From the NCBI GenBank assembly GCA_005882335.1, contig VBAP01000008.1, forward strand, positions 346-64,345: 64,000 nt of DNA, written 5' to 3'. Below are positions 1-64,000 of the stretch, piece by piece. The position numbers were made by a program, and so were the translations under genes. How positions within the stretch are numbered: position 1 is the stretch's first letter; every line of letters begins with the position of its first letter. The DNA is from Candidatus Segetimicrobium genomatis (GTDB lineage: Bacteria; Sysuimicrobiota; Sysuimicrobiia; Sysuimicrobiales; Kaftiobacteriaceae). A model generated the notes under the pieces. The model worked only from the letters and a program-made list of their open reading frames with translations. It was not told the origin of the DNA and ran no database searches.

Positions 1-774
1 CGGGAACGCCCGGAGCGCGTCGGCGGCGGCCCGCACGAAGAATGCCGTATAGGTGATGTTCACCCCTTCCCGGCTGCGCCATGCGTCCTTGTGCGCCTCG
101 CGCCAGCGCACCAGCGCCGTCATATCGACTTCAATGACGCCATACGCATGCGGGATCTCTCGCTTGGACTGCGCCATGCGCTGGGCGATCGAACGCCGCA
201 ACGGCGTCAGCTTGACCAGCTGGTCGCCGGGATGCTGGCTCGGAGCGACCGGCCTGCTGGGAGGCATAGTCGCGGTCGGTGCCAGCGGTGGCGCCCCGTG
301 CCGGCTCTCCACGTACTTCAGGACGTCCTCCTTTGTCACCCGGCCGCCGGCGCCGCTGCCCTGCAGGCGAGCCACCTCCTCCAGCGGCAGGCCGTGCTCC
401 TCCGCCAGCCTGCGGACCACTGGAGAGAGCCGCACCCGCTCCGCTTCGGCGAGGTGAGTCCGGTCCTCGCGCATCCCCACCCCTGGCGCATCCGGCGTGG
501 GCCGAGCCGCCGCAGGGCTCTGGACGGCGGCGTCCGACGTCTCCATGACCGCGATGGGCGTGCCGACCGGCACCGTCTGTCCCTCGGGAATCAAGATCCT
601 GGCCAGCACACCCCCGTAGGGCGCCGGCATCTCCACGTTCACCTTGTCGGTGATGATCTCGACCAGCGGCTCGAATCGCTCGACTCGATCCCCCGGCTGC
701 TTGAGCCACTTTCCAATCGTGCCCTCGAAGGTACTCTCGCCCAATTGCGGAAGGGTCACGTCGACAGGCATCAT
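1..774 (-). CDS. Dihydrolipoamide acyltransferase (E2) of a 2-oxoacid dehydrogenase complex, N-terminal lipoyl domain plus linker. The C-terminal end lies beyond the window edge.
   Basis: Reverse-complement translation from the ATG at 774 gives MMPVDVTLPQLGESTFEGTIGKWLKQPGDRVERFEPLVEIITDKVNVEMPAPYGGVLA, a canonical lipoyl-attachment domain with the TDK lipoyl-lysine motif. It lies immediately downstream of the E1beta gene on the same strand. It is not in the ORF track because it runs off the window. Confidence 0.8.
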   Translation of the reverse strand, partial: MMPVDVTLPQLGESTFEGTIGKWLKQPGDRVERFEPLVEIITDKVNVEMPAPYGGVLARILIPEGQTVPVGTPIAVMETSDAAVQSPAAARPTPDAPGVGMREDRTHLAEAERVRLSPVVRRLAEEHGLPLEEVARLQGSGAGGRVTKEDVLKYVESRHGAPPLAPTATMPPSRPVAPSQHPGDQLVKLTPLRRSIAQRMAQSKREIPHAYGVIEVDMTALVRWREAHKDAWRSREGVNITYTAFFVRAAADALRAFP

Positions 775-780
775 TGGGTC

Positions 781-880
781 TCCGTGAATCTACGCAATCT
801 TCGCGATCGACGCAATCGCGCAATCTCAATACTCCATTACGAACGTTTCCGTCTTCGGATCGCGTAGATTGCGTAGATTG
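781..880. repeat. Intergenic hairpin element (E1beta-E2 spacer). The left arm is tandem TACGCAATC-like words, and the right arm is their reverse complements (GATTGCGTA).
   Basis: Arms at 781-817 and 845-880. Confidence 0.7.
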
Positions 881-892
881 AGCAGATTCGTT

Positions 893-1876
893 TCAATAGG
901 CTGCCAGTTTGCGGATCGACGCGGCGATCTTGCCCCGGCTGATGGAAAACCATTCTTCAAGAGGCTTCGCAAACGGGATGCCGGGGACATCCGGTCCGGC
1001 CAGCCGCATCACCGGGGCATCCAGATCGAAGAACGCCTCTTCGGCGATGCGCGCGGCGATCTCCGCGCCATAGCCCAGGAACTGGTTATCCTCGTACACA
1101 ATCAGCGCGCGGTTGGTCTTGGCGACGGATTTCAAGATGGTGGCGGTGTCCAGCGGTGCCAGCGTGCGGATATCCACGACCTCCACCTCGATGCCCTCCC
1201 TGGCCATCTCCTCGGCCGCCGCCAACGACTCGCTCAGCATCCAGCCATACGCGAAGAGTGACAGATCCCTGCCCGGCCGGCGGACCACAGCAGGGCCGAT
1301 CGGCACCGTGTAGTCACCGTCGGGCACTTCGCCGCGCACGATCCGGTACATGCGCTTATGCTCCAGGAACAACACAGGGTCGGGATCGCGGATGGCCGCC
1401 TTGAGCATCCCCTTGGCATCGTACGGAGTGGAGGGCGCCACGACCTTCAGACCCGGGACATGCGCGTAAAAGGCCTCGATCGATTGAGAGTGGTACAACG
1501 CGGTGCCGTGCGACCCGCCGTACGGCGCCCGGAACACCACCGGGCAGCCATACACGCCATTGGAACGGTACCGCATCCGCGCGGCCTCGCTCACGATCTG
1601 GTTGAAGGCGGGGTGAATGAAATCGGCAAACTGAAACTCCGCGATCGGCAGTAGCCCGTTGCACGCCATCCCAATCGCCACGCCGGCGATCGACGACTCG
1701 GCCAGGGGCGTGTCGATGACCCGATCCTCCCCGAACTTTTCGACCAGCCCCATCGTCGCGCCAAACACGCCGCCCTTGCGGCCGACGTCTTCTCCGAGGA
1801 CGAGCACGCGCGCATCCTGCGCCATCTCCTCGTGGTGGGCCTGATTGATCGCATCGATGTACCGGATCTCGGCCAT
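893..1876 (-). CDS. 2-oxoacid dehydrogenase E1 component beta subunit (transketolase-like C-terminal domain)
   Basis: 327 aa with GEDVGRKGGVFGAT, ESSIAGVAIGMA and PYGGSHGTALYHSQS motifs typical of PDH/BCKDH/acetoin DH E1beta. Confidence 0.9.
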   Translation of the reverse strand: MAEIRYIDAINQAHHEEMAQDARVLVLGEDVGRKGGVFGATMGLVEKFGEDRVIDTPLAESSIAGVAIGMACNGLLPIAEFQFADFIHPAFNQIVSEAARMRYRSNGVYGCPVVFRAPYGGSHGTALYHSQSIEAFYAHVPGLKVVAPSTPYDAKGMLKAAIRDPDPVLFLEHKRMYRIVRGEVPDGDYTVPIGPAVVRRPGRDLSLFAYGWMLSESLAAAEEMAREGIEVEVVDIRTLAPLDTATILKSVAKTNRALIVYEDNQFLGYGAEIAARIAEEAFFDLDAPVMRLAGPDVPGIPFAKPLEEWFSISRGKIAASIRKLAAY

Positions 1877-1884
1877 GGGGCTCT

Positions 1885-2904
1885 CTACTCCTCGAAGAAC
1901 AGGTGCCGCCTCGCGGTGTCCGGTTGTGGCAGAGGCGCGCGGTCGGCTTCGTCGGTGGCCGTGTCAATATCCCGCCGGATACGCTCCGCAATGTCTTTGA
2001 GCGTGCTCTCGTTCAGCAGGCCGACGCGCTCCAGGTAGGCGCGGAACGTCAGGAGGGGATCGCGCTTGCGGACCTGTTCCAGCTCCTCGCGAGAGCGGTA
2101 CCGCTCCTGCTGATCATCACTGCTGTGCGATCCAAGGCGGGGAACGCGGTATTCGATCAACGTCGGACCCTCGCCGCGCCTGGCGCGATCGTAAGCCTCC
2201 TTGGCCACGCGGTAACACTCCAACACATCACTCCCGTCCGCGGTCACGCCCGGCATGCCGTACCCGGCGGCCCGGACGGCCACGCTGGGGACCGCCATCT
2301 GCTTGCGCAGAGGAACCGAGATCGCCAGTTCGTTGTTCTCGACGATGAGGAGCACAGGGCATTTGTGAATGGCGGCAAAGTTCAACGCCTCGTGCCAGTC
2401 CCCCTGGCTGGTGCCGCCCTCGCCGATGCTGACCATGGTGATCTCACCGGTCCGGCGGAGCTTGCTCGCGTAGGCAATCCCCACCGCATGCGGGTATTGC
2501 GTTCCAACGGGGCTGCTCGTGGAAAGGATCTTAAACCTCGGGTGGCCGTAGTGCCCGGGCATCTGCCGGCCGCCGCTGCTGGGATCGGTCGCGCGGGCAA
2601 ACAGCCCCAGCAGCATGTCTGTCACCGTCATACCCTTGACCAGACAGGCGGCCACCGAGCGGTAGAAGGGGACGAACCAGTCTTGCTTCTTGTCCATCGG
2701 CCACATCGCGGCGACCTGGCAGCCTTCGTGCCCCGGGCCGGAGATCACGAACATCGCCTTGCCGGCACGCTGCAGGACCCACATCCGGTCGTCCAGCCCG
2801 CGGGCCAGGGCGATGTAGTAGTACATCTCCAGGACGTCCTGGTCGGACAGTCCCAGCGCCCGGTGCCGGGCTTCCACTGTAGTGTTGGCCTCAGCGCTCA
2901 CCAC
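1885..2904 (-). CDS. 2-oxoacid dehydrogenase E1 component alpha subunit (TPP-binding)
   Basis: 339 aa with a TPP-binding region (SIGEGGTSQGDWHEALNFAAIHKCPVLLIVENNELAIS). It is adjacent to E1beta. Confidence 0.9.
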   Translation of the reverse strand: MVSAEANTTVEARHRALGLSDQDVLEMYYYIALARGLDDRMWVLQRAGKAMFVISGPGHEGCQVAAMWPMDKKQDWFVPFYRSVAACLVKGMTVTDMLLGLFARATDPSSGGRQMPGHYGHPRFKILSTSSPVGTQYPHAVGIAYASKLRRTGEITMVSIGEGGTSQGDWHEALNFAAIHKCPVLLIVENNELAISVPLRKQMAVPSVAVRAAGYGMPGVTADGSDVLECYRVAKEAYDRARRGEGPTLIEYRVPRLGSHSSDDQQERYRSREELEQVRKRDPLLTFRAYLERVGLLNESTLKDIAERIRRDIDTATDEADRAPLPQPDTARRHLFFEE

Positions 2905-2922
2905 GCCGCCCCCTTCCCCTTG

Positions 2923-3018
2923 CGCGTCCGTGCGTCCATTGCGTCTATCGCGTCCATTGCGTCTCCGTGTGGCCTTTTACCGCAACGGACGCAAGAAGAC
3001 GCGAGAGACGCGACGACG
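2923..3018. repeat. Intergenic hairpin element (lpd-E1alpha spacer). GCGTCCATTGCGTCT words on the left, complementary GACGC-containing words on the right.
   Basis: Arms at 2923-2967 and 2982-3018. Confidence 0.65.
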
Positions 3019-3024
3019 TGTTTA

Positions 3025-4428
3025 TCACATGTGGATGACCCTTCCCATCGCGTCGAGTGCCGCCTCCTTGAGCGCCTCCGACAACGTGGGGTGCGAGTGG
3101 ACCGCCGCGCCGAGTTCTGTCACCGTCGCCTCCAGGTACTTGGCGGCAACACCTTCGGCCAGCAGCTCGGTCACGCCGGGCCCGATCATGTGGATGCCCA
3201 GGAGTTCGCCGATCTTCGTATCGGTGACAACCTTGACAAAACCTTCACGCGTCCCTTCGATGGTCGCCTTGCTGTTCGCCTGGAAACTGAACCGCCCCAC
3301 CTTCACGTCATGCCCGCGTTCTTTGGCCTGCCGCTCGGTGAGCCCCACGGTGGCCACCTGCGGAATACAGAACGTGGGCCGCGGCACCGCATCGTAGTTG
3401 AGCGCATGCGTTCGCTGGCCGGCCATGGTCTCGACGGCCGCAATCGCCTCATCGCTGGCGACATGGGCCAGGCGGAACGGGGCCTGTCCTGTAAGGACGT
3501 CCCCGATGGCATAGGCGTGGGCTGCCGTTGTGCGGAACTGTCCGTCCACTTTGACCGCACCCTTCTCGAGCGCGATACCCGCCTCCGCCACCGCCAGTCC
3601 CTCGGTCACCGGCGCGCGGCCGACCGCAACCAGCAGGTAGTCGGCCTCCAGGGCCGAGGTCTGATCACCGCGCCCCACGGTGATTTTCACCCTGTTGTTC
3701 CCGATTTCAGCCGCCTTGGCCGTGGCCTGCGTGACCACTTTGATGCCCCGCCTCGAGAACGCCCGCTCCAGCGCTTGACCGATCTCCTCGTCCTCCAGCG
3801 GCACGAGCGTCGGCAGCAGTTCGATGACCGTGACCTCGCTGCCGAAGGCGCGAAACAGGCTGGCAAACTCCACCCCCACGGGGCCGGCGCCGAGAATGGC
3901 GATGGACCGCGGCACCGCTTCTAAGTTCAGGGCGTCGGTGCTGTCAATGATGCGGGTGTGATCGAACACGATGCCGGGCACGGAGCGCGGCGCTGAGCCG
4001 GTCGCGATGAGGACGTGCCTGGCGGCAAGTTCGGTCTCTGACCCATCGGCCAGCGCGACGCCGATCTTGGCGGCGCTGAGAAAGCGCCCTTCGCCGATGA
4101 AGACGTCGATTTTGTTCTTGCGCATCAGCGACTGGACGCCCTTGTGGAGTTGATCGACGACGCGGGTCTTGCGACGCTGCACAGCGAGCAGATCGACGGC
4201 GACGCTGTCGACAGTCAGCCCCAGTTCCCGGGGGTCTTTCAGGTGTTCGAGGAGCTCGGCGGTGTGCAACATGGCCTTTGTGGGGATGCAGCCGATGTGC
4301 AGGCAGGTTCCGCCGACCTTCTCTCGCTCTACCAGCGCGACCCTCAGCCCGAGCTGGGCGGCCCGGATCGCCCCGACATACCCGCCCGGGCCACTGCCGA
4401 TGACGATGAGGTCGTACGCGTCAGGCAT
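3025..4428 (-). CDS. lpd: Dihydrolipoamide dehydrogenase (E3)
   Basis: 467 aa with an N-terminal FAD-binding site (DLIVIGSGPGGYVGAIRAA) and the redox-active disulfide motif GGTCLHIGCIPTK. Confidence 0.92.
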   Translation of the reverse strand: MPDAYDLIVIGSGPGGYVGAIRAAQLGLRVALVEREKVGGTCLHIGCIPTKAMLHTAELLEHLKDPRELGLTVDSVAVDLLAVQRRKTRVVDQLHKGVQSLMRKNKIDVFIGEGRFLSAAKIGVALADGSETELAARHVLIATGSAPRSVPGIVFDHTRIIDSTDALNLEAVPRSIAILGAGPVGVEFASLFRAFGSEVTVIELLPTLVPLEDEEIGQALERAFSRRGIKVVTQATAKAAEIGNNRVKITVGRGDQTSALEADYLLVAVGRAPVTEGLAVAEAGIALEKGAVKVDGQFRTTAAHAYAIGDVLTGQAPFRLAHVASDEAIAAVETMAGQRTHALNYDAVPRPTFCIPQVATVGLTERQAKERGHDVKVGRFSFQANSKATIEGTREGFVKVVTDTKIGELLGIHMIGPGVTELLAEGVAAKYLEATVTELGAAVHSHPTLSEALKEAALDAMGRVIHM

Positions 4429-4450
4429 CGCTGGGATGTCCTCCGTGCGT

Positions 4451-4873
4451 CTAGTGAATCAGGTGCCCGGGCATTGTGCTGAGCGGTTTCCGCCCGGCAA
4501 AACCCTCCTGCGCCCCATGCCAGTAGTGCACGGCATCTTCCCCCAGGCGCCAGCACAGGAAGTACCCTGTCCCACGGAATTGCGCCGGGAAGTCCACGAG
4601 CCCTGTCTGCGCGTCCCGCACCACGCAGCCGATCTCGTCGAGGCGTCGCAGAATCTCTGCGACTTCCTGCGCCTGGGCATCCAGCTCTTGCTGGCGCGCT
4701 CCGATCTCGTCGAGCACGCGATTCCCAGTTTCCAGGCGCTGCCAGAGAATGTCCAGGCGTTCCTTTAACGGGATGCCAGAGGCGTGTAGCTCTTTGAGGC
4801 GGGCCAGCAGCGGCGCTACCTGCAATAGCGTCCGGTTGGCTTCATCGAGGGAAAAGTAGCGGATGGGCCGCAT
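4451..4873 (-). CDS. Hypothetical protein (DUF2203-like). The start was chosen at the MRPIRYF methionine.
   Basis: ORF 4451-5038. The conserved-looking part begins MRPIRYFSLDEANRTLL. No catalytic motifs were recognised. Confidence 0.45.
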   Translation of the reverse strand: MRPIRYFSLDEANRTLLQVAPLLARLKELHASGIPLKERLDILWQRLETGNRVLDEIGARQQELDAQAQEVAEILRRLDEIGCVVRDAQTGLVDFPAQFRGTGYFLCWRLGEDAVHYWHGAQEGFAGRKPLSTMPGHLIH

Positions 4874-4949
4874 CGGCACCGGGTCCCGTTCCCCACTATA
4901 GGGTCCGGCGCCAGACGCGTCAAGCAAAGCGGTTGTGCCTGCCGACAGG

Positions 4950-6491
4950 CTATTTTCTGACGCGGATACGGACCGTGTGGTATCCCGACGCACCATCCGG
5001 GAGCGTGGGAACCTCCCGGGCCGTCTGCACGACACCAAGTCCGTCCCGGGCGCGGACTTTCAAGGTGTACTCGCCGGGCGCGGTGGGCGTCCAGAGCGCC
5101 GCCCACAACACCCAGGTGAACGGCCCCAGTGGTGGCTTGACCTCTGCCGGCCGCCACGTCCCCCCGCCGTCGGTGCTGTATTCGACGGCCTTGATGCCGC
5201 GATCGCCGCCGTACGCCGCACCACCCAGTCCGATCTCACCGACAGTCCCGGAGCGCGGCGCGACGGTAAACTCCGACATCGTTTTCACGACGGCTTCGTC
5301 GCTCCACCCCGACGCCTCCCAGTATCCGCGGAAGTCGTAGTTGACGACCTCGATCTTGGTAATCCATTTGGGATTCTTCATCCCAAACAACCCGGGGACC
5401 AGCAGGCGAACCGGAAAGCCGTGCTTGGCCGGCAACGGCTCGCCGTTCATCTCGTAGGCGAGGAGCGTGGTGGGATGCATGGCGTCGGCGACGGGAATCG
5501 CCTCGGAGTATCCGTCCGCACACCGGAACGCTACTTTGACCGCTGTGGCGGCGGGGCCTCCAGCGCGCATGAGGACGTCACGTAACTGCACGCCCTTCCA
5601 CTTCGCGTTGCTGATCAGGTCGCCGCCCACCTCGTTGCTGATGCACTCCAGCGTCTGCACCTGTTCGATCGCCGGCATCGCCCGGAGATCCTCGAAGCTG
5701 AACCGCACGGGCTTACTGACCAGGCCGCCGATGTCCAGCGACCATTTCGCCACCTCGACAACGGGATCAAACCCGGGTGGATTCTTGCTGACGACGTAGA
5801 ACCGGTCGTTCGGCGTGATCTCCGCCGGAAGCCCCTGGACGCGCGCGAACAGACTCTGCGCTGCGACTGTGGCGCGGCGGAGTGCGATCTGCAGCCACTG
5901 AGCCGCGGCGCCGCCGGCGGCCGAAGCGATCAGCACGGTCACGGCCCGAGAGAGGAGTTCGCGACGGGTCACTCCCCCGGATGGGGGCGCTCCCGCCGCG
6001 GGCCGGCGCGACAGCGCGACCATCAGCACGGTATAGAACCCGGCAAACAACACGCCGTAGGCGGCCAGCGCCAGCGGCACCGTGTAGGGATTCGCAGCCA
6101 TGCCTTCGGCGGCCAGCCGTTCCGCGAGATAACGTGACGCGGGACCAAACGCCAGAACGGCCAGCAGCCCGGTGACGACGACCCATGCACCCACCAGGAG
6201 CCGCCCGGGCTTCCACCCGGCCCACCGGGCGACCCCGGCTCCGATCAACCCCAACAGCACGACCAGCCCGGCCAGCATGCCCCAAAACGCCGCGGGCTTG
6301 GCGGCGAACTTGAGGCGCACGATCAGGAACGAGAACACCTGCAACGGAATAAGCCGCATCTGCCGTTCCCACAGCGCGAGGGCCACCACAGGGATATGAT
6401 GCGTAAACCAGCCGAAGTACATGGCAATCGCCACGAGGAGTCCGGCCGCCAGGCCGGCCCAAAACCCTGACCGCGTGGAAGACATCGTCAT
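4950..6491 (-). CDS. Sulfite-oxidase-family molybdopterin oxidoreductase with a polytopic N-terminal membrane domain
   Basis: 513 aa. About six hydrophobic helices at the N-terminus. It then has the Mo-binding motif TLECISNEVGGDLISNAKWKGV and a C-terminal dimerisation-like Ig domain. Confidence 0.8.
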   Translation of the reverse strand: MTMSSTRSGFWAGLAAGLLVAIAMYFGWFTHHIPVVALALWERQMRLIPLQVFSFLIVRLKFAAKPAAFWGMLAGLVVLLGLIGAGVARWAGWKPGRLLVGAWVVVTGLLAVLAFGPASRYLAERLAAEGMAANPYTVPLALAAYGVLFAGFYTVLMVALSRRPAAGAPPSGGVTRRELLSRAVTVLIASAAGGAAAQWLQIALRRATVAAQSLFARVQGLPAEITPNDRFYVVSKNPPGFDPVVEVAKWSLDIGGLVSKPVRFSFEDLRAMPAIEQVQTLECISNEVGGDLISNAKWKGVQLRDVLMRAGGPAATAVKVAFRCADGYSEAIPVADAMHPTTLLAYEMNGEPLPAKHGFPVRLLVPGLFGMKNPKWITKIEVVNYDFRGYWEASGWSDEAVVKTMSEFTVAPRSGTVGEIGLGGAAYGGDRGIKAVEYSTDGGGTWRPAEVKPPLGPFTWVLWAALWTPTAPGEYTLKVRARDGLGVVQTAREVPTLPDGASGYHTVRIRVRK

Positions 6492-6509
6492 GACGAGTAT
6501 ACCGCCTGA

Positions 6510-7559
6510 CTACGCACGGGCGTACACGCGAACGCGGTGCAGCCCCGACGCGCCGTCCGGCAGCGTGGGGGCTTCATCCGGCGTCTGCCACTCTCCAGTG
6601 CCGTCCTGGGCCCGTACCCGCAGCAGATACGACCCCGGTCCCGGCGGCGCCCACTCCACGGCCCACAGCACCCAGGTGTGAGGGCCGAGCACGGACCCGA
6701 TCGCGGCCGGCAGCCAGGTGCGGCCGTCATCGACGGAATACTCGACCGCGCGGACTCCGCGCTTGCCTGCATATGCCACACCGCCCAGCTGCGTGGGCCG
6801 GCCCGTGGGGAGGATCGCTCCGGAGTTCGGGGTGGTGAACTTGGACATTGTCTTCACCACAGCCTCATCGCTCCAGCTCCGCTGCTCCCAGTACCCGAGG
6901 AAGTGGTCGACGGGCTCGATGCGTGTAATCCACTTTGGATTCTTCATGCCGTACAACCCGCCGACCAGCAGCCGTGCGGGAAACCCATGCTTGGACGGAA
7001 GTCGCTCACCGTTCATCTCGTAGGCCAGCAGCGTATCCGGCTGCAGGGCGTCGCTCATCAGGATCGCCGTGCTGTAGCCGTCCGCGCAGCGGAACGCCAG
7101 CTTCCTGGTGCTGGTGTCTGCCCCGGCCATCTCCAGAATCGCGCGCAGGGGCACGCCTCGCCACTTCGCGTTGCTGATGAGATTCCCACCGACTTCGTTG
7201 CTGATGCACTCCAACGTATGGTACCGCTGCACCGATGGCAGCGCGACGAGCTCGCGGTACGTGAGCCGCAGGGGCTGTGTGCGGCCGGCGACCTCCAATC
7301 GCCAGAGCGCCGAGTCCAGGTCTGGGTCGAACCCGGGCGGGTTCTTGCTGACGATGTAGAAGTCGGTGTTGGGGGTGATCTCCGCCGGGAGCCCGCGCAC
7401 GTCCACGCCCTGCGTCTCGGCGAAACGCCGCTCCCCTCCGGCAGGCAGCCACTGAGCCAGCGCCGGGCCTGCGAGCGCGCCCGCGGCGATGACCGCCGAC
7501 CGCCGCAGGAGTTCACGCCGGGTCAGTGCGCGTCCATTGTGATCCGACCGGCTGGGCAC
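6510..7559 (-). CDS. Sulfite-oxidase-family molybdopterin oxidoreductase with a Tat-type signal (RRELLRRSAVIAAGALAG). The start is uncertain; a GTG at 7559 is proposed.
   Basis: ORF 6510-7739. Mo-domain motif TLECISNEVGGNLISNAKWRGV. It is a paralogue of 4950-6491. The proposed start avoids overlap with the upstream gene that ends at 7567. Confidence 0.75.
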   Translation of the reverse strand: MPSRSDHNGRALTRRELLRRSAVIAAGALAGPALAQWLPAGGERRFAETQGVDVRGLPAEITPNTDFYIVSKNPPGFDPDLDSALWRLEVAGRTQPLRLTYRELVALPSVQRYHTLECISNEVGGNLISNAKWRGVPLRAILEMAGADTSTRKLAFRCADGYSTAILMSDALQPDTLLAYEMNGERLPSKHGFPARLLVGGLYGMKNPKWITRIEPVDHFLGYWEQRSWSDEAVVKTMSKFTTPNSGAILPTGRPTQLGGVAYAGKRGVRAVEYSVDDGRTWLPAAIGSVLGPHTWVLWAVEWAPPGPGSYLLRVRAQDGTGEWQTPDEAPTLPDGASGLHRVRVYARA

Positions 7560-7566
7560 GTCCGCG

Positions 7567-8163
7567 CTACTCCCAGGGGGAGGAGTAGCGTTCCTCCTTC
7601 CACGGGTCGGCATGATTATGGTAGCCGTTGCGCTCCCAGAAGCCGCGCCGGTCTTTCGCCAGCAGTTCCACGCCGCGGACCCACTTCGCGCTCTTCCAGA
7701 AATACAGGCGGGGCACCACCAGGCGCAGCGGCCAGCCATGCTCGGGTGTCAGGTCCCGCCCGTCGGCCCGGTAGGCGAACAGCGCGTCATCGGCCAGCAA
7801 ATACTCCAGCGGGAGATTGGCCTCGTAGCCCTGCTCGGCGTGCACCATGACAAACTTTGCGTCCGGCTTCGGCTTCGCCAGCGCCAGCACCGCTTTGGCC
7901 GGGACGCCTTCGAAGTTGACGTCCAGCTTGCTCCACGCGGTCACGCAGTGGATGTCAGACCGCAGGGTGGTCTTCGGGAGCCCGACGAACTCCTGGTAGG
8001 TCAGACGCACCGGCTCTTCCACCAACCCCCAGATCTTGAAATCCCACTGTCCGGGATCGAACCGAGGAATGCTGCCGGCATGAAGCACCGGCCACTTTTC
8101 GGTCAGATACTGCCCCGGGGGCAATCGGTCTTTCCCGTCCTGGCGCGTCGTGCGTTCCTTCAT
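7567..8163 (-). CDS. Small cytoplasmic sulfite-oxidase-like (YuiH/YedY-like) molybdopterin oxidoreductase domain protein
   Basis: 198 aa with no signal peptide. It has the conserved Cys in IHCVTAWSKLDVNFEGVP and the family's W/Y-rich C-terminus. Confidence 0.7.
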   Translation of the reverse strand: MKERTTRQDGKDRLPPGQYLTEKWPVLHAGSIPRFDPGQWDFKIWGLVEEPVRLTYQEFVGLPKTTLRSDIHCVTAWSKLDVNFEGVPAKAVLALAKPKPDAKFVMVHAEQGYEANLPLEYLLADDALFAYRADGRDLTPEHGWPLRLVVPRLYFWKSAKWVRGVELLAKDRRGFWERNGYHNHADPWKEERYSSPWE

Positions 8164-8288
8164 GTGATCCTCCTCCTGCCCCTCACCATGCTACGAAGGT
8201 TGTGTAAAAGTCCCGTAAACCGAAGCAAGGGAGCACCGTCCTCGCTCCCCTGCCGACTCGCCCTTCCGGCTCGCCGACTCGCTGGGGG

Positions 8289-8930
8289 TTAGACCCGCTC
8301 TCCCAGCCCGAGGCCTTCGGCATCCTTCTGTCGCTCTTTGGCGACCTCCACCAGCCACGGCGGGTCCTGGTAGACGTAGTCCTTGCGGAGGGGATGCCCG
8401 ACCCAATCGTCGGTCATCATGATGCGGCGTAGGTTGGGGTGCCCGTCGAAGGTGATCCCCAGCAGGTCGTAGGCTTCGCGCTCGTGCCAGTTCGCGCCAT
8501 CCCACACCCCGCTGACCGAGGGAATGTGGGCATCGTCGCGCGGGATGCGCACCTTGAGAGCAAGTTCCTGTCGCGTCTGGTGCGAGTACAGATGGTAGAG
8601 CACTTCCAGCTCGTTGCGGTCCGGCCAGTCAACGGCGCTGACGAATGAGAGGTACGTCAGCCCAAACTCGGGATCCCCGGCGAGCGTCGTGCACACGGGC
8701 AGCAGCTTCTCCCGCGGCACGTAGACGCCTGGGGTCAGGTACTGCGGCGGCACCTCGTGTGCGGGACGGCGCGGCGCGGCCGGCGTACTCTCAGGCGCCG
8801 CCGTAACCTGCTCACCGGAGCCGGTCCCCGGTCCCTGGTCCCTGGTCCCTGCGGGTTCCGTGCCCGCCCGCGGGAAGAGTTCCACGTCGGGGAAAGCGGC
8901 CTTCAGCTTTTCCGCCAGCGCCCAACTCAT
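8289..8930 (-). CDS. nuoC: NADH-quinone oxidoreductase subunit C (30 kDa subunit)
   Basis: 213 aa with the 30-kDa-subunit signature NWHEREAYDLLGITFDGHPNLRRI. Confidence 0.85.
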   Translation of the reverse strand: MSWALAEKLKAAFPDVELFPRAGTEPAGTRDQGPGTGSGEQVTAAPESTPAAPRRPAHEVPPQYLTPGVYVPREKLLPVCTTLAGDPEFGLTYLSFVSAVDWPDRNELEVLYHLYSHQTRQELALKVRIPRDDAHIPSVSGVWDGANWHEREAYDLLGITFDGHPNLRRIMMTDDWVGHPLRKDYVYQDPPWLVEVAKERQKDAEGLGLGERV

Positions 8931-8972
8931 CTACGCCCCCCGGGTCTTGCGACGTTCACCTCGCACATCGTT

Positions 8973-9479
8973 TCATTGCCTCACTTTCACGACGCCGGTG
9001 GCAATGGGTTCCTTGGGCGCGGCGCGGTGGAGGTCGTCCAGGTCGTAGAGCAGGTTGGCCCGGTTGTAGGTACTGGCCTCGTAGTGCGGGACGAAGACAA
9101 TGGCCTCCGTCGGGCAGACCTCCACGCACAGCCCGCAATAGCAGCACTTGTCCATCTCGATATCGAAGCGCGTCAGCAGGCGGTCCTTGGCCTTCCCGGT
9201 CGCCTCGATATGAATGCACCGATCGGGGCAGACCCGCTCACACTGGAAACAGATAATGCACTTGTCGTTGTCGGTCTCGGGGTCGATCGGCAGCGCCAGC
9301 AGGCCATGCCAGCGCGGTGACACGTTCAGCTTCTGCAGCGGGTACGAGACCGTGACCTTGGGCTCGAACATCGCCCGCAGGGTGGATTTGAGACCGACGA
9401 CCAGCCCCACCATTCCCGCCACGATCCGGACCATCCGCGATCGCCTGCCGTCGGAGTGGGGCATCATCTGGGCGCTCAT
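8973..9479 (-). CDS. nuoI: NADH-quinone oxidoreductase subunit I (2x[4Fe-4S] ferredoxin). The start was trimmed to MSAQMM.
   Basis: Two CxxCxxCxxxCP motifs (CIICFQCERVCPDRCI and CCYCGLCVEVCPTEAI). The untrimmed ORF 8973-9755 has an N-terminal extension that overlaps nuoD. Confidence 0.85.
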   Translation of the reverse strand: MSAQMMPHSDGRRSRMVRIVAGMVGLVVGLKSTLRAMFEPKVTVSYPLQKLNVSPRWHGLLALPIDPETDNDKCIICFQCERVCPDRCIHIEATGKAKDRLLTRFDIEMDKCCYCGLCVEVCPTEAIVFVPHYEASTYNRANLLYDLDDLHRAAPKEPIATGVVKVRQ

Positions 9480-10579
9480 CGGTCGACGTCGGACAGCACG
9501 ATATCGATGCTGCCCAGGATGGCGATCACATCGGCGACCTTCCACCCACGCATCATCTCGGTCAGCGCGTACAGATTGGAGAATGCTGGTGCGCGGATCT
9601 TCACGCGGTACGGCCTGTCGGCGCCGTCGCTGACCAGGTAGATGCCCAGGTCCCCGCGGGGAGACTCCGTGCGAGCGTACACCTCGCCCTTGGGCAGCCG
9701 CAGCGTGACGGCCACCTTGGAGCGGATCTCCCCCGCCGGCAGGCGCTCCAGGCACTGCCGGATGATGCGCACGCTCTGCCGCATCTCCTCCAGCCGTACC
9801 AGATACCGAGCGTAACAGTCACCCTCGGAGCGCACCGGGATGTCGAACTCCACCCGCTCGTAGACCTCATAGGGATGTGCCTTGCGGACGTCATAGGCGA
9901 GGCCCGACGCGCGGGCCACCGGGCCTGAGGCACCCATGGCGATCGCCGTATCCAGGGGAAGCACTCCCACGCCCTGCGTACGGGCCAGGAAGATCGGATT
10001 CCCGGTGAGCAGTTCATCATATTCCGGCAGCCGGTCCAGGAAGTAGTCGCAAAACTCCTCACAGCGGTCGGTCCATCCCTCGGGGAGGTCCTCGAACACC
10101 CCGCCGATGCGGAAGTACACGTGGTGCAGCCGGCCGCCGGTCGCCGATTCAAACAAATCCATGATACGCTCGCGCTCGCGCATCGCCCACAGGAAGGCGG
10201 TGAACGCGCCCAGATCGATGCCGAACGTCCCCAGCCAGATCAGGTGGCTGCTGATCCGCTGCAGCTCCAGCATGATCGTGCGGATGTACCGGGCGCGCTC
10301 AGGCACCTCGATCTTGCCCAGCCGTTCGCAGGCCAGGACCCACACCTCCTCGTTGGCCATCGCCGAGAGGTAATCCATCCCGCGATCGACCAGCGCGATA
10401 TTTTGGAGGTAGGTGCGGTTCTCCATCATCTTCTCGACGGAGGAGTGCAGGTAGCCGATGTCTGGCTGTACGTCCACGACGTTCTCCCCGTCGAGGGTGA
10501 CCACCATGCGCAACACCCCGTGGGTGCTGGGATGCTGGGGTCCCATGTTCAGCATGAGCTCTTCAGTTCTCAATGCCAC
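9476..10579 (-). CDS. nuoD: NADH-quinone oxidoreductase subunit D (49 kDa). The start is uncertain within 10555-10723.
   Basis: MLNMGPQHPSTHGVLRMVVTLDGE and the rest are NuoD-like. There are no NiFe-hydrogenase CxxC motifs at either terminus. The stop overlaps the nuoI start (ATGA). Confidence 0.85.
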   Translation of the reverse strand: MALRTEELMLNMGPQHPSTHGVLRMVVTLDGENVVDVQPDIGYLHSSVEKMMENRTYLQNIALVDRGMDYLSAMANEEVWVLACERLGKIEVPERARYIRTIMLELQRISSHLIWLGTFGIDLGAFTAFLWAMRERERIMDLFESATGGRLHHVYFRIGGVFEDLPEGWTDRCEEFCDYFLDRLPEYDELLTGNPIFLARTQGVGVLPLDTAIAMGASGPVARASGLAYDVRKAHPYEVYERVEFDIPVRSEGDCYARYLVRLEEMRQSVRIIRQCLERLPAGEIRSKVAVTLRLPKGEVYARTESPRGDLGIYLVSDGADRPYRVKIRAPAFSNLYALTEMMRGWKVADVIAILGSIDIVLSDVDR

Positions 10580-10602
10580 GAGTGTGCATCCTCCACTGTC
10601 GG

Positions 10603-11178
10603 CTACGCCTGTGTGGCCGCGGCAGCGGCTCTGGCGATCCGCCGGCGCAGGAACGGTTCCTTCTTGATCTTGTCCTGGAGCTTCAGGAAGCCCTCGATCA
10701 GCGCCTCCGGCCGCGGCGGGCACCCCGGCACGTAGACGTCCACCGGGATCACCTGGTCGATGCCCTTCAGGATCGAGTAGTTATCGTAATAGAACGGCCC
10801 CCCACAGGTCGCGCACGAACCCATGGAAATCACGTACTTTGGCTCGGGCATCTGCTCCCACAGGCGGCGCACAATCGGCGCGATCTTGATCGTGGCCCGT
10901 CCGGCCACGATGATGCAGTCGGCCTGCCGGGGAGTGGCCCGGGGGATGATGCCCATCCGATCCATGTCGAAGCGGGTCGCATAGGCCTGCATCATTTCGA
11001 TGGCACAGCAGGCCAGTCCGAAGGTGAGCGGCCATATCGAAGCGGCCCGCCCCCAGTTCAGGACTTCCTCGACCTTGGTGAGAATCACACCCCCGCCCGG
11101 CAGCGCGTCGATGACCTCCAGCGCCTTGTCGAGTGGCAGCACCTGGCTGCGGGGGACGTATTGGGGCTCGGTGGGCAC
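10603..11178 (-). CDS. nuoB: NADH-quinone oxidoreductase subunit B (20 kDa, cluster N2)
   Basis: 191 aa with the cluster N2 ligands [22 protein letters not shown] and VPGCPPRPE. Confidence 0.9.
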
Positions 11179-11360
11179 GCGTCATGCCTCCTCATACACA
11201 GCGCCGGCTCGCCTGTTGGTACGGCGGCGCAGCGGTGATGTCCTGCCCGAGGTCGTCGCCGTCCGCCTCCGGGCTCTCACTTTGATGATACGGTCAGGAA
11301 AAATCTACGTCAAATCTCAATCTCTTCGCCAGGAGCGGGGCATCGCGTCCATTCTGTTAG

Positions 11361-11389
11361 TTGACACTTACGTAAGTCTATGATTAAAT
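11361..11389 (+). promoter_or_regulatory. Sigma70-like promoter of arsR. TTGACA, a 17-nt spacer and TTAAAT, with a perfect 10-bp palindrome (CTTACGTAAG) in the spacer that is a likely ArsR operator.
   Basis: Read directly from the sequence. The ATG at 11397 is about 8 nt downstream of the -10, so the mRNA may be leaderless. Confidence 0.5.
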
Positions 11390-11396
11390 AACGGCC

Positions 11397-11720
11397 ATGG
11401 AACCTGCGGTGAAAGCGATCGCCGAGCCGCGCCGGCGCGAAATCCTGCGCCTGATCTGGACCCGGGAACTGCCGGCTGGACGAATCGCTTCGCACTTTGC
11501 GGTTACGCGTCCTGCGATTTCGCAGCACTTGCGGGTGCTCAAGGAGGCAGGGCTGGTGAGCGAACGCCGGGATGGTACGCGCCGCCTCTATCGCGCCAGG
11601 CCCGACACCGTTGCCGAAGTGCGGCGGTTCCTGGGGGCATTCTGGGACGAGGGCCTGCAACATCTGAAGCAGGAAGCGGAAGCTGAGGAACGCCGGAAGC
11701 GGAATCGCCGCCGGCGGTAA
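11397..11720 (+). CDS. ArsR/SmtB-family transcriptional regulator
   Basis: 107 aa with an HTH (RREILRLIWTRELPAGRIASHFAVTRPAISQHLRVLKEAGLV). Confidence 0.85.
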   Translation: MEPAVKAIAEPRRREILRLIWTRELPAGRIASHFAVTRPAISQHLRVLKEAGLVSERRDGTRRLYRARPDTVAEVRRFLGAFWDEGLQHLKQEAEAEERRKRNRRRR

Positions 11721-11735
11721 ACGAAACCAGACTCA

Positions 11736-12221
11736 GTGAGGAGGGATCCGCAGATGACGGTCGAGGAACGCAGCGCCATCAGGCGTGAGGTGCGCGTGGG
11801 GGCGAGGCCGGAAACTATCTTTGCCTTGCTCACCGATCCGGCCAAGTACGTGCGGTGGAAGGGCGCGGCGGCCACGCTGGATCCGCGACCCGGCGGGGTC
11901 TACCGTGTAGAGTTCAACAGCCGCGACATTGCCCGCGGGACCTACGTCGAAGTGGTGCCCTTTCGCCGAGTGGTCTTCACCTGGGGCTGGGAGGGGGGCA
12001 AGGAGGGTACCAGTCCCGTGCCGCCGGGCTCGAGCACCGTCGAGATCACGCTCACCCCCGATGGTGACGGGACGATCGTGCGTCTGGTGCACCGGGACCT
12101 GCCCGAGGAAGCGCGCACCAAACACATGCAAGGCTGGGAGTTGTATCTGAACCGGCTGGCGATAACTGCTTCAGGCGGCGACCCGGGGCCGGATCCGAAC
12201 CAGGAAGCAGGCAAGATGTGA
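11736..12221 (+). CDS. SRPBCC/AHSA1-like domain protein
   Basis: 161 aa. It follows arsR, which is the common ArsR-SRPBCC pairing. It has the conserved W..K...G core. Confidence 0.7.
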   Translation: MRRDPQMTVEERSAIRREVRVGARPETIFALLTDPAKYVRWKGAAATLDPRPGGVYRVEFNSRDIARGTYVEVVPFRRVVFTWGWEGGKEGTSPVPPGSSTVEITLTPDGDGTIVRLVHRDLPEEARTKHMQGWELYLNRLAITASGGDPGPDPNQEAGKM

Positions 12222-12246
12222 GGAAGGAGTTCATCCTATCACGGAG

Positions 12247-12615
12247 GTGGTTGGAATGGGCAAGCCTGTCGTGCACTTCGAAGTCACGGGCAAGGACGGA
12301 AGGCGATTGCAGAAATTCTATGCGGATCTCTTCGACTGGAACGTCGACGCGAACAACCCGATGCAGTACGGGATGGTGAACACCGGCGCCAAGGGCATCA
12401 ACGGGGGCATCTCGGCCGCCCAGGAGGGCAGCCCGGGCGGGGTTACCTTCTACGTTGAGGTGGAGGACCTGGACGAATACCTCCGGACGGCTGAGCGGCT
12501 CGGAGGGAAGACGGTGTTGCCTGCCAGCGAGGTACCGGGGGGACCGGCGCTTGCGATTTTCGCCGACCCCGAAGGTAACCGGATCGGCCTGGTCAAGACC
12601 GGCACTATGAGGTAG
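12247..12615 (+). CDS. VOC-family (glyoxalase/bleomycin-resistance fold) protein
   Basis: 122 aa with HFEVTGKDGRRLQKFYADLFDW and a C-terminal beta-alpha-beta-beta-beta module. Confidence 0.7.
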   Translation: MVGMGKPVVHFEVTGKDGRRLQKFYADLFDWNVDANNPMQYGMVNTGAKGINGGISAAQEGSPGGVTFYVEVEDLDEYLRTAERLGGKTVLPASEVPGGPALAIFADPEGNRIGLVKTGTMR

Positions 12616-12618
12616 GGT

Positions 12619-14496
12619 TCAGCGCGCCACCGGGGCCGGGCCGGCTTTTGCAGTCAGAGTGCGGACGGCCCCGGCGATGTGCCGGGCGCTGATCCCTGCG
12701 GCGTCGAGGAGTTCGTCCGGCGCGCCCGAACCGGGCATCGCCCGCACGGCCAGGATGTGCACGCGGGGGAACGGCTCCAGCCCGGCCAGCGCAGCCAGGA
12801 CCGCCTCTCCCAATCCGCCCTCGGGCCAGTGATCCTCGACGGTGACAATCGCTCCCGTCTCGCGGGCGGCCTGGCGCAGCGTCACCGCGTCAATCGGCTT
12901 GACGGAATACGCATCGATCACCCGCACGGCGAGGCCCCCAGCGGCCAGCGCCTGCCGCGCCTGCAGCGCTTCGTGCACCGTGATGCCGGCGGCCACGATG
13001 GTGGCCATGTCCCCCTCCGACCGAGCCAGCACTACGCTGCCGCCAATGGGAAAACGCTGCTCGGGCGGATACAGGACCGGCGTCTTCTCGCGCGTGATCC
13101 GCAGGAAGACGACGCCGGCGCGATCGACCATCTGCACGACCAGCTGCGCGGTCTGATTCGCGTCACATGGGTACAGCACGGTGCTCCCGCCAACGGCGCG
13201 CATCATGGCGATGTCTTCCAGCCCCATTTGGGAAGGACCATCCCAGCCGATGGACACGCCGGCGTGGGAGCCGACCAGCTTGACGTTGGCCCGTGACACC
13301 GCCGCCATCCGGATGAAGTCGTACGCCCTGGTATGGAACGCCGCAAATGTGGAGGCAAACGGCGCATACCCCCGCACCTGCAGGCCGACCGCAGAGGCGA
13401 CCATCTGCTGCTCCGCGATGTACATTTCGAAGTAGCGATCGGGAAAGGCACGGCCGAAATCTTCGGCGTAGGTGGAGTTGCTCACTTCGCCGTCCAGCGC
13501 GACCACATCCGGGCGGGCGGCGCCCAGTGCTTTGAGCGCATCACCGTAGGCGCGGCGGGTGGCCACGCTCTCTCCGACACGGTAGACGGGCACCTGCACC
13601 GGCTGTGCGGCCGGGCGCGCCGTCCGGGCCGTGTCGGGGCTGCGGACCTGCACAGTCAGGTGCCGCTCACCGCCGAGCTCCGCGATGGCCTGGCCGGCCT
13701 GCTCTTTGGACATGGCCTTGCCGTGCCAGCCTTCCTTGTTCTCGACCAGGCTGCTGCCCTTGCCCTTGACGGTCCGGGCGACGATCATCGTCGGGACGCC
13801 GGACGGTCCTTCCGCCTGCGCATACGCCCCCTCGATCTCCTCCAGGTTGTGGCCGTCGATCTCGAGTGTCCGCCACCCAAAGGCCTGCGCCTGCTGTGCG
13901 TAGGCGCGGGTGTTCCATCCCAGCATCGTTTCGCCTCGCTGGCCCAGACGGTTCACGTCCACGATGCAGATCAGGTTCGCGAGCTTGTAGTGCGCGGCGT
14001 GCTGGACCGCCTCCCACACCGACCCTTCGGCCATCTCGCTATCGCCGGAGAGCACCCACACACGATAGGGAAGCTTATCCAGATACTTACCGGCCAGCGC
14101 GATTCCCACGCCGATGGCCAGCCCTTGCCCGAGCGACCCCGTGGCCACGTCCACCCACGGCAAGACCGGGGTGGGATGCCCCTCGAGCCGGCTGCCGAAC
14201 TTGCGCAGGGTCATCATCTCTACATCGGTAATCGCGCCGGCGGCCTTGAATATCGCGTAGAGGAGCGGCGAGGCATGCCCTTTCGAGAACACCAGGTGAT
14301 CGTTACCAGGATTCTTGGGATTGGCGAAGTCGTAACGCAGGTGATCGGCCAGCAAGACCGCCATCAGGTCGGCGGCCGACATCGACGAGGTGGGATGGCC
14401 GGAGCCCGCCTCCGTGGTGGCCCGGATACTGTCCACACGCAACTGCGCCGCGAGTTCGCGCCAGAACTCTGGTCGTGTCATCGAGTCCTCACTCAA
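12619..14496 (-). CDS. tkt: Transketolase
   Basis: 625 aa with TTEAGSGHPTSSMSAADLMAVLL, the TPP-binding GDSEMAEG-like region, and a C-terminal transketolase domain. Confidence 0.9.
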   Translation of the reverse strand: MSEDSMTRPEFWRELAAQLRVDSIRATTEAGSGHPTSSMSAADLMAVLLADHLRYDFANPKNPGNDHLVFSKGHASPLLYAIFKAAGAITDVEMMTLRKFGSRLEGHPTPVLPWVDVATGSLGQGLAIGVGIALAGKYLDKLPYRVWVLSGDSEMAEGSVWEAVQHAAHYKLANLICIVDVNRLGQRGETMLGWNTRAYAQQAQAFGWRTLEIDGHNLEEIEGAYAQAEGPSGVPTMIVARTVKGKGSSLVENKEGWHGKAMSKEQAGQAIAELGGERHLTVQVRSPDTARTARPAAQPVQVPVYRVGESVATRRAYGDALKALGAARPDVVALDGEVSNSTYAEDFGRAFPDRYFEMYIAEQQMVASAVGLQVRGYAPFASTFAAFHTRAYDFIRMAAVSRANVKLVGSHAGVSIGWDGPSQMGLEDIAMMRAVGGSTVLYPCDANQTAQLVVQMVDRAGVVFLRITREKTPVLYPPEQRFPIGGSVVLARSEGDMATIVAAGITVHEALQARQALAAGGLAVRVIDAYSVKPIDAVTLRQAARETGAIVTVEDHWPEGGLGEAVLAALAGLEPFPRVHILAVRAMPGSGAPDELLDAAGISARHIAGAVRTLTAKAGPAPVAR

Positions 14497-14959
14497 CCTC
14501 GCTTGTCGCTTTCGCCTCCACCTTGCCGCGAGCCGACTCGAATTCCTCTACCCCCTGATCCAGGGCCACCCAGGCCAGCGTCGCACACTTGATGCGCACC
14601 GGGAATTTGCGCACGCCCTGCAACGCCATCAGGTCGCCCAGCTCCTCTTCCGGAACATCCTCCCCATGCATCATCGCCTTGAACTGCCCGACCAGGGCTC
14701 TGGCCTCGCGCAGCGTCTTGCCCTTGATCTGGTCGGTCATCATCGAGGCCGACGCCTGGCTGATAGAACACCCCCGCCCGACGAAACGCACGTCGGAGAT
14801 CCTGCCGCCGGTGAGCTTCACGTAGACAGAGAGTTCGTCCCCACACAGCGGGTTGGCGCCTTCCACCGTGATGTCGGCGCCGTCAATGGTGCCCTTGTTC
14901 CGGGGGCGGGTGTAATGATCGAGGATCACTTCGCGGTACAGATCGTCAAGCGCCATCAC
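14489..14959 (-). CDS. sufU: SufU/IscU-type Fe-S cluster scaffold
   Basis: 156 aa with conserved cysteines (NPLCGDE and GCSISQAS) and KCATLAW. Confidence 0.85.
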   Translation of the reverse strand: MMALDDLYREVILDHYTRPRNKGTIDGADITVEGANPLCGDELSVYVKLTGGRISDVRFVGRGCSISQASASMMTDQIKGKTLREARALVGQFKAMMHGEDVPEEELGDLMALQGVRKFPVRIKCATLAWVALDQGVEEFESARGKVEAKATSEVE

Positions 14960-14960
14960 G

Positions 14961-15080
14961 GTCTCCCCAGTCTTCTCAGTCTACCCAGTCTTCTCAGTCT
15001 ACCCCGCCATTCACGGCTCGTCAAAATAGACTAGGCAGTAGACTGGGAAGACCGGGTAGACCGGGAAGACCGGGTAGACT
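14961..15080. repeat. Intergenic hairpin element (sufS-sufU spacer). (CAGTCTTCT/CAGTCTACC)n on the left and (GTAGACTGG/GAAGACCGG)n on the right.
   Basis: Arms at 14961-15004 and 15038-15080. The predicted stem is over 40 bp. The right arm abuts the sufS stop codon. Confidence 0.75.
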
Positions 15081-16324
15081 TAGCGTTGGACCGGCGCCGG
15101 CCTGGGCGAAAATAGTTTGCGCGCCACGTGAAGTCCACGCACCAGGGCGTCGATGTCACTCTCATTATTGTACAGGTACAGGCTGGCCCGCGTCGTGGCC
15201 GCGACACCCAGCCGTCGATGCAGGGGCTGCGCGCAGTGGTGGCCGGCCCGCACGGCGATGCCTTCCTGGTCCAGCACCTGCGCCACATCGTGCGGGTGCG
15301 CCACGTCTGTCGCGAAGGCCACCACCCCGCCCCGGCGGGCCAGCTGCCTCGGCCCAAAGAGCGTCACGCCCTCCACCTCGGCGAGCCGCCGCAGGGTGTA
15401 GTCGGTCAGGCGCTGTTCATGGGCCCGGATCGCCGCCATGCCGATTCCCTGCAGGTAGTCTACGGCCTCTCCCAGCACGATGCAGTCCGCAATGCTCGGG
15501 GTCCCCGCCTCGAACTTGTGCGGCGGGTCCTTATATGTGGATGATTCCAACTGCACGAGCATGATCATCTCTCCACCGCCGTGGAACGGAGGCATGGCGT
15601 CCAGCAGGTCATAGCGCGCCCACAACACACCGGCCCCAGTGGGGCCGCACATCTTGTGGCCGGAGAAGGCGACAAAGTCTGCACCCAGGTCGCTCACGCT
15701 GACCGGCATGTGCGGGACGCTCTGCGCGGCGTCGACGAGGACGGTCGCGCCGGCGGCGTGCGCGGTCATCGCGATCTCTTTGATGGGGTTGATCGTCCCC
15801 AGCACGTTGGACTGATGCGTGACCGCCACCAGCTTCGTGCGCTCCGACAGCAGGCGCTGGTACTCGTCCAGCTGCAGGATCCCCTGGCCGTCGAACGGGA
15901 TGAATCTCAGCTTGGCCTGCTTTTCTGCCGCCAGCAGCTGCCAGGGGACGAGGTTGCTGTGATGCTCCATCTCGGTGAGGATGATCTCGTCGCCGGCGCG
16001 GATGTTGGCCCGGCCCCAGGCGTAGGCCACCAGGTTAATGGCTTCGGTCGTGCTGCGGGTGAAGACTACTTCTTCGGGCCGCGTCGCACCGATGAATGCG
16101 GCGATCTTCCCGCGCGACTGCTCGTACCGCATCGTGGCTTCTTCGGCAATCCGGTAGATGCCGCGGTGGATGTTGGCGTTGTACTCCTGGTAGTAGCGCC
16201 CCAGCGCGTCGATGACCCGCCGCGGCTTCTGCGAGGTCGCCGCGCTATCGAGATAGACGAGTGGCTTCCCGTACACGGTCTGCTTCAAGATGGGGAAGTC
16301 CTCGCGAACCCGCTCCGTCATCAT
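15080..16324 (-). CDS. sufS: Cysteine desulfurase SufS (class II aminotransferase). The start was trimmed to MMTERVREDFPIL.
   Basis: PLP lysine in SGHKMCGPTGAGVLW and the catalytic Cys in RAGHHCAQPL. ORF 15080-16411. Confidence 0.88.
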   Translation of the reverse strand: MMTERVREDFPILKQTVYGKPLVYLDSAATSQKPRRVIDALGRYYQEYNANIHRGIYRIAEEATMRYEQSRGKIAAFIGATRPEEVVFTRSTTEAINLVAYAWGRANIRAGDEIILTEMEHHSNLVPWQLLAAEKQAKLRFIPFDGQGILQLDEYQRLLSERTKLVAVTHQSNVLGTINPIKEIAMTAHAAGATVLVDAAQSVPHMPVSVSDLGADFVAFSGHKMCGPTGAGVLWARYDLLDAMPPFHGGGEMIMLVQLESSTYKDPPHKFEAGTPSIADCIVLGEAVDYLQGIGMAAIRAHEQRLTDYTLRRLAEVEGVTLFGPRQLARRGGVVAFATDVAHPHDVAQVLDQEGIAVRAGHHCAQPLHRRLGVAATTRASLYLYNNESDIDALVRGLHVARKLFSPRPAPVQR

Positions 16325-16349
16325 GGCTGTCTTCTCTCCAGTCCCGTCG

Positions 16350-16706
16350 TTACGCTTTGTGCGGCATGCCCCGGCCCCGCTGTGGAACGGGCAGGAGCAG
16401 CACGTGGCCATCTTCCACCTTCACCTGGTAGGTGTTCACAGGGATCACCGCAGGCAGTGACAGCACCCGGCCGGTGGGAAGATGAAACCGGGACCCGTGC
16501 TTTGGACACGCGACGATCTCGCCATACAGCGCCCCCTCCGCCAGCGAGGCCTCCTCGTGCGTACAGGTGTCGTCAATCGCGTAGAAGGTCCCGTTCACGT
16601 TGAACAGCGCAATCCGCCGCCCATCCACCACGACAGCTTTTCCCGTGCCCGGGGGAATGTCATCCGCGGCCGCAACCCTCACAAACTCCGCGGTGCGCTC
16701 AGTCAT
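16350..16706 (-). CDS. Rieske [2Fe-2S] ferredoxin-like protein embedded in the suf operon
   Basis: 118 aa with CTHEEASL...CPKHGSRF Rieske ligand boxes. Confidence 0.8.
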   Translation of the reverse strand: MTERTAEFVRVAAADDIPPGTGKAVVVDGRRIALFNVNGTFYAIDDTCTHEEASLAEGALYGEIVACPKHGSRFHLPTGRVLSLPAVIPVNTYQVKVEDGHVLLLPVPQRGRGMPHKA

Positions 16707-16708
16707 CG

Positions 16709-18178
16709 TTATGATGTCGGTTGCGGCTCCCCGTTCCGCAAGGGGCGACGCGTGGGGATTTCCCCCGTCCCGTTCCCGTCAGCGTCCTCCGCCATCTTCT
16801 GCTCGATCTCCCACTGCAGACGGGCCCGGAGGTCATCCAGCGGAACGCGATCCAGCAACTCGGCAAAGAACCCTTCCACCACCATCCGGACCGCCTGCGC
16901 CCGGGCCAGCCCGCGGCTCATCAAGTAGAAGAGGTGCTCCTCGTTGAGCCGGCTGGTGGCCGATCCATGCGTGCAGCGAAGGTCGTTGGCCATGATCTCC
17001 AGGTTGGGGATCGAGTCGGCCTTCGCTCCCTCGGAGAGAATCAGGTTACGGTTGGCCTGGAACGCGTTGGTCTTCTGGGCTCCGGGGAGCACGCGGATCA
17101 TGCCCGAGAACACGCTGCGGGCCCGATCTTTCACCGCATTCTTGTACAGCAGGTCGGACAGCGTATGCGGCGCGCGGTGCTCCTGCAGCGTGTGCAGGTC
17201 GAAGTGCTGCCGGGAGTCGCCAAACACCAGTCCCAACATTTCTGATGTGGCGCCCGGTCCATCCAAAATGGACTCGACATTGGTCTTCACGACCTTGCCG
17301 CCGAAACCGACCAGCAGGCTTCGCAGCTCCGCGTCGCGCGCCAGCACGGAACGGATGATCCCGATCTCGGCGACGTTGCTGCCCCAGTCCTGCAGCGTCA
17401 CCAGGCGGACCTGCGCCCCATCGCGGAGGATCAGCTCAGTCACGGGGTCGGCAAACGCCTGGCCCTCGACACGCGCGGGCCCGTGACCGTCTGTCGATGA
17501 GCCGGGCCACCCTGAGCCCCTCGAAGGGGGCCACTCCCCCGGGGGAGAGGCGGCACCGGTGATCAGCGTGACCTTGCTGCTCGGGCCGGCGATCACCAGC
17601 AGATGGGGAAAGACCCCGACCCCATCGGCGTCAATCCAGGCCAGCGAGACCAGCGGCGCGGTGATCTCGACGCCGTCGGGCACGTACAGCAGCGCGCCCC
17701 CACTCCACAGCGCCGCGTGCAACGCACGGAACTTCGTCTCATCGGGACGGACACAGGTCGTCATGAAATACTCGCGGATCAGGTCGCCTCGCTCGCGGAG
17801 CGCGGTGTGAAGATCGGTGAAGACGACGCCGCGCCGTGCCGCCCCGGGGTCCAGCTGAGACCGCACCCCCTGGGAGTTGCGCTGCAGCAGCAGCCCAGCC
17901 GGAGCCCGCCAGGCGTCCACCACCTGCTGCAGGCTCGCCGGCAAGGCGCCGGCGGGCGCATCGGCAAACGGCCGGATCCCCTCCAGCCGGAACATCGTGG
18001 GGTCGGTGCGGCGCCACTCCGGATCCGCGGGCGCAGGCCACGGCAGCCGCTCGAATGCCTCCCACGCCGCCAGGCGGAACTCCCGCATCCACGCGGGTTC
18101 ACCGAGCCGCTCCGATAGCGCGAGCACGCTCTCGCGGCTGAACCCAGCCCGGGCGAGATGCGTCATCTGCTCCTGCAT
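16709..18178 (-). CDS. sufD: Fe-S cluster assembly protein SufD
   Basis: 489 aa with a SufBD beta-helix domain. It sits between the Rieske gene and sufB. Confidence 0.8.
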   Translation of the reverse strand: MQEQMTHLARAGFSRESVLALSERLGEPAWMREFRLAAWEAFERLPWPAPADPEWRRTDPTMFRLEGIRPFADAPAGALPASLQQVVDAWRAPAGLLLQRNSQGVRSQLDPGAARRGVVFTDLHTALRERGDLIREYFMTTCVRPDETKFRALHAALWSGGALLYVPDGVEITAPLVSLAWIDADGVGVFPHLLVIAGPSSKVTLITGAASPPGEWPPSRGSGWPGSSTDGHGPARVEGQAFADPVTELILRDGAQVRLVTLQDWGSNVAEIGIIRSVLARDAELRSLLVGFGGKVVKTNVESILDGPGATSEMLGLVFGDSRQHFDLHTLQEHRAPHTLSDLLYKNAVKDRARSVFSGMIRVLPGAQKTNAFQANRNLILSEGAKADSIPNLEIMANDLRCTHGSATSRLNEEHLFYLMSRGLARAQAVRMVVEGFFAELLDRVPLDDLRARLQWEIEQKMAEDADGNGTGEIPTRRPLRNGEPQPTS

Positions 18179-18391
18179 CGTCTCCTCCGCACCGGCACTA
18201 CGTTGACGGGTGAAATGTTAAAGGTTGGAGGGCAAAGGCGTTTCCCTTCAACCTCCAACCTCCTGCGCCATGAAACGCGCTACGCTTGATCAGTCAACCG
18301 AGCCCTCCATGCCACCCCGCCTCATCATCCCACAGAGCCTTCCCTGCCACCCCGCGAATTCACAGAACGAATTCGCGGGGACCCCGGCTCA

Positions 18392-19861
18392 TCATCCGAC
18401 AGAGCCTTCCATCTCGAGCGCGATGAGGCGGTTGAGCTCCACCGCGTACTCCAGTGGCAGCTCCTTGACGATCGGCTCGACGAAGCCGCGGACGATCATG
18501 TTCATCGCCTCATCTGCCTTGACCCCGCGGCTCATCAGGTAGAAGAGCTGTTCGTCGGACACCTTGGAGACCGTGGCTTCATGGGTGATGCTGACATCCT
18601 GCTCATCGATCTCCATCGTCGGGTAGGTGTCGCTGCGGCTCTGGTCGTCCAGGATCAGCGCGTCGCATCGCACCGCCGATTTGCTCCCGTTCGCGCCTGA
18701 GTAGATCTTGACGAGCCCACGGTACCCTGCCCGGCCCCCATCCTTGGCGATGGACTTGCTGACGATGACGGACTGGGTGTGCGGCGCCGCATGGATCACC
18801 TTGCCGCCGGGATCCTGGTGCTGCCCTCGTCCAGCGAACGCCACGGACAGGATCTCCGCCTTGGCTCCGGGCTCCACCATATAGACGCTCGGGTACTTCA
18901 TGGTGATCTTGGAGCCGAGATTGCCGTCGATCCATTCCATCGTGGCATCGCGGTAGGCCACGGCGCGCTTGGTGACCAAGTTGTACGTGTTGGTCGACCA
19001 GTTTTGAATCGTGGTGTAGCGGCAGCGCGCGCCTTCCTTCACAATGATCTCCACCACCGCGCTGTGCAGCGAGTCGGTCGTGTAGATCGGCGCCGTGCAC
19101 CCTTCCACATAGTGCACATACGAGCCGGGCTCGCAGATGATGAGCGTGCGCTCAAACTGCCCCATGTTTTGAGCATTGATGCGGAAGTACGCCTGCAGTG
19201 GGATATCCACATGCACGCCGGCGGGGACGTACACGAATGACCCACCGGACCAGACGGCCGAGTTCAGCGCAGCCAGTTTGTTGTCTTCCGGCGGGACGAC
19301 CGTCCCGAAGTACTCGCGCACGATGTCGGGGTGCTCCCGCAGCGCCGAGTCGGTGTCCAGGAAGATGACCCCGAGCTTCTCCCACTCCTCTTTCAGGTTA
19401 TGATAGACAGACTCACTCTCGTACTGCGCGCCTGCCCCGGCCAGAAACTTCCGCTCCGCCTCCGGGATCCCCAGCTTTTCAAAGGTGTTCTTGATATTCT
19501 CCGGAACCTCGTCCCAGCTCCGCTCCTTCTTCTCCGTAGGCTTCAGGTAGTAGTAGATGTCGTTAAAGTCGATCTGGGCGAGGTTGGCGCCCCAGACCGG
19601 CATGGGGCGCTGCTGGAAATGCTCGAGCGAATGCAGCCGGTACGCCCGCATCCACTCCGGCTCATTCTTCATTGAGGAGATCATCTCCACGATCTCGCGA
19701 TCCAGCCCCTTGCGGGACTTGTAGACGTACTTCTCGGGATCGTGGAAACCCCACTTGTATTTGTCGGGATCAATCCCCAGCTGATTCGTGACTGCCATCT
19801 GCGAAAACCCCTCCGCGTCTTTTTGCGCCTGTTGCGTCCCTCGCGTCTCTTGCCTCACCAA
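18392..19861 (-). CDS. sufB: Fe-S cluster assembly protein SufB
   Basis: 489 aa with a strongly SufB-like core (for example [30 protein letters not shown]). Confidence 0.9.
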
Positions 19862-19893
19862 TCACTAGACGCCACGGGCCCAATGGACGCCAC

Positions 19894-20724
19894 TTAGTGT
19901 TCGACCCAGAACACCTTGCCCGCACGCCGGACGGCGCCTTCCGCCTGCACCTCCGCGGCGATCACTTCAAACTGCGCCTTGATGCCCTCGTACCCGCTCT
20001 GCTCCAGTTCCTCCGCCAGGTCGGGGCCACCGGACACCACGAAGCGCCCATCGAACATCACGTGCACGTAAGAGGGTTTGATGAAGTGCAGAATCCGCGA
20101 ATAGTGCGTGATGAGCAGGATCCCCATCGTACCCTTGGCGCGCTCGAGCATGCGGTTGACGCCGTCGGAGACGACCTTCACCGAGTCGATATCCAGCCCC
20201 GAATCAGTCTCGTCCATGATCGCGATCTCCGGCTCCAGCATCGCCATCTGCAGGATCTCGGCGCGCTTCTTCTCGCCACCGGAGAAGCCCTCATTGACGT
20301 ACCGGGACACGATCGCCGGCTCGATTTTCAGTTCGTCCATCTTTTGTTTCAGCAGCTTTTGAAACTCGCCGACCGGCATCAGTTCCTTGTCGTAGCCGCG
20401 GCGGGCCGACACCGCGGTCCGCAAGAAACTGCTCATGGTGACCCCAGGAATGCTCACCGGATACTGGAAGGCGATGAACAGCCCCCGCCTGGCGCGTTCA
20501 TCGGGTGACATCGCCAGCAGGTCCTGGCCTTTGTACAGCACCTCCCCCTTCACCACCTGGTAGAAGGGGTTGCCCATGAGGACGTTCGCCAGGGTGGACT
20601 TGCCCGACCCGTTCGGCCCCATCAACGCGTGCACTTCACCCTTGCTGAGGGTCAGGTTCGCACCCTTCAGGATGACCTTGTCCTCGACCTGTACCGTCAG
20701 GTCCTTGATTTCCAGATCAGCCAT
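19894..20724 (-). CDS. sufC: Fe-S cluster assembly ATPase SufC
   Basis: 276 aa with Walker A (GPNGSGKST), the ABC signature and Walker B. Confidence 0.9.
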   Translation of the reverse strand: MADLEIKDLTVQVEDKVILKGANLTLSKGEVHALMGPNGSGKSTLANVLMGNPFYQVVKGEVLYKGQDLLAMSPDERARRGLFIAFQYPVSIPGVTMSSFLRTAVSARRGYDKELMPVGEFQKLLKQKMDELKIEPAIVSRYVNEGFSGGEKKRAEILQMAMLEPEIAIMDETDSGLDIDSVKVVSDGVNRMLERAKGTMGILLITHYSRILHFIKPSYVHVMFDGRFVVSGGPDLAEELEQSGYEGIKAQFEVIAAEVQAEGAVRRAGKVFWVEH

Positions 20725-20821
20725 GCCGCCCCCACGCCATCCTCAGCTTTGCGAACGTAATTCTCGACTAAATTACTCAAGAACCGGTCCGGTTTCATTG
20801 TGGCACGGCACCTCGGAGGTG

Positions 20822-21838
20822 TCAAGGAAGGGCGGGAACCGGCGCAAACGCGGCGCGTGCCGCGTTCGTCACCAGGCGTGTCACCTCGGCGGCCCCGAGT
20901 GAAAACGTCGTGGCCACGGCGTGCAGTTCGCGCGAGAGGTCCGTCCCCAGGAGCATAGGATCATCGCTGTTCACGGTCACGGACACGCCGGCGTCAAGCA
21001 GGCGCCGCAGCGGGAGCGCCCCCATGGACGCGCACAACCCAAGATGAAGGTTGCTTGTAGGGCAGAGTTCCAGAGTCACGCCGCGCTCCCGCAGACGGGT
21101 GAGCAGTTCCGAGTCGTCTGCGGCACGAATTCCATGGCCGATGCGCTGCGCCCCCAGGTGATACACCGCGGTCCAGACGCTGGCAGGACCAGAGAATTCA
21201 CCGGCGTGCACCGTAATTCCCAGACCGGCTTCGCGGGCCAGCCCCAGAGGCCTGGCAAACAGGGCGGGCGGGTAGTTCTGCTCGTCGCCGGCCAGGTCCA
21301 CGCCCACCACACCGCAGTCGCGGCAGGCGATCGCCTCGCGAACGCGCTGCTCGGCCTCCTCCGGGCCGCGCTCCCGTACGACTGTCACGATGAACCCACT
21401 AGAAATCCCCAGCCGCGAGTGAGCCCGGGCGCGGGCGCGCGCCATGGCGCCGAGCATGCGGTCCGCGCCCAGCAATGCAAAGCCCCGGCGGCCGCCGACC
21501 CGCACCTCGACGTACCGCACCCGTTGCAAGGCTGCTTCCTCTAAGAGTTCCAGCGTGATCTGCTCGATATTCTCCGGCGTGTACCACTCGTCGGCAATTC
21601 TCCCGGCACGGCTGAGGTACCGGAGGCGGCGGAGGCGGTCGTACCCGGTGAATCGTGCCGGATCGGCGATGCGCTGCGGCTCCGTGACGACAGGAGGGCC
21701 GGGAGAATCATCCTGCGGACCACTCGCTTGCCGGCCGCGCCCCGCGAGCCGGCGCAGGCGGAGGGAGGTTTCCAGATGCAGGTGGAGTTCAACCTTGGGA
21801 AGTTCGCGGATAAACTGGAGCGATGCGGCCGGTGTCAC
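20822..21838 (-). CDS. Adenosine/adenine deaminase-family metallohydrolase
   Basis: HLHLE, TVHAGE, CPTSN and NSDDP motifs. It has an Arg-rich insertion of about 60 aa near the N-terminus. Confidence 0.75.
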   Translation of the reverse strand: MTPAASLQFIRELPKVELHLHLETSLRLRRLAGRGRQASGPQDDSPGPPVVTEPQRIADPARFTGYDRLRRLRYLSRAGRIADEWYTPENIEQITLELLEEAALQRVRYVEVRVGGRRGFALLGADRMLGAMARARARAHSRLGISSGFIVTVVRERGPEEAEQRVREAIACRDCGVVGVDLAGDEQNYPPALFARPLGLAREAGLGITVHAGEFSGPASVWTAVYHLGAQRIGHGIRAADDSELLTRLRERGVTLELCPTSNLHLGLCASMGALPLRRLLDAGVSVTVNSDDPMLLGTDLSRELHAVATTFSLGAAEVTRLVTNAARAAFAPVPALP

Positions 21839-21872
21839 GCGCGCACTCGGTGTGGTGTTAGAGCGATCATAG

Positions 21873-21957
21873 TCAGTCTGCAGTCGCCAGTCAGCAGTCC
21901 GCAGTCAGGACAGTTTTTTCATCGACTGCCGACTGCAGACCGGAGACTGCCGACTCG
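21873..21957. repeat. Intergenic hairpin element. (CAGTCGC/CAGTCAG)n, a TTTTTT-containing loop, then (GACTGCC/GACTGCA)n.
   Basis: Arms at 21873-21908 and 21921-21957. Confidence 0.7.
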
Positions 21958-21958
21958 T

Positions 21959-22174
21959 TCATTCTGCAAGGATCTCCCGCACCCGATGCTCCAGCGACTC
22001 GAGTGCGGCGCGCAGGCGCTGATACTCGGCCTGCTGTGCGGTGGAGAGGGACACCGCGACCGCCGTCTGATCGAGCGCGCGACGAATCTCATCCACCTGC
22101 GCCAGCAGCCTGCTGCGCAGATCGCCGGCGGACGGGACAGGCGTGGAGGTCGTCTTGGTGGAATCTTGGTCCAT
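21959..22174 (-). CDS. Small hypothetical coiled-coil protein (71 aa)
   Basis: An ORF in the divergent region between the deaminase gene and the E1alpha gene. There is no obvious SD, so support is weak. Confidence 0.25.
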   Translation of the reverse strand: MDQDSTKTTSTPVPSAGDLRSRLLAQVDEIRRALDQTAVAVSLSTAQQAEYQRLRAALESLEHRVREILAE

Positions 22175-22237
22175 ATGCTAATATTAGTCCGTTTTACGCG
22201 GCGATGCCACGAGTAGGATGACCAGCGCGATGGGTAG

Positions 22238-23275
22238 GTGGTTCAGTACATGGACACGCGATCCGTGAAAACCGCCCCTCCGCGCGACCTCGGCCGTGAC
22301 GAGCTCGCCGCCGCCGTGGAGTGGTATGGGAAGATGGTCCTGGTGCGTCGCTTCGAAGAGGAAGCGGAGCGCGAATTTCGCCGCGGCAAGATCGGCGGCT
22401 ACCTGCACGTCTACAGCGGCCAGGAAGCGGTCGCCGCCGGTTTCCTGAGCGCGATCCGTCCCGATGACATCTTCTTCACCGCCTATCGAGACCATGCTCA
22501 TGCCCTGTTCCGCGGCGCCGCCCCCGGTGCGGTGATGGCGGAACTGTTCGGCAAGGCGACCGGCCTGGCCAAGGGCAAGGGCGGGTCGATGCACCTGTTC
22601 GACGTGGCGCGGGGATTCTATGGAGGCTACGGCATCGTGGGAGGCCACATCCCGCTGGCCACCGGCGCAGCCTTCGCGCTGCGCTACCAGCAGGCAGACC
22701 GGATCTGCCTGTGTTTCCTCGGCGATGGGGCGATGAACAGCGGCTCGTTCCACGAACCGGCCAATCTGGCCGGGCTGTGGGGCAAGCAGGGCTTGTGCCC
22801 GATCGTCTATATCGTGGAGAACAACCAGTATGCGATGGGCACACCTGTGGATCGGTCCTCCGCGGTCACGAACCTCGCCAGCCGGTTCTCGACGTATGGG
22901 ATTGAAAACGAACGCGCCGACGGGATGGACTTCATCGAGGTCCGCCGGCTGGCCGGGCGTGCGGTGCGGCGAGTGCGCGAGACCGGCCGGCCCTACGCGG
23001 TAGAACTGCTGACCTACCGCTTCGCCGGTCATGGGGCGGCCGATCTCTTCCAGCCCTACCGCACCAAGGACGAGATCGCGCAGGCCCGGCAGCGTGACCC
23101 GATCACGCTCCTGGAGGACCTGCTCCGCGCGACTGGCGCGCTGTCCGACGGCGAGGTGAAGCGCGCGCGCGCAGACGCCGAGCGGGTCGTGACCGACGCG
23201 GTGCGATTCGCCGAGGAGAGCCCACCCCCCGCACCGGAGGAGCTGTACCGTGACATCTACGGAGCCGACGGATGA
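22238..23275 (+). CDS. 2-oxoacid (pyruvate-type) dehydrogenase E1 alpha subunit
   Basis: 345 aa with YRDHAHALFRG and the TPP motif FLGDGAMNSGSFHEPANLAGLWGKQGLCPIVYIVENNQYAMGT. Confidence 0.9.
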   Translation: MVQYMDTRSVKTAPPRDLGRDELAAAVEWYGKMVLVRRFEEEAEREFRRGKIGGYLHVYSGQEAVAAGFLSAIRPDDIFFTAYRDHAHALFRGAAPGAVMAELFGKATGLAKGKGGSMHLFDVARGFYGGYGIVGGHIPLATGAAFALRYQQADRICLCFLGDGAMNSGSFHEPANLAGLWGKQGLCPIVYIVENNQYAMGTPVDRSSAVTNLASRFSTYGIENERADGMDFIEVRRLAGRAVRRVRETGRPYAVELLTYRFAGHGAADLFQPYRTKDEIAQARQRDPITLLEDLLRATGALSDGEVKRARADAERVVTDAVRFAEESPPPAPEELYRDIYGADG

Positions 23276-23287
23276 ACGCTGAAAGAC

Positions 23288-23445
23288 GGGAACGGGGGAA
23301 TGCGGGAACTGGGGAACGCGATACCGCGAACGTTTCCCTAGGGCTTCTGCGCGTTCCCGCGTTCCGCCCCGAGCGCGCGAAGCGCGCGTGGGGGTTCCCG
23401 CGCTCCGCCCCGAGCGCGCGAAGCGCGCGTGGGGGTTCCCGCGAT
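23288..23445. repeat. Two tandem copies of a roughly 43-bp unit (CCGCCCCGAGCGCGCGAAGCGCGCGTGGGGGTTCCCGCG), each with an internal CGCGCG-AAG-CGCGCG palindrome. A complementary GGGAACG-word arm lies upstream.
   Basis: E1alpha-E1beta spacer. Copies at 23357-23400 and 23400-23442. Confidence 0.7.
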
Positions 23446-24454
23446 CCCACGATCCCGTCAGTTGTGGGCTTTCGTGGCTGAACTCACCTACCGGGACGCG
23501 CTGCGGTCCGCCCTCATCGAGGAGATGGACCATGACCGCCGGGTGATCCTCATCGGCGAGGACATCGGCGTGTACCAGGGCACGTTTCGGGTCACTGCCG
23601 ACCTGCTCCAACGGTATGGCCCCACGCGCGTGATCGACACCCCCATTTCCGAACTCGGGTTCGTGGGGGCGGCGATTGGGATGGCGATGCTCGGGCTGCG
23701 GCCGGTGGTGGAAGTCATGACCTGGAACTTCTCCCTGCTGGCGATGGACCAGATCGTGAACAACGCCGCCAAGCTGCGCTACTTCTCCGGCGGACAGGTC
23801 AACGTTCCCCTGGTCATCCGGGGCCCCAACGGCGCCGGCGTGCAGTTGTCCGCGCAGCACTCACAGAGTCTGGAGGCCACCTACGCGCACTTCCCCGGCC
23901 TGTATGTCGTTGCGCCCGCCACGCCGGCGGAGGCGAAGGGACTGCTCCGCACGGCGATCCGCAGCCAGGATCCCGTGATCTTCCTGGAAAATGCCGCGCT
24001 GTACGGGCTGAAGGGAGAGGTACCAGATTCGGATTTTGCCCTGCCCTTTGGGAAGGCCGCGGTAGTGCGGAATGGCCGCGACGCCACGGTCATCGCCTAC
24101 AGCCGGATGGTCCACGCGGCCGTGGCCGCGGCGGAGCAGCTCGCCGGCGAGGGCACCGAGGCCGAGGTGATCAGCCTCCGGTCATTGCGGCCGCTCGACA
24201 TGGCGACCGTGGTGGAGTCGGTGGCGCGCACGCACAGGGCCGTGGTGGTCCAAGAACAGTGGAAGCCATTCGGAGCCGCTGCTGAAATTGCGATGCGAAT
24301 TTATGAAGAGGCGTTCGATCAACTAGACTCGCCGGTCGAGCGCGTCACCGGCGCCGATGTGCCCATGCCCTACGCCCGTACCCTGGAAGCGCGGGCGGTG
24401 CCGCACGAGGCGGACATTGTCGCGGCAGTGAAGAAGACGCTCGGTAAACAGTGA
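23429..24454 (+). CDS. 2-oxoacid dehydrogenase E1 beta subunit. An alternative GTG start at 23474 (AELTYRDAL) is likely.
   Basis: ELTYRDALRSALIEEMDHDRRVILIGEDIGVYQGTF is a typical E1beta N-terminus. The annotated ATG lies within the intergenic repeat. Confidence 0.88.
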   Translation: MGVPAIPRSRQLWAFVAELTYRDALRSALIEEMDHDRRVILIGEDIGVYQGTFRVTADLLQRYGPTRVIDTPISELGFVGAAIGMAMLGLRPVVEVMTWNFSLLAMDQIVNNAAKLRYFSGGQVNVPLVIRGPNGAGVQLSAQHSQSLEATYAHFPGLYVVAPATPAEAKGLLRTAIRSQDPVIFLENAALYGLKGEVPDSDFALPFGKAAVVRNGRDATVIAYSRMVHAAVAAAEQLAGEGTEAEVISLRSLRPLDMATVVESVARTHRAVVVQEQWKPFGAAAEIAMRIYEEAFDQLDSPVERVTGADVPMPYARTLEARAVPHEADIVAAVKKTLGKQ

Positions 24455-24584
24455 ACTGCGCGAACAAGGCGCACATAGCGAACGAAGCGAACAGACGAAC
24501 GGGACCGCGGTGTCTTTTGTTCGCCTTCCCTTTGCTCGCTGTGCCCGCGTAGTCTGGGAGGTTGCTCCGGTGGCCGACGTCATC

Positions 24585-25808
24585 ATGCCAAAGATGGGCG
24601 ACGCGATGACCGAGGGGAAAGTCCTGACATGGAGGAAGCGTCCGGGCGATCCGGTTGCCAAAGGCGAAGCTATCGCCGAGATCGAGACCGACAAAGTCAA
24701 CGTCGATATCGAGGCTGAGGAAGGGGGCGTTCTGCTCGAGATTCTCGTCGACGAAGGGAAGAGCGCACCGGTCGGCGCCAGCATCGCCGTGATCGGCGCT
24801 CCAGGGCAGAAGGTCCAGCCTCGCCCCGCGGCTGCCCCCGCCGCGCAGCCCGCTCCTGCACCTGCGGCAGTGGCGGCGGGTCCGGCGCGGTCCACCCCCG
24901 CTCCGGCCGCAGCGGCTCCCACCGAGGCCGCAGACCGGTTGAAAGTCTCGCCGCTGGCGCGGAAACTCGCCGCTGAGCACGCCATCGACCTGGCCACCGT
25001 CCGGGGCAGCGGTCCGGATGGACGCATTACTAAGGAAGACATCGAAGCACTCATCGCTACCGGCACGCGTCCTCAACCGACCCCGGGTCCGGCGGCACCG
25101 CCCATTGCCCCATCCGGCCCAGATGTCGAGTCCGTCCCCCTGTCCCGCATCCGGCAAACCATTGGCCGCCGCATGACCGAGAGCAAGCAGCAGGCGCCTC
25201 ACTTCTACGTGACAGTGGAAGTAGGCATGGATGAGGCGCTGCGCGCCCGCCAGCAACTCAACGAGACGCTGGACGACCGTGGGAAGGTGTCCTTGAATGA
25301 CTTCGCGCTCAAGGCGGCGTCGCTGGCGCTGCGCAAGTTCCCCAACCTCAACAGCAGCCTGGCGGATGCCGCGGTCCGCCGGTTCCGCAGGATTAACATG
25401 GCGCTGGCCGTGGCGTTACCGGAGGGCCTGATCGCGCCGGTCATCCACGATTGCGACCGGCTGACGTTGGGGGAGATCGCGGCGAGGGCGAAAGACCTTG
25501 GCGAACGCGCGCGCTCCGGCCACCTGCGGCCGGAAGACCTCGAGGGCGGAACGTTCACCGTCAGTAACCTGGGGATGTTTGGGGACGTGGACAGCTTCGT
25601 GGCCATCATCAATCCGCCGCATACCGGGATCCTTGCCATCGGCAAGGCGACGCCGCGCGCCGTCGTGCGAGGCGGCCAGATCGCCGCCGCGACCACCATG
25701 AAAATAACGCTCTCGGCCGACCATCGTGTCACCGACGGCGCCGAAGCCGCGCAGTACCTCATCGAAGTCAAACGCCTGCTGGAGAACCCGCTGCTCTTGG
25801 TACTCTAA
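24585..25808 (+). CDS. Dihydrolipoamide acyltransferase (E2) with a single lipoyl domain, a PSBD and a catalytic domain. The start was trimmed to MPKMGDAMTEG.
   Basis: Lipoyl motif EIETDKVNVDIEAE, E3-binding domain LKVSPLARKLAAEHAIDLATVRGSGPDGRITKEDI, and catalytic DHRVTDGAEAAQYL. Confidence 0.9.
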   Translation: MPKMGDAMTEGKVLTWRKRPGDPVAKGEAIAEIETDKVNVDIEAEEGGVLLEILVDEGKSAPVGASIAVIGAPGQKVQPRPAAAPAAQPAPAPAAVAAGPARSTPAPAAAAPTEAADRLKVSPLARKLAAEHAIDLATVRGSGPDGRITKEDIEALIATGTRPQPTPGPAAPPIAPSGPDVESVPLSRIRQTIGRRMTESKQQAPHFYVTVEVGMDEALRARQQLNETLDDRGKVSLNDFALKAASLALRKFPNLNSSLADAAVRRFRRINMALAVALPEGLIAPVIHDCDRLTLGEIAARAKDLGERARSGHLRPEDLEGGTFTVSNLGMFGDVDSFVAIINPPHTGILAIGKATPRAVVRGGQIAAATTMKITLSADHRVTDGAEAAQYLIEVKRLLENPLLLVL

Positions 25809-25810
25809 CT

Positions 25811-25907
25811 GCAGTTGGAATGTTGGAGAGTTGGAAAGTTGAAGAGTACACGGCAGAGATCGACGCAATAACTCTCCAACTTTCCAACTCTTCAACTCTT
25901 CAACTGC
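25811..25907. repeat. Intergenic hairpin element between the convergent E2 and nfu genes. (GTTGGAA/GTTGAAG)n on the left and (CTTCAAC/TTCCAAC)n on the right.
   Basis: Arms at 25811-25847 and 25871-25907. It is a candidate bidirectional terminator. Confidence 0.7.
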
Positions 25908-26187
25908 CTTCGCTCTCGAAATACCCTCGGATCGCACTCTCTGCCTGGTCGGAAATATCTTCCCAGCGCGCGGCGGGGTTCCGTGTGACGGTGATAAAGT
26001 CGTTGAGCAAAAAGACCTGCACCACGCCCGGGATGGCCAGCAGTGCCGCCGCCAGCGGTGAGGCCGCCGCCTCCCGTGGCGTGCGAAACGTTTGACTCTT
26101 CCCCTCGGTCAGTCGACGGTTCAGCACGAATTTCAGCGCGTTCACATTCGGAGTAGGTTGCGTCTCAATCGTTATGGCTTCCGCCAT
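25900..26187 (-). CDS. Nfu/NifU N-terminal-domain (Nfu_N) protein
   Basis: 95 aa with TPNVNALKF...NDFITVT, typical of the Nfu_N scaffold domain. The SD GGAGG is 7 nt upstream. Confidence 0.65.
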   Translation of the reverse strand: MAEAITIETQPTPNVNALKFVLNRRLTEGKSQTFRTPREAAASPLAAALLAIPGVVQVFLLNDFITVTRNPAARWEDISDQAESAIRGYFESEGS

Positions 26188-26210
26188 TTGGGAATTGCCT
26201 CCCTAAAGAT

Positions 26211-26332
26211 CTAGTGAATAGTGATTAGTGAATAGTGAATAGCTAAGACGTCCGGGCCGGCGGTGGCTATTCACAATTCACCATTCACTATTCACGTTAC
26301 CTATTCACTAATCACTATTCACATCTGCCGCC
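26211..26332. repeat. Intergenic hairpin element. (TAGTGAA/TAGTGAT)n on the left and (ATTCACT/ATTCACA)n on the right, with a GC-rich central spacer.
   Basis: Arms at 26211-26244 and 26266-26332. Confidence 0.75.
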
Positions 26333-26362
26333 GCACGAACCTTCGTTCACGAGGAGTTTTCT

Positions 26363-28798
26363 CTACGGGAAGGTCTGTTTGATGATCGGCTTCCCGGGCA
26401 CGGGCACATTGAGCACCACAGATGCTCCCGGCCGCACCATGATCGCTATGGAGCCGTTCCCCTCCAGGTGCAGGCCCTCGGGGAGCGAGTTCAGGTTGAG
26501 CACCACGGTATAGTCACCAGGCGGCAGGTGGGAAAACCTGAACGTTCCATCGTCCGCGGACGTCGCGAACTGCTGGCGTGGCCCCCGCAACTCGAGGACC
26601 ACACCGCCGATGCCCTCTTCGTCGGGGTCGCGGTTACCATTCCTGTCGGCATCGACGTACACGGTCCCGCTCAGCGTCGCCTCGGGGACGAGGGCAAACT
26701 CTAGCCTGGTGCTGGCACCATCTGTGACCTGCACCGTGTACCGGAGCTGCGTCGCGACCAGCCCAACCGGGACGGTCTCGTCATCAAGAGAGATGCGGTA
26801 CTCGCCTACCTTGATCGCCTCGAGTGAAAGCCGCCCGTCGCGATCCGAGATCGCAGCCCTGCGACCTTCGATCCGCATGCTCACACCCGGCACACCAGGC
26901 TCGCCGGGATCCTGTCTTCCGTTCTCGTTGGAATCCTGGAACACGACGCCCTCGAGCCGTCCGTTCGGGACAATCCCATACGTGGTGATCGGATAGCCGT
27001 ATTGCAAGGTGATAGACGATGTGGTATTTCCCGTGGAGTCGAACTGCACCCTGGGGCCCACAGAGAGGCGCGCGCCCGTGGGCAACGTGTGAGACAGGCT
27101 CAGTTCGACAATCATCTGGTTGAGAGCGCTCGGCAGGGTGAACACATTGTTCTGCACCTGAGCGATCAGATCTAAGTACGGCGAAAGTCGGAAGCCCCAA
27201 CCCGTGCCAATCCCCCAGCCGTCTGTGGCACCCACCTGCCGCGTGATCTCTAGCCACGCCGGGAGCCCTGTGTCCAGCGCGTATAAGGTCTGCAGTCTGA
27301 AGATCGCGGTGCTGCTGGTGGTGCCGGCGAGCAGATCGATGGTGTCCGTCTGGTTAGCGGCTACGGTGAACGTCCACCGGTCCTGTGTGTAGAATGCTGC
27401 GGCCTGCGTCCCGGTGTTTCGCGTGCTTACACCTGTCGCGGTATCATCGGTGACGCGTGTCCCCAGCGCGATCCCCCACCCGGGGGCCGGACGGAAGCCC
27501 ACAAGCAGGTCGTATGACACTCGGTTCGGCAGACCGCTGGCACTGCCGTCGAGCAACGTCGCGCCGCTGGAGATCGACCAGCGGGGGTCCGGCGCATACG
27601 CGAGTTGCAGGAGGGGGCCACTCCGGCCGGTGAACAGCGCTGCGTTCCCTACAGCCGGGAAATCCGGACTCACCACCAGGTAGCTGAGGGACGTCGTGAG
27701 CGTTGGCGATGAGGCGACCGTGCCGATCCGCCACGCCGGCCCCGCCGCGAGCCCAGAGACCCCCTCGGCGACTTCGCCGAAGACGGCCAGGCCGGGGGCC
27801 ACCTCTCGGTCGGCGCGCACCCGGGTGAGCAGCGCCCCGGCTGTGGGATCGTACATGAGACCCGCCTCACCCTGCCACGGCCCGGACTGGGGGAAGGTCA
27901 TCGTCATCCCGTAGACCTGACCGCTGGAGTCGGCGAGCGACCCGCCGAAGAACTTCGCCCCAGAGTCCCCCGCTTTCCCCTCATACGCGACGCCCAAGAT
28001 CCCCTGCTGGTAGAGGGTGAATGGAGATTCGTCGAGTGCAAGTCCACCTACCGTCAATATATAGGCCGGGTTGCGGAGGACCACCACGCCTGACGCATCC
28101 AGCGGACCGTTGCCCGCGCCCACTCTCAGCAGCCCTTCGATGTTCTCGGGGGCCCCAAACGATTTGTATTGTACGGTGGCCGTGGCTGTGAGAGTGCCGG
28201 CGCCGGACGTGAGGCCCACTGCGACGTAGCCAGACGACGTGAGCGGCGGGGTGAGATCCTGCTGAAACTCAGAGACAAATGGACGAGTGGCGGCGGGGGC
28301 GGGCGCGGACGCCGCGGGTGGGCGTGGAGGCTTCGCGGCCACTGCCGTCTGAAAGGGCGCGCGGGTGACGATGGTCATCACCCCTTCCTGCGCGTCCCAT
28401 GTGGTCAGCGCGTCGAACAGCGCTTCCACCGCGCTTTTGGGGATCATCGTCACCCCGTTGACCAGACGCACCGGCGCTTCCAGGAGGGTGGTGACGACGT
28501 CGCCCGACCACACCTCCAGGCGATCGACACGCAGCGTCAACACCGCGCCGTCGAGCCTGAGGACGTCGATAGCCGGAGCAGCGAATTTCGTGGTGGCCTG
28601 GAAGCGCCTCGCCAGCGGAGCAAGGGGAAGGTAGACCGTACCATCCTGGAAGAACGCGGGCGGGCTGATGCTGAGCGCGACGTCGTCAACGACGACGCGG
28701 ATCACCGCCGCGGCGCCATAGATCGGCACCGCCAATCCCAGCGTGCAGACCGCCACGCCGGCAATGCCTGTCCACCACCTGCGGAAGCGGCGCGTCAC
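26363..28798 (-). CDS. Large secreted/outer-membrane protein: putative usher of the adjacent chaperone-usher pilus cluster. It has a Cu-amine-oxidase-N-like N-domain, a Gly/Tyr-rich beta-barrel-like core and two C-terminal Cna-B/SdrD-type beta-sandwich repeats.
   Basis: 811 aa with a signal peptide. The C-terminal repeats are GVVFQDSNENGRQDPGEPGVPGV and GTVYVDADRNGNRDPDEEGIGGV. Its size and position after the chaperone fit an usher. The accessory domains are atypical. Confidence 0.45.
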   Translation of the reverse strand: MTRRFRRWWTGIAGVAVCTLGLAVPIYGAAAVIRVVVDDVALSISPPAFFQDGTVYLPLAPLARRFQATTKFAAPAIDVLRLDGAVLTLRVDRLEVWSGDVVTTLLEAPVRLVNGVTMIPKSAVEALFDALTTWDAQEGVMTIVTRAPFQTAVAAKPPRPPAASAPAPAATRPFVSEFQQDLTPPLTSSGYVAVGLTSGAGTLTATATVQYKSFGAPENIEGLLRVGAGNGPLDASGVVVLRNPAYILTVGGLALDESPFTLYQQGILGVAYEGKAGDSGAKFFGGSLADSSGQVYGMTMTFPQSGPWQGEAGLMYDPTAGALLTRVRADREVAPGLAVFGEVAEGVSGLAAGPAWRIGTVASSPTLTTSLSYLVVSPDFPAVGNAALFTGRSGPLLQLAYAPDPRWSISSGATLLDGSASGLPNRVSYDLLVGFRPAPGWGIALGTRVTDDTATGVSTRNTGTQAAAFYTQDRWTFTVAANQTDTIDLLAGTTSSTAIFRLQTLYALDTGLPAWLEITRQVGATDGWGIGTGWGFRLSPYLDLIAQVQNNVFTLPSALNQMIVELSLSHTLPTGARLSVGPRVQFDSTGNTTSSITLQYGYPITTYGIVPNGRLEGVVFQDSNENGRQDPGEPGVPGVSMRIEGRRAAISDRDGRLSLEAIKVGEYRISLDDETVPVGLVATQLRYTVQVTDGASTRLEFALVPEATLSGTVYVDADRNGNRDPDEEGIGGVVLELRGPRQQFATSADDGTFRFSHLPPGDYTVVLNLNSLPEGLHLEGNGSIAIMVRPGASVVLNVPVPGKPIIKQTFP

Positions 28799-28822
28799 AG
28801 TGATTCGTTCCCATGTCGCAAG

Positions 28823-29689
28823 TCACGGCCCGCGGTATGCAAAGCTCAGCTCGCCTGATACCAACACGTCGGCACCGTAGTCGATCACAGCGCGGGCCGT
28901 GTAGGTCCCGGGTCCCAGACTCTTGTCCCAAGAGATCTTGAACTCTCGGGTGCTTGCCGGCAAGACGACGGCCTCCGGGAGGGACACCTTCCCGAGGCGC
29001 TGGCCGGACGCGTCGAGGATCTCGACCTCGCCGCGCGTGTGCAGATGCACGTTGCCTTTGTTGCGAAACGCCACCCTGATGTCCGCGCCGGCACCGCGCG
29101 GCCGGGGTGCAGCGAGCATGTTCACGATGGCGCCCTGCACGACTTCGGTGCCGCGGATGGCGACCAGCAGGCGAGCCGCCAACTTCGGCGCCACCACTAT
29201 GAAGGTCCCCTTCCCTGCGGCCGGAGTCTGGAGGACCGGTGTCGAGGTGACCACGATCATTCCGTACAGCCCACCCCGGGCGTCACGGGGGACCGTGACC
29301 GCGATCCGCACCGGCATCTGCCGCTCCGCCTCGAGATCGAACTCTGCCGGCTGCACGCGTGTGAACCGGGCCACCGACCAGGACAACTTGCCCGGCTCCA
29401 GCACATCGGCCACTCCGTCAGGACGGACGTAGAGATCCTGCACCGCGACTCGCATGCGCGCGGTATTCGGCGCCTTGTTGTACACGACAAGGACGGCGCT
29501 GGCGGTTCCCCCCGGAGGGGGCACCAGTTCGATTTCGCCCGGGCTGATGCCGTACCGAATCGGCTGCGCATGCGCGGAGATGGCGCTGAAACCGAGCAGC
29601 GCGACGGCGGGGACCAGCGCCAGCCACACCGCAGTCCTGACCCGGCGTGTCAAGTGCGGTACAGGACAACCCTGGGGCACTCGCCCCAT
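28823..29689 (-). CDS. Periplasmic pilus chaperone-like protein (PapD/CsuC-like Ig fold). The start was trimmed to MGRVPQG.
   Basis: Signal peptide then a beta-rich 260-aa body. ATGA overlap with the upstream pilin stop. Its position between the pilin and usher genes supports the call. Confidence 0.5.
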   Translation of the reverse strand: MGRVPQGCPVPHLTRRVRTAVWLALVPAVALLGFSAISAHAQPIRYGISPGEIELVPPPGGTASAVLVVYNKAPNTARMRVAVQDLYVRPDGVADVLEPGKLSWSVARFTRVQPAEFDLEAERQMPVRIAVTVPRDARGGLYGMIVVTSTPVLQTPAAGKGTFIVVAPKLAARLLVAIRGTEVVQGAIVNMLAAPRPRGAGADIRVAFRNKGNVHLHTRGEVEILDASGQRLGKVSLPEAVVLPASTREFKISWDKSLGPGTYTARAVIDYGADVLVSGELSFAYRGP

Positions 29690-30156
29690 CAGAGCTCCAC
29701 CACCTGGTAATCCACCCCGATCGTAAAATTCCCCGCGCCGTCGCCCCAGTTGACGCACTGCCTGTAGTAGACGGTGTGATTGATGTTTGAGCCTATTGGC
29801 TGGTTGCTGAAGACATTCACGTATAATGCCGTGATATCAGTAAACGGCCCGCCGGCAGCGGTTGCGTACTGGAAAGAGTTGAGCATCTCCGTCCCGGAAC
29901 CGTTCTTGGCTTTGCCGTTTGGGTTGTTGATCGTATTTGAGCGGATGCGGAGATCGTAATTTTTTTTGGTGCTGGTGACGGTGATGGTTGTCGAGGTGGT
30001 GCTGCAGAATGTCGGCAGGGTCGACCCGATCGCCGCGGTGGCCGGCACGGTGATGGTGAGGGCCGCCTCCGCATGCGGTGGCACCAACAGCGTAGCCAGC
30101 AGCATCACACTGCAGACCGCCACGGTTCTCAAGATCCTGGTCCGCATCATTCTCAT
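29689..30156 (-). CDS. Spore-coat-U (SCPU)/Csu-type archaic pilin subunit
   Basis: 155 aa with a signal peptide. It has the conserved cysteine pair (FCSTTST...YYRQCVNWGDG) and the C-terminal TVYYRQC motif of SCPU pilins. Confidence 0.55.
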   Translation of the reverse strand: MRMMRTRILRTVAVCSVMLLATLLVPPHAEAALTITVPATAAIGSTLPTFCSTTSTTITVTSTKKNYDLRIRSNTINNPNGKAKNGSGTEMLNSFQYATAAGGPFTDITALYVNVFSNQPIGSNINHTVYYRQCVNWGDGAGNFTIGVDYQVVEL

Positions 30157-30247
30157 CAGTCACGAGGGAGGCCGCTGCCGCCGGATGATGACCGGCTCTG
30201 CATCAGCCTCCCTGCACGCCTGTTTGCTGTGTCGATGCTGGGCCGTG

Positions 30248-30700
30248 CTAGTTCGAGCCCTGATACTCGGCAACGATCGTGTAATCGGCCGGGTCGTCAT
30301 CGTACGTCACGCACTGCTTGTAGTACACTGTCTTGGAGACACCCGCATTGCCCGTCTTTGCCTGGCTGGTGAAGGCGTCCGCGTAGGCCGTGGTGATGTT
30401 GCCGTATGTCGATCCGTCAGTCCCCCACTGGAACGCATTCGTCAGGAAGACGCTGCTGGCGTTCTTCGCCTTACCGCCTGTGTACGCGGAGTTGGCTCGG
30501 ATCTGCATGCTCCACGTTTTGTTGCTCTTCACCGTGATGCTGGTGCTCGCCGTCCCGCAGCCGCCGGCGACGCCGGCGTTGGCGGTGATCGACGCCGTGC
30601 CCGGGACTGTGATTTCGATGGCGTCCGCCGCGGTGATGGTCACCGTCTGGCTGCCCGTGGCCGTCCCGCCGTAGCCTGCCCCGACTGCCAGGGCGACCAC
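30248..30700 (-). CDS. SCPU/Csu-type pilin paralogue. The N-terminus lacks a proper signal peptide in this frame.
   Basis: Paralogue of 29689-30156 (ITVKSNKTW...TVYYKQCVTYDDD). An ATG (MKTG...) lies 1 nt out of frame across a run of C residues at 30710-30713 on the plus strand. This points to a homopolymer frameshift or a GTG start. Confidence 0.45.
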   Translation of the reverse strand: MVALAVGAGYGGTATGSQTVTITAADAIEITVPGTASITANAGVAGGCGTASTSITVKSNKTWSMQIRANSAYTGGKAKNASSVFLTNAFQWGTDGSTYGNITTAYADAFTSQAKTGNAGVSKTVYYKQCVTYDDDPADYTIVAEYQGSN

Positions 30701-31059
30701 GATCAGGGTCCCCAGTCTTCATCTGTACTGCCTCCGGTTCCAACGCTTCTCCCGGGCGCTGCCACGTAACACAGGCCGCGGGGCCAATCTTCTACAATAA
30801 TGAGCAAGTTGCGTGCCAGCCCGCGAGGGGACCGTCCGAAGGTCCTAGATCCTGCGCGCAACGTGCCGGCGACTACCAGAGGCTTGCCCTGTCGCGGAGA
30901 TGGCTAGACGGCCGCGCGGAGGGGGAATTTGATATTTACTCAACGGAAATTTGGCGGGGACCAAGCGGAAGGAGATCTTCATCCCTACGGTTGGTAACCA
31001 AGATACTCTACGACGATCGTGCAGGGGGAAGACGAAGCTGCCTACCGCAGTAGGCTCAG

Positions 31060-31569
31060 CTACACCAGTCCTGGATTGATGCGGATGCCCGACAGATCCT
31101 CGTCAGCCATGGAGTCGTCGCCGGCGGCGGCCTGCGTCTCGCTGCCGTGAGGTCCGGAGGGCAGCTCCCCCCGGAGCGCTGCGCTCAGGTCGTCCAGGTA
31201 CCGCGCCACTGCCAGCCGCAGCATGCCTAGCTGCGAAGCCGCTCCGATGATCACGGCGACCACCGGACCCAGCGGCGCCATCACTACCGCACGACCGCCG
31301 TACACCACCATCACAACCTCGGGCGCGCCGAACGCGGCGCTCTCCCCCAGGCGTTCAGACACCATCACGCTGCTGGCCGCGTAGGCCGCCAGGGCATCGA
31401 GGTCGGTTTGGAGGTCGCCGATGGAGTGCAACACCACCCCATCACCGGAGAGCATCAGAACAGCCTGAGCCGCCGACTGCCGTCGGAGCTCCGTGAGCAC
31501 GGTCTGCACCTGCTCGTTGATCTGCTGTTCGTTGGTCACAGGAGTGTTGTACCCGCGCCGCGAGCCCAC
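31060..31569 (-). CDS. Roadblock/LC7 (MglB-like) domain protein
   Basis: 169 aa with the LMLSGDGVVLHSIG...AAYAASS pattern of Robl/LC7 domains. Confidence 0.6.
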   Translation of the reverse strand: MGSRRGYNTPVTNEQQINEQVQTVLTELRRQSAAQAVLMLSGDGVVLHSIGDLQTDLDALAAYAASSVMVSERLGESAAFGAPEVVMVVYGGRAVVMAPLGPVVAVIIGAASQLGMLRLAVARYLDDLSAALRGELPSGPHGSETQAAAGDDSMADEDLSGIRINPGLV

Positions 31570-31580
31570 TAGCCCGACCC

Positions 31581-32390
31581 TCAGGCCACCACCGTGGCGT
31601 CGGAATCCCCGCCGCCGGCGAGACGCGTTTCACCGTCCAGCCAGGACCGCAAGGCAAGGTGGGTGCGCAATGACTGCAGCGCTTCGCCGCGCATCTGGCT
31701 GATTCGAGACTCGGTCACGCGGAGCACGCGGCCGATCTCCCACAAGGTGAGTCCCTCGCAGTAGTACAGCCCGATCACGACCTTGTGGCGGACCGGCAGC
31801 GCTTCGATAGCGTGCCACAGTTCCGCATTGCGCGCCTGTTGCTCCATGCTCCCGACGACGTCGCCGCCGGCATCCCGCGCCAGTGCCTCGGGGAACCGGT
31901 CCGCGTCGCCGAACTCGTCCAGCGATAGAGGCAGCGCCGCGTGCTGATCGGTGCGGGCCCGGCCCAACTGGCGGGTCGCCAGCCCTGTCGCCTCCGCCAG
32001 CTCTTCATCGGTGGGCAGGCGGCCGAGCTGTCGCGTCAACGCGTGCACCTGCGCCTGCACCCGGTGCACGTTGCGCCGCGCGATCCGGGGCAGCAGGTCC
32101 AGCGTGCGCAGGTAGTCGTACATGGCGCCGCGGATCCGCAGACGGGCGAACACCTCAAACGGGATCCCGCGGTCGGGATCGAACCGGTCGATGGCTTCCA
32201 GGAGGCCGATCATTCCGTAGCCTTCCAGATCCTCGCTCTTTACCGTAGGAGGAACACGACTGGTCATCTGCCTGGTCTGTGCGCGTACGAGCGGGAGATA
32301 GGCCAATGCCAGGCGCTCGCGTACCGCAACGGCGTGGCCCTCCTTGAACACCCGCCACAAACTGGCTACCGACTGGGAATCCGCGGCCAT
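31581..32390 (-). CDS. fliA: RNA polymerase sigma factor, FliA/WhiG (sigma28) family
   Basis: 269 aa. Region 2 (DLEGYGMIGLLEAIDRFDPDRGIPFEVFARLRIRGAMYDYLR) and region 4 (LYYCEGLTLWEIGRVLRVTESRISQMRGEAL) are FliA-like. Confidence 0.8.
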   Translation of the reverse strand: MAADSQSVASLWRVFKEGHAVAVRERLALAYLPLVRAQTRQMTSRVPPTVKSEDLEGYGMIGLLEAIDRFDPDRGIPFEVFARLRIRGAMYDYLRTLDLLPRIARRNVHRVQAQVHALTRQLGRLPTDEELAEATGLATRQLGRARTDQHAALPLSLDEFGDADRFPEALARDAGGDVVGSMEQQARNAELWHAIEALPVRHKVVIGLYYCEGLTLWEIGRVLRVTESRISQMRGEALQSLRTHLALRSWLDGETRLAGGGDSDATVVA

Positions 32391-32399
32391 TCCGGCTCC

Positions 32400-33470
32400 T
32401 CAGGAGATATCGGCAAGCGCTGACGCGGCGCGCTGCAGCAGCGTATCGGGAGATTCATCCTGGTCTGCGCTGCCCACGAGGCCCAGCCGGATCCGCCACG
32501 GCGTCCCGGACGTCTGCCGCAATTCTTGCTGCGCGGCGCGGGCCACGCCATGGACGATGGCCGCAGCCTTCTCTCGGTCGAGACCGGCCAGCAGCAGGCC
32601 AAACCGCCCGCCGCCCAGGTTGGCCGCGATATCGCACGTGCGCATCGCCCCCCCCAGCCGTTGGGTGAACGCCTGCATGATGGCCGCACGGCGAGGTCCC
32701 GTGGAGAGTTCCACCTCCAGCAGCGCCACGGCGAACTCGGTCGGATGCTGTCGGGCCCGTTGGATCTCTTCTTCCAAGCGCGCCAGGAAGTGATGGGTGT
32801 TGCTCAATCCAGTCTCACCGTCCTGATAGATCAGTTCGCGCAACCGTTCCTCGCGGCGGAGTTTCGATAGGGTCTGCGCCAGTGACTCGGCTAGCCGGCC
32901 CAGGCGCTCGAACTCGTCCTCGGCATACGTGCGGTCCGTACGGGCCAGCGCCAGGACACCGGCCACTACGCCCTGCTGAATGAGCGGGAAGGCCAGGAAC
33001 GCGCGCAGCGCCGCATCGGAGAAGGGGGATCGGTTGCCGTTGGACCCAGGATCGGGGATCACCACGGCGCGGCCCTCCTGCGCCACCCAGGCCGAGAGCC
33101 CCGAGCCGCGGGCAAACCGGATCCGATCGGCCAGCTCTACCCGGTTCCCGCGCACAGCCACGGCCAACAGCCGGCCGCTGGTCCATTCGGTCACGTAGAG
33201 CGTGCCGTGCTCAAACGAAATGGCGCGGTGCACCAGATCGAGGTAGCGTTCGTAGGCCAGCCGCAGCGGCAACTCTTCACCGGCGAGCTTGGCGCACTCC
33301 AGCCGGAGCGCCATCTCCTCCGCCTCTGCGGCAAGGGGCTGGCCGTTGCGGTGCGCCCGGTCGGGCGCGTGCGCGGACACCCCTTCGGGGAGAGGCCGAC
33401 TCCGTCGACTGCGCTTTGCCATGCCATCCTCCAGCATCCGACCAGCGGAAAAGATCGCTCGCTGTGCCAC
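32400..33470 (-). CDS. GAF domain plus degenerate GGDEF domain protein (GGGRF in place of GG[DE]EF)
   Basis: 356 aa. An N-terminal GAF is followed by a GGDEF fold with motif ANLGGGRFGLLLAG, which is probably catalytically inactive. Confidence 0.7.
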   Translation of the reverse strand: MAQRAIFSAGRMLEDGMAKRSRRSRPLPEGVSAHAPDRAHRNGQPLAAEAEEMALRLECAKLAGEELPLRLAYERYLDLVHRAISFEHGTLYVTEWTSGRLLAVAVRGNRVELADRIRFARGSGLSAWVAQEGRAVVIPDPGSNGNRSPFSDAALRAFLAFPLIQQGVVAGVLALARTDRTYAEDEFERLGRLAESLAQTLSKLRREERLRELIYQDGETGLSNTHHFLARLEEEIQRARQHPTEFAVALLEVELSTGPRRAAIMQAFTQRLGGAMRTCDIAANLGGGRFGLLLAGLDREKAAAIVHGVARAAQQELRQTSGTPWRIRLGLVGSADQDESPDTLLQRAASALADIS

Positions 33471-33510
33471 GAAAAAAGAGGAGCAAGGAGCGTGCCACGC
33501 CCGAATGGCC

Positions 33511-33657
33511 GTTGAAACGTTGGAAGGTTGAAGCGTTGGAATGAACCAGCAAGACTGATGAAACCCACGGAACGCGCTGAAGGACTGACAGACTGAAGGT
33601 CTATCGAGTGCCGAAGCGGTATCGCTTCAACGTTTCAACGCTTCAACGTTTCAACGC
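33511..33657. repeat. Intergenic hairpin element. (GTTGAAAC/GTTGGAAG)n on the left and (CTTCAACG/TTTCAACG)n on the right. It uses the same word family as 25811-25907.
   Basis: Arms at 33511-33543 and 33625-33657. Confidence 0.7.
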
Positions 33658-33659
33658 CG

Positions 33660-35027
33660 TTACGTCGTCTCCGCCAGCGGGCCTCGGGCCGTCGACGGCG
33701 GGATGTTCATCTCTTCCCGGTACTTCGAGACGGTGCGGCGCGCGATTTTCGTCCCTTCGGCCGTCAACAGGTGGGCAATCTGGTCATCGGTTAGCGGATC
33801 TGTCTCCGCGGCAATGAGCGCTCGAATACGCTCCTTCACCGGCAGCGATTGATCGAAGAAGATTTCGAAGCTCACCACGCGGCCGCTGGGCAACTGCGCG
33901 AACTTGGCGTCCAGCGCGCGACTGACTGTGGACTCGCTGATCCCGAGTTCCGCGGCGATCATCGCCTTGGTCAGCGGCTTCATGTGCGCCTCGCCGCGCT
34001 CGACGAACTCCCACTGTGTGCGCACAATCGTCTGCACGATGCTGGCGAACGTCCAGTTACGGCGGGCCAGGACCTCGATGAATAGCTTGGCACGGCCGAC
34101 GTAATCACGGACGTGATCGCGCGATTTGTCGGAATACCCGGATGCCGCGCGGCGCATCTGCCGGCGCAGGTCGTCATAAAAGGCGTTGACGCGGAGCGCG
34201 AACGCATCCCGCCGGCACAGCTCCACGGTGAAGCCCTCTTCGGTCTGGCGGATGATGATGTCAGGCCGCGCCACTTCGGCCGGGTGCACGCGACCGCCGT
34301 CCTGCTCGCTGCGGTATCGCTCGCCGGGATAGGGGTAGCAGTTGGCCTTGACGAACTCGTGCGCGTCTTTCACCTCGGCGATGGTGACCCCGAGGTCCTT
34401 CGCCACCTTCTCAAACCGCCGCGCGGCCAGGTCCGCCAGATGAGTCTCCACCAGACGCTGGGCCAGCCGGTTGGCGGGCGCCGGCTCCATCACCCGGAGT
34501 TGCAGCAGCAGACACTCTTCGACGTTGCGTGCGCCGACGCCGACGGGCTCGAAGCGCTGGATGCGCCCCAAGACCGCCTCGACCTCTTCGACCTCCGCGT
34601 TCATCTCCTGGGCCACCTGCACGGTGGTCGCTTCCACGTACCCGTTCTCGTTGATGTACCCGATGAGCCGCTCGCCGATGGCGTGGTCGCGAGCCGAGAG
34701 CCCCTGCGCCTGCAGTGTCATCATCAGGTGCTCCTGCAGCGACACCGGCGCCGCCATGCGGGAGAACGGATCGAACTCTTCGTCATCCGACGTCCAGGTC
34801 GCCAGTGACTGCCCGGATTCTTCACCCGACCAGTCGGGCTCCGGGGAGGACGGTATTTCATCCAGTTCCAACGCCGGGTTCTCAGCCAGTTCCTGCTCAA
34901 TGCGCGCCAGCAGCTGGTTGAGCGGCAGCACCAGGAGCGCATTGACCATCATCAGCTTGGGCACCATGCGCTGGTGCAGCTGCGGGTTGACGCCGACTGA
35001 GGTATGAATGCGCGGATCCATAGACAC
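33660..35027 (-). CDS. rpoN: RNA polymerase sigma54 factor
   Basis: 455 aa. It has the C-terminal RpoN box (ARRTVSKYREEMNIP), an HTH and an N-terminal Gln/Leu-rich region. Confidence 0.9.
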   Translation of the reverse strand: MSMDPRIHTSVGVNPQLHQRMVPKLMMVNALLVLPLNQLLARIEQELAENPALELDEIPSSPEPDWSGEESGQSLATWTSDDEEFDPFSRMAAPVSLQEHLMMTLQAQGLSARDHAIGERLIGYINENGYVEATTVQVAQEMNAEVEEVEAVLGRIQRFEPVGVGARNVEECLLLQLRVMEPAPANRLAQRLVETHLADLAARRFEKVAKDLGVTIAEVKDAHEFVKANCYPYPGERYRSEQDGGRVHPAEVARPDIIIRQTEEGFTVELCRRDAFALRVNAFYDDLRRQMRRAASGYSDKSRDHVRDYVGRAKLFIEVLARRNWTFASIVQTIVRTQWEFVERGEAHMKPLTKAMIAAELGISESTVSRALDAKFAQLPSGRVVSFEIFFDQSLPVKERIRALIAAETDPLTDDQIAHLLTAEGTKIARRTVSKYREEMNIPPSTARGPLAETT

Positions 35028-35042
35028 GGTGTCGTTCCGTCC

Positions 35043-36536
35043 TCAGGCCGTCTCCGGCACGGTGATGGCCTCGTCGTCCGCCCCAAGCGGACGCAGGTCG
35101 CCGGCCTGGAGGCAGGCCAGCAGGGCGCTGATCACCTGCGGGTCGAACTGCGTCCCTCGCCCTCGTTCCAGTTCGGCCAGCGCCTGCGGCAGCGGCATGG
35201 CCACGCGGTACGGACGGGTATGGGTCATGCTCTCCAGCGCGTCGATGCCAGCCAGGATGCGCGCCTCCACGGGGATCTGGTCGCCGCTCAGACCAAGAGG
35301 ATAGCCCGCGCCATCGAATCGCTCATGATGGAACAAGACCGCTTCAACCACCCGCGGCGGAAAATCCGCCATCGCCAGGATCTTCGCCCCCATCAGCGTG
35401 TGGGTCTTCATCCAGTCATATTCCTCAGCGGTCAGGTCTCCAGGCTTGCGCAAGACGCCATCGTCGATGCCAATCTTGCCGATATCGTGGAGCAGCGCGG
35501 CAGTTTTCAAATCCTCCAGACGATCTGATGGCAAGCCCATCCGCGTGCCAATCGCGACCGCATACTGCACGACACGATCAGAGTGGAAACGCGTGGGCTG
35601 ATCGCGCAGATCCACCGTCGCCGCCAGCGCATAGACTGTGTTCCAGTACGAGCGGCGCAGACGGCGGAACAGCCGGATATTCTCGATGGCGATCGCGCCT
35701 TGCGCGGCGATGACCCGCAGGACATCGCGGTCGGCGCCCGCAAACGGCGCACTGGGCCGCGTCGCCGTCAGGACGCCTACGACGTTGCCCGCCAACTGCA
35801 GCGGGACTGAGAGCACCCGGCCCCCGTCATCGGCGGTGGCCTCGGGGATGCCGTCCTTCCCCAGCAGGTCTTCCGGCGCCACCCTCCACGAGGCCGACAA
35901 CTTGACCGCGTCCGCGTGGCCGGTCGCGGCCACGGCCGCGCCGTCCCCCGCCTCGGATGCGGTGACCATCAGTTCCTGTCCATCCTCGTCCAGCGCGACC
36001 AGTGTGACGCTGTGCGCATTGAGTTCGTGCAGCACCGTCTCGGTGATAATCTGAAAGACCCGGCCCTGATCAACGTCTCCCAGCCGGTTGCCGCGCAGAT
36101 CCAGCAGTGGCTGCAGCGCCCGCAGCCGGGTGTTGCGCTTGAAGAACAACCCCTTGCGCAGGCCTTCCTCCACCGTCTTGCGCAGGTCGTCGGGTGTGAA
36201 CGGTTTCATCAGGAACCCGTTCACACCGAGCTTCACGGTCTCCAGCAGGTTGTCAAACTCGCTGAAACCGGTCATGACCACCACGGAGACGTCCGGCGTC
36301 TCCGCCACGATCTGGCGGGCAGCCTCGAGCCCGGTCATGCCGGGCATGCGGATATCGGTGAGCAGGAGATCCGGGGTCTGCGCACGGGCCATGGTGATCG
36401 CGGTGGGACCGTCGGGAGCAGGGCTGACCTCGTAGGTCCGGCCGAGAATACGGACGCACAGCTCCCGAATGGACGCTTCATCATCGACAACGAGAATTCT
36501 GGCTCTGGGGAGCACCATCGACTCCTTGTCGTTCAT
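35043..36536 (-). CDS. Response regulator with REC, GAF and HD-GYP phosphodiesterase domains. The start was trimmed to MNDKESMVL.
   Basis: REC Asp pocket (LLTDIRMPGMTG), and HD-GYP motifs HDIGKIGI and HHERFDGAGYP. ORF 35043-36620. Confidence 0.8.
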   Translation of the reverse strand: MNDKESMVLPRARILVVDDEASIRELCVRILGRTYEVSPAPDGPTAITMARAQTPDLLLTDIRMPGMTGLEAARQIVAETPDVSVVVMTGFSEFDNLLETVKLGVNGFLMKPFTPDDLRKTVEEGLRKGLFFKRNTRLRALQPLLDLRGNRLGDVDQGRVFQIITETVLHELNAHSVTLVALDEDGQELMVTASEAGDGAAVAATGHADAVKLSASWRVAPEDLLGKDGIPEATADDGGRVLSVPLQLAGNVVGVLTATRPSAPFAGADRDVLRVIAAQGAIAIENIRLFRRLRRSYWNTVYALAATVDLRDQPTRFHSDRVVQYAVAIGTRMGLPSDRLEDLKTAALLHDIGKIGIDDGVLRKPGDLTAEEYDWMKTHTLMGAKILAMADFPPRVVEAVLFHHERFDGAGYPLGLSGDQIPVEARILAGIDALESMTHTRPYRVAMPLPQALAELERGRGTQFDPQVISALLACLQAGDLRPLGADDEAITVPETA

Positions 36537-36625
36537 ACGGCGCGTATAACCTCGCACCGGGTGCGGGTTCTCTCGCATCGCCATCCTAGAGCAAGTTTCG
36601 TGCCAGGCCTTTCCAAACAAAAAGG

Positions 36626-36737
36626 CGTCTTCAATGTCTCCAAGGTCTTCCGGGTCTCCCAGGTCAAGCCGAGTCTCATCGGGCGTAAGCAGGTAGACCC
36701 GGAAGACTTAGTAGACATGGTAGACCTTGTAGACGCA
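36626..36737. repeat. Intergenic hairpin element. (GTCTTCA/GTCTCCA/GTCTTCC)n on the left and (GTAGACC/GAAGACT/GTAGACA)n on the right.
   Basis: Arms at 36626-36662 and 36693-36737. Confidence 0.7.
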
Positions 36738-36746
36738 GTTTCGTTC

Positions 36747-38111
36747 TCATCCGGTCTCCGCCGAAATGTTGTGCTCCTGGATTCTTGTTTGGAGGGCGGC
36801 ACGGTCGATTCCCAGGACCCGTGCGGCCTCGTCCAGGTTCCACGCGGTCATCTTCAGGACCGCGTGGATATGCCGGCGTTCGACTTCACCAAGCGAGAAC
36901 GCCTTCGGGAACTTCGCCCCCGGGGACGGCTGTTCGTCCAGCCAGATCTCCTCGGTGTCGATGAGTTCCCCGGTGGCCAGAATGACCACGCGCTGGACGG
37001 TGTACTCCAGCTCGCGGACGTTGCCCGGCCAGTGGTGGCTACGCAGTCTCTTCATCGCCGCCGGAGTGAAGCCTTTGATCCGCTTGCCGAACGCCACCGC
37101 GTACTTGTTCAGGAAGTGGTAGGCCAGCACGTGGATATCCTCTTTGCGATCGCGCAGCGCCGGCAACTCCAGCGGCATGACGGCCAGCCGGTAGTAGAGG
37201 TCCTCCCGGAACCGGCTGTCGCCGATCGCCTTCTTGAGATCTTTGTTGGTGGCTGCCACGACGCGGGCGTTGACATCGATGGGCTTGTTGCCGCCAACGC
37301 GCTCGATGACCCGCTCCTGGAGCACGCGCAGCAACTTCACCTGCATCGACAAGCTCATGTCGGCGATCTCATCCAGGAAGACCGTGCCGTCTTGGGCGCG
37401 CTCAAACCGGCCGACATGGCTGGTGATCGCGCTGGTGAATGCGCCCTTCTCGTGGCCGAAGAGTTCCGTCTCCAGCAGCGTCTCGGGGATCGCTCCGCAG
37501 TTCACCACCACAAACGGGCCGTTGGCGCGCGGGCTCTGGAAGTGGATGGAGCGGGCCAGCAACTCTTTACCGGTGCCCGTCTCCCCGTAGATCAGCACGG
37601 TGGCATCGGTCGGCGCGACGGCGGACGCCAGCCGCAACACGTCGCGCATCTTTGGAGATTCCCCGACGATCCCCTCGAACTTGAATGTCCGCATCAGTTC
37701 CTGTTGCAGCGCCCGGTTCTCTTGCATCAGGCGGCTGCGTTCCAGCGCCTGGTTCACTACAATCATCAACTCTTCAGGGCGGAAGGGCTTGCCGACATAA
37801 TGGTAAGCGCCAAGCTTGATGGCCTGGATGGCGGTGTCGATCGTCGAAAACGCGGTGATGATGATGACCAGCGCGTCGGGGTTGTGCTCCTTGATCGACC
37901 GCAGCACGCTCATGCCATCGAGCTTGGGCAGCTTGAGGTCGAGGAGCACGAGATCGTAGCGGCCGGCCTTGTACTTGGCCAGCCCTTCTTCGCCGTCGAC
38001 CGCGGTCTCGACCGCGTAGCCGTCTTCGCGAAGAATCCTGATCAGCAAATTCCGGAGGTTCTCCTCGTCGTCGACGACGAGGATGGACGTGCCATCGGTG
38101 ACCATCAGCAC
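36747..38111 (-). CDS. Sigma54-dependent transcriptional activator (NtrC/FleQ-like: REC, AAA+ and Fis HTH)
   Basis: 454 aa with [15 protein letters not shown] (Walker A), the GAFTSA-type sigma54 contact motif (GAFTSAIT) and a C-terminal HTH. Confidence 0.9.
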
Positions 38112-38190
38112 TCTCTTCTTGGGCCGAAATGGGGGTCCTGCGGAGTTATACCTCTTCCGCGGGGAGGCTAGACGCTATGCAAAGCGTAGC

Positions 38191-38265
38191 CACTATCCAG
38201 TAACCAGTCGCCAGTCAATTCCTGAACTGTTTCTGGCGACTGGTGACTGGCTACTGGTGACTGCT
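38191..38265. repeat. Intergenic hairpin element. (CAGTAAC/CAGTCGC)n on the left and (GGCGACTGG/TGACTGG)n on the right.
   Basis: Arms at 38191-38216 and 38234-38265. Confidence 0.65.
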
Positions 38266-38373
38266 GTGAAAAAGCCCCGCCGTCCCTCTCCGTGCGGGCG
38301 GCGTCGCAGCGTCCCCCCTGAGGTTCGCCTGCACCCGGCTCCCGCGTTCGGAGTACAGAGACGGCGGGGAATC

Positions 38374-38739
38374 CTATCGTTTCCCGATCGTGATAACCCT
38401 TCCGAGCTTCGCTGCCACCGCTGCTAGCGCGGCCGGCGGAAGCTCCCGCACTGTGGTCCTGGTCTGGACGTCGACGACCCGCACGACCAGGCGGCGGGTT
38501 CGCTCATCAACGGCCAACTCCGCGATGAGGCGCGCGGACGGCGTGCGCAGGGTATCCTGCGCAAGTTCCGCGCCGGGGCCGGACGGCCCCATCCCAGACT
38601 GGTTCGCAGAACCTGGCAGAGCCAGCGCGTCGGCGATCACCGGCTCCAGCTGGAGCCGTGACGTCAGCGCCCGGCGCGCGCGCTCGAAGAGGTTGACGAA
38701 GTCACTGCCGCCCGAGGTGGAAGGCGTGAGCGTATCCAT
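38374..38739 (-). CDS. flaG: FlaG-family protein. The start was trimmed to MDTLTPS.
   Basis: The C-terminal LVVRVVDVQTRTTVRELPPAALAAVAAKL matches the FlaG signature (VvkVvD.eTgEvIRqiPpee). Confidence 0.55.
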   Translation of the reverse strand: MDTLTPSTSGGSDFVNLFERARRALTSRLQLEPVIADALALPGSANQSGMGPSGPGAELAQDTLRTPSARLIAELAVDERTRRLVVRVVDVQTRTTVRELPPAALAAVAAKLGRVITIGKR

Positions 38740-39125
38740 CAATTCAGCCGGGCCTGCGCCCGTGAGGTGCTGGCCGACGCGATCGCCGCCAGGGCAGGGG
38801 CCAGGACCCGCTCCGACCACAACGTGCGGTTGGCGCGCTCCACCGCGCCGAGGCCGCGGACCAGCGTGGCGATCTGCCGCGTGAACGTGGCCACATCCGG
38901 AACGTTTGTGGAAGTCTTGTGGCGCAGCTGACGGCGTCTGGCTTCCAGATCCCGCAGGGTGACGATATAGGCGGCTTCCAGCACGGCCAGGTCTGCGGCT
39001 TCGTCAAAGCGGCCCTGCTTCAGCAGCAGGTGCCGGGAGCGCGCCAGCCGCAGCAGTTCGCGGTGCACGGCCAACTCACGTTCTAGAATCTGGCGAAGCT
39101 GTCCGGCCGTGGAGCCCATGTGCAT
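38739..39125 (-). CDS. FlgN/FliT-like flagellar export-chaperone-like helical protein. The start was trimmed to MHMGSTAG.
   Basis: Helical, with leucine heptads (QLRQILERELAVHRELLRLARSRHLLLKQGRFDEAADL). Its position next to flaG supports the call. The family assignment is tentative. Confidence 0.35.
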   Translation of the reverse strand: MHMGSTAGQLRQILERELAVHRELLRLARSRHLLLKQGRFDEAADLAVLEAAYIVTLRDLEARRRQLRHKTSTNVPDVATFTRQIATLVRGLGAVERANRTLWSERVLAPALAAIASASTSRAQARLN

Positions 39126-39281
39126 GACACCTCGGACGTCACCAGGAAGAAGCCAGTCTGTAATGAGGAGCAATTCCTGTGCCACGTGGGCAGAATGCCG
39201 GGGCCAAGGGACCGGGGGACCAAGGGACCACGCAGCCATGTCTGCCTGGTCCCTTGGCTGCCTGGTATCTGCTCCCGTTGT

Positions 39282-39307
39282 TCAAGTTTTGGGCATGATG
39301 CCGATAG
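39282..39307 (+). promoter_or_regulatory. Candidate sigma28 (FliA)-type promoter for peptide gene 1: TCAAGTTT-N10-GCCGATAG, against consensus TAAAGTTT-N11-GCCGATAA.
   Basis: Read directly from the sequence. Seven of eight positions match in each box. fliA is encoded 7 kb upstream. Confidence 0.45.
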
Positions 39308-39328
39308 GAAGGGCAGAGGGAACTTACA

Positions 39329-39357
39329 TTGACAGCCTGTATGACCTGTGTTACTGT
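39329..39357 (+). promoter_or_regulatory. Alternative sigma70-like promoter, TTGACA-N17-TACTGT, upstream of peptide gene 1
   Basis: Perfect -35 with 17-nt spacing. The -10 matches three of six positions. Confidence 0.35.
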
Positions 39358-39471
39358 CAGCGAGCAATCTGTTCGGAGACCGGCTCACATCTCGATTCGG
39401 AAGGCCGCAGGCAACAGGTTCCTTGCCGGCGAGATGACGGGTCTATCCCAGCAGGAAGAGGGAGTCAATCA

Positions 39472-39618
39472 ATGCGCAAGGTGATCGCTGCATTCTTGTT
39501 CGGATTCCTGATGTTTGCTGCGGCGTCCGTATCGTGGGGCCAGACGGCCTCGACGGAGGCCACGTGGGAGTCGGCCACCTGGGAGACTCTTGACGCGGTC
39601 CCTGCAGTCTGGGAGTAG
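39472..39618 (+). CDS. Secreted 48-aa Trp-rich acidic peptide precursor (signal peptide plus a mature peptide of about 26 aa, WGQTASTEATWESATWETLDAVPAVWE)
   Basis: A strong SD (AGGGAG) lies 8 nt upstream. A near-identical paralogue sits 390 nt downstream. Its own terminator hairpin follows. The 169-aa ORF 39109-39618 in the track is an upstream GC artefact of this short gene. Confidence 0.7.
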   Translation: MRKVIAAFLFGFLMFAAASVSWGQTASTEATWESATWETLDAVPAVWE

Positions 39619-39652
39619 TTCCGGCCGTATCAGGACATCAGGACTGGTAGTG

Positions 39653-39690
39653 ACGAGGGGGTCCATCTGGACCCCCTCGTTGTGTTCCTC
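39653..39690 (+). terminator. Rho-independent-type terminator after peptide gene 1. It is a 12-13 bp perfect palindrome (CGAGGGGGTCCA / TGGACCCCCTCG) followed by a T-rich tail (TTGTGTT).
   Basis: Read directly from the sequence. Confidence 0.5.
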
Positions 39691-39801
39691 CCCGGCGCCC
39701 TGCCGGCGCATTCTCCCCATCTAGCCCACCCCTTCCGGGGGCATGACTTCGATAGGGTCCTGCTGGATTTTCCAAGAAAACTTGGTTAGAAAGTGTGGGC
39801 G

Positions 39802-39817
39802 TGGTACGAAAGTTGCT
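39802..39817 (+). promoter_or_regulatory. Sigma54 promoter (-24/-12), TGGTAC-N5-TTGCT, upstream of peptide gene 2
   Basis: Matches TGGCAC-N5-TTGCW with one mismatch. The GG-N10-GC spacing is exact. It lies about 45 nt upstream of the ATG at 39863. Confidence 0.6.
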
Positions 39818-39862
39818 CTATTTAAGGGTAGCAAAGACGTCCATCACACGGAGGGAACGACG

Positions 39863-40009
39863 ATGAGAAAGGTCCTGATTGCCGTCATGGTGATTCTGGC
39901 GGTGTGCGTGGGGACATCGGTATCGTGGGGCCAGACGGCCTCGACGGAAGCGACGTGGGAGTCGGCCACCTGGGAGACTCTTGACGCGGTCCCTTCAGTC
40001 TGGGAGTAG
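39863..40009 (+). CDS. Secreted 48-aa Trp-rich acidic peptide precursor, a paralogue of 39472-39618
   Basis: MRKVLIAVMVILAVCVGTSVSWGQTASTEATWESATWETLDAVPSVWE. The mature region is 25/26 identical to peptide 1 and the signal peptide is divergent. SD GGAGGG. Confidence 0.7.
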   Translation: MRKVLIAVMVILAVCVGTSVSWGQTASTEATWESATWETLDAVPSVWE

Positions 40010-40065
40010 CATGGCGCTCCGCCCGGTGGAGGATTCCACCTGGCGGTAGTCTAACTGCAGAGGTT

Positions 40066-40104
40066 GCCCGGGAGGCCGCCAGGGCAGTTGAGGCGGCCCC
40101 GGGC
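40066..40104 (+). terminator. GC-rich hairpin (GCCCGGGAGGCCGCC / GGCGGCCCCGGGC) between peptide gene 2 and the histidine kinase gene. It is a candidate terminator or attenuator.
   Basis: Read directly from the sequence. It is followed by CATTTGGCATCTGTT. Confidence 0.4.
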
Positions 40105-40130
40105 CATTTGGCATCTGTTGGGGCGGGGAT

Positions 40131-42425
40131 ATGAAGAACCTCTCGACGCCAGCCCGCGTCTACATCCTGGGGGTCATCATCGCCGGCGGCATCCTGGCGG
40201 CGATCCTGCCGCAGCTGCCGGGAGCCGCGCCGCGGCTGGATCTGCCGTTTGCCGTCTTCGTCGCCGCGGCACTCCTGACGCAGCTGGTCGGCGTCCGCGT
40301 GATCATGCCCGGCCGCGAGGGCATCGCCTGGTCGTTGATCAACGCAGTGATCGTGGCCACCGTCCTGCTCTTCCCTGCCGGCAACAGCATTCTTCTCGTC
40401 CTCATCACCTTCACCGCCTACGGATTCAAACGCCGTGAGCTGCCCTGGTATCAGGGCGCCTTCAACGTCGCGCAGCACGTGCTCTCGGTCAGCATCGCCG
40501 AGACGGTGTGGGCGATCGCGCGGCCGAGTAGCATTTCTGGGGCGATGGCGGTGCAGTGGTACGGCGCGGCGTTCTCCGCCGGTATGGTGTTCTACGTCGC
40601 CAACGGCGCCCTGGTCACCATGGCCATCACGCTGGTCGCCGGCAAACCGTTCGGGCAGGTCGGCGTTATCTCGCGGTCCAGCTTCTACCGCGAGATGGTC
40701 CTGATCTGGCTCGGCGCCGCCGTGGCCGACTTCTGGATCGTCAACCCGTGGCGCACGGTGCTGCTGACACTCCCGCTGGTTGGATTGTCGCAGATGCTGC
40801 GCCTGCAGATCGAGGACGCGGAGCGCATCCGCCGCAGCCAGCAAGAGGCCGAAGGCCGCGCCCAGCAACTGGCCAGCCTGAACGAACTGGCCCGGGCCCT
40901 GACCAGCAGCCTGGAGCTACAGCAAATCTACGAAGCGCTGTACGCGCAGGTGCGCACGATCGTCCCCGCTGACGCCTTTGGCGCCGGCGTGTACGAATCA
41001 CACTCCAATCTCATCCGGTTTGGCCTCTGGCGAACTGAGGATGAGACGTTCCCATCGTTTTCCAGGAATGCGTCCGAGCCGATCTTCCGGCGCGTCCTGC
41101 AGGCCCGGACGCCGCTGGCCCTGGAAGCGGGACCCGATCACGCGGAGATTGCGCAGCTCAGCCAGTATGGCCGGCTCCATCGCGATGCGATGGCCGTCGC
41201 GATCCCCATGACCGTCGGCGATCGAGCCGTCGGCATGATCATCGTCGGCACGCGCCGTGTCCTCACCTCGCAGGAGATGGACCTGCTCTCCACCATGGCC
41301 AGCCAGACGGCCGTGGCTGTGGAGAAGGCCCAACTCTTCGACAGGGAACGCCGGAAGAGCGCGCAGCTGGGTGCCATCACGCAGGTCTCCAAGAAGATCG
41401 TCACCATCCACAGCGTGGATGTCCTCCTGCAGCAGACATCGCGCCTCATCGAGGAGGCCTTCGACTTCGAGCGTGTGCAGCTGCTGCTGGCGGACGAAGC
41501 TGAAACGTCGCAGGCCGATCCCGCGGCGACCGGCATCCCCATCCTGTATCGCGGACAGTCGATCGGCGACCTGCGGGTGTGGCTGCGCCCGGGCACCGGT
41601 TTTTCTCCGGACGACCTGTCGATGCTGCAGACGCTGGCGGATGAGATCGCCGTGGCGATCGAGAATGCGCGCCTGTACGAGAACCTGCAGCGTCAGATGG
41701 CCATGCTGGAGCAAACACAGTTCCAGCTCATGCAGTCGGCCAAGCTGGCCACGATCGGCGAACTGGCGGCGTTCGTGGCGCACGAGATCAACAATCCCTT
41801 GACCAGCGTGCTGGGCTACGCCTCGCTGATCTTGAGCGAGACGCCGCCGGATGACGCCAAGCGCGGCGATCTGGAGGTCATTGAGAAGGAAGCGCTGCGG
41901 GCGCGCGCCATCGTGCGGGACCTGCTGGGCTATGCCCGGCAGACCGACTCCGCGATGGAACAGACCAGCATCAACGAGGCGATCGAGAGCGTCCTCCCGC
42001 TGATCCGCCGCCGCGCCGAGTCGCAGCGCGTCAACATCACGGCGAACCTCGATCCGTCGGTCCCCAAAATCATGGGTGACATCAACCAGCTCAAACAAGT
42101 CTTCATCAACATTCTGAACAATGCGATCGACGCCATGCCCGCCGGCGGCGCCGTGGATATCCGCACGCGTGAAGTCACCGGGAACGGAACCGGACCGCAG
42201 GTGGAAATCTCGTTCCAGGACAGCGGGGTAGGCATATCCGAGGACAAGCTGGAGCGCATCTTTGATCCCTTCTTCACGACCAAGGAAGACGGCAAAGGCA
42301 CCGGGCTCGGGCTGCCCATCAGCAAGCGCATCGTGGAACGCCACGGCGGGTCTATCGCGGTGAAGAGCATGCTTGGGGCGGGGACCCGGTTCACGGTGTG
42401 CATTCCAGTCGCGGTCACCTACTGA
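40131..42425 (+). CDS. Sensor histidine kinase with an N-terminal polytopic membrane domain, two GAF domains, HisKA and HATPase
   Basis: 764 aa with about seven TM helices in the first 230 aa. H-box ELAAFVAHEINNPLTSVLGYASLI, N/G boxes, and GLGLPISKRIVERHGGSIAV. Confidence 0.85.
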   Translation: MKNLSTPARVYILGVIIAGGILAAILPQLPGAAPRLDLPFAVFVAAALLTQLVGVRVIMPGREGIAWSLINAVIVATVLLFPAGNSILLVLITFTAYGFKRRELPWYQGAFNVAQHVLSVSIAETVWAIARPSSISGAMAVQWYGAAFSAGMVFYVANGALVTMAITLVAGKPFGQVGVISRSSFYREMVLIWLGAAVADFWIVNPWRTVLLTLPLVGLSQMLRLQIEDAERIRRSQQEAEGRAQQLASLNELARALTSSLELQQIYEALYAQVRTIVPADAFGAGVYESHSNLIRFGLWRTEDETFPSFSRNASEPIFRRVLQARTPLALEAGPDHAEIAQLSQYGRLHRDAMAVAIPMTVGDRAVGMIIVGTRRVLTSQEMDLLSTMASQTAVAVEKAQLFDRERRKSAQLGAITQVSKKIVTIHSVDVLLQQTSRLIEEAFDFERVQLLLADEAETSQADPAATGIPILYRGQSIGDLRVWLRPGTGFSPDDLSMLQTLADEIAVAIENARLYENLQRQMAMLEQTQFQLMQSAKLATIGELAAFVAHEINNPLTSVLGYASLILSETPPDDAKRGDLEVIEKEALRARAIVRDLLGYARQTDSAMEQTSINEAIESVLPLIRRRAESQRVNITANLDPSVPKIMGDINQLKQVFINILNNAIDAMPAGGAVDIRTREVTGNGTGPQVEISFQDSGVGISEDKLERIFDPFFTTKEDGKGTGLGLPISKRIVERHGGSIAVKSMLGAGTRFTVCIPVAVTY

Positions 42426-42832
42426 TGACCTCCATACAAACTGCCCAGCAGCCGCGCCCCGTGGCGGCCCGCGTCCTTGTGGTCGACGACGAAGAGTCGA
42501 TTCGCGACCTGTGCGCACGGGTGCTGAGCCGCGCCGGCTACACCGTGATTACCGCCCCCAGCGGCGAAGATGCCGTCGCCCTGCTGACCCGGGAGGCATT
42601 CGCCCTGGTTATCTCCGATATCCGCATGCCCGGCATCTCCGGCTTGGAGGTGCTGGAGCGTGCCAAGGCCACCTACCCGGAGATCCGGGTCGTGCTGATC
42701 ACCGGATTCGGCACCCCCCAGATGCTGACCCGAGCCCAGCAATCCGGCGCCGACCGCATCCTCACCAAACCCTTCAACCCGATGGAGCTCCTGGCGGCCG
42801 TCAGGGAAATCCTGCCACAGGACGGACGCTAG
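42425..42832 (+). CDS. Single-domain response regulator (CheY-like REC)
   Basis: VLVVDDEESIRDL...VISDIRMPGISGLEVL...TKPF. ATGA overlap with the kinase stop. Confidence 0.85.
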   Translation: MTSIQTAQQPRPVAARVLVVDDEESIRDLCARVLSRAGYTVITAPSGEDAVALLTREAFALVISDIRMPGISGLEVLERAKATYPEIRVVLITGFGTPQMLTRAQQSGADRILTKPFNPMELLAAVREILPQDGR

Positions 42833-42842
42833 CACTGAAAAG

Positions 42843-42969
42843 ACGCGGTCGCGCAGTCACGCGGTCGCGGCACTCCTCTCAGCACGCGCGTATTCGGACG
42901 CGACCGCCTGACCGCTGCACCGCCCGACCGCCGTAGTTGTCGCGCGACTGCCTGACCGCGCGACCGCCG
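42843..42969. repeat. Intergenic hairpin element. (CGCGGTCGCG/CAGTCACG)n on the left and (CGCGACCGCC/TGACCGC)n on the right.
   Basis: Arms at 42843-42870 and 42899-42969. Confidence 0.65.
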
Positions 42970-42990
42970 GCATTGTAGTACCATGAAGGC

Positions 42991-43890
42991 GTGACCGCGA
43001 TCGCCGCCCTGAAGGCCTTTTTCTCCCACGAACGAGACGTCGCCGCCGTCTACCTGTATGGGAGATATGCCGACGAACGCACCTGGCCGGACAGCGACAT
43101 CGAGGTCGCCATATTGTTTTCGGACCGGGTCGGCGAAGATGAGGCCAGCAGTTACCTGGAACGCCTCTCCGCGGCCAACCCGCTGGCCGACGCTCCGGGG
43201 ATTCTGATGCCCTTCGCGCTGAACACCCACATCCTGCCGGTGATCCACGAGATCCTCAGCGGCGGGGATGTCCTCGTGGCGAATGATCCCGAAGCGACGG
43301 AGGCCTTTGCCAGATGGGCCGGTGCGCGGCTGGAGAACGAGCGAACGGCGTTGCTCGACGACGCCAAGGAGTCAATCCTGCAGGCCCGCAATCTCGGACT
43401 GGGGCTGCTCGGCAGCCCCGGGTTTGTGCTGCCGCAAACGCCGCGTCTTCTCGATCCGCTCCGCATCGGATGGCGCCTGGCCCGGATTCTAGGCTCCTCC
43501 GCAGTGATCGAGGCCTCCACCCGAGACAGCGAGGCAGCGGGGAGAGACCCCGAGTCGCTGGGCCAGTTGATCGGATGGTTCAGCAACGGGGCCGGCGCAG
43601 CGACCGGGATCGCGAAAGCCATGCTCAACATCATTGGTCTGCCGCGGCCCAGCCGTCGGTGGGAGGTCTTCCTGCCGCTGGCGGATGAAAAACTCGTGAC
43701 GATGGATCTGGCGCTGCAGCTGGGGGCCGCCGTGGAGGCCAGGTGGCAACTCCTCACCGGCAGCGGGCTGGCAGCGCCGGAGCGGATCGCCACCTCGATC
43801 CGAGCTTCGCTGCCGCCGATCCTGTCGTTTGCGCGTCTGGCGGCGTGGTACTGTGAAGTGCCGGGCGGGCGCGACCAGAAACTGCACTAA
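42991..43890 (+). CDS. Nucleotidyltransferase-domain protein (Pol-beta-like NTase N-terminus)
   Basis: GTG start. It has VYLYGRYADERTWPDSDIEVAILF, matching the GS-x-D-x-D NTase motif. Confidence 0.55.
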   Translation: MTAIAALKAFFSHERDVAAVYLYGRYADERTWPDSDIEVAILFSDRVGEDEASSYLERLSAANPLADAPGILMPFALNTHILPVIHEILSGGDVLVANDPEATEAFARWAGARLENERTALLDDAKESILQARNLGLGLLGSPGFVLPQTPRLLDPLRIGWRLARILGSSAVIEASTRDSEAAGRDPESLGQLIGWFSNGAGAATGIAKAMLNIIGLPRPSRRWEVFLPLADEKLVTMDLALQLGAAVEARWQLLTGSGLAAPERIATSIRASLPPILSFARLAAWYCEVPGGRDQKLH

Positions 43891-43893
43891 CGT

Positions 43894-43983
43894 GGACGGG
43901 CAGTCGCGCTGTCGGGCAGTCGCGGAACAGCGCAACGGTGGGTATCCGCGACCGCGCGACCGCCTGACTGCGCGACCGCAGCG
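43894..43983. repeat. Intergenic hairpin element. (GGGCAGTCGCG)n on the left and (CGCGACCGC/CTGACTGCGCGACCGC)n on the right. Same word family as 42843-42969.
   Basis: Arms at 43894-43925 and 43945-43983. It lies between the convergent NTase and LuxR genes. Confidence 0.65.
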
Positions 43984-43990
43984 TACTTGA

Positions 43991-44371
43991 TTACAATCGC
44001 CCCGACTCCAGCAGCTTGGCCACCATCGCCGCCCTTGAGCCGACTCCCCACCGCGCGTAGATGCGGCGCAGGTGCGTACACACCGTCCAGACACTGATGG
44101 ATAGCGCCGCGGCGATGGCCTTGGTCGGCAGCCCCTGCGCCACGAGCGAGGCAATCTGTCGCTCCCGCGGGCTGAGTCCCGCGGCGGGTCCGGCCGGTCG
44201 TACCCGGGAGAGCACATAGCGCGCGCCGTCCAGGTCGATCTCGCACAGGACCTCCTCAAGCCGCCCGCTGTCGACGCGCACACGCATGGCGGCACTACCG
44301 GCCGCCTCACCCGCCACCGACCGCAGCAACGACTCGACGTCGTGTCCGTGCATCCCCTGGGCGGTCATGGC
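43991..44371 (-). CDS. LuxR-family HTH transcriptional regulator (short). The start is uncertain.
   Basis: C-terminal LuxR HTH (LSPRERQIASLVAQGLPTKAIAAALSISVWTVCTHLRRIYARWGV). ORF 43991-44569. Confidence 0.55.
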   Translation of the reverse strand, partial: AMTAQGMHGHDVESLLRSVAGEAAGSAAMRVRVDSGRLEEVLCEIDLDGARYVLSRVRPAGPAAGLSPRERQIASLVAQGLPTKAIAAALSISVWTVCTHLRRIYARWGVGSRAAMVAKLLESGRL

Positions 44372-45732
44372 GTGCGGCCTGCGGGCCAGGTGGTCGGGGG
44401 ACCCTGCGGCGCGAACGCCTGCGCAAACCAGTGGGCGGCCTGCTCGGGCTTCTCCAGGCGCATCCACAGGAAACCCAGATCGCGGCAAACCCGGACGACC
44501 TCGCCAGTCATTCCCAGTGCCTGGAACGCCACCGCCGCTTCCTCGTAGCGAACTGCAGCGTCGTCCCACTTACCGGCGGCACCAAGCGCGTCGGCCAGCG
44601 CCGCTTTGGCCCGAGCGACTTCGGCCTCATCATGAATACGCGCGGCCAGTGTGGCAGCGTCCTCCGCCGCACGCTGCGCGCCAACTGCGTCGCCGTCCCG
44701 GGCACGAAGTCGCGCGAGTTCCACGAGCGTCTGCGCCGTCCCCTCGTCGTCGCCGCTCTGGCCGGCCAGCCGCAGGCTGGTTTCCAGATCAGCCCGCGCC
44801 GCAGCCAGCGCGCCTCGTTCAAGATGGAGCATGCCCAGGCTGCGCTTCACCATACCCAGCAGCCGTACGTTCTCATGGATGGCGAACAACTCTGCCGCTT
44901 TCTGCAGCGACTCCCGCGCACGGTCAAAAGATTGCTGCCGCTCCCAGGCCACGCCCACGTTGAAGTACAGCAGGCCGAGGTGGAATGGATCAGCCGCGGC
45001 GACCAACGTCTCGGACGCCTCCCGGAAGTACTCCAACGCCTGGGCGGGCAGACCCAGTTCGACGAAGACGCGGCCAAGGTTGGCGAGCAACTTGCCGTAC
45101 GCTTCCGTGTGTTGCAGTCCTGAGGCGCGCAGTCGCCACAGCGCCTCCTGGAAGATTTCCTGTGCCTCCGAAAACCGGCGTTTGCGAAATGCCAGAAATC
45201 CCATCGCGTTGGCGGCCGCGGCGATCATCTCGGGATCGCCTGAGACGGCGGCCCGTGCCACGGCCGTGCTCAGATGCGCGTGGGCCTCTTCGAACCGGCG
45301 GAGGCCGGCCAGCGCCTGACCCGCGCCGAGTTCGCACCGCGCGTGATCGGCGGCATTCCGAGGCGTGGATACGGCGATGAACGCGTCCAACGCCTCGACG
45401 AAACGATGCTGGCGCAGGAGTGCCTCCGCATACTGCATGCGGAGCTGCGGCCCCGGCCCTTCGTCGAAAAACTGGCTGAGCGGCCTGCCCAGCCGCTCAG
45501 CCAGGATCCTCATCGTCGCAAGCGACGGACGCACCAGATCGTGCTCGACCATGCTGACAAAGCTGATCGAGCATGCCCCACTGGCCAACTCGCGCTGCGT
45601 CATTCCGCGCGATTGGCGCACCGTCCTGATTCGTTGCCCCAGGGTGGCAGCGCCCTTCACCGCCACCGCTGATCGCCGGCGCGTCCTACGTGAACGCATG
45701 CCGCCCTCCACGACGTCACGCGGCAAGCCCAA
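44365..45732 (-). CDS. XRE-family HTH plus TPR-repeat transcriptional regulator
   Basis: N-terminal HTH_XRE (LGQRIRTVRQSRGMTQRELASGACSISFVSMVEHD), followed by about 350 aa of TPR-like repeats. Confidence 0.75.
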   Translation of the reverse strand: MGLPRDVVEGGMRSRRTRRRSAVAVKGAATLGQRIRTVRQSRGMTQRELASGACSISFVSMVEHDLVRPSLATMRILAERLGRPLSQFFDEGPGPQLRMQYAEALLRQHRFVEALDAFIAVSTPRNAADHARCELGAGQALAGLRRFEEAHAHLSTAVARAAVSGDPEMIAAAANAMGFLAFRKRRFSEAQEIFQEALWRLRASGLQHTEAYGKLLANLGRVFVELGLPAQALEYFREASETLVAAADPFHLGLLYFNVGVAWERQQSFDRARESLQKAAELFAIHENVRLLGMVKRSLGMLHLERGALAAARADLETSLRLAGQSGDDEGTAQTLVELARLRARDGDAVGAQRAAEDAATLAARIHDEAEVARAKAALADALGAAGKWDDAAVRYEEAAVAFQALGMTGEVVRVCRDLGFLWMRLEKPEQAAHWFAQAFAPQGPPTTWPAGRTP

Positions 45733-45740
45733 CCGATGGG

Positions 45741-45869
45741 CTAGAGGAGTTCGCCTCCTCCGTGTCCCGCGACCCTAACACGCGCCGCCGCCGACTCCGC
45801 GAACAATCCGGCAGGCTGCGCCGCGAGCAGGATCACCGCCAACAGCACCACTGCCCCGACCTTCCTCAT
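45741..45869 (-). CDS. Candidate small ORF (42 aa, MRKVGAVVLLAVILLAAQPAGLFAESAAARVRVAGHGGGELL) immediately upstream of the XRE-TPR regulator
   Basis: Strong SD (AAAGGAGG) 7 nt upstream. Signal-peptide-like N-terminus. It ends 9 nt before the regulator ATG. Confidence 0.3.
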   Translation of the reverse strand: MRKVGAVVLLAVILLAAQPAGLFAESAAARVRVAGHGGGELL

Positions 45870-46045
45870 GGGAGAGCCTCCTTTCGCCCTCCCATTCGCA
45901 TCCTTCGACCTTGGGACTGAATATCCTGCGGCCCTATTTCAGTAGGAGTGAATCCAGCGCCCAGTGACTCAAACCCGTCACCGAACACCGGTGCGATAGC
46001 AAACGGAGGCATAATTGGAGAGTTGCATCGGCCCGCAATGCCGCC

Positions 46046-46095
46046 GGACGGGAGACAAGAGCCCCGCGATGGGGATCACCGCCAGATCGCGGGGC
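46046..46095 (-). terminator. Rho-independent terminator downstream of cspA (10-bp stem GCCCCGCGAT / ATCGCGGGGC, then a TCTTGTCTCC tail on the minus strand)
   Basis: Read directly from the sequence. Confidence 0.5.
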
Positions 46096-46123
46096 GAGTC
46101 AGAGCCAACAGAGGGGGGAGTAG

Positions 46124-46330
46124 CTAACTGACGGCGTGGACTTTTGTGGCCTGGGGACCCTTCTGCCCCTGCGTGGCCTCAAACTCCACCTTCTGGCCCT
46201 CGCTGAGGGTACGATATCCGGTACCCTCAATGCCAGTATAATGGACAAACAAATCCCGGCCGCCGTCGTCGGGTGTGATGAAGCCATAACCCTTTTCAGC
46301 GTTGAACCACTTCACCGTGCCGGTTGCCAT
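46124..46330 (-). CDS. cspA: Cold-shock protein (CspA family)
   Basis: [34 protein letters not shown], with RNP1/RNP2 motifs. Confidence 0.95.
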
Positions 46331-46492
46331 CGACTATACCCCTGCCCTTCGTGCTGGTCTATCCGTGGTTGCCCCCCGGACGCTACTACGCTCATCCCCA
46401 TTCCGCGGCTCTTACCGGCAGTCCTGCTCCTTCGGAGGTTGCATCCCACGCAGCACGGAGCCCATCTGCTCAGGAACTGGTGAGCTCAACAT

Positions 46493-47005
46493 TCACCTGA
46501 AGATCTGGGGTTGTCCTGCCGCCAGGGCCGTGTAGTCGATTCGCCAGTGGCCAGACCCGTCTTTGGCGGCCTGCGCCTGGATCGGCGACCGGAGGGCGGA
46601 CTGCCCGCCGTCGGTGCCCACGGTAACCGCCGCGACGAAGGTGGCGCGGGCACGGTCGCCGCTCACCCGGACGCGGATATCTTCCAGCGCGAACTTTAGC
46701 AGCCGGCTGCGATGCAACGGCTGCGGCCACTGTGTGGGGGTGTTGGTCAGAAACCATTCCGCCCATCCCTGCGCGCCTGGATGGCCGGCGTGCGCAAATG
46801 CCTCGTACACCTGAACCAGGGCGTTGGCCACGAGCTCATTGTCGTCGGTCGGGTACCCGGTAAAGACCCCCGCGGTCGCGCCCTGCTGCACCGCCTCAAA
46901 CGCCCAGTGCCAGGGGGGCACATCCACGAAGGCCGATGGACCCTGCGCCCAGGCCGTCCAGGCGGCCAGCGCCACGATCGCGAGCGTTATCGCACACCAC
47001 CGCAT
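46493..47005 (-). CDS. Secreted protein with an N-terminal SLH-like motif
   Basis: Signal peptide, then FVDVPPWHWAFEAVQQGATAGVFTGYP, which resembles an S-layer-homology domain. Confidence 0.45.
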   Translation of the reverse strand: MRWCAITLAIVALAAWTAWAQGPSAFVDVPPWHWAFEAVQQGATAGVFTGYPTDDNELVANALVQVYEAFAHAGHPGAQGWAEWFLTNTPTQWPQPLHRSRLLKFALEDIRVRVSGDRARATFVAAVTVGTDGGQSALRSPIQAQAAKDGSGHWRIDYTALAAGQPQIFR

Positions 47006-47127
47006 AGGCCTCGCCTCCTATCATGTATTGTACTCCTGCCCGGGTGCCGGCGATCCGAGGCGGCCGAATGGCAGGGGCCTGATGCCCGGAGATGGGGACA
47101 CGGGTCCTATCACGAGGCCCCGGCCCA

Positions 47128-47997
47128 TCATGAGCCGAGGACACTCATCCTCGGGTCCAGCGCATCGCGCAAGCCGTCGCCGACCAGATTGAACGCCATC
47201 ACGACGAGAAAGATGGCCAGACCCGGAAACGTCGCGATGAACCAGTAGGAGAGCAGGTAGGTTTGGCCTTCGCCGAGCATCGTCCCCCACTCCGGGGTCG
47301 GTGGCTTCACGCCCAGGCCAAGGAACCCCAACCCGGCGGCGGTCAGGATCGCCACGCCCAGTTGCAGCGTCGACTGCACGATGACCGGCGTCAGGCAGTT
47401 GGGGAGGACGTGGCGAACGATGATGGCCGCATCGCCCGCGCCCAGCGCTTTTGCGGCCTCGACATATGCCTGCTCCCGGATCGAGAGCGTCGCACCCCGG
47501 ACCAGACGGATGTACACCGGCATCGCCGCCGCAGCCACCGACACCACCACGTTGGTCACACCCACACCCAGCACCGCGATGAGGGTGAGCGCAAGCAGGA
47601 ATCCTGGAAAGGCGAGCAGCAGATCCACCCCGCGCTGCACGAGCAGATCCAAGGTGCCCCCGACATACCCCGAGATGACCCCCACGGGAATCCCCGCGGC
47701 GAGCGCCAGCGCGACGGCCAGGGCGCCAATAAGAAAGGAAATTCGGCCGCCATAGGCCACGCGGGTCAACAAATCGCGGCCGAGCTGGTCGGTCCCCAGG
47801 AGGTGCTCGAGCGATGGGGGTTGCAGGACACCGGCGAAGTCAACCTCGTTGGGATCACCCATGAGCAGCGGCGCGGCCAGCGAGGCGGCGAGCAACAACC
47901 CGAGGATGATCAGGCCGGCCGCAGCAGTCTTGCGCCGTTGCAGGCGTTCCCAGGCGGAACGCCCCACGGAAGGGGTACCCCTGACCCCCTCACTCAT
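47128..47997 (-). CDS. Peptide/nickel ABC transporter permease (DppC/OppC-like)
   Basis: Six TM segments and the EAA-like loop (EQAYVEAAKALGAG). Confidence 0.85.
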   Translation of the reverse strand: MSEGVRGTPSVGRSAWERLQRRKTAAAGLIILGLLLAASLAAPLLMGDPNEVDFAGVLQPPSLEHLLGTDQLGRDLLTRVAYGGRISFLIGALAVALALAAGIPVGVISGYVGGTLDLLVQRGVDLLLAFPGFLLALTLIAVLGVGVTNVVVSVAAAAMPVYIRLVRGATLSIREQAYVEAAKALGAGDAAIIVRHVLPNCLTPVIVQSTLQLGVAILTAAGLGFLGLGVKPPTPEWGTMLGEGQTYLLSYWFIATFPGLAIFLVVMAFNLVGDGLRDALDPRMSVLGS

Positions 47998-48922
47998 ACC
48001 GGATGCGCGGGTCGATGGTGACATACAGCAGGTCTGTGACCAGGTTGACCACGACGAACATGGCGGCAAAGACGATCACGATGCCCTGGATGACCGGGTA
48101 GTCCCGCGCGGTGATGGCCGAGACCAACAGCCGTCCGAGCCCCGGCCACGCGAACGTCGTCTCGGTCAACACCGCGCCACCCAACAGCGTGCCAAACTGC
48201 AGCCCTACAACGGTGATCACCGGAATCAACGCGTTGCGCAGGGCGTGGCGGATGATCACGGTCCACTCTCCCATCCCCTTTGCCCGGGCGGTGCGAACAA
48301 AGTCCAGCCCCAGCGTCTCCAGAAGACTCCCGCGGGTCATGCGGGCGACGATCGCCGTGGAGAAGGCCGCCAGGGTCAACGCCGGCAAGACGAGGTGGGC
48401 CGGCGTCCCGATCCCGCCGGCCGGCAGCCAGTGCAGGTGCACCGCGAACAGCAGCATGAGCATGATGCCCAGCCAGAAGACCGGTACGGACACCCCGCCC
48501 AGCGCCACCACCATCACGGAGTAGTCCACCGCTGTGTTGTGGTAGGTGGCCGCCAGCACACCGGCACTCACCCCGGCCGCGACGGCGATCGCTGTGCTGG
48601 TCACCGCGAGCATCATGGTGGCCCGCATGCGAATGCCGATCTCCACGATCACCGGGGTGCGGGTCACCGCCGAAAGCCCGAAATCGCCCGAGAGGACGCC
48701 GGCCAGGAACCGGACATACTGCTCCGGCAGCGGGCGGTCCAGACCCAGTTCGATCCGCAGCCGCTGTACCTCTTCGTCAGACGCCAGCAGGCCCGCGATG
48801 ATCCGCCCGGGATCGCCGGGAATCAGGCGCACCAGCAGGAAGACTGCCAGGGTGACCCCCAGCAGTGTGGGAAGTGCGTATAACACCCGCCGCAGGACAT
48901 AGCGGCCCAGGGGAGCGCGCAT
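47990..48922 (-). CDS. Peptide/nickel ABC transporter permease (DppB/OppB-like)
   Basis: 310 aa starting MRAPLGRYVLRRVLYALPTLLGVTLAVFLL, with the EAA motif region. Confidence 0.85.
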   Translation of the reverse strand: MRAPLGRYVLRRVLYALPTLLGVTLAVFLLVRLIPGDPGRIIAGLLASDEEVQRLRIELGLDRPLPEQYVRFLAGVLSGDFGLSAVTRTPVIVEIGIRMRATMMLAVTSTAIAVAAGVSAGVLAATYHNTAVDYSVMVVALGGVSVPVFWLGIMLMLLFAVHLHWLPAGGIGTPAHLVLPALTLAAFSTAIVARMTRGSLLETLGLDFVRTARAKGMGEWTVIIRHALRNALIPVITVVGLQFGTLLGGAVLTETTFAWPGLGRLLVSAITARDYPVIQGIVIVFAAMFVVVNLVTDLLYVTIDPRIRYE

Positions 48923-49054
48923 TAGAAGGGGATTGCTTCGCGGAAACCCCCGCGTGCCGTGTGGAGTTCCGCTCGCAATGGCCCGCCGCTAGTCAACCTC
49001 GCGATCGGAGGGGATCGCTTCGCTCCGCTCGCGATAACCCGCGCTGCGCGCGGG

Positions 49055-50614
49055 TTACTTCCACGTCGCGTAGATCGCGTCCCACTTCTCAATGGGCGTG
49101 ATGGAGACGCCCTCCAGGTTCTTCACCGTCGCCACGTACCAATTCTGCGCCCACAGGAAGATCCACGGGGCGTCGTTCCAGATCTGTTCCTGGGCGTCGC
49201 GGTACAGCGTCTTCCGCTTTTCCACATCCACCGTGGTACGGGCTTCGTCCAGCCAGGTATCCACCTGCGTGTTCGCATAGAATGCCGGGGCCAGCCCGCG
49301 CGGTGGGTGTTGGGAGGAGTGGAACTGGCCGAAGAGGACCCCGTCGCAGTCGAGCACCACCCATGCCCACCCCAGCACGAACATCTGCAGCCGGGTGCGA
49401 TCCGGCGGCGCGGTGATCTCGGCAACGTAGCTGGGCCATTCCATCGTGCTGACCGATGCACGAATACCCACATTGCGCAGCTGTGCGGCCACGGCCTGCG
49501 CGAACTGGAAGTCCTGGATGTAGCGGCCGGTTGGGGTAAAGAAGTTGATCTCGAAGCCATTGGGATAGCCCGCCTCGACCAGCAACTGTTTGGCCTTGAT
49601 CGGATTGAACGGCCACCCGCCCGCCTGCACCGGACCGTGTCCGAACATCCCGGCCGGACAGGGTGAGTCCACCACCGTGCCCAGGTCAAACAGGACACTG
49701 TTGAGGATGGCCCGCTTGTTGATCGCGTAGTTGAACGCCTGCCTGACGCGCGTGTCGCGGAGCGGTCCCCACTGGGTGTTCAACCCGATGAAGATGACGC
49801 GGTCGGTCGGCGCCTGCACCAATGTGACAGTGGGATTCTGCCGGAGCCGGCGGACATCTGGGGCAGGCGGGAGCATGACCATGTGCACGTCGCCGGCCAG
49901 GAGCATCGTTTCGCGCGTCCCGGCATCGGGTACCACTCGGAACATGACCTCGTCAAAGACCGGAGCCTTGCCCCAGTAACTCGGGGAACGGGTCACCAGA
50001 ATGTGCGTACCGCGCACCCACTCTTTGAACGCGTACGGCCCGGTCCCAGCCCCGGTCGCGTCGCGCACCAGATTCGCAGCGCCAATTTTCTGCGCCGCAA
50101 CCGGCGAGATGATCGCGGTGGTGGTGTAGGTCAGGTTGCTGAGGAACGTCGGGCTGGGCTTGCTCAGCTGAAAGCGCACGGTGGACGCGTCGAGCACCTG
50201 CACCTCTTTGATCGCATCCACCAGGAAGCGCAACGGCACCCGCGTCTTGAGATCCAGCAGCCGGTCAAACGTAAACTTCACCGCCTCGGCGTCAAACGGG
50301 GTGCCATCCTGGAACGTCACGCCCTCCCGGAGCCGGAACAGGTAGGTCAGCCCGTCCCGGCTGACCGTCCAGCTCGTGGCCAACTGGGGCGCCACCTTGC
50401 CGGCGGCGTAGTCGGCGCGCACCAGCGTCTCATAGACATAATCCACCATATTGGCCACGGTCGTCGTCGTCTGACCGGCGGGATCCAGGGTGTCGGCGTC
50501 GATCCCTACGGCGATCCGCAGCGTCTTGGGTGGACCCTGCGCCTGCACCGCCGCCCCGGTCGCCGCCATCAGCGCCGCGACGATCAGCAGCGCGCCCGCA
50601 CGCATCTGTCCCAT
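49055..50614 (-). CDS. ABC transporter substrate-binding protein, family 5 (peptide/nickel). The start was trimmed to MGQMRAG.
   Basis: Signal peptide, SD AGGAG upstream, and an SBP_bac_5-like body. Confidence 0.85.
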   Translation of the reverse strand: MGQMRAGALLIVAALMAATGAAVQAQGPPKTLRIAVGIDADTLDPAGQTTTTVANMVDYVYETLVRADYAAGKVAPQLATSWTVSRDGLTYLFRLREGVTFQDGTPFDAEAVKFTFDRLLDLKTRVPLRFLVDAIKEVQVLDASTVRFQLSKPSPTFLSNLTYTTTAIISPVAAQKIGAANLVRDATGAGTGPYAFKEWVRGTHILVTRSPSYWGKAPVFDEVMFRVVPDAGTRETMLLAGDVHMVMLPPAPDVRRLRQNPTVTLVQAPTDRVIFIGLNTQWGPLRDTRVRQAFNYAINKRAILNSVLFDLGTVVDSPCPAGMFGHGPVQAGGWPFNPIKAKQLLVEAGYPNGFEINFFTPTGRYIQDFQFAQAVAAQLRNVGIRASVSTMEWPSYVAEITAPPDRTRLQMFVLGWAWVVLDCDGVLFGQFHSSQHPPRGLAPAFYANTQVDTWLDEARTTVDVEKRKTLYRDAQEQIWNDAPWIFLWAQNWYVATVKNLEGVSITPIEKWDAIYATWK

Positions 50615-50650
50615 GTTGCGCGTCCCTCCTTGCGCGGCACGTGCGCGAGA

Positions 50651-50858
50651 TTGGTGATTCGTGATTCGAAAACCATCATGGTGTGAAGCGATGCTGGGAC
50701 GTATCACAAAATCACGAATCACGCCCTGCTTTGATACGGGACTCCCGGCACCCATACCTGCCGCCCCCCAGAAAACGCACGAGATCCGGGAACTGGGATC
50801 CGAGTGAGCAGGCACCTGCCGTCTCGGATCCCTGATCCCGGATCCCGTATCCCGCGGG
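50651..50858. repeat. Two hairpin elements in one spacer. (TGATTCG)n / (CGAATCA)n lies at 50651-50725. A nested palindrome, GGGATCCGAG-GCAGGCACCTGC-CTCGGATCCC, followed by a (GATCCC)n tail, lies at 50783-50858.
   Basis: Read directly from the sequence. Spacer between the SBP gene and the STAS gene. Confidence 0.65.
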
Positions 50859-50863
50859 AGGCT

Positions 50864-51214
50864 TTACTGAAACTGCTGCAGTGCGTCGTCCAGAGTCCGG
50901 TGCAACGGAACGGTCTGGTCGACCTGTGTCAGCAACAGGACGCGGCGAATCACCGAGCGCTCGGGCACCACCAGGGCCAGCTGCTGCTGACTGACGCGCA
51001 GGCGTTCAGCCAGCTCCAGGATGAGGTGGACGCCGCGGCTGTCCAGATACGTCGTCTGCGACAGATCCACCACCAGGCCTGGCGCGGTGTTGGGGACGAC
51101 CGCGATGAGCTGGGCCCGGCAATCCGCTACATTGGCCAGGTCGATCTCGCCCTCGGGTGCGGCAATCGGCACGCCGCCCCGCTCTATGACCTTGACCATC
51201 GCCGTCACAGTCAT
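50864..51214 (-). CDS. STAS-domain anti-sigma-factor antagonist (SpoIIAA/RsbV-like)
   Basis: 116 aa with LDSRGVHLILEL, which has a phosphorylatable Ser context. Confidence 0.75.
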   Translation of the reverse strand: MTVTAMVKVIERGGVPIAAPEGEIDLANVADCRAQLIAVVPNTAPGLVVDLSQTTYLDSRGVHLILELAERLRVSQQQLALVVPERSVIRRVLLLTQVDQTVPLHRTLDDALQQFQ

Positions 51215-53304
51215 ACCGTCACCTGCCTTCGCGTACGACGCATTTGAACCGTGGTGCCGTCCGGTCGCGGAGTGACCGTCACGTGCCGCATCAGTTCCTC
51301 GATGAGCCGCAGGCCCCGTCCGCGGTTTAATCCGCGCGGCGGCCGCCAGCGCCCCCAGTCGCGTACGATCATCTCAACTTCCTGGTCGGTCATGGTGCCG
51401 CGTACTTCCAGGTCGCCATCCGCCGCCCCGTAGGCGTGCTCGATGACGTTACTGCACGCTTCACAGCACGCCACGAGGATCTCGTAGGCATCCTCGTCGT
51501 TGGTCTGCGCCGCCTCCATCCACCGCCGCAACGAATGCCGCAGCATCGGCAGCGACGCCGGGACGGCCGGCAGGCGGACGTGGAACCGCGCGGGGTCAGG
51601 GATCTCCGCGCGCAGCGCGAGGAGGGCGACGTCATCCCCGCCTGGACGGCCGCGGGTGACCTCGCCCAGCACACGGTCCACCAGCTCATCGAGATCCTCA
51701 GCGGGGGCTGAGGCGACAGCGTGATGCAGCCGGGCCAGGCCGTCGTCAATCGACGCGCCGCGCACCTCGATCAGCCCATCGGTATAGAGGAGGAGCGTGG
51801 TGCCGGGCCACAGTTGCGCCGACTGCTCATGGTAGGATGGCATCCGGAGCGCGCCCAACGGCGGGGCGCCGCCTTCGAGGTAGGAGGCCCGACCATCAGG
51901 CGCCACAGCCAGCGGCGGCGGGTGGCCGGCGTTGGTAAAGCGCACGGTTTGGGTGGCCGGATCGAAGATGAGGTACACCAGCGTGGCCATCTCACCGGGT
52001 TCGATCAGCAGGGCGAGTCGCTGCATCACCTCGGCCGGACTGTATCCTTCCACCGCGTAGGCCCGCAGCGCACTGCGGAGTTCAGCCATCAACGCGGCCA
52101 CACGCACACCCCGTCCGGCGACATCGCCCATCACCAGCCCTACCGTGCCGCGCGGCAGCGGGAAGAGATCGTACCAGTCGCCGCCGACCGCCTCCGGGCT
52201 GGCGGCCAGGTACCGGGCGGCGGCGGCAAGACCAGGGATCAAGGGAAGTCGCTGCGGGAGCAGGCTCCGCTGCAGCGTTTCCGCGATGCGCCGCTCTTGC
52301 TCATAGAGCCTCGCGTTGTCGATGGCCAGCGCCGCCCGGCGGGCCAGTTCTTCAGCCAGGGCCAGGTCGTCCCGCGTGTAATGGCGATTGGACTCGGCGG
52401 TGAGGAACGCGATCACGCCCAGCGTGCGGCCGCGCGCTACCAGCGGCACGATGATCAACGAGGTGGAGCCCAGCGTTCGGGCCACGCTGAGCTCCTCGGT
52501 ATGATCACCCAATCCGCGGATCCACTCCGCGGAAATCTCCGGCACGAGCAATGCCTGGCCGGTGCGCAGCACCGTCGCCGTGGGCTCAGACGCGACGGCG
52601 TTAAATGGATACCGCTCCAAGAGCTTCCGGAGCCGCTGCTCCTTGGAGGGCTCGGCGTGGACAACTTCCACGCGGCGCACCTGACCGTCGGATTCAGCCA
52701 GCGACGTGATGCACATGTCGGCCAGGCGCGGGACGGCCAGCCGTGCGATGCTCCTCAGCGTGGCCTCCGAATCGAGCGACGCGGTGAGGATGCGGCTGGC
52801 GTCGGCCAGGAACTGCAGTTCACGGGTGCGCTCCCGGACGGTTTGCTCCAGGTCGCTGGTGCGCTGCTCCAGCGTGCGCTGCTGTTCATCCAGCTGGCGC
52901 TTGTACTGCCTGGCCTGCATGGCACGGATGAGGGAGGCGACGAAGTACTCACGGTCAATGGGCTTTTGGATGAAGTCGTAGGCGCCGCCGCGCAGCGCCT
53001 GCACGGCAAGATCGTGCTCACCGTGTCCGGTAATCAGCAACGTCGGCGTGTCCGGCCGTAACGCCCTGATCTGCGCCAGCAGCGTCAGGCCATCGGTGCC
53101 GGGCATCTTGATGTCGGTGACGATGGCCTCGTAGTCAACCTCCGCGATGCGCTGCAGGGCCCGCCCCGCGGAATCGCAGGTCTCGATGCTCACCCCGTCC
53201 ATCCGCAACTGCAGCGCCTCCGGGAGCGCCTGCAGCAGCACGGGATCGTCGTCAACGAGAAGAATGAGTTTTGTGGAGACCCGTTCAGGAGCCTCCACAA
53301 TCAT
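51211..53304 (-). CDS. Fusion protein: REC, GAF, PP2C (SpoIIE-type) phosphatase and an RsbW-like anti-sigma kinase (HATPase_c_2)
   Basis: 697 aa with ATGA overlaps on both sides. REC (LLVDDDPVLL...VTDIKMPGTDG). The PP2C region has DVAGRGV. The C-terminal part is CCEACSNVIEHAY. Confidence 0.8.
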   Translation of the reverse strand: MIVEAPERVSTKLILLVDDDPVLLQALPEALQLRMDGVSIETCDSAGRALQRIAEVDYEAIVTDIKMPGTDGLTLLAQIRALRPDTPTLLITGHGEHDLAVQALRGGAYDFIQKPIDREYFVASLIRAMQARQYKRQLDEQQRTLEQRTSDLEQTVRERTRELQFLADASRILTASLDSEATLRSIARLAVPRLADMCITSLAESDGQVRRVEVVHAEPSKEQRLRKLLERYPFNAVASEPTATVLRTGQALLVPEISAEWIRGLGDHTEELSVARTLGSTSLIIVPLVARGRTLGVIAFLTAESNRHYTRDDLALAEELARRAALAIDNARLYEQERRIAETLQRSLLPQRLPLIPGLAAAARYLAASPEAVGGDWYDLFPLPRGTVGLVMGDVAGRGVRVAALMAELRSALRAYAVEGYSPAEVMQRLALLIEPGEMATLVYLIFDPATQTVRFTNAGHPPPLAVAPDGRASYLEGGAPPLGALRMPSYHEQSAQLWPGTTLLLYTDGLIEVRGASIDDGLARLHHAVASAPAEDLDELVDRVLGEVTRGRPGGDDVALLALRAEIPDPARFHVRLPAVPASLPMLRHSLRRWMEAAQTNDEDAYEILVACCEACSNVIEHAYGAADGDLEVRGTMTDQEVEMIVRDWGRWRPPRGLNRGRGLRLIEELMRHVTVTPRPDGTTVQMRRTRRQVTV

Positions 53305-54308
53305 GAGCGTGCCAGCGGTATCTGGATCACGAAGGTGGCACCCTCTCCTGGTGGGCTGATGGCCTCGATGGTGCCCTGATGGTCTTTGATGATTCCGTAC
53401 GCAATGGAGAGGCCCAATCCGGTTCCGTGACCGACGTCTTTGGTCGTGAAGAACGGGTCGAAGATCCGCTGTTCCAGTCCCGGGGGAATACCCGGGCCGG
53501 TGTCGCTGATGGCCATCTCCAGCCGGTCGTCGTTGATCGCGCTGCGGATACGGAGCACCTTTACCGGCGCGTCCTGCAGCGCATCCCGGGCGTTGGCGAG
53601 GATATTCATGAACACTTGCTCCAGCTGAATGGGACTGCCCGTGACCACCGGGTTGGCGGGACTGAGATCGAGCTCCACGGAGATCTCCCGCAGCCGCAAC
53701 TGCTCGCTGATCAGCGACAGCGCCCGCAGCACGACCTCGTTGATGGCCACATCCTCGTAGCCGACCGGGGCGAGGCGGCCGAAGGTACGCAGGTGCGAGA
53801 TGATCTCTGAGGCCTTGCGGACCTGCAGCACTGCCGCGTTGAGATCGGCCAGCACGTGCCCCTTGTCCTCCCGGCCCAACTCGACGAGGTCGATGACGTT
53901 GCCAAGGAATAACCCAATGTTGTTGAGGGGGTTGTTCAGCTCGTGCGCGATGCCGGTCGTGAGTTCACCCAGCGTGGCCAGCTTGCCCGCCTGCACCAGC
54001 TGTTCCTGCTTGTCGCGCAGCTCCCGCTCGCGCCGGGTGATCTCCTCCGTAGTTTTGCGCAGGTCGTCCATGATGTGGATCATCGCCTTCCGCGCATTCT
54101 CCAGCTTGAGGTTGGACTGGTGCTGGTCCTGGAGGATGTGCAGGAGGGCGCGGCGGTGGTCTTCGCGCAGGCGCAGCCGCTCATCGAGCGCCTCCACCTG
54201 CTCGCGCAGCCGCGCGTTCTTCAGGAGCAGCTCGGCTTCGCGCGCCGTCGCCATGGAGCCGGCGACCCGCCCCGCCCCGCCAGGCGACGCTGCCTGTGCG
54301 GTGGACAT
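53301..54308 (-). CDS. Cytoplasmic histidine kinase (coiled-coil, HisKA and HATPase)
   Basis: H-box ELTTGIAHELNNPLNNI, and G-box GLGLSIAYGIIKDHQGTI. Confidence 0.85.
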   Translation of the reverse strand: MSTAQAASPGGAGRVAGSMATAREAELLLKNARLREQVEALDERLRLREDHRRALLHILQDQHQSNLKLENARKAMIHIMDDLRKTTEEITRRERELRDKQEQLVQAGKLATLGELTTGIAHELNNPLNNIGLFLGNVIDLVELGREDKGHVLADLNAAVLQVRKASEIISHLRTFGRLAPVGYEDVAINEVVLRALSLISEQLRLREISVELDLSPANPVVTGSPIQLEQVFMNILANARDALQDAPVKVLRIRSAINDDRLEMAISDTGPGIPPGLEQRIFDPFFTTKDVGHGTGLGLSIAYGIIKDHQGTIEAISPPGEGATFVIQIPLARS

Positions 54309-55657
54309 CAGCGCGGTCCCCGCTCGGTCCGCAGACGCTCCACGTCTGCCCGCAGCTGTTCCAGCTCTTTTTCCAACGCGATCATCTTGAGCTCACGGCC
54401 GACGACGACTTCCTCAAATTTCTCCAACTCTAAGACCTTTTCTTGCAGTTCGGTGCGGGACTTCTCCAGATCGCTGACGACCTGCTCGTAGGCGCGCATG
54501 TCCCGCAGGATGCCGATCGCGCCGATGACTTTCCCATCCAGGTCGCGCAGGTTGCTGGCATTGAGCGTGGTGGGGATGACCTCGCCGCTGGCGCTGCGGG
54601 GGTTCAGGCGCACGTTGCGGGTCACACCCCGCTCCACGACTTCCCGCAGGGCGGCGACAAATTCTTTCGTCTCTTGGGGGGAGATGAACCGCGACAGCGA
54701 CTGCTCGATCAGTTCGTCCGGACGGAACCCCAGCAGCTCCGAACACGCGTCGTTGACCTGGAGGATCTTCCCTTCCAGGTCGGAGACGAACACCGGGTCC
54801 GGGGCGTTCTTGATCAGGCTTTCTGCGTAGGCGCGCGCTTTGTCCAACTCGCGCATGTCTCGCAGGATGCCGATCGCGCCGATCGCCCTCCCCTCTGCAT
54901 CCCGCAGGGCGCTGGCGTTGAGGGTCGTGGGGATGACCTCGCCGGTTGCACTCCGGGGGTTGAGGCGGGCGTCGCGGGTGACCCCCCGCTCCACCACCTC
55001 CCGCAGGGCTACGACGAACTCTTGCGTCTCTTTGGGGGAGATGAACCGCGACAGCGACTGTTCGATCAGTTCGTCCGGACGGAACCCCAGCAGTTCGGAA
55101 CACGCGTCGTTGACCTGGAGGATCTTGCCTTCCAGGTCGGAGACGAACACCGGGTCCGGGGCATTCTTGATCAGGCTTTCTGCGTAGGCGCGCGCTTTGT
55201 CCAACTCGCGCATGTCCCGCAGGATGCCAATCGCGCCGATCACTTTCCCATCCCCGTCCCGCAGCTCCGACGCGTTCAACGTGGTGGGGATGACTTCGCC
55301 CATGGCGCTGCGCGGGCTGAGCACAACGTTGCGCGTCACCCCCCGCTCCACCACCTCACGCAACGCCGCCAGAAATTCTTGCGTTTCATGCGCCGAGATG
55401 AAACGCGACAATGACTGCTCAATAAGTTCAGCTGGCCGGAACCCGAGCAGTTCGTATACCGCATCGTTGGCCTGCAGGATTTTGCCTTCGAGATCGGCGA
55501 CGAACACGGGATCCGGGGCATTGCGGATGATGATGTTCGCGTCTAGTTGGGCGTGGGCCCTGATCACCTCCCTCTCATCTTGCGCATCTTCCACAATCGT
55601 CTCGGGCAAGCCAACAGACATACCTGCCTTGTCGATGACACCTTTGCGTCTGGCCAT
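54308..55657 (-). CDS. Triple-PAS-domain protein with a C-terminal coiled coil. It is made of three near-identical tandem repeats of about 119 aa.
   Basis: NAPDPVFV(A/S)DLEGKILQ(A/V)ND...GAIGILRDMRELDKARAYAESLIK is repeated three times. The DNA repeat period is 357 bp. Confidence 0.8.
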   Translation of the reverse strand: MARRKGVIDKAGMSVGLPETIVEDAQDEREVIRAHAQLDANIIIRNAPDPVFVADLEGKILQANDAVYELLGFRPAELIEQSLSRFISAHETQEFLAALREVVERGVTRNVVLSPRSAMGEVIPTTLNASELRDGDGKVIGAIGILRDMRELDKARAYAESLIKNAPDPVFVSDLEGKILQVNDACSELLGFRPDELIEQSLSRFISPKETQEFVVALREVVERGVTRDARLNPRSATGEVIPTTLNASALRDAEGRAIGAIGILRDMRELDKARAYAESLIKNAPDPVFVSDLEGKILQVNDACSELLGFRPDELIEQSLSRFISPQETKEFVAALREVVERGVTRNVRLNPRSASGEVIPTTLNASNLRDLDGKVIGAIGILRDMRAYEQVVSDLEKSRTELQEKVLELEKFEEVVVGRELKMIALEKELEQLRADVERLRTERGPR

Positions 55658-56102
55658 CGCGGGATCCCCTTTCCCATCGCCGGGGTGTAACCCGGCGTCA
55701 GACCGGCGCCAACATCATTGATTTTTTCCCCCCGGAAGGCTGGGGTTAAACCCCAATTTGGGAGTAAAAAGGCCCGGGCCCGGCTCCCCCATACATGCCG
55801 TGGGGCCGGGCCAGGGTCTATCGTTTGAAATAGAGAAGGTTACAGACCCTACACTGTTTGCTCACGGGATGCTTGGCCGGGTCGACCGGGTCATGCTGGG
55901 TGCGCGCATCTTCCCGCCGTTGAGCGGGAGGCAGTGGGACGCTGAGGACTCCCCAGTTGCCATACGGAACAGGTGTTCATCAGTAATTTAGCCGATGGCA
56001 CCCGGGCCAAGACGTCATATGATCGGAGGAGAAAATTGCGCTGACACACATGAGATCAGGGCCCGCCAAAGTGTTTGTGGTGGGCACATACAGGCGCGGA
56101 GA

Positions 56103-56200
56103 GACCCCTTTCCGAACAGGCAAACCCGCCGCGAGGCGGGGACGCAAAGCCACGGGTCAGGGATCAACCTGACAGCCGGGCTGCCGAAGAAGGGGTAATG
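56103..56200 (+). ncRNA. c-di-GMP-I (GEMM) riboswitch aptamer, copy 1
   Basis: GGCAAACC, a P2 hairpin with a GCGA tetraloop, GGGACGCAAAGCC, and a P3 stem (CGGGTCAGG...CCTGACAGCCGGGCUGCCGA). These match the Vc2-type consensus. P1 is CCCCUU/AAGGGG. Confidence 0.7.
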
Positions 56201-56220
56201 TTTTTCGCTTCCACCGGAAC

Positions 56221-56250
56221 TGGCGGTCTCCCGCACAAAGGAGACCGCCA
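56221..56250 (+). promoter_or_regulatory. SD-sequestering hairpin (GGCGGTCTCC / GGAGACCGCC) directly upstream of the start codon. It is conserved in all three copies and is the likely riboswitch expression platform.
   Basis: A 10-bp perfect inverted repeat containing AAGGAG, ending at the ATG. Confidence 0.55.
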
Positions 56251-57995
56251 TGTTTTTGGCAGTTCGCAACGGATTCGCCCGTTCCGTTCTGGTGACATTC
56301 CTCACCTGCATGTTTCTGTTCCAACCACTGGGATCGATTGACGTGCTGGCACCTTCTCCCGTCTTTGCCCAGTCCATTCCGTACCTCTCGCAGTGGGAAA
56401 CCAACATGCGCACCTACGGTTCGCTGCACTGCGTCCTCGGAACGCTGGATCAGGTCTACTACGACGCCGAGCGCGTCTACTATCAGATCGCCGACTACAC
56501 CGGCGATCCCTCCTGGCTGAACTGCAGCCAGCTCGCCGAAACCGTCTACCGCGACCAGTATGTCCTGCCCAACAACGGCAGCGTCCCCGGCCACTGGAAC
56601 TTCACCACCGGCCTGCGCCTCGACGCCCAGCGCACCGCTGACGCCCAGTCCAAGACCGCCGCGGTCCTGCTCTCCCAACATGCCGCCTTCGCCACTGACG
56701 GCACCCCCCTGGCCTGGACCCAGAGCGCCGACTACAGCCGCGAGGTCGCCTACGCCGTCGTCAGCTACATCGACGCCCAGGCCCTGGGCGAGCCCTTGCG
56801 CCAGCGCCGCATCGATCTCGTCACCCAGGCCTACGACCACATGGCCCAGTGGTTCGTCCGCTTCGCCTGGCCCGGGCCCTGGCAGCAGAGCCCCCAGGAG
56901 ACCATCCGCCTGGCCCCGTTCATGGTCGGCCTCACCGCCCACACGCTGATCCGCGACTGGGAACAGACCAAAGACTCCCGCCTCATCCCGACCCTCCGCC
57001 TGGCCGCCGACTGGATGTGGGCCAACGCCTGGATTCCTTCCACCCAGGCCATGTGGTACGAGTTTCCAGATCAAGGTCAGCCCTGCTGTCAGGCCAGCGG
57101 CCCGGCGCCCGACTTGAACCTGCTCATTGCCCCCATCTACGCTTTCCTCTACCGGCAAACCGGCGAGACGAAGTATCGCGACGAAGGCGACGCGATCTTT
57201 GCCGGCGGTGTTGCGCAGGCGTGGCTCGGCGGTGGCAAGCAGTTCGATCAGAACTACTGGTGGAGCTTTGATTACGTGACGTGGCGATCCGCGGTGCCCG
57301 CGGCGGCTGACGCCATCGCTCCTGCCGTGGCCATCACCGCTCCGGCCAGCGGATCTACCGTGTCCGGCGCCAGCGTCACCGTTTCCGCTACCGCCTCCGA
57401 CAACGTCGGAGTCGTCGGTGTGCAGTTCACGCTCGACGGGACCAATCTCGGGACTGAGGATACGACCGCACCGTATGCGATCATCTGGAGTACGACCATG
57501 GTGCCAAATGGCGCTCACACCCTGACCGCCGTGGCGCGCGACGCCGCCGGGAACCGAACCATCTCTGCAGCCGTCGGCGTCACCGTCAGCAACACGGTCG
57601 CCGATACTATGCCACCGGTGATCTCGTCCGTCACCGCGGTGTCGGTTACCTCGTCCGGGGCCATCATCACCTGGACCACAAACGAGCCGGCCGACTCGCA
57701 GGTCGAGTACGGCCGGAACATCAATTACGGGATCGTCACGCCGCTCGACACCCGCCTGGTGACCGTACACTCGGTCATGCTCATCGGCCTGGCGGCGAGG
57801 ACCCCATATCACTACCGCGTAAAGTCCAAGGACACAGCAGGGAACCTCACCAAGTCGGCAGACTTCACGTTCAAGACGACCAGTTCCACCGCCGACGCCA
57901 CCCGGCCGCCGATCGCCCTGACAGCACCGATGCCAGCGATGACAATCATTTCGGGGACCGTCACAGTCTTCGGTAACGGTGGCATTCTTGCCTAG
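56250..57995 (+). CDS. Secreted multidomain protein, paralogue 1: signal peptide, conserved W-rich N-domain of about 330 aa (unknown, possibly carbohydrate-active), a bacterial Ig-like domain and an FN3-like domain
   Basis: 581 aa. The N-domain motifs are shared by all three paralogues (QWETNMRT(Y/F)GS(L/M)HCVLGTLD, WPGPWQQSP, QNYWWSFDYV). The Ig-like domain has SDNVGVVGVQFTLDGTNLG. The FN3-like domain has TWTTNEPADSQVEYG...YHYRVKSKD. Confidence 0.7.
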   Translation: MFLAVRNGFARSVLVTFLTCMFLFQPLGSIDVLAPSPVFAQSIPYLSQWETNMRTYGSLHCVLGTLDQVYYDAERVYYQIADYTGDPSWLNCSQLAETVYRDQYVLPNNGSVPGHWNFTTGLRLDAQRTADAQSKTAAVLLSQHAAFATDGTPLAWTQSADYSREVAYAVVSYIDAQALGEPLRQRRIDLVTQAYDHMAQWFVRFAWPGPWQQSPQETIRLAPFMVGLTAHTLIRDWEQTKDSRLIPTLRLAADWMWANAWIPSTQAMWYEFPDQGQPCCQASGPAPDLNLLIAPIYAFLYRQTGETKYRDEGDAIFAGGVAQAWLGGGKQFDQNYWWSFDYVTWRSAVPAAADAIAPAVAITAPASGSTVSGASVTVSATASDNVGVVGVQFTLDGTNLGTEDTTAPYAIIWSTTMVPNGAHTLTAVARDAAGNRTISAAVGVTVSNTVADTMPPVISSVTAVSVTSSGAIITWTTNEPADSQVEYGRNINYGIVTPLDTRLVTVHSVMLIGLAARTPYHYRVKSKDTAGNLTKSADFTFKTTSSTADATRPPIALTAPMPAMTIISGTVTVFGNGGILA

Positions 57996-58127
57996 GGGCC
58001 TCTGTATCGGTGGATCGGCTCCAGCAGGGTGTCGTCCAGGTCGGAGCACATCTGCACCGGTTAAGAAGGTGGGAGGCAGAGCCTGATGGCGGGAGGGCGT
58101 ATCCTCCTAAAGATACAACATGGTGAT

Positions 58128-58433
58128 TCAATGTTTCATCTCGGGCGGCTCGATGTTCTCAATCAGACCGGTTTCACTCCGCGCCTTGGACCGCTTCTGA
58201 AAGTACGTCAGCCGGGATTGCCCACGTTCCGACAGTCGATAGCGATAGACCCCTTGCTCACCGGCTCGCTCACGCGTCGCCAGCCCCTGCCGGACCAGAC
58301 GCAGCAGCCCCATCGCCGCGACTGAGTAGTGCACTCCGAACGCACGTGCGACACCGTTTGCATCCGCCTCGTCAGTATGAGCGAGGTACGAGAGAAGATC
58401 ATGCTTCTGAAGGCCACGCATGGAGAAGATCAC
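58128..58433 (-). CDS. Small winged-helix DNA-binding protein (101 aa)
   Basis: LLSYLAHTDEADANGVARAFGVHYSVAAMGLLRLVRQGLATRERAGEQGVYRYRLSERG is a wHTH pattern (MarR/PadR-like). The family is uncertain. Confidence 0.4.
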   Translation of the reverse strand: MIFSMRGLQKHDLLSYLAHTDEADANGVARAFGVHYSVAAMGLLRLVRQGLATRERAGEQGVYRYRLSERGQSRLTYFQKRSKARSETGLIENIEPPEMKH

Positions 58434-58619
58434 CCGCTAGTTGTTATATGGGCGAACAGCCGCTTTCTTGACAGGTAGGCTTCTCGTATGGTGCAATTCA
58501 AGGGAACCCCTTAAAAATCGGCTGGAATTCACCTGACTTGAGTCAGGGAGGTTTGGGGAGCGTTTATAGGATTAGTTTGTAGCAGTTTGCACAACCTATA
58601 GAGTCGCGGAACGACCCCT

Positions 58620-58716
58620 TTCCGACAAGGGCAAACCCGTCGCGAGGCGGGGACGCAAAACCACGGGTCAGGAGACGATCCTGATAGCCGGGCTACCGAA
58701 GAAGGGGTAATGTTTT
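58620..58716 (+). ncRNA. c-di-GMP-I (GEMM) riboswitch aptamer, copy 2
   Basis: Same architecture as copy 1, with compensatory or wobble substitutions in P2 (CGUC/GGCG) and P3. Confidence 0.65.
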
Positions 58717-58762
58717 CGGTCCCCCTGGACTGGCGGTCTTCCGCATGAAGGAGACCGCCATA

Positions 58763-61582
58763 ATGTTGTTGGCAGGACGTCGCGTCTTCACCCATCCGCT
58801 CTTCCTCGCGTGTCTCATCGGCGCATTCCTGTTTCAACCCATTGGGGCGGTCTCCATCTTTCTCCCTTCCGCTACCGCGGTGGCCCAGTCCATTGCCATC
58901 CCGCAACTCACCCAGTGGGAAACCAACATGCGCACCTTCGGGTCAATGCACTGCGTTCTCGGCACGCTGGACAACGCCTACTACGACGCCGAGCGCGTCT
59001 ACTACCAGATCGCGAACTACACCGGCGATCCGTCCTGGATGGCCTGCTCCCAGCTGGGCGAGACGGTCTACCGTGACCAGTATGTGCTGCCGAACAACGG
59101 CAACGTTCCGGGGCATTGGAACTTTACTACCGGCCTGCGGACAGACTACGAACACTCGGCTGACGGGACGTCGAAGAACGCCGCGATCTTGCTTTCGCAG
59201 AATGCGGCCTATGCCCGGGACGGCACTCCACTCGCCTGGACCCAGAGTGCGGACACCAGCCGGGAAGTCGCCTACGCCATTCTCAGTTACATCAATACCG
59301 AGGCTCTTGGCGAACCGCCGCGCCAGCGGCGCGTCGACCTCGTCAACCAGGCCTACGATCATATGGCCCAGTGGTTCGTGCGCTTCGCCTGGCCCGGGCC
59401 CTGGCAGCAGAGCCCCCAGGAAACCGGCCGCCTGGCTCCGTTCATGGTCGGGCTCACCGCCCACACGCTGATCCGAGACTGGGAGCAGACCAACGATCCC
59501 CGCCTCATCCCGGCCCTCCGGTTGGCCGCCGACTGGATGTGGGCCAACGCCTGGATCCCCTCGGCTGAGGCGATGTGGTACGAGTTCCCGGATCAAACTC
59601 AGGCCTGCTGTCAGGCCAGCGGCGCCGCCCCTGATTTGAACCTCCTCATCGCCCCGATGTATGCCTTCCTCTACCGGCAGACCGGCGAGACGAAATACCG
59701 TGACGAGGGCGACGCGATCTTCGCCGGCGGTGTTAAGTTTGCGGGGCTCGGTGGCGGCAAGCAGTTCGATCAGAACTACTGGTGGAGCTTCGACTACGTG
59801 AAGTGGCGAGCTGCGGCGCCCCCGGCCGCCGACACATTGCGGCCCACGGTGGCGATCACGGCTCCCAGCAGCGGGGCGACCGTGTCCGGCCCCAGCATCA
59901 CCGTCTCCGCCGTGGCCTCCGATAATGTAGGCGTCGCCAGCATGCAGTTCACGCTGGACGGAACCAATCTCGGCCCGGCGGTCACGGCCCTCCCGTACAC
60001 GCTGACCTGGAACACAACCACCGCGGCCAACGGATCGCACGTGCTCGCGGCGAAGGCTTCCGACGCCGCCGGCAACGTCGGATCCAGCGCGCCGGTCACG
60101 CTCACGGTGGCAAATGCCGACACGACCCCTCCCGCGGTCACGGTAACGACGCCGGGGTCGGGCGCGACGGTCTCGGGCGCGATCACGATCTCTGCATACG
60201 CCTCGGATAACATCGGCGTCGCTGGAGTCCAGTTTCGCATCGACGGGGCCAACTTTGGGACCGAGGTCAGCACGCCACCATTCGCGGTGGCCTGGAACAC
60301 GGCGATCGTGCCCGACGGCCTGCACACGCTGACCGCGGTGGCGCGCGACTCAGCGGGGAACAGGACGACATCGGCCGCCGTCAGCATCACCGTCAACAAC
60401 GGAGTCGTCACTGCACCTCCTGTAATCACTTCGGTCGCGGTCTCCACCATCACCACGTCCGGCGCTCTCATTGCCTGGGTGACGAGCGAGCCGGCCGATT
60501 CACAGGTCGAGTACGGTGCGTCCACGAGCTACGGGAGCGTGACCCCGCTCGATGCCGGCATGGTCACCGCGCATGGTGTCACGCTGACCGGGCTGACCGC
60601 CGGCACCAGCTACTACTACCGGGTCAAATCCAAGAATGCTGCGAGCAATCAAGCCGTCTCCGGGGACTTCACCTTCGCGACCACTCCGGCGGCCACCGGT
60701 CCGGCGCCCCAGGATTCGGGGAGTCCACCCCCGGCTCAAGCGTCCGGCAACGCAGCAGGTGGAACGTCTGGGGGCTCGGGAGTCGCCTCTGGTGGAGCCG
60801 CCGGAGGCGCCGCGTCAATGCCGGGCAGTCTCGCCACTGGCGCGACGGCCAGCCCGATTCCAGGAGCTCTTTCGGTCGAAGGAGCACCAGCGACAGCGCC
60901 GGCGCCACTCGCTGGAAATCTTCCCGTGGGATCGGCACCCGGTCAGGTCCAGAGTGTCGTCTGGAGCAACCTCGTGAACGTGACCGCCAGCGGCAGTTCT
61001 CTGACGAAGATTTCTGGCTGCGACGGCTGTCCCGATGCCGGCGCCGTTTCACAGCAACGGATCACCACCGGTGACGGGTACCTGGAGTTCACGGCCTCCG
61101 AAACGGCCACATGGCGTCGCATCGGCTTCACCAGCGGGAGCCCTGGCACCGGCAGGGGCGAGCTCCGCTTCGCGATCAGCCTCCGGCCCGGCGGCATCGC
61201 CGACGTGCGAGAGGGGGCGATGCTTCGCACCAACGCGACCTACACCCGCGGCGACGTGTTCCGCATCGCGGTCGTCTCCGGCACGGTCCGTTACTTCAAG
61301 AATGGGCGCCTCCTCTATCTCAGCGGCGCGGCCCCGAGCTACCCGCTCGAGGTCACGACGCTGCTGCTGAGCCGCGGGGCTACCGTGACACACGCGATGA
61401 TTTCCGGACGGCTCTCAGTGGGAACGTGGCTGCCTGTCCATCCGCGGCTGCTGGTGGCGTTCCCCCCGAGTCCACCTCTGGCAACTCGGTGCAGCCGCAA
61501 CGACATCTCGGCAGGGGTGCCCGTGCCCTGGGTCAGGGTGTTTGGGCCTAGCGACAGAGTCGAAGGAGCGAAGGTCGTGTAG
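58763..61582 (+). CDS. Secreted multidomain protein, paralogue 2: W-rich N-domain, two Ig-like domains, an FN3-like domain, a Gly/Ala/Ser/Pro-rich linker and a C-terminal beta-jelly-roll-like domain. The start was chosen at MLLAGRRVF by homology.
   Basis: The ORF in the track starts at 58745 (MKETAIM), which lies inside the conserved SD-hairpin. Homology to paralogue 1 favours the second ATG, at 58763. Confidence 0.7.
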   Translation: MLLAGRRVFTHPLFLACLIGAFLFQPIGAVSIFLPSATAVAQSIAIPQLTQWETNMRTFGSMHCVLGTLDNAYYDAERVYYQIANYTGDPSWMACSQLGETVYRDQYVLPNNGNVPGHWNFTTGLRTDYEHSADGTSKNAAILLSQNAAYARDGTPLAWTQSADTSREVAYAILSYINTEALGEPPRQRRVDLVNQAYDHMAQWFVRFAWPGPWQQSPQETGRLAPFMVGLTAHTLIRDWEQTNDPRLIPALRLAADWMWANAWIPSAEAMWYEFPDQTQACCQASGAAPDLNLLIAPMYAFLYRQTGETKYRDEGDAIFAGGVKFAGLGGGKQFDQNYWWSFDYVKWRAAAPPAADTLRPTVAITAPSSGATVSGPSITVSAVASDNVGVASMQFTLDGTNLGPAVTALPYTLTWNTTTAANGSHVLAAKASDAAGNVGSSAPVTLTVANADTTPPAVTVTTPGSGATVSGAITISAYASDNIGVAGVQFRIDGANFGTEVSTPPFAVAWNTAIVPDGLHTLTAVARDSAGNRTTSAAVSITVNNGVVTAPPVITSVAVSTITTSGALIAWVTSEPADSQVEYGASTSYGSVTPLDAGMVTAHGVTLTGLTAGTSYYYRVKSKNAASNQAVSGDFTFATTPAATGPAPQDSGSPPPAQASGNAAGGTSGGSGVASGGAAGGAASMPGSLATGATASPIPGALSVEGAPATAPAPLAGNLPVGSAPGQVQSVVWSNLVNVTASGSSLTKISGCDGCPDAGAVSQQRITTGDGYLEFTASETATWRRIGFTSGSPGTGRGELRFAISLRPGGIADVREGAMLRTNATYTRGDVFRIAVVSGTVRYFKNGRLLYLSGAAPSYPLEVTTLLLSRGATVTHAMISGRLSVGTWLPVHPRLLVAFPPSPPLATRCSRNDISAGVPVPWVRVFGPSDRVEGAKVV

Positions 61583-61606
61583 AGTTCGCGAGACACAAAA
61601 CTTGCG

Positions 61607-61700
61607 GAGAGATCCCTTGCGATAAAGGCAAACCCGTCGTGAGGCGGGGGCGCAAAGCCGCGGGTCAGGAGGTGATCCTGACAGCCGGGCTGCCGATGAA
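61607..61700 (+). ncRNA. c-di-GMP-I (GEMM) riboswitch aptamer, copy 3
   Basis: P1 covaries (UCCCUU/AAGGGA versus CCCCUU/AAGGGG in copies 1 and 2). P2 has a GUGA tetraloop. GGGGGCGCAAAGCC. The P3 stem is conserved. An SD hairpin (CGGTCTCC / GGAGACCG) lies before the ATG at 61778. Confidence 0.65.
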
Positions 61701-61777
61701 GGGACACTGAGACGGTCCTGCTGCGACCGGCGGCCTCCTGGACCCGCGGTCTCCCCGCCAACACAAAGGAGACCGTC

Positions 61778-64000
61778 ATGGTACGTGCCACTCGAGGTTC
61801 GTCCGTCCGCACCCTTCTCAGCGCGTGGCTGATCAGCATGCTGCTGGTCGGATCCACGGCATCCGGGATATTGCTCCCGCGCGTCGCCTTCGCCCAATCC
61901 GTTTCCATTCCGAATCTCGCCCTCTGGGCAACCCACATGGTCACATACGGTCAGGCGAACTGCGCGACGCTGGCCGACCCATCGGTGCCGTTCAGCCAGA
62001 AACTCAACTCCCAGAGCGGCGATGTCTACTACGATGCCGAGCGGGTCTTTTACCAGATCGCCGACTACGCCGGAAATATCGCCTATTGGAACTCCTGCGC
62101 CCAGGTCGCCGAAAGCATCTTTCGGGATCAGTACGTGATCCCCAACAATGGCTCGGTGTATGGCCACTGGAACTTCACGACCGGCCTGCGGATGGACTAC
62201 CAGCGCACCGGTGACACGCAGTCCAAGTACGCCGCGATCCTCCTGTCCCAGAACGCCGCGTTCGCGCGGGACGGAACCCCGCTCGATTACACCACCTCGG
62301 CCGACTACAGCCGCGAGGTGGCCTACGCCATCGTCAGTTACATCAACGCCCAGATTCTCGGCGAGCCGCTGCGCCAGCGGCGCATCGATCTCGTCAACCA
62401 GGCCTACGACCACATGGCGCAGTGGTTCGTGCGCTTCGCCTGGCCCGGCCCCTGGCAGCAAAGCCCCACGGAAACCAGCCGCCTGGCGCCCTTCATGGTC
62501 GGGCTCACCGCGCACGCGCTGATCCGGGACTGGGAAGAAACAAAGGACTCCCGCCTGCTCCCCATCCTGCGATTGGCTGCGGACTGGATGTGGCAGAATG
62601 CCTGGATTCCCTCGGCTTCGTCGATGTGGTACGACAGCGGAAGCATGGGGGCCGGAGCGCCGGACCTCAATCTCCTGGTCGCTCCCATCTACGCGTTTCT
62701 CTACCTGCGGACCGGTGAGACCAAGTACCGCGATGAGGGCGACGCCCTGTTCGCGGGCGGCGTGAGCTTTGCCTACCTCACTGGCGGCAAGCAGTTCGAC
62801 CAGAACTACTGGTGGAGTTTCGATTACGTGACGTGGCGGACCGCCGCGGCAGGACCAGCAGATACCACTCCTCCCACCGTCGCGCTCACGGCTCCGGTCA
62901 GCGGATCCTCGGTCTCCGGCGCCAGCGTCACCGTCTCGGCCAGCGCCTCCGATAACGTCGGCGTTGCCGGGGTCCAGTTCAAGCTCGACGGCGCGAACCT
63001 CGGCGCGGAAGACACCACGGCGCCCTATGCCATCTCTTGGAATACGACCGCCGCCAATGGCGCCCATACCCTTACTGCCGTGGCCCGTGACGCCGCCGGG
63101 AACCGCACCACCTCCGCCCCGGTCAGTGTCACCGTCAACAACCCAGTCGATACCACGCCGCCGCTGATCTCTTCTGTCGCCCTCTCGTCCGTGACGTCGT
63201 CTGGGGCTTCAATCAGCTGGACTACAAACGAACCAAGTGACTCGCAGGTCGAGTATGGTCCGACCGCGAGCTATGGCGGCGTGACTCCGCTCGACGGCGG
63301 CATGGTCACCGCGCATGTGGTTACCCTGAGCGGGCTGGCCCAGGCCGCTTTGTACCACTACCGGGTGAAATCCCGCGATGCGGCGGGCAACCTTGCCGTC
63401 TCCAGCGATTTCACCTTCACGACGCTTGCCCCCGATATCACCAGCGCGCTGCTAGGCTACTGGAAGCTCGATGACGGCAGCGGGGTCACAGCCGCAGATT
63501 CCTCAGGCAATGGGAACACGGGGAGCCTCGTGAACGGGCCCACCTGGACCACCGGCAAAGTCGATGGCGGATTGACCTTGGACGGCGTCAGCCAGTACTA
63601 CCCGCTGACAGTCGGCGCGTGGATCAAGACGTCCTCCACCAGCGGCGTGCGCGGGATCGTCAACAAGTACGTCCCCTTCTCCTCGAACGGCTGGGGGGTG
63701 TTCTTCAGCAACGGCAACCTCTGCGCCTGGTACTTCAAGGACTCGGCCAACTACGTCTATCCCGGCGGCGGCTGCCCATTCAACCTCGCCGGCTACAACG
63801 ACGGCCAGTGGCACCACGTCGCCTTCGTCGTCGACGCCGGCGGCGGCCATCTGTACGTGGACGCCGTGCTCAAGGCGAGCGTGGCCTGGACCGGCACGCC
63901 GGGCGCTCCCTCGACGACCCAGCCTGCTAGTCTCGGCGTCTACCCTGGCGGCGGGGCGGATGTTCCCGGCGGTCCCGGCGCCGGCGAGTACTTCCCCGGC
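61778..64000 (+). CDS. Secreted multidomain protein, paralogue 3: W-rich N-domain, Ig-like domain, FN3-like domain and a C-terminal LamG/ConA-like lectin domain. The 3' end lies beyond the window edge.
   Basis: MVRATRGS...signal...QSVSIPNLALWATHMVTYGQANCA... is homologous to paralogues 1 and 2. The C-terminal part (LLGYWKLDDGSGVTAADSSGNGNTGSLVNGPTWTTGKVDGGLTLDG) is LamG-like. It is not in the ORF track because it runs off the window. Confidence 0.7.
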   Translation, partial: MVRATRGSSVRTLLSAWLISMLLVGSTASGILLPRVAFAQSVSIPNLALWATHMVTYGQANCATLADPSVPFSQKLNSQSGDVYYDAERVFYQIADYAGNIAYWNSCAQVAESIFRDQYVIPNNGSVYGHWNFTTGLRMDYQRTGDTQSKYAAILLSQNAAFARDGTPLDYTTSADYSREVAYAIVSYINAQILGEPLRQRRIDLVNQAYDHMAQWFVRFAWPGPWQQSPTETSRLAPFMVGLTAHALIRDWEETKDSRLLPILRLAADWMWQNAWIPSASSMWYDSGSMGAGAPDLNLLVAPIYAFLYLRTGETKYRDEGDALFAGGVSFAYLTGGKQFDQNYWWSFDYVTWRTAAAGPADTTPPTVALTAPVSGSSVSGASVTVSASASDNVGVAGVQFKLDGANLGAEDTTAPYAISWNTTAANGAHTLTAVARDAAGNRTTSAPVSVTVNNPVDTTPPLISSVALSSVTSSGASISWTTNEPSDSQVEYGPTASYGGVTPLDGGMVTAHVVTLSGLAQAALYHYRVKSRDAAGNLAVSSDFTFTTLAPDITSALLGYWKLDDGSGVTAADSSGNGNTGSLVNGPTWTTGKVDGGLTLDGVSQYYPLTVGAWIKTSSTSGVRGIVNKYVPFSSNGWGVFFSNGNLCAWYFKDSANYVYPGGGCPFNLAGYNDGQWHHVAFVVDAGGGHLYVDAVLKASVAWTGTPGAPSTTQPASLGVYPGGGADVPGGPGAGEYFPG

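Follow-up and report, generated by a model that had tools for sequence, protein, structure and literature searches.

What do two tandem genes of 48 codons, lying immediately upstream of a membrane-bound sensor histidine kinase, do for the bacterium that carries them? The question is raised by a 64,000-nt stretch of DNA from Candidatus Segetimicrobium genomatis (GCA_005882335.1 VBAP01000008.1:346-64345), here called the window, in which an initial annotation had described a duplicated, secreted, Trp-rich acidic peptide as a possible signal for the neighbouring two-component system. To our knowledge, most of what is well characterised about peptide signalling via membrane kinases comes from Firmicutes, and we know of almost nothing comparable elsewhere or in uncultured phyla. 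The features of the locus are collected in Table 1; related loci used for comparison are designated by L and a number.

Table 1. Features of the peptide-kinase locus and its surroundings, in window coordinates
Feature	Position	Strand	Description
FliA/WhiG-family sigma factor gene	31581-32390	-	TIGR02479, 212.8 bits against a cut-off of 189.6
rpoN (sigma-54)	33660-35027	-	Conserved synteny
NtrC-family sigma-54 activator gene	36747-38111	-	Receiver, AAA+ and HTH_8 domains; putative partner of the kinase
Predicted sigma-54 promoter of the divergent FlgN-like/FlaG-like operon	39170-39184	-	Orthologous position in L001, L009, L010 and L017
FliA/WhiG (sigma-28)-like motif	39282-39307	+	TCAAGTTT-N10-GCCGATAG, 5' of gene A; candidate second promoter
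Predicted sigma-70-like promoter of gene A	39329-39357	+	TTGACA, 17-nt spacer, TACTGT
Structured 5' leader of gene A	39359-39471	+	About 113 nt, nested stems, conserved
Peptide gene A	39472-39618	+	48 codons and stop; predicted signal peptide MRKVIAAFLFGFLMFAAASVS, then WGQTASTEATWESATWETLDAVPAVWE
Terminator-like hairpin after gene A	39653-39680	+	Perfect 13-bp stem, then TTGTGTT; z = -2.7
Predicted sigma-54 promoter of gene B	39802-39816	+	TGGTAC-N5-TTGC, then TCTATTT
Peptide gene B	39863-40009	+	48 codons and stop; predicted signal peptide MRKVLIAVMVILAVCVGTSVS, then WGQTASTEATWESATWETLDAVPSVWE
Gene B-kinase spacer	40010-40130	+	Two conserved GC-rich hairpins, without U-tract
Sensor histidine kinase gene	40131-42425	+	About 8 predicted transmembrane helices, very short outer loops, two GAF domains, HisKA, HATPase_c
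Receiver-only (CheY-like) response regulator gene	42425-42832	+	Start overlaps the kinase stop codon

Both reading frames are present where the initial annotation had placed its tandem genes, and both are also called by public gene callers on the same contig. They share a direct repeat of 93 nt with 96% identity (39526-39618 and 39917-40009), which extends from the S-V-S-W-G codons through the TAG stop. The near identity reported for the mature peptides is thus borne out, with only four nucleotide differences between A and B within the repeat, three of them synonymous, and so is the divergence of the signal peptides, whose coding parts differ at 27 of 54 nt and are unrelated. The strong Shine-Dalgarno sequence described for each gene is likewise found 7-8 nt 5' of each ATG (GAGGGAG and GGAGGGA). 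The suspicion that an open reading frame of 169 aa masks the short gene also proved justified: the long frame is not conserved among relatives, since in L011 it is interrupted by a stop codon 11 codons before the ATG, and its upstream part overlaps conserved promoter and leader elements. Annotation pipelines may hide such small genes beneath spurious long frames.

The pattern of substitutions is that of protein-coding genes. Among 16 gene copies from nine loci, changes in the mature part are most frequent at third codon positions, followed by first and second positions (1432, 726 and 424 pairwise counts), and residues that never vary in SVSWG and ATWE(S/T)ATWE, namely S, V, S, G, A, T and E, are encoded by several synonymous codons (TCC/TCG/TCT/TCA, GTA/GTG/GTC, GGC/GGA/GGT, GCC/GCG/GCA, ACG/ACA/ACC and GAG/GAA). 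Paralogs of the same genome, compared from SVSWG to the stop, are separated by 5 synonymous and 0 non-synonymous changes in L001, by 7 and 2 in L010, by 10 and 3 in L017, and by 14 and 5 in L024; in the signal part the relation between paralogs is reversed, with about 3 synonymous versus 13 non-synonymous changes. Both genes are coding, the mature part is under purifying selection, and the signal peptides are free to vary. The outcome named beforehand as evidence against the genes, namely frames lost from relatives and synonymous changes no more frequent than non-synonymous ones, is the opposite of what the relatives display, as they keep the frames and synonymous changes greatly predominate in the mature part.

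The further argument that the duplication itself testifies to selection on the mature peptide holds only in part. Selection is evident, but the identity of the two copies is also due to gene conversion: QVAPE, an extra S, TATWE, SVTWE and GGTWE are lineage-specific changes that are present in all copies of a given genome and appear in both copies at once. The single gene of L007, a hybrid of an A signal and a B 3' flank, is the expected outcome of recombination between the repeats.

Given this record of selection, we attach very little weight to the idea that the frames have no functional product and are either cis-acting leader or attenuator ORFs for the kinase operon, rich in Trp codons, or chance frames over a repeat. 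The many Trp codons, the hairpins downstream and the position of gene B directly before the kinase gene would all suit an attenuator. Amino-acid identity is, however, selected well beyond the Trp codons, the signal peptides are retained in all of the at least 36 variants, gene A has its own terminator and regulates nothing downstream, and none of the genes downstream has a link to Trp metabolism.

The encoded peptides are members of an undescribed family. A word-based search produced 15 clusters of members, and the profile search that the initial annotation had suggested, run over 1.8 billion representative proteins, gave 21 matches. A few over-extended gene calls excepted, the members are 45-54 residues long, and all of them have SVSWG and TWE units. 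They begin with M-(K/R)-K and a hydrophobic core, which leads to the S-V-S-W-G junction, invariant throughout; after a short linker that varies come between one and four xxTWE units (of the types SATWE, TATWE, SVTWE, GATWE and GGTWE), and a short tail closes in ..(T/V)WE, with the C-terminal ..TWE kept even in the most divergent member. The genes occur in one to three tandem copies per genome, and the 36 distinct mature sequences of the fetched loci range from 23 to 33 residues (24-28 in most cases); they contain 2-5 Trp and 3-6 acidic residues, and basic residues are almost absent. Peptides A and B have no Pfam family at E <= 0.01; in NCBIfam, searched at E <= 1, they are without a match, as are P0034 and P0035, P0043 and P0028 gave only chance-level signal-peptide matches, and a motif search of the searchable literature did not find the family motifs, all of which agrees with the original placement of the peptides outside described families.

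Read by eye, the length of the precursor and its n-h-c layout fit a Sec-exported pro-peptide of about 40-60 aa, in which a hydrophobic core of about 15 residues is followed by the small-x-small sequence S-V-S. Signal peptidase would probably cut after S-V-S, freeing an acidic Trp-rich peptide of 24-33 residues; the export and the cleavage site are both predictions from sequence features. An AlphaFold2 model of the peptide is confident for the signal helix only. The peptides lack a C-terminal transmembrane segment, a PEP motif and a GG leader, no exosortase was seen, and no gene for a C39 ABC transporter, AgrB or ComQ is present within +/-10 kb, so that the exclusion of PEP-CTERM and GG-leader classes for these Sec-type N-termini is upheld. 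Two other structural readings were rejected: a lipoprotein, as relatives do not keep the Cys of the B-type signal peptide, and a symmetric Trp-zipper hairpin of the mature peptide, as the Trp spacing is not kept across variants.

If the N-terminal segment instead escaped cleavage, A and B would code for small membrane proteins with a single span that, like MgrB or SafA, modulate the kinase from inside the membrane. We find this improbable, since a core of about 15 residues followed by S-V-S looks typical of cleaved signals and the two paralogs have hydrophobic segments that bear no relation to each other, which is unexpected of segments that contact kinase helices. The size of 45-54 aa, the adjacency to a kinase gene and the induction by the same regulatory module would nonetheless fit that class of proteins, and the invariant SVSWG could serve as an interface at the surface of the membrane instead of a point of cleavage. 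We favour exported and processed peptides and consider below what they might act on.

The most constant companion of the peptide genes is the kinase. The double-GAF membrane kinase and CheY-like regulator reported immediately downstream were recovered by domain searches (GAF, HisKA and HATPase_c, then a receiver-only protein), and the core of the kinase is closest to AtoS and ZraS. All loci located through their peptides and having enough sequence carry an orthologous kinase (HisKA, HATPase_c) and then a receiver-only regulator; these kinases have 648-766 residues, about eight membrane helices and one or two GAF domains. Because loci found in this way carry an ascertainment bias, a metagenome collection was also queried with an alignment of the kinase membrane domain. 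This kinase-first scan gave 24 loci, 22 of them with upstream DNA, and in 22 of 22 a peptide gene lies directly upstream. Two or three copies are present in 19 loci; L043 and L044 each contain a single, divergent one (SMAWG...SGVTWE), and L041 a single truncated one. The suggested check for peptide, kinase and regulator synteny in relatives therefore had a clear outcome, a strict co-occurrence of peptide and kinase. Kinase identity across lineages is about 56%, and the adjacency of the peptides is constant over this range while other neighbours come and go.

Sequence variation within the two partners is unevenly distributed. Between close relatives the differences in the sensor cluster between residues 118 and 164, a stretch that contains the predicted outer loop 129-138; the most variable sensor segment is TM5, outer loop 3 and TM6, and the most variable predicted outer loop has 4.9 distinct residues per column versus about 2.6 elsewhere. 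The peptides evolve faster, with about 5 of 27 residues changed in linker and tail versus 7 of 232 in the kinase, and these linker and tail changes appear in both copies in parallel. An AlphaFold2 model of the kinase sensor domain (pLDDT 46) contained nothing usable, and sequence searches for homologues of the sensor returned few matches, in uninformative genomic contexts.

The strict linkage also bears on the main rival explanation, that the peptides are an output of the system, a secreted effector or structural product (matrix, surface-coating, metal-binding or antagonistic) made under a sigma-54/c-di-GMP module and not sensed by the kinase. Adjacency to one particular sensor domain at about 56% kinase identity exceeds what co-regulation needs, a mature length of about 24-28 residues with invariant motifs suggests a specific partner, and the locus has no immunity, export or assembly gene. 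Some features, on the other hand, favour such an output: the GGDEF, HD-GYP, rpoN and FliA/WhiG neighbours share sigma-54 promoters, and the presence of several copies, with their strong ribosome-binding sites and terminators, points to production in quantity. A precedent exists in Synechococcus, where tandem small secreted proteins serve biofilm formation (PMC9260433). We consider a purely effector or structural role to be rather unlikely, although it is the alternative to be taken most seriously.

How the genes are expressed was approached by comparative motif analysis, because a strict consensus scan for promoters and terminators, whose thresholds miss TAnnnT -10 elements and short U-tracts, returned nothing. 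A motif TTGACA-N16-18-TAnnnT is found 77-146 nt 5' of the first peptide gene in every locus with sufficient upstream sequence. In the multi-copy loci of the kinase-first set, copy 1 has this sigma-70-like motif and no sigma-54 motif in 18 of 19 cases, the upstream sequence of L034 being too short, and the non-first copies have a sigma-54 motif 58-87 nt upstream and no sigma-70-like motif in 19 of 19. The sigma-54 motif TGG(C/T)A(C/T)-N5-TTGC is strongly enriched, with six sites in the window versus 0.33 in shuffles and 2-4 per related locus versus 0.16-0.4; its orthologous positions are before gene B, the FlgN-like operon, the HD-GYP/rpoN operon and the GGDEF/FliA operon. The promoter classes of copy 1 and of later copies are conserved. 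Each gene has a predicted promoter of its own, as had been proposed, but the two are not of the same class: that of A is sigma-70-like, accompanied by a FliA/WhiG-like motif, and that of B is of the sigma-54 type. Paralogous small genes with the same product and wholly different promoters make a clean example of regulatory sub-functionalisation. Inverted repeats at 39203-39266 were rejected as a conserved activator site, being absent from other lineages.

The FliA/WhiG-like motif is kept in the SATWE and TATWE clades (in L028 as TAAAGTTT-N10-GCCGATAG), is represented by the -10 element only in the SVTWE clade and L025, and is absent from the GGTWE clade. The chances that it forms a second promoter of gene A seem to us about even, the alternative being a regulator-binding site.

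A conserved structured leader is a constant feature of copy 1. In the predicted fold of that of gene A, the outer stem AGACC/GGUCU is combined with an inner one (CAUCUCG/CGAGAUG) and a distal one, and UCCC pairs with GGGA so as to cover the Shine-Dalgarno sequence. Of the 24 pairs, two have compensatory changes. A covariance model of the leader has just this one match in the window and recognises L017 and L019 as well, neither of which served to build it. In L021, L024 and L025 the leader is shortened but retains GGUCUAUC. An Rfam search of 38-41 kb at E <= 1 returned chance microRNA matches only and nothing for the leader.

At the 3' sides the two genes differ again. The hairpin after gene A is kept, with changed or compensatory stems and with T-runs, in L010-L012, L017 and L021. 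The folding energy of the hairpins downstream of gene B is not significant (z = -1.4), and the gap between gene B and the kinase gene measures 72-123 nt across loci, and only 72-73 nt in L021 and L024. Of the downstream hairpin and separate transcription unit that the initial annotation assigned to each gene, those of A can be accepted, with a conserved terminator. Gene B has hairpins and no clear terminator; because a U-tract is missing and the gap is 72-123 nt, B is probably co-transcribed with the kinase and regulator genes, as the first gene of their operon. The spacer is a possible attenuator, with read-through into the kinase gene likely.

Beyond the kinase and its regulator, an NtrC-type activator and rpoN are encoded beside the peptides in every locus with an upstream flank long enough to read; the activator is closest to AtoC, PrsR, NtrC and ZraR, with every score below cut-off. 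It belongs to a group of conserved neighbours on the opposite strand that includes an RR-GAF-HD-GYP protein, rpoN, a GAF-GGDEF protein and the FliA/WhiG sigma factor, and a Pol-beta-type nucleotidyltransferase gene is a conserved neighbour downstream. The flagellar setting that flaG and flgN-like genes had seemed to give the locus was abandoned, as the FlgN match is below the Pfam threshold (28.3 versus 30.5 bits), the FlaG match is marginal (27.1 versus 23.8 bits; NCBIfam E = 0.02), both genes are missing in the distant L021-L024/GGTWE lineages, and no structural flagellar genes were found among the scanned larger ORFs of the window. The conserved partners of the peptide-kinase locus are the NtrC-type sigma-54 activator and rpoN.

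A different receptor would be conceivable in the HTH_3+TPR regulator encoded at 44365-45732 on the - strand; opp genes are also present in the window. In such an RRNPP-like circuit (Phr, PapR, NprX; ComS/XIP) the exported pro-peptide would be reduced to a short C-terminal xxTWE, re-imported through Opp and bound by the HTH-TPR regulator. Phr- and PapR-type precursors are of similar size and have a Sec-type signal. The peptides described here, with a precursor of about 48 aa and a putative Sec-type signal, are comparable to them and share with RRNPP precursors of 40-60 residues the conserved C-terminal information, ..TWE being retained in the most divergent member. They also resemble in their Trp-rich, acidic composition XIPs such as WGTWVEE, a pheromone of Streptococcus suis recognised by the TPR regulator ComR (PMC5131902). 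The TPR regulator gene, however, is not adjacent, as the membrane kinase gene always is: it lies 4.3 kb from the peptides, is adjoined by its own signal-peptide ORF of 42 aa, and is missing at L010-L012, which retain both peptides and the kinase. The separate small ORF and the absence from L010-L012 make this route less likely; the constrained total length of the mature peptide points to the whole peptide as the functional unit, and opp genes are common and unspecific. Taken together, we hold re-import and TPR binding to be quite doubtful and return to the kinase as the probable site of action.

Comparison with established kinase-linked systems shows resemblances in arrangement and differences in components. 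As in AgrD-AgrC, ComC-ComD and ComX-ComP of Firmicutes, a small precursor gene adjoins the gene of a polytopic kinase whose sensor is a helix bundle with short loops, the peptide variants are lineage-specific, and the locus may be self-inducing, to judge from the sigma-54 motif before gene B. In contrast to those systems, the signal here is of the Sec type, without GG leader or AgrB-type or ComQ-type processing; the kinase has a HisKA core with GAF domains rather than an HPK10 core; the regulators are CheY-like and NtrC-type sigma-54 proteins rather than LytTR or NarL types; and one to three tandem copies stand under different promoter classes. ZraP is sigma-54-dependent via the NtrC-family regulator ZraR, and both ZraP and CpxP feed back on their own two-component systems. 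The present locus would resemble ZraP-ZraSR and CpxP-CpxAR if its exported product is likewise under the control of its own system, by way of an activator that uses the conserved sigma-54 motif of gene B. ZraP and CpxP, though, are folded periplasmic proteins of about 140 residues in a defined family, whereas the products here are repeat peptides of 24-33 residues, for which no Pfam match indicated homology to the CpxP/Spy/ZraP fold. PrsK/PrsR provides another parallel, a polytopic GAF kinase with an NtrC-type activator, and with the PrsR model the present activator reaches 443 bits, but both scores are below the family cut-offs (443 versus 502.6 bits and 103 versus 300 bits). The locus belongs to neither the Agr/Com nor the ZraP/CpxP systems, from which it departs in such defining features as the processing machinery, the classes of kinase and regulator, and the fold of the protein.

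The reading that we prefer, to which we would give an even chance, is that the exported peptide has the neighbouring kinase as its target, in a feedback loop that runs through sigma-54. Genes A and B would give rise to Sec-exported pre-peptides, with a mature form consisting of WG, a linker, (xxTWE)n, a tail and a final ..WE, and the mature peptide would act on the 8-helix membrane kinase either as a ligand or as an envelope-side modulator. The kinase would address the CheY-like regulator and, presumably, the divergently encoded NtrC-type activator. AtoS/AtoC and ZraS/ZraR are cognate pairs of kinase and activator, and the combination of an AtoS/ZraS-like kinase core with an AtoC/ZraR-like activator supports such a pairing. 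The very short outer loops of the sensor, the clustering of its differences around the most variable loop and the faster change of the peptide's linker and tail also count in favour of this reading. Together with sigma-54, the activator would drive gene B, probably with the kinase-regulator operon behind it, as well as the neighbouring operons for rpoN, the GGDEF and HD-GYP enzymes and FliA/WhiG, and so would close the loop. Copy A would supply the same peptide in response to a different input, through a sigma-70-like and, in this clade, perhaps also a FliA/WhiG-like promoter, and its translation would be gated by the structured leader masking the ribosome-binding site. We infer the receptor role of the kinase, its link to the activator and the sign of the feedback. 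Against the ligand reading, the co-location is explained equally well by a kinase that merely regulates the peptide genes, and the two cytoplasmic GAF domains could carry the real input.

How far such a peptide could travel depends on the cell envelope. If an outer membrane is present, a 3-kDa peptide would be confined to the periplasm and would be a private feedback factor rather than a cell-to-cell signal. A more far-reaching proposal, which we regard as unlikely, is that the locus represents a hitherto unrecognised class of peptide signalling from an uncultivated soil lineage, in which a Sec-exported precursor with xxTWE repeats (in one to three copies) is a cell-to-cell autoinducer, sensed by a dedicated 8-helix kinase and amplified by a positive NtrC/sigma-54 loop, with one copy under housekeeping and FliA/WhiG sigma factors and a new leader RNA gate. 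In its boldest version the repeats could be cut after Glu, so that each precursor yields several identical pentapeptide signals. No dedicated processing or export genes are present at the locus, and the near-constant mature length argues for the whole peptide as the functional unit rather than released pentapeptides. The peptide family and its promoter architecture are new and the logic of peptide plus kinase is already known, with signalling as the presumed role. The locus is a compact and testable candidate, comprising a synthesisable peptide of 27 residues, one kinase, one sigma-54 reporter promoter and natural variants with which specificity can be addressed.

The source records of the family are metagenome-assembled genomes and metagenome contigs, one explicitly from a sediment metagenome, and two of the genomes that bear it are titled 'Bacillati bacterium ANGP1' and 'Armatimonadetes bacterium 13_1_40CM_64_14'. 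The hosts of the family are uncultured soil bacteria.

The 5' leader of gene A, the first of the two tandem genes for 48-aa peptides with predicted export, is structured and conserved, with nested stems. Its structure covers the Shine-Dalgarno sequence, and GGUCUAUC is retained in the leader across all lineages. A search of Rfam gave no match for this leader, which may be a new cis-regulatory RNA. Further upstream, imperfect inverted and direct repeats with GACCAAGGGACC sit between the gene A promoters and the divergent sigma-54 promoter of the FlgN-like gene; these repeats are confined to the window and were not found in the other lineages compared.

Among the related loci, L007 and L025 carry one peptide gene each. 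In L007, a single hybrid gene (6001-6147) combines a signal and promoter of A type with a 3' flank of B type, and evidently represents a natural "one-copy" variant, produced by deletion via recombination between the two 93-nt repeats. In L025 (about 905-1085), from a single-copy lineage, a sigma-54 promoter persists after the terminator of the peptide gene and ahead of the kinase gene, and the ORF downstream of this promoter (VKKRMPRSCWRCGLFAL*) resembles a second peptide gene that has decayed.

Sigma-54 motifs also form a chain in the window, with one in front of each of several successive leftward operons. Those of rpoN itself and of the FliA/WhiG sigma factor are among them, an arrangement of motifs that suggests a sigma-factor cascade that reinforces itself. 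The order of the FliA/WhiG gene and the Roadblock/LC7 gene directly downstream of it is kept in L001 and L002.

Features of the window
Feature	Position	Strand
Sigma-54 motifs, TGGCAC-N5-TTGCTC	30818, 33497, 36605, 39184; also 12012	-
Roadblock/LC7 (MglB-like) gene	31060-31569	-
Imperfect repeats	39203-39266	
Gene A leader	39359-39471	+
Pol-beta-type nucleotidyltransferase, 299 aa (weak MntA-like match)	42991-43890	+
GerE/LuxR-type HTH gene	about 43991-44401	-
HTH_3+TPR regulator gene	44365-45732	-
42-aa ORF	45741-45869	-
opp genes	47128-50815	
Triple-PAS protein; HisKA/HATPase kinase; RR-GAF-SpoIIE-HATPase_c_2 protein (partner-switching type)	within 51211-55657	-

The nucleotidyltransferase gene directly follows the response regulator gene in all lineages, in varying orientation. 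Beyond it lies a 42-aa ORF whose N-terminus resembles a signal peptide (MRKVGAVVLLAVILLAAQPAGLFAESAAARVRVAGHGGGELL). A gap of 9 nt separates the end of this ORF from the start of the HTH_3+TPR regulator gene, after which the GerE/LuxR-type gene comes next. At several distant loci, a small gene is predicted at the matching position. Together with the opp genes, the ORF and the regulator gene look like a separate peptide-receptor cassette in the style of RRNPP systems, in which an exported pro-peptide is paired with a cytoplasmic TPR receptor. The triple-PAS, HisKA/HATPase and partner-switching-type proteins belong to a separate signalling cluster.

Follow-up and report, generated by a model that had tools for sequence, protein, structure and literature searches.

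Three paralogous secreted proteins are encoded on the plus strand of the 64-kb window (the whole stretch of DNA that was analyzed), and a preliminary description of the locus had placed a Vc2-type c-di-GMP-I aptamer ahead of each. The locus raises two questions: what these leaders recognize, and how recognition could be passed on to the gene downstream. The complete Rfam output at the gathering threshold for the whole window consisted of three aptamers, all on the plus strand, at positions 56110-56189 (copy 1; 72.6 bits, E = 2.9e-15), 58621-58701 (copy 2; 70.8 bits, E = 9.1e-15) and 61618-61698 (copy 3; 73.0 bits, E = 2.2e-15). All three are matches to RF03167, with model positions 1-80 of 80 covered by each copy, and none fell below the gathering score of 59, in agreement with the proposed aptamer class. 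Since four further, lower-scoring matches of the same clan in the window scan also reached or exceeded their own gathering scores, at least one of these is a match to RF01051. With the extended P1 helix included, the aptamers span 56104..56196, 58614..58708 and 61613..61704 (all +), and each Rfam match ends 60-80 nt short of its own downstream gene. The full-length model alignments of the three copies contain the P1-P2-P3 three-way junction with its conserved junction sequences. Among the motifs said to be shared, GGCAAACC was found in all three copies and the P2 tetraloops (GCGA, GCGA and GUGA in copies 1, 2 and 3) all fit GNRA, but GGGACGCAAAGCC was matched exactly in copy 1 only, copy 2 having AAAACC and copy 3 GGGGCGC. 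The segment previously read as receptor-like consists instead of J3/1 together with the 3′ strands of P3 and P1; for the P3 3′ strand with J3/1, copies 1 and 3 have GCCGGGCUGCCGA, whereas copy 2 has CUACCGA. The three elements are independent, canonical class-I c-di-GMP riboswitches (GEMM-I), and presumably all three leaders bind c-di-GMP. With Vc2 of V. cholerae (GEMM-I, RF01051) they share the P1-P2-P3 junction, GGCAAACC, the GNRA-capped P2, ACGCAAAGCC, the G20, A47, C92 pocket and a location in the 5′ leader of secreted or surface protein genes. They differ from GEMM-I in being nearest in sequence to the lineage modelled as RF03167, in their unusually long P1 (~11 bp) and in their proposed switching strand, which is made of the P1 5′ strand and the upstream flank.

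Covariation bears on the same fold. Between copies 1 and 2 (CCCCUU/AAGGGG) and copy 3 (UCCCUU/AAGGGA), P1 differs by one fully compensatory pair, so that the P1 covariation noticed earlier is real. The compensatory changes claimed for P2 and P3, by contrast, turned out to be wobbles among the three copies: P2 varies only by a one-sided change from C-G to U-G, and P3 of copy 2 shows one change from G-C to G-U together with one A·C mismatch, which was flagged by cmscan. Because the sole double change lies in P1, while P2 and P3 differ by wobbles or a mismatch, covariation within the three copies is thin. On 37 related leaders, the native fold was 88% paired, compared with 37-50% when the partner columns were slid, and two-sided changes occurred in 50 cells versus 26 in shuffles, with none of 500 shuffles reaching as high a count.

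The best-scoring Rfam family for all three copies was RF03167 (c-di-GMP-I-GGC) and not RF01051. Taken at face value, the scores of 70.8-73.0 bits, which exceed the gathering score of 59, would place the three copies in the c-di-GMP-I-GGC class, with a ligand other than c-di-GMP, or with c-di-GMP bound with altered properties. Weinberg and colleagues reportedly used the name GGC, in 2017, for the nucleotides at positions 20, 47 and 92, and the RF03167 model consensus, which reads G..G..C, is consistent with this usage. The consensus is G at model position 37 (Vc2 47), whereas all three copies have A. In Vc2 numbering, the equivalents of G20/A47/C92 are G56119, A56146 and C56184 in copy 1, G58630, A58657 and C58696 in copy 2, and G61627, A61654 and C61693 in copy 3 (all +). 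The Vc2 A47 equivalent was likewise A in 121 of 121 metagenomic relatives, which had been gathered with a pattern permitting A or G at that position. RF03167 also out-scored RF01051 on 20 other A47 aptamers whose P3 stems differ strongly, indicating that its score stems from sequence shared in P2 and the junctions rather than from the variant nucleotide, and fails to discriminate the GGC variant. Since their pocket is G20/A47/C92, the three copies are ordinary c-di-GMP-I aptamers; the canonical reading of the preliminary description is favoured, although the family that it had named is not the one that scores best. We rejected membership of the GGC variant because the defining G at the Vc2 A47 position is absent, and we regard a GGC-type ligand as highly improbable. 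The leaders resemble that variant in their top CM score and in having P2, junctions and P3 nearly identical to the model consensus, but carry A instead of G at the A47 position throughout the sampled sub-lineage. The c-AMP-GMP riboswitch of Geobacter (GEMM-Ib) has the same aptamer scaffold; membership of this class was rejected as well, because position 20 is A there but G in all three copies.

The arrangement of the leaders suggests how binding might be read out. Two structures can be drawn. State A combines the native aptamer, with its P1 of ~11 bp, with a hairpin of 10-11 bp in which the Shine-Dalgarno sequence (SD) and the start codon are buried. State B is built on the P1 5′ strand and the 11 nt that directly precede P1. 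These pair with the linker CGGRA as well as with the loop and the 5′ arm of the SD hairpin, so that a composite helix of 16-19 bp surrounds the aptamer and the SD is exposed. The sequestering hairpin, and a segment 5′ of P1 that is complementary to the 5′ arm of this hairpin, make up a platform common to the three copies and at least 50 relatives, and in all three copies the upstream element (U) adjoins the P1 5′ strand directly, without a spacer. In copy 1, U (GCGGAGAGACC; 56096..56106, +), the proposed 5′ strand of the anti-sequestor, has 3 nt in common with the outer P1 5′ strand and is complementary to 56225-56234 (GGUCUCCCGC) with one bulged A; folding predicted this pairing when the SD was forced open and in transcripts ending before the SD. 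The linker element CGGAA (P1*; 56215..56219, +), an alternative partner of the inner P1 5′ strand UUCCG, was paired in both the SD-open and the truncated-transcript fold, and a CGGGAA-like linker motif is conserved in relatives. The sequestering hairpin of copy 1 (56221..56260, +; 11 bp) contains the SD GGAG (56240-56243), whose predicted unpaired probability is ~0, and the ATG (56250), and it looks terminator-like because the tail UGUUUUUGG follows. In copy 2, U (GCGGAACGACC; 58606..58616, +) is complementary to 58735-58744 (GGUCUUCCGC) with one bulged C; between the two copies U and its partner differ in step, GAGA facing UCUC in copy 1 and AACGA facing UCUU in copy 2. The SD-sequestering hairpin of copy 2 (58731..58765, +) includes the SD GGAG at 58750-58753 and the likely ATG at 58763 and has the tail UAAUGUUGUU. 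Terminator-like sites were called at 56221-56250 (copy 1) and 58731-58760 (copy 2). In copy 3, U (GCGGAGAGAUC; 61604..61614, +) begins 22 nt past the ORF2 stop codon, and its partner in the minimum-free-energy fold without constraints is 61748-61758 (GGUCUCCCCGC). This copy alone has the segment GGCCUCCUGGACCCGC (61732..61747, +), within an insertion of 21 nt that copies 1 and 2 lack; being complementary to the P3 5′ strand, it could serve as an 'anti-P3' element, and it paired with P3 in free folds. The anti-SD arm, the loop, the SD GGAG (61768-61771) and the ATG (61778) of copy 3 occupy 61748..61780 (+), and no U tract follows its SD region.

A hairpin burying the SD and the start codon is present in each leader. 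The SD unpaired probability was ~0 in most of 55 leaders, the mean being 0.12 in free folds and 0.15 under an enforced aptamer; the three window copies gave values of 0-0.15. When the SD was forced open, the same composite helix appeared in five of the eight leaders listed, including copies 1 and 2; copy 3 kept only the U:anti-SD part, the anti-P3 element replacing P1*. The complementarity that underlies State B is both conserved and specific. Duplexes between U and the downstream leader had a mean energy of −19.5 kcal/mol for cognate pairs versus −17.0 kcal/mol for non-cognate pairs, an advantage equalled in none of 10,000 permutations; reversed-sequence controls of this test showed no cognate advantage, and in the coding-region control it was just 0.7 kcal/mol. 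Among the paired differences from leader to leader are GAAGACC/GGUCUUC, GCAG/CUGC, GAAGAGC/GCUCUUC, AAGCCGC/GCGGCUU, GGCGAC/GUCGCC, GAGGCC/GGCCUC and CGCGGAG/CUCCGCG. Column-wise covariation for State B in a MAFFT alignment gave 62.7% paired, which 72 of 500 shuffles equalled, probably as indels in U shift the register; support for State B was drawn from the per-sequence duplex-energy permutation test and its controls, not from the column-wise count. These data also bear on the proposal that the SD hairpin damps translation constitutively while control is exerted through another route, such as Rho-dependent termination, RNA stability or processing, with State B incidental. Such a damper would fit the prediction of the hairpin at equilibrium whatever the aptamer state, and Vc2 is reported to work through RNA stability (bioRxiv 10.1101/617340). 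An incidental State B is, however, hard to reconcile with a U/anti-SD arm complementarity that is specific, is maintained across divergent leaders and reaches into the hairpin loop, past any likeness of U to the SD strand, and we give this proposal a small chance of being right.

In transcripts ending just before the SD, the minimum-free-energy fold was State B in 40 of 46 leaders and native P1 was missing in 45 of the 46. Enforcing the native aptamer in such transcripts cost a median of 4.9 kcal/mol, an amount that the binding energy of a nanomolar ligand easily covers. In full-length RNA at equilibrium, the SD was buried with or without the enforced aptamer, so that equilibrium folding cannot separate ON from OFF. 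State B lay 4-15 kcal/mol above the minimum-free-energy fold, and since the full-length equilibrium buries the SD and State B is costlier, an ON state depends on a kinetic trap or on errors of the energy model. Kinetic control is known for GEMM riboswitches, which can be of either the ON or the OFF type (PMC9262584). We consider it probable that the leaders are canonical c-di-GMP-I riboswitches, one per paralogue, that act as kinetic OFF switches between State A and State B, a direction that we infer. When ligand is absent, State B would form ahead of transcription of the SD strand and the gene would be expressed. Bound c-di-GMP would lock native P1 and keep the P1 5′ strand from State B, whereupon the sequestering/terminator hairpin would form and expression would be switched off. 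With their U-rich tails, the SD hairpins of copies 1 and 2 may also terminate transcription, whereas copy 3, which begins 22 nt past the ORF2 stop codon and has no U tract, would probably be controlled at translation only, on a bicistronic mRNA. A universal intrinsic terminator had been considered because many downstream proteins begin with Met-Phe (AUGUUU). It was rejected: a U tract (at least four U) follows the hairpin in 14 of 54 relatives versus a background of 4.3%, an enrichment but a minority, and copy 3 has none. Because the tract occurs in a minority of relatives, termination is proposed for copies 1 and 2 only. The Cd1 OFF switch of Clostridioides difficile (PMC9262584) is similar to the proposed scheme in its sign, in the kinetic co-transcriptional choice and in opposing a ligand-locked P1 plus terminator to a competing fold. 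In the present leaders, by contrast, the main conserved read-out is SD/start-codon burial, a U tract occurs in some members only, and the 5′ flank supplies the competitor helix, which surrounds the entire aptamer.

The opposite sign has to be weighed against the OFF switch. Here c-di-GMP would fold P1, the U:anti-SD helix would stack coaxially on it, and the anti-SD would be held off the SD, turning the genes ON. The absence of a spacer between U and the P1 5′ strand suits this geometry. With the aptamer enforced, 8-15 U:anti-SD pairs can persist in many truncated leaders, showing that P1 and the U:anti-SD helix are not strictly exclusive; the SD nevertheless stays buried in full-length RNA with the aptamer enforced, and State B, which frees the SD most, needs the P1 5′ strand and thereby excludes native P1. 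ON would be the sign expected of biofilm-phase surface proteins, and among the downstream genes of relatives, many code for surface proteins rich in FN3 or Ig domains. Other c-di-GMP riboswitches linked to adhesins, such as Bc2 with cap (PMC4933901), turn expression ON. No apo structure was found here that sequesters U so as to hold the gene off without ligand. We judge ON control to be unlikely, though with a real chance. The elements at the collagen adhesion protein gene of Bacillus thuringiensis (Bc2, Bc3-5; PMC4933901, PMC4759541) are comparable as c-di-GMP-I aptamers at a multi-aptamer locus for a secreted or surface protein. They stand in tandem on one leader and activate, whereas each paralogue here has a leader of its own, three in all, and is predicted to be repressed.

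The host is an uncultivated soil bacterium, MAG ANGP1, which appears in UniRef as Candidatus Segetimicrobium. ORF1 (56250..57995, +; 581 aa), which is 100% identical to TMI76994.1 of this MAG, has a signal peptide, a six-hairpin-like N-terminal domain, a Big_7 domain and an FN3/Pur_ac_phosph_N-like domain. ORF2 (58763..61582, +) has 939 aa from the ATG at 58763, the start in the mechanical ORF list being 58745, and combines an ORF1-type N-terminal domain with two Big_7 domains, an FN3-like domain and a long C-terminal part without assignment. ORF3 (61778..64000, +), cut at the window end, has an ORF1-type N-terminal domain, Big_7, an FN3-like domain and Laminin_G_3. Identity to ORF1 is 71% for ORF2 and 68% for ORF3 over the whole protein, and 79% and 71% over the N-terminal domain. 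The proteins had been labelled Ig/FN3-domain proteins; Big_7 and FN3-like domains are indeed present, but the largest and best-conserved part is the N-terminal six-hairpin (alpha/alpha)6 barrel. They had also been called tandem, and three paralogues there are, but not strictly adjacent ones, as a MarR/PaaX-like ORF (58128..58433, −; 101 aa; weak Pfam MarR_2 match, E = 1.2e-4, below the curated cut-off) separates ORF1 from leader 2. A REC-GAF-HD-GYP protein (35043-36620, −) and a GAF protein with a degenerate GGDEF domain (32400-33470, −; motif GGGRF) were both found in the window as reported, each gene lying more than 20 kb from the riboswitches.

The AlphaFold model (mean pLDDT 91.5, pTM 0.91) has the (alpha/alpha)6 barrel fold; Foldseek matches were weaker (E = 4e-3, TM 0.55-0.65). 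The barrel is probably enzymatic. D37, D207, D253, D279, R129, R149 and H162 are invariant or near-invariant. Compared with GH88, GH105/YteR and AGE-family epimerases, it has at most 10% identity, lacks a Pfam family, carries a signal peptide and is fused to Big_7 and FN3-like domains. The six-hairpin domain family comprises 686 homologues at E ≤ 1e-5 and has no Pfam model. Polysaccharide deacetylase and sugar epimerase genes adjoin homologues, and the findings point to a role of the family in remodelling extracellular polysaccharide. The same riboswitch precedes homologues in other lineages (loci L083, L100, L116, L127 and L128), and the c-di-GMP link of the family thus recurs across lineages, including a homologue assigned by NCBI to Candidatus Acidoferrum. 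A protein-based contig scan with narrow peptide patterns returned two loci, in a Rokuibacteriota MAG and an Acidimicrobiales MAG, neither with a riboswitch; the exact ORF1 protein had no match among the genome contigs, although the identical P0001 is in the homologue database.

A c-di-GMP riboswitch before a secreted protein gene is a well-known type of control, and nothing here alters knowledge of these riboswitches in kind. In this abundant soil lineage, the top Rfam label c-di-GMP-I-GGC names a variant whose defining nucleotide is missing, and ligand specificity will be mis-assigned by any pipeline that takes this label over. The riboswitch link offers a regulatory handle on a secreted six-hairpin family that lacks classification, and leaders with a defined anti-sequestor upstream of P1 are a testable platform. 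Tentatively, and with limited confidence, we suggest that the leader design could serve uncultivated soil phyla as a 'dispersal regulon' switch, lineage-wide and made of RNA only, through which high c-di-GMP would repress secreted enzymes potentially able to break down the extracellular matrix. If so, the design would consist of a long P1, a hairpin burying the SD and start codon, and an aptamer-enclosing anti-sequestor to which 5′ flank and P1 5′ strand both contribute; the six-hairpin family, beta-helix proteins and M12-like metalloproteases would be among the repressed proteins, and each paralogue would be gated by its own copy of the riboswitch.

Scanning the whole 64-kb window against Rfam at gathering thresholds returned exactly three matches, all on the + strand and all full-model, and in each case the top family was RF03167 (c-di-GMP-I-GGC), not RF01051: copy 1 at 56110-56189 (72.6 bits, E = 2.9e-15), copy 2 at 58621-58701 (70.8 bits, E = 9.1e-15) and copy 3 at 61618-61698 (73.0 bits, E = 2.2e-15). 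The downstream long ORF lay 60-80 nt from the aptamer in all three copies. These full-length matches, with E-values of about 1e-15, bear out the preliminary description, which had placed three c-di-GMP-I aptamers at the head of paralogous genes. The aptamer motifs that it quoted recur in all copies, slightly altered in copies 2 and 3, but the covariation that it invoked is confined to the outermost P1 pair, whose change from C-G to U-A is the only fully compensatory one among the three copies; in the Rfam alignment, P2 differs by a one-sided wobble and P3 of copy 2 contains an A.C mismatch. Because the copies offer this single compensatory pair, the proof of structure is drawn from the covariance model and the relatives rather than from the copies themselves.

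The RF03167 consensus reads ...GGGACGCGAAgCc... where all three copies read ...ACGCAAA..., and the Rfam alignment shows a mismatch there in every copy. We take the mismatched model position to be A47 of the reference aptamer Vc2, as counted on the Vc2 sequence. Vc2 A47 intercalates between both guanines of the ligand. The pocket positions are G, G, C in the RF03167 model, which fits the family name GGC, whereas they are G, A, C in the window copies, which is the canonical c-di-GMP-I pocket. The GGC-variant identity was rejected, since the variant-defining position is A, not G, in every copy, and a c-AMP-GMP type was ruled out by the G at position 20. Metagenome contigs were also scanned with a 40-nt aptamer pattern permitting either purine at A47, which gave at least 120 stretches; among the matches listed, 121 of 121 had A at the equivalent position. 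Rfam assigned the RF03167 label to 20 of 21 such aptamers, some with quite different P3 stems, and the family therefore wins through shared P2 and junction sequence, not through the variant nucleotide. Lower-scoring matches from the same clan, about one per locus (4 for the 3 window loci and 23 across 20 relative loci), suggest that the RF01051 threshold is also passed. We conclude that the three copies are canonical c-di-GMP-I aptamers, the class originally proposed, and it is very probable that the three leaders are c-di-GMP riboswitches.

The leaders precede ORF1 (56250-57995, +), ORF2 (+, ending at 61582, with its start most likely at ATG 58763 instead of the 58745 of a mechanical ORF list) and ORF3 (+, from 61778 and cut by the window end). 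Whole-protein identity to ORF1, itself identical to TMI76994.1 of the MAG 'ANGP1' (UniRef: Candidatus Segetimicrobium), is 71% for ORF2 and 68% for ORF3, and that of the N-terminal domains is 79% and 71%, respectively. According to Pfam, each of the three proteins has a Big_7 and an FN3/Pur_ac_phosph_N-like domain, and ORF3 has Laminin_G_3 as well. The products are more than the Ig/FN3-domain proteins of the initial reading: their best-conserved part is the N-terminal region, where Pfam gave no match within the first ~350 residues and where the AlphaFold model (built on 43 sequences; mean pLDDT 91.5) is all-helical. Public data contain 686 homologues of this six-hairpin domain at E <= 1e-5, most of them unnamed proteins from soil metagenomes; 2 of the homologues also carry a GH127 domain. 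Genes neighbouring homologues include one for a polysaccharide deacetylase and one for a sugar epimerase/dehydratase. By eye, all three proteins begin with a signal-like segment ending in FAQS or VAQS. Given the conserved N-terminal region, the all-helical model and the glycan-gene neighbours, the products are secreted and probably glycan-active enzymes that also carry Ig and FN3 modules. On the opposite strand of the interval separating ORF1 from leader 2, a 101-aa MarR/PaaX-like ORF (58128-58433, minus strand) has a weak, below-cut-off Pfam match and may be a local regulator or spurious.

The riboswitch also precedes six-hairpin-domain homologues of other organisms, at the loci L083, L100 and L116 (41-47% identity) and at L127 and L128, the protein of the latter being assigned to Candidatus Acidoferrum by NCBI; it was absent from the homologue loci L001, L002, L123 and L126. 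The closest non-self homologue, P0009 (74% identity), adjoins a second 350-aa ORF (L123-L125, 468-2553), and this pair, which has no riboswitch, lies 3' of a polysaccharide deacetylase gene. Among other genes behind this aptamer sub-lineage, some encode secreted FN3 and InlB-repeat proteins or M12-like metalloproteases, and one encodes a beta-helix protein. The leaders most like the window copies (L091, L014, L003 and L027) head another secreted protein with no Pfam match, whose repeats in L091 and L014 look beta-helix-like by eye, while the L062 leader heads a Beta_helix plus Big_7 protein and the L008 and L080 leaders head M12-like metallopeptidases. On contig Ga0209378_1001398 (L003 and L027), two riboswitch-led genes follow one another, a serial arrangement also seen in the window, and the two riboswitches of L118 (1-77 and 2031-2111) are separated by 2 kb. 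A weak RF01051 match adjoins a strong RF03167 match at L013 871-1008 and L026 1514-1651; these may be tandem aptamers.

Every copy has a 10-11 bp hairpin whose 3' arm contains the SD (GGAG) together with the start codon. A pattern scan identified this region as terminator-like in copy 1 (56221-56250, +, followed by TGTTTTTGGC) and copy 2 (58731-58760, +, followed by TAATGTTGTT). Copy 3 has no U tract and carries a 21-nt insertion, part of which (61732-61747) complements the P3 5' strand and, in free folds, serves to unfold the aptamer. At least four U in the 8 nt after the hairpin were found in 14 of 54 relatives against a 4.3% background, an enrichment, yet in a minority. Just 5' of P1 lies an 11-nt U element (GCGGAGAGACC, 56096-56106, in copy 1; GCGGAACGACC, 58606-58616, in copy 2; GCGGAGAGAUC, 61604-61614, in copy 3; all +), which is complementary to the 5' (anti-SD) arm of the SD hairpin and to part of its loop; because the match extends into the loop, it exceeds any likeness between the U element and the SD strand. 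The U element of copy 3 begins 22 nt past the ORF2 stop codon (61582), and the pattern scan predicted no terminator between the two; leader 3 is probably intercistronic. The unrelated downstream proteins very often start with Met-Phe (AUGUUU or AUGUUC), as in the window (56250), L003, L004, L014, L024, L027, L030, L032, L043, L090 and others, and in most cases a CAU immediately 5' of the anti-SD arm pairs with the start codon, suggesting RNA-level selection on the first codons via hairpin extension, the U tract or both.

About 55 non-redundant metagenomic leaders have the same layout. Forcing the SD open made a composite helix (State B) the best predicted fold in 5 of the 8 leaders shown, copies 1 and 2 among them; this helix joins the U element and the 5' strand of P1 to the linker CGGRA and the anti-SD arm over 16-19 bp and encloses the aptamer, and copy 3 formed only its U:anti-SD part. 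Duplexes between the U element and the downstream leader averaged -19.5 kcal/mol for cognate pairs, -17.0 for non-cognate pairs and -13.1 for shuffled U elements, and none of 10,000 permutations reached the cognate mean. In nearly every case the best partner was the stretch immediately 5' of the SD. The cognate advantage disappeared when either strand was reversed and was only 0.7 kcal/mol in a coding-region control. Leaders also showed paired differences, for example GAAGACC/GGUCUUC, GCAG/CUGC, GAAGAGC/GCUCUUC and GAGGCC/GGCCUC; a column-wise count for State B on a MAFFT alignment did not clearly exceed shuffled controls (72 of 500 as good), probably owing to register shifts from indels in the U element.

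State B ties up the 5' strand of P1 and thereby excludes the native, ligand-stabilised P1. Folding predictions for the full-length RNA at equilibrium buried the SD both with and without an enforced aptamer, and State B lay 4-15 kcal/mol above the minimum-free-energy fold. For transcripts ending just before the SD strand, by contrast, 40 of 46 leaders had State B as their minimum-free-energy fold and 45 of 46 lacked native P1; imposing the native aptamer on these transcripts had a median cost of 4.9 kcal/mol, which a tight ligand could pay. Kinetic control of GEMM riboswitches has been documented (PMC9262584), and the leaders fit a kinetic OFF switch of that type: without ligand the anti-sequestor, State B, would form first, whereas bound c-di-GMP would lock P1 and let the sequestering or terminator hairpin form. 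A caveat is that 8-15 pairs between the U element and the anti-SD arm are compatible, in folding, with an enforced aptamer, which leaves an ON switch acting through coaxial stacking as a less probable alternative. On these folding models we lean, by a modest degree, towards OFF as the sign of control.

The HD-GYP and degenerate GGDEF proteins of the preliminary description are both real (35043-36620 and 32400-33470, respectively), and their genes lie more than 20 kb from the riboswitches. They belong to a minus-strand cluster (31581-39239) that resembles a control module for motility and c-di-GMP, comprising a sigma-70-family factor (31581-32390), the GAF plus degenerate GGDEF protein (motif GGGRF), sigma-54 (33660-35027), the REC-GAF-HD-GYP protein, an NtrC-type sigma-54 activator (36747-38111) and a FlgN-like ORF below the Pfam cut-off (38739-39239). 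The organism uses c-di-GMP, as these HD-GYP and GGDEF genes indicate, which establishes no specific link to the leaders. Directly upstream of leader 1, and divergent from it, is a minus-strand signalling operon (51211-55657) encoding a triple-PAS protein (54308-55657), a HisKA-HATPase kinase (53301-54308) and a REC-GAF-SpoIIE(PP2C)-HATPase_c_2 protein (51211-53304). Elsewhere, the minus strand encodes a probable surface protein of 811 aa with Cu_amine_oxidN1 and SdrD_B/CarboxypepD_reg domains (26363-28798). Two long ORFs without Pfam match, 1903-3924 (+, 673 aa), which overlaps minus-strand ORFs, and 22184-23860 (minus strand, 558 aa), may not be real genes.

In summary, three canonical c-di-GMP-I riboswitches had been correctly identified from the outset, and the value added here is modest: the Rfam label for these aptamers is misleading, the riboswitch targets an unclassified six-hairpin protein family, and the leaders share a conserved 5'-flank anti-sequestor platform that is directly testable.

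Follow-up and report, generated by a model that had tools for sequence, protein, structure and literature searches.

The window analysed here, a stretch of 64,000 nucleotides (64 kb), contains three tandem paralogous genes, designated P1, P2 and P3, which were read from its open reading frames (ORFs) and which, like every feature described below, lie on the forward strand. P1 (56250..57995) is an ORF of 581 aa, P2 (58763..61582) encodes 939 aa, and P3 (61778..64000) is cut by the window end; on the source contig P3 extends to at least 1132 aa. The ORF of P2 opens at 58745, but the ATG at 58763 is almost certainly the real start, as it aligns with the start of P1, lies 9 nt past the Shine-Dalgarno (SD) sequence and is the gene call of the public source contig.

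All three products begin with a signal peptide, followed by a common Trp- and Tyr-rich N-terminal domain (N-domain) of approximately 310 aa. In P1, the signal peptide (approximately residues 1–41, with the cleavage-like sequence VFA/QS) precedes the N-domain (56373..57299; approximately residues 42–350), a Big_7 Ig-like domain (57321..57530; PF17957, E = 1.4e-19) and an FN3-like domain of the Pur_ac_phosph_N/fn3 type (57624..57878; PF16656 at 28.1 bits against a cut-off of 30, PF00041 at 20 bits). The short tail of P1 resembles the beginning of a further Ig domain, truncated. In P2, the N-domain (58892..59818; 537 bits by hmmsearch with the family profile) is followed by two Big_7 domains, an FN3-like domain, a linker rich in Gly, Ala, Pro and Ser, a C-terminal jelly roll (60944..61423) and an unconserved tail. 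This last structured module, of 160 aa and without a Pfam family, was modelled as a ConA-like β-sandwich (AF2 pLDDT 95.4) with structural matches to SPRY, galectin, GH16 and PL7 domains (Foldseek, E ~1e-5), and 37 homologues of it were found. P3 carries its N-domain at approximately 61910–62848, a single Big_7 domain within the window (62873–63079), an FN3-like domain (63173–63424) and, from 63599, a LamG_3 (Laminin_G_3) domain, past which the source contig encodes four further Big_7 domains. The paralogues thus differ past the FN3-like domain, where P1 has no further domain, P2 the linker and jelly roll, and P3 LamG_3. The Ig, FN3, linker, jelly-roll and LamG modules called in the initial annotation were correct, with FN3-like matches that are sub- or near-threshold in Pfam yet consistent in all three copies. 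A search with the family profile found no N-domain copies elsewhere in the 64-kb window.

Each gene has its own c-di-GMP-I-class riboswitch and an SD-sequestering hairpin in its leader. The aptamers, situated at 56110..56189 (P1; Rfam RF03167, 72.6 bits, E = 2.9e-15), 58621..58701 (P2; 70.8 bits) and 61618..61698 (P3; 73.0 bits), score 71–73 bits against a gathering score of 59, and thereby bear out the c-di-GMP control that had been proposed for these genes. In copy 1, the expression-platform hairpin (56221..56252) is formed by pairing of GGCGGTCTCC with GGAGACCGCC, burying the SD up to the ATG, and belongs to the minimum-free-energy fold (-85 kcal/mol, z = -5). The corresponding hairpin of copy 2 (58731..58765) runs up to ATG 58763, the start considered most likely; in copy 3, positions 61745..61780 take in the anti-SD arm together with the SD and the start codon. 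The SD hairpin is kept in six leaders. All three leaders also retain a 5' flank element upstream of the aptamer, at 56096..56108 (GCGGAGAGACCCC), 58606..58618 (GCGGAACGACCCC) and 61604..61616 (GCGGAGAGATCCC). The sequence of GCGGAGAGACCCC complements two partners, the 3' extension of aptamer stem P1 and the anti-SD arm, which makes this element a candidate anti-sequestor. Its duplex with the anti-SD arm in leader 1 is predicted at -22.4 kcal/mol (z = -3.2 against shuffles); across the leaders such duplexes range from -16 to -23 kcal/mol, with z down to -3.3, the value for both copies 2 and 3. In copy 3 this pairing is part of the minimum-free-energy fold, which is SD-free, and the SD-free fold lies 3.9 and 8.2 kcal/mol above the minimum in copies 2 and 1, respectively.

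The N-domain of P1 shares 82% identity with that of P2 and 74% with that of P3. It contains 4.2–5.1% Trp and 5.8–7.1% Tyr, as compared with 0.9–2.6% Trp in the remainder of the proteins. The three sequence blocks that the initial annotation had singled out are all present and invariant among P1, P2 and P3; in the wider family DW.WxNAW and GGKQF(N/D)QNYxWSFDY are conserved, and WPGPWQQSP falls within a variable, lineage-specific loop. Among 171 sequences made non-redundant at 70% identity, D72 (P1 numbering) is conserved in 100%, and R101/D102, S134, R164/E165, E177, H197, D242/R244, D288/N290, D314, K330, Q334, R346 and many Tyr and Trp residues are also conserved. The domain had been described as unassigned, and indeed it has no match in Pfam, NCBIfam or PDB sequences; in particular, no clear Pfam match to an unrelated family was found. 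Nor was sequence-level membership found in any CAZy-linked Pfam family, the sub-threshold matches among 68 members (GH127 in 18, GH88 in 5) spanning only about 90 residues, out of register.

The predicted structure of the P1 N-domain is all-α, with approximately 12 long helices (AF2 pLDDT 94.5, pTM 0.92) in an (α/α)6-type barrel. All 50 of the PDB matches listed by Foldseek are (α/α)6 proteins, the best being N-acylglucosamine 2-epimerase (AGE) family epimerases, GH88 and GH76. Matches to the AGE/epimerase family and to GH88 fall mostly at TM 0.5–0.66, those to GH76 and linalool dehydratase at TM 0.34–0.45. Even the best are weak (E ~2e-3, TM 0.55–0.66), and the model thus gives the N-domain a six-hairpin-like fold that belongs to no curated family. 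The confident model and its six-hairpin enzyme neighbours among the matches listed agree with the (α/α)-toroid first guessed from composition, and the predicted fold is not of a non-enzymatic type. The domain shares with AGE/cellobiose 2-epimerases (3gt5, 6f04, 3wkg), the GH88 unsaturated glucuronyl hydrolases (3wiw, 3ani) and the GH76 α-1,6-mannanase (4d4b) a predicted 12-helix α/α barrel, an abundance of aromatic residues, conserved acidic residues and weak echoes of GH88/GH127 hairpin motifs. It differs in its sequence (8–13% identity to the matched structures, with no family at the Pfam threshold), in its length (about 310 aa, as against 370–410 aa in the matched AGE and GH88 structures) and in lacking the GH76 DD pair, the AGE His pair and the GH127 Cys/Zn site.

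The family defined by this domain is large and widespread: clustering at 50% leaves 1604 representatives, which span many phyla. A hydrophobic signal-like segment opens 75 of the 83 members with an N-terminal domain copy, and a Singulisphaera homologue carries a Tat-like RRAFLGG motif; the homologue in Singulisphaera acidiphila is WP_015245931.1. Roughly a third of members (80 of 237) are stand-alone barrels of about 340 aa with a signal peptide only. The partner domains seen are exclusively extracellular β-sandwich modules (PKD, Big, He_PIG, cadherin-like, fn3, LamG, DUF4082 and PG_binding_1), and no second catalytic domain was seen among them. Homologues occur inside exopolysaccharide biosynthesis loci in several phyla, including stand-alone forms within a Wzx/Wzy locus that also encodes GT2, GT4, AsnB and PEP-CTERM proteins. 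The homologue of two cultured Singulisphaera genomes is flanked by GT4 genes and a GT2 gene, the start of the latter overlapping its stop; these neighbours best match glycosyltransferases and the amidotransferase of the XrtA/PEP-CTERM system, below the equivalog cut-offs. Of the 39 loci with full 4-kb flanks, 20 had one or more neighbouring genes of the GT2, GT4, AsnB, Wzx or Wzy type, and about half of the homologue loci have no exopolysaccharide genes nearby. The same search returned none in the 64-kb window and none in two 17-kb loci of unrelated context, so the exopolysaccharide link of P1, P2 and P3 is by homology only. The riboswitch class recurs in 6 of the 80 homologue-bearing genome loci; it is recorded upstream and on the same strand in L001, L004, L006, L030, L044, L053 and L069, and its association with the family spans Methylomirabilota/Rokubacteria, Acidobacteriota, Actinobacteria and one Methylococcaceae MAG. 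Riboswitches of other classes are absent from all 80 loci. Most riboswitch-bearing homologues have no exopolysaccharide biosynthesis genes.

From these findings we propose, with moderate confidence, that the barrel supplies the catalytic activity of an unclassified secreted family that cleaves or processes glycans, with an exopolysaccharide or matrix polymer as its substrate and translational control by c-di-GMP. The barrel would act as a glycoside hydrolase or polysaccharide lyase, and the β-sandwich modules may tether or target it. Exopolysaccharide loci are well known to encode glycoside hydrolases and lyases, for which polymer trimming or clearing is a general principle (PMC4928890, PMC9894940). 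The role proposed here is comparable to that of BcsZ (GH8), AlgL (PL5), PslG, PelA and PgaB, which resemble the N-domain family in being secreted or periplasmic, and many homologue loci likewise lie beside GT2, GT4, Wzx and Wzy genes. The N-domain is nevertheless unrelated to these enzymes in sequence (a direct comparison with AlgL failed), and P1, P2 and P3, unlike them, are situated away from any exopolysaccharide cluster and have Ig, FN3 and lectin modules attached. Counting against a hydrolase, epimerases and isomerases rank highest among the structural neighbours. Catalysis in the AGE family depends on two His residues, and AGE enzymes are cytoplasmic and act on free sugars. That the barrel is an exported sugar epimerase or isomerase of the AGE type, or another non-cleaving polymer-modifying enzyme, is suggested by top Foldseek matches to N-acylglucosamine 2-epimerase, cellobiose 2-epimerase and mannose isomerase (TM up to 0.66), but appears improbable: Pfam AGE is absent even at E <= 1, only one His (H197) is near-invariant, the N-domain is some 60–80 residues shorter than the matched enzymes, and members of the family are exported proteins with lectin and Ig modules joined to the barrel.

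Somewhat less unlikely is a non-catalytic barrel, serving as an adhesin-like glycan-binding or scaffolding module, with the genes encoding structural biofilm components under c-di-GMP control. Its partner domains are all of the adhesin type (Big, PKD, cadherin-like, He_PIG, LamG), no catalytic signature can be assigned, and c-di-GMP riboswitches are known to govern adhesins and surface proteins; surface-anchor proteins are mentioned downstream of tandem c-di-GMP-II riboswitches (PMC9481103). Against this stand the stand-alone members, some inside exopolysaccharide operons, the usual setting of processing enzymes; acidic, basic and His residues that are near-invariant across phyla, which suggests chemistry beyond binding; and structural neighbours that, among the 50 matches listed, are all enzymes. 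Membership of PL5 failed the tests applied to it, and no member matches PF05426. A PL5-type alginate lyase had been suggested by the name "Alginate lyase" given to the Singulisphaera homologue UniRef100_L0DBM6, a protein that NCBI names hypothetical. PL5 enzymes are likewise secreted or periplasmic α/α barrels, about 330 aa long, whose genes belong to exopolysaccharide operons. Even so, this assignment is very hard to credit: the family profile retrieves no PDB AlgL or A1-III sequence at E <= 10, hhalign gives a probability of 2.6% against AlgL (reference sequence verified against 7SA8 and 4OZV) and of 0.2% profile-to-profile against 120 AlgL homologues, PL5 structures are absent from the top 50 Foldseek matches, and the NNHSYW motif is absent. 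A non-carbohydrate substrate, as for a terpenoid/linalool-dehydratase-like or LanC-like enzyme, is scarcely to be expected either; linalool dehydratase-isomerase (TM 0.40–0.45) is the sole non-carbohydrate-active enzyme among the 50 matches listed and scores below the AGE and GH88 matches, and secretion, lectin-type partners and exopolysaccharide gene context favour glycans.

The three genes are independent units: in each, a leader riboswitch precedes the coding region of a secreted modular protein with a Sec-type signal peptide, a compact predicted barrel and Ig- and FN3-like spacers, to which copies 2 and 3 add a lectin-type module with a ConA-like fold. As in other proteins controlled by c-di-GMP-I (GEMM-I), the aptamer belongs to the 5' leader of an extracellular-protein gene and shares its strand. 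Unlike other GEMM-I-controlled secreted or surface proteins, these are three tandem paralogues with one riboswitch each, and the recurrent pairing with a single uncharacterised family across lineages also sets them apart. The platform is translational, with an SD hairpin adjoining the start codon and a predicted three-way pairing competition, through which c-di-GMP would set production. When ligand is bound, the extended P1 helix of the aptamer would capture the 5' flank element, leaving the anti-SD arm to pair with the SD; when it is absent, the flank would pair with the anti-SD arm and free the SD. Thermodynamic folding thus suggests that c-di-GMP acts as an OFF signal; counting against this direction, the SD-free fold of copy 1 is the less stable one by 8 kcal/mol. 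The observation of paralogous secreted proteins with a conserved N-domain is confirmed, and their earlier interpretation as matrix- or polysaccharide-acting exoproteins is supported by family-wide signal peptides and homologues in exopolysaccharide loci. If the enzymes are indeed made at low c-di-GMP, this would fit a function in matrix trimming or dispersal.

Three tandem genes on the forward strand of the window encode secreted proteins that share a Trp/Tyr-rich N-terminal domain of about 310 residues (the N-domain, or barrel), and these are the only copies of the domain in the 64 kb. Paralogue 1 spans 56250-57995 (581 aa), the open reading frame of paralogue 2 was called at 58745-61582, and paralogue 3 starts at 61778 and leaves the window at its end. 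The N-domain of paralogue 1 is 82% identical to that of paralogue 2 and 74% identical to that of paralogue 3. Trp makes up 4.2-5.1% and Tyr 5.8-7.1% of the domain, and the three sequence blocks quoted in the initial annotation are all found in it. Comparison of the N-domain with Pfam, NCBIfam and PDB sequences, both as a single sequence and as a profile, returned nothing significant.

The suggestion, made from composition, that this domain is an (alpha/alpha) toroid is borne out by structure prediction. An AlphaFold2 (AF2) model built from a 68-sequence alignment is all-helical, with about 12 long helices (pLDDT 94.5, pTM 0.92), and its PDB neighbours in Foldseek are all (alpha/alpha)6 proteins among the matches listed. 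The predicted fold thus places the N-domain in the six-hairpin glycosidase-like (alpha/alpha)6 barrel superfamily at fold level, with TM-scores of 0.55-0.66 to AGE and GH88 structures, Foldseek E-values of only about 2e-3 and identities of 8-13%. A search of viral models (BFVD) with the barrel gave nothing below E = 0.1. At family level, no significant sequence-profile match to any six-hairpin superfamily family was found, and all matches were sub-threshold. The GH127 profile (PF07944) was touched by 18 of 68 members, with a best E of 2.3e-4 and 19.4 bits in members examined singly against a cut-off of 24.9, over 75-90 of its 376 positions. Five of the 68 gave sub-threshold GH88 matches (PF07470, best 23.2 bits against a cut-off of 26.6). 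Both sets of weak matches are confined to the last ~90 residues and are out of register; they are read as echoes of a generic hairpin motif, and membership of either family is rejected. GH127 enzymes are additionally marked by a Cys/Glu zinc site with a Cys nucleophile, and here only two cysteines, C61 and C92 (paralogue 1 numbering), are conserved. Both are nearly invariant, and a disulfide between them is likely, as would suit an exported protein. Because its structural neighbours are of one fold and no family-level sequence match exists, the N-domain appears to have the six-hairpin fold while lying outside every curated family.

Among 171 sequences made non-redundant at 70% identity, residues conserved in at least 90% comprise D72 (100%), R101, D102, S134, R164, E165, E177, H197, D242, R244, D288, N290, D314, K330, Q334 and R346, along with many Tyr and Trp. 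Of the acidic residues, D72, D102, E165, D242, D288 and D314 are nearly invariant. In the AF2 model several of the conserved residues fall at helix N-termini, where active-site residues of this fold are typically placed.

The family is large and very widely spread across taxa. It counts 670 matching proteins in a collection clustered at 90% identity and 1604 representatives of 50%-identity clusters at E ≤ 1e-3, 563 of them at E ≤ 1e-30. Members are named hypothetical in all naming sources, save for two JGI names that reflect an Ig domain only and a single functional label, the UniRef name “Alginate lyase” on WP_015245931.1; a literature search found no description of this N-domain family. Carriers belong to the Acidobacteriota, Methylomirabilota/Rokubacteria, Nitrospirota, Planctomycetota, Bdellovibrionota, Elusimicrobia, Actinobacteria, Gemmatimonadota, Saccharibacteria, Peribacteria, Firestonebacteria and Methylococcaceae, with one Aenigmarchaeota MAG, and include the cultured Planctomycetota Singulisphaera acidiphila DSM 18658, Singulisphaera sp. 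GP187 and Lacipirellula limnantheis. The members from the Aenigmarchaeota MAG (archaeal DPANN; locus L070), Saccharibacteria (L054, L067) and Peribacteraceae (CPR; L066) stand at 37-42% identity, and these archaeal DPANN and CPR members could reflect horizontal transfer or binning contamination.

The position of the barrel within the chain varies. In 237 near-full-length copies it is stand-alone in 80, N-terminal in 48, C-terminal in 92 and internal in 17, and four proteins (P0121, P0122, P0125 and P0127) carry two full copies per chain, which in P0127 are separated by PKD repeats. Its partner domains are all extracellular beta-sandwich modules (PKD, Big, He_PIG, cadherin-like, fn3, LamG, DUF4082 and PG_binding_1), and the domain scan saw no second catalytic domain in family members. 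A signal-like hydrophobic N-terminus is present in 75 of 83 members with an N-terminal barrel. The Singulisphaera acidiphila protein WP_015245931.1 has a Tat-like motif (RRAFLGG); for the window copies a Tat signal is rejected, as the RR motif occurs in paralogue 2 only and is not conserved.

Stand-alone homologues are found within a Wzx/Wzy locus, together with GT2, GT4 and AsnB genes and PEP-CTERM proteins. The homologue of each of the two Singulisphaera genomes has GT4 genes on one side and, on the other, a GT2 gene that overlaps its stop with its own start; the GT2 neighbour of WP_015245931.1 is of membrane type. An AsnB-type amidotransferase or a FemAB-like acetyltransferase is encoded upstream of the homologue. 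The best matches of these neighbours are the glycosyltransferases stp1 and stp2 of the XrtA/PEP-CTERM system and the corresponding amidotransferase, at scores below the equivalog cut-offs. A phmmer census found at least one GT2, GT4, AsnB, Wzx or Wzy neighbour at 30 of 80 genome loci; where full 4-kb flanks were available (39 loci), 20 had at least one and 14 at least two. The same search gave zero such genes in the 64-kb window and in two 17-kb loci of unrelated context. Outside the biosynthetic clusters, a different glycan-active neighbour is seen in Lacipirellula limnantheis, where the product of the gene upstream of the homologue (L035, 1116-3026) has a match to the C-terminal beta-sandwich domain of GH30 and dockerin-like repeats at its end.

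The boundaries of the three window genes can be refined. The ATG of paralogue 2 at 58745 lies 5′ of the Shine-Dalgarno (SD) sequence, within the leader hairpin, and the ATG at 58763 aligns with the start of paralogue 1. A public contig with the same locus (ENA ERZ28573530, scaffold_1645, 35 kb) has the gene called from 58763, as 939 aa, and an exact protein look-up matched this form and returned no match for the form from 58745 or for paralogue 1. The start of paralogue 2 needs correction from 58745 to 58763. Paralogue 1 closes with a stretch (57912-57995; PPIALTAPMPAMTIISGTVTVFGNGG) that resembles the first strand of a Big_7 (Ig) domain and then ends. As no Ig-domain remnants lie 3′ of it in any frame, a frameshifted longer gene is ruled out and paralogue 1 is simply short; its C-terminus suggests that a longer ancestor was truncated long ago. 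The last ~50 residues of the paralogue 2 reading frame (61424-61582), past the concanavalin A-like domain, are without counterpart in homologues, and its stop codon falls 36 nt before the next aptamer. Since the DNA encoding this tail can be aligned to sequence lying 5′ of riboswitch 2, the tail may be read-through into the duplicated promoter/leader region of paralogue 3.

Beyond the N-domain, the modules are as the initial annotation had described them (Ig-like, FN3-like, linker, jelly-roll and LamG), on the evidence of Pfam, AF2 and Foldseek. Big_7 domains (E = 1e-19 to 1e-31) occur once in paralogue 1, twice in paralogue 2 and once in the part of paralogue 3 within the window, and the FN3-like (Pur_ac_phosph_N/fn3) matches are near-threshold, at 28-37 bits against 30. 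In paralogue 2, a Gly/Ala/Pro/Ser-rich linker of 87 residues leads to a 160-aa domain without a Pfam match. This domain is modelled as an all-beta sandwich (AF2 with 36 homologues, pLDDT 95.4) with 300 Foldseek matches at E ≤ 1e-3, including SPRY, galectin, GH16 and PL7 structures, and the model assigns it to the concanavalin A-like lectin/glucanase fold, a beta-sandwich jelly roll. Paralogue 3 contains a Laminin_G_3 domain (E 2.6e-13 for the window sequence, 1.3e-25 when the longer contig is used). On ERZ28573530 scaffold_1645 it extends to at least 1132 aa, reaching the contig end, with the order N-domain, Big_7, FN3-like, Laminin_G_3 and four more Big_7.

Each of the three genes is preceded on its own strand by a c-di-GMP-I-class aptamer, at 56110-56189 (72.6 bits), 58621-58701 (70.8 bits) and 61618-61698 (73.0 bits), with 60-80 nt between the aptamer 3′ end and the start codon. 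All three exceed the Rfam gathering score of 59, which places them in the class (RF01051/RF03167, clan CL00126) by covariance model. The best-scoring model for each is the GGC variant RF03167. At the single position where RF03167 has a consensus G (GACGCGAAG), all three carry A (GACGCAAAG), which we take to be the canonical binding-site state of c-di-GMP-I aptamers (A47 of the Vc2 aptamer). The aptamers at loci L001, L004 and L006 likewise have A at this position. At homologous loci the top-scoring model is RF03167 for some aptamers and the canonical RF01051 for others. Given the A, RF03167 may be the best-scoring model because of lineage similarity and not because the ligand specificity is altered; given also the mixture of models among homologous loci, the ligand is provisionally treated here as c-di-GMP.

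Downstream of each aptamer a hairpin is predicted in which GGCGGTCTCC pairs with GGAGACCGCC, covering the SD sequence up to the start codon, and the same SD-sequestering design is predicted at L001, L006 and L030. A conserved element directly 5′ of the aptamer (GCGGAGAGACCCC and variants) is complementary both to the 3′ extension of aptamer stem P1 and to the anti-SD arm of the hairpin. The duplexes between this element and the anti-SD arm are predicted at -16 to -23 kcal/mol, with z = -3.2 to -3.3 relative to shuffled flanks for the window copies and -1.5 to -2.0 for the other leaders. The SD-free fold is the minimum-free-energy fold in copy 3 and lies 3.9 and 8.2 kcal/mol above it in copies 2 and 1, respectively. 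In the proposed mechanism, bound ligand would stabilise stem P1 and tie up the flank element, and the SD sequence would stay sequestered. From thermodynamic folding only, we infer a translational OFF switch.

Leader and N-domain have diverged in parallel, with 83-85% nucleotide identity between copies 1 and 2 and 70-72% between either and copy 3, which indicates that the duplicated unit included the riboswitch. Among the 80 genome loci, a same-strand c-di-GMP-I-class riboswitch lies upstream in six (L004, L006, L030, L044, L053 and L069), and no other riboswitch class occurs in any; L001 also carries one of the c-di-GMP-I class. Besides its upstream riboswitch, L030 (Candidatus Rokuibacteriota AR40) has a further one downstream. 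The two (3117-3208 and 6014-6105) share a strand and are separated by ~2.9 kb; the first lies 5′ of the gene for a protein with a barrel, three Big_7 and LamG, the second at the contig end, so tandem riboswitch-gated paralogue arrays are not unique to the window. At L044, L053 and L069 the riboswitch is followed by an ORF for accessory domains (InlB-B-repeat, or FN3-PKD-LamG), and the barrel ORF overlaps this ORF (L044, L069) or starts at most ~20 nt past its end (L053). The association therefore tracks the barrel and not one architecture.

Other genes of the window lie within and beside the array. Between paralogues 1 and 2, the reverse strand carries a 101-aa ORF (58128-58433) that is annotated on the source contig as a gene of 97 aa. 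It resembles a MarR_2/PaaX-like winged helix weakly (E = 1.2e-4, under the cut-off), and its product could be a local regulator. Divergent from paralogue 1 is a reverse-strand signalling operon (50864-55657), a partner-switching cascade that encodes a protein of three near-identical PAS repeats (54308-55657), a HisKA/HATPase kinase (53301-54308), a response-regulator-GAF-SpoIIE(PP2C)-HATPase_c_2 protein (51211-53304) and a STAS anti-sigma antagonist (50864-51214). Its genes showed no GGDEF or EAL domain.

The most economical reading of the predicted fold and its setting is that the barrel represents a new family of secreted glycan-active enzymes acting on exopolysaccharide. Some lineages would encode it inside the exopolysaccharide biosynthetic locus, and others, including that of the window, as c-di-GMP-gated multi-module exoproteins. 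That enzymes are encoded within exopolysaccharide biosynthetic loci is a general principle (PMC4928890, PMC9894940), and the family members in such loci may be likened to BcsZ, AlgL, PslG and PelA. Among the rival readings, the barrel could be an exported AGE-like epimerase. The best fold matches are indeed to the AGE/cellobiose 2-epimerase/mannose isomerase group (TM up to 0.66), followed by GH88 (up to 0.63). AGE enzymes are characterised by paired catalytic His residues, but the family has no Pfam AGE match, and H197 is its single nearly invariant His. Another candidate is a matrix protein that binds glycans without catalysis. The barrel might also be an enzyme with a non-carbohydrate substrate. 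Linalool dehydratase falls in the same range of TM scores as GH76 (0.34-0.45), and the recurrent neighbours of the stand-alone homologues are exopolysaccharide genes.

The remaining rival, a PL5 alginate lyase, has in its favour the UniRef name of the Singulisphaera acidiphila DSM 18658 protein (L029, NC_019892.1 at ~3.066 Mb), which NCBI calls “hypothetical protein”. The tests of membership failed throughout. No PF05426 match was obtained at E ≤ 1 in 68 members, and the family profile matched no solved PL5 among PDB sequences. An AlgL query, verified against 7SA8 and 4OZV, aligned to the family profile by hhalign with a probability of 2.6%, falling to 0.2% profile-to-profile with 120 AlgL homologues, and no PL5 structure was among the top Foldseek matches of the barrel. 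PL5 enzymes carry an NNHSYW motif with a catalytic His, Tyr and Arg set. This motif is absent from the family consensus, in which the nearest string, FNQNYxW, has only Y and W in common and is set on the motif by no alignment. PL5 (AlgL) membership is rejected, and a new family of glycan-active enzymes stays the preferred reading.

Taken as a whole, the observation of paralogues with a common N-domain and differing C-terminal modules is confirmed, and its interpretation as a c-di-GMP-controlled set of exoproteins acting on matrix or polysaccharide is supported as far as computation allows. The fold and the regulatory class are already known; the protein family is large and unclassified, and its recurrent linkage to exopolysaccharide loci and c-di-GMP riboswitches has not been described before. 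A more specific proposal, put forward tentatively and with some doubt, is that the barrel founds a new CAZy-level family (GH or PL) with specificity for XrtA/PEP-CTERM-type and related Wzx/Wzy/GT2-synthase exopolysaccharides of soil and freshwater phyla, and that the Rokubacteria-like riboswitch-gated tandem paralogues are c-di-GMP-repressed dispersal enzymes, made as c-di-GMP falls so that the matrix is dissolved. If the OFF-switch inference is right, the enzymes would be made at low c-di-GMP, which fits matrix trimming or dispersal. If the barrel is catalytic, a sizeable enzyme family is absent from Pfam and NCBIfam and without a solved structure. Matrix-dissolving enzymes are also of practical use in combating biofilms. 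The cultured carriers, Singulisphaera acidiphila DSM 18658 and Lacipirellula limnantheis, make the hypothesis directly testable. No surprise in principle, the finding gives a concrete starting point, open to test, for studying how matrix polysaccharides turn over in phyla that have had little attention. The repeated siting of the family in exopolysaccharide loci provides a way to approach the matrix polysaccharides, so far almost unstudied, of dominant soil phyla, and its recurrent pairing with c-di-GMP-I riboswitches would give c-di-GMP signalling a defined output in uncultured lineages.
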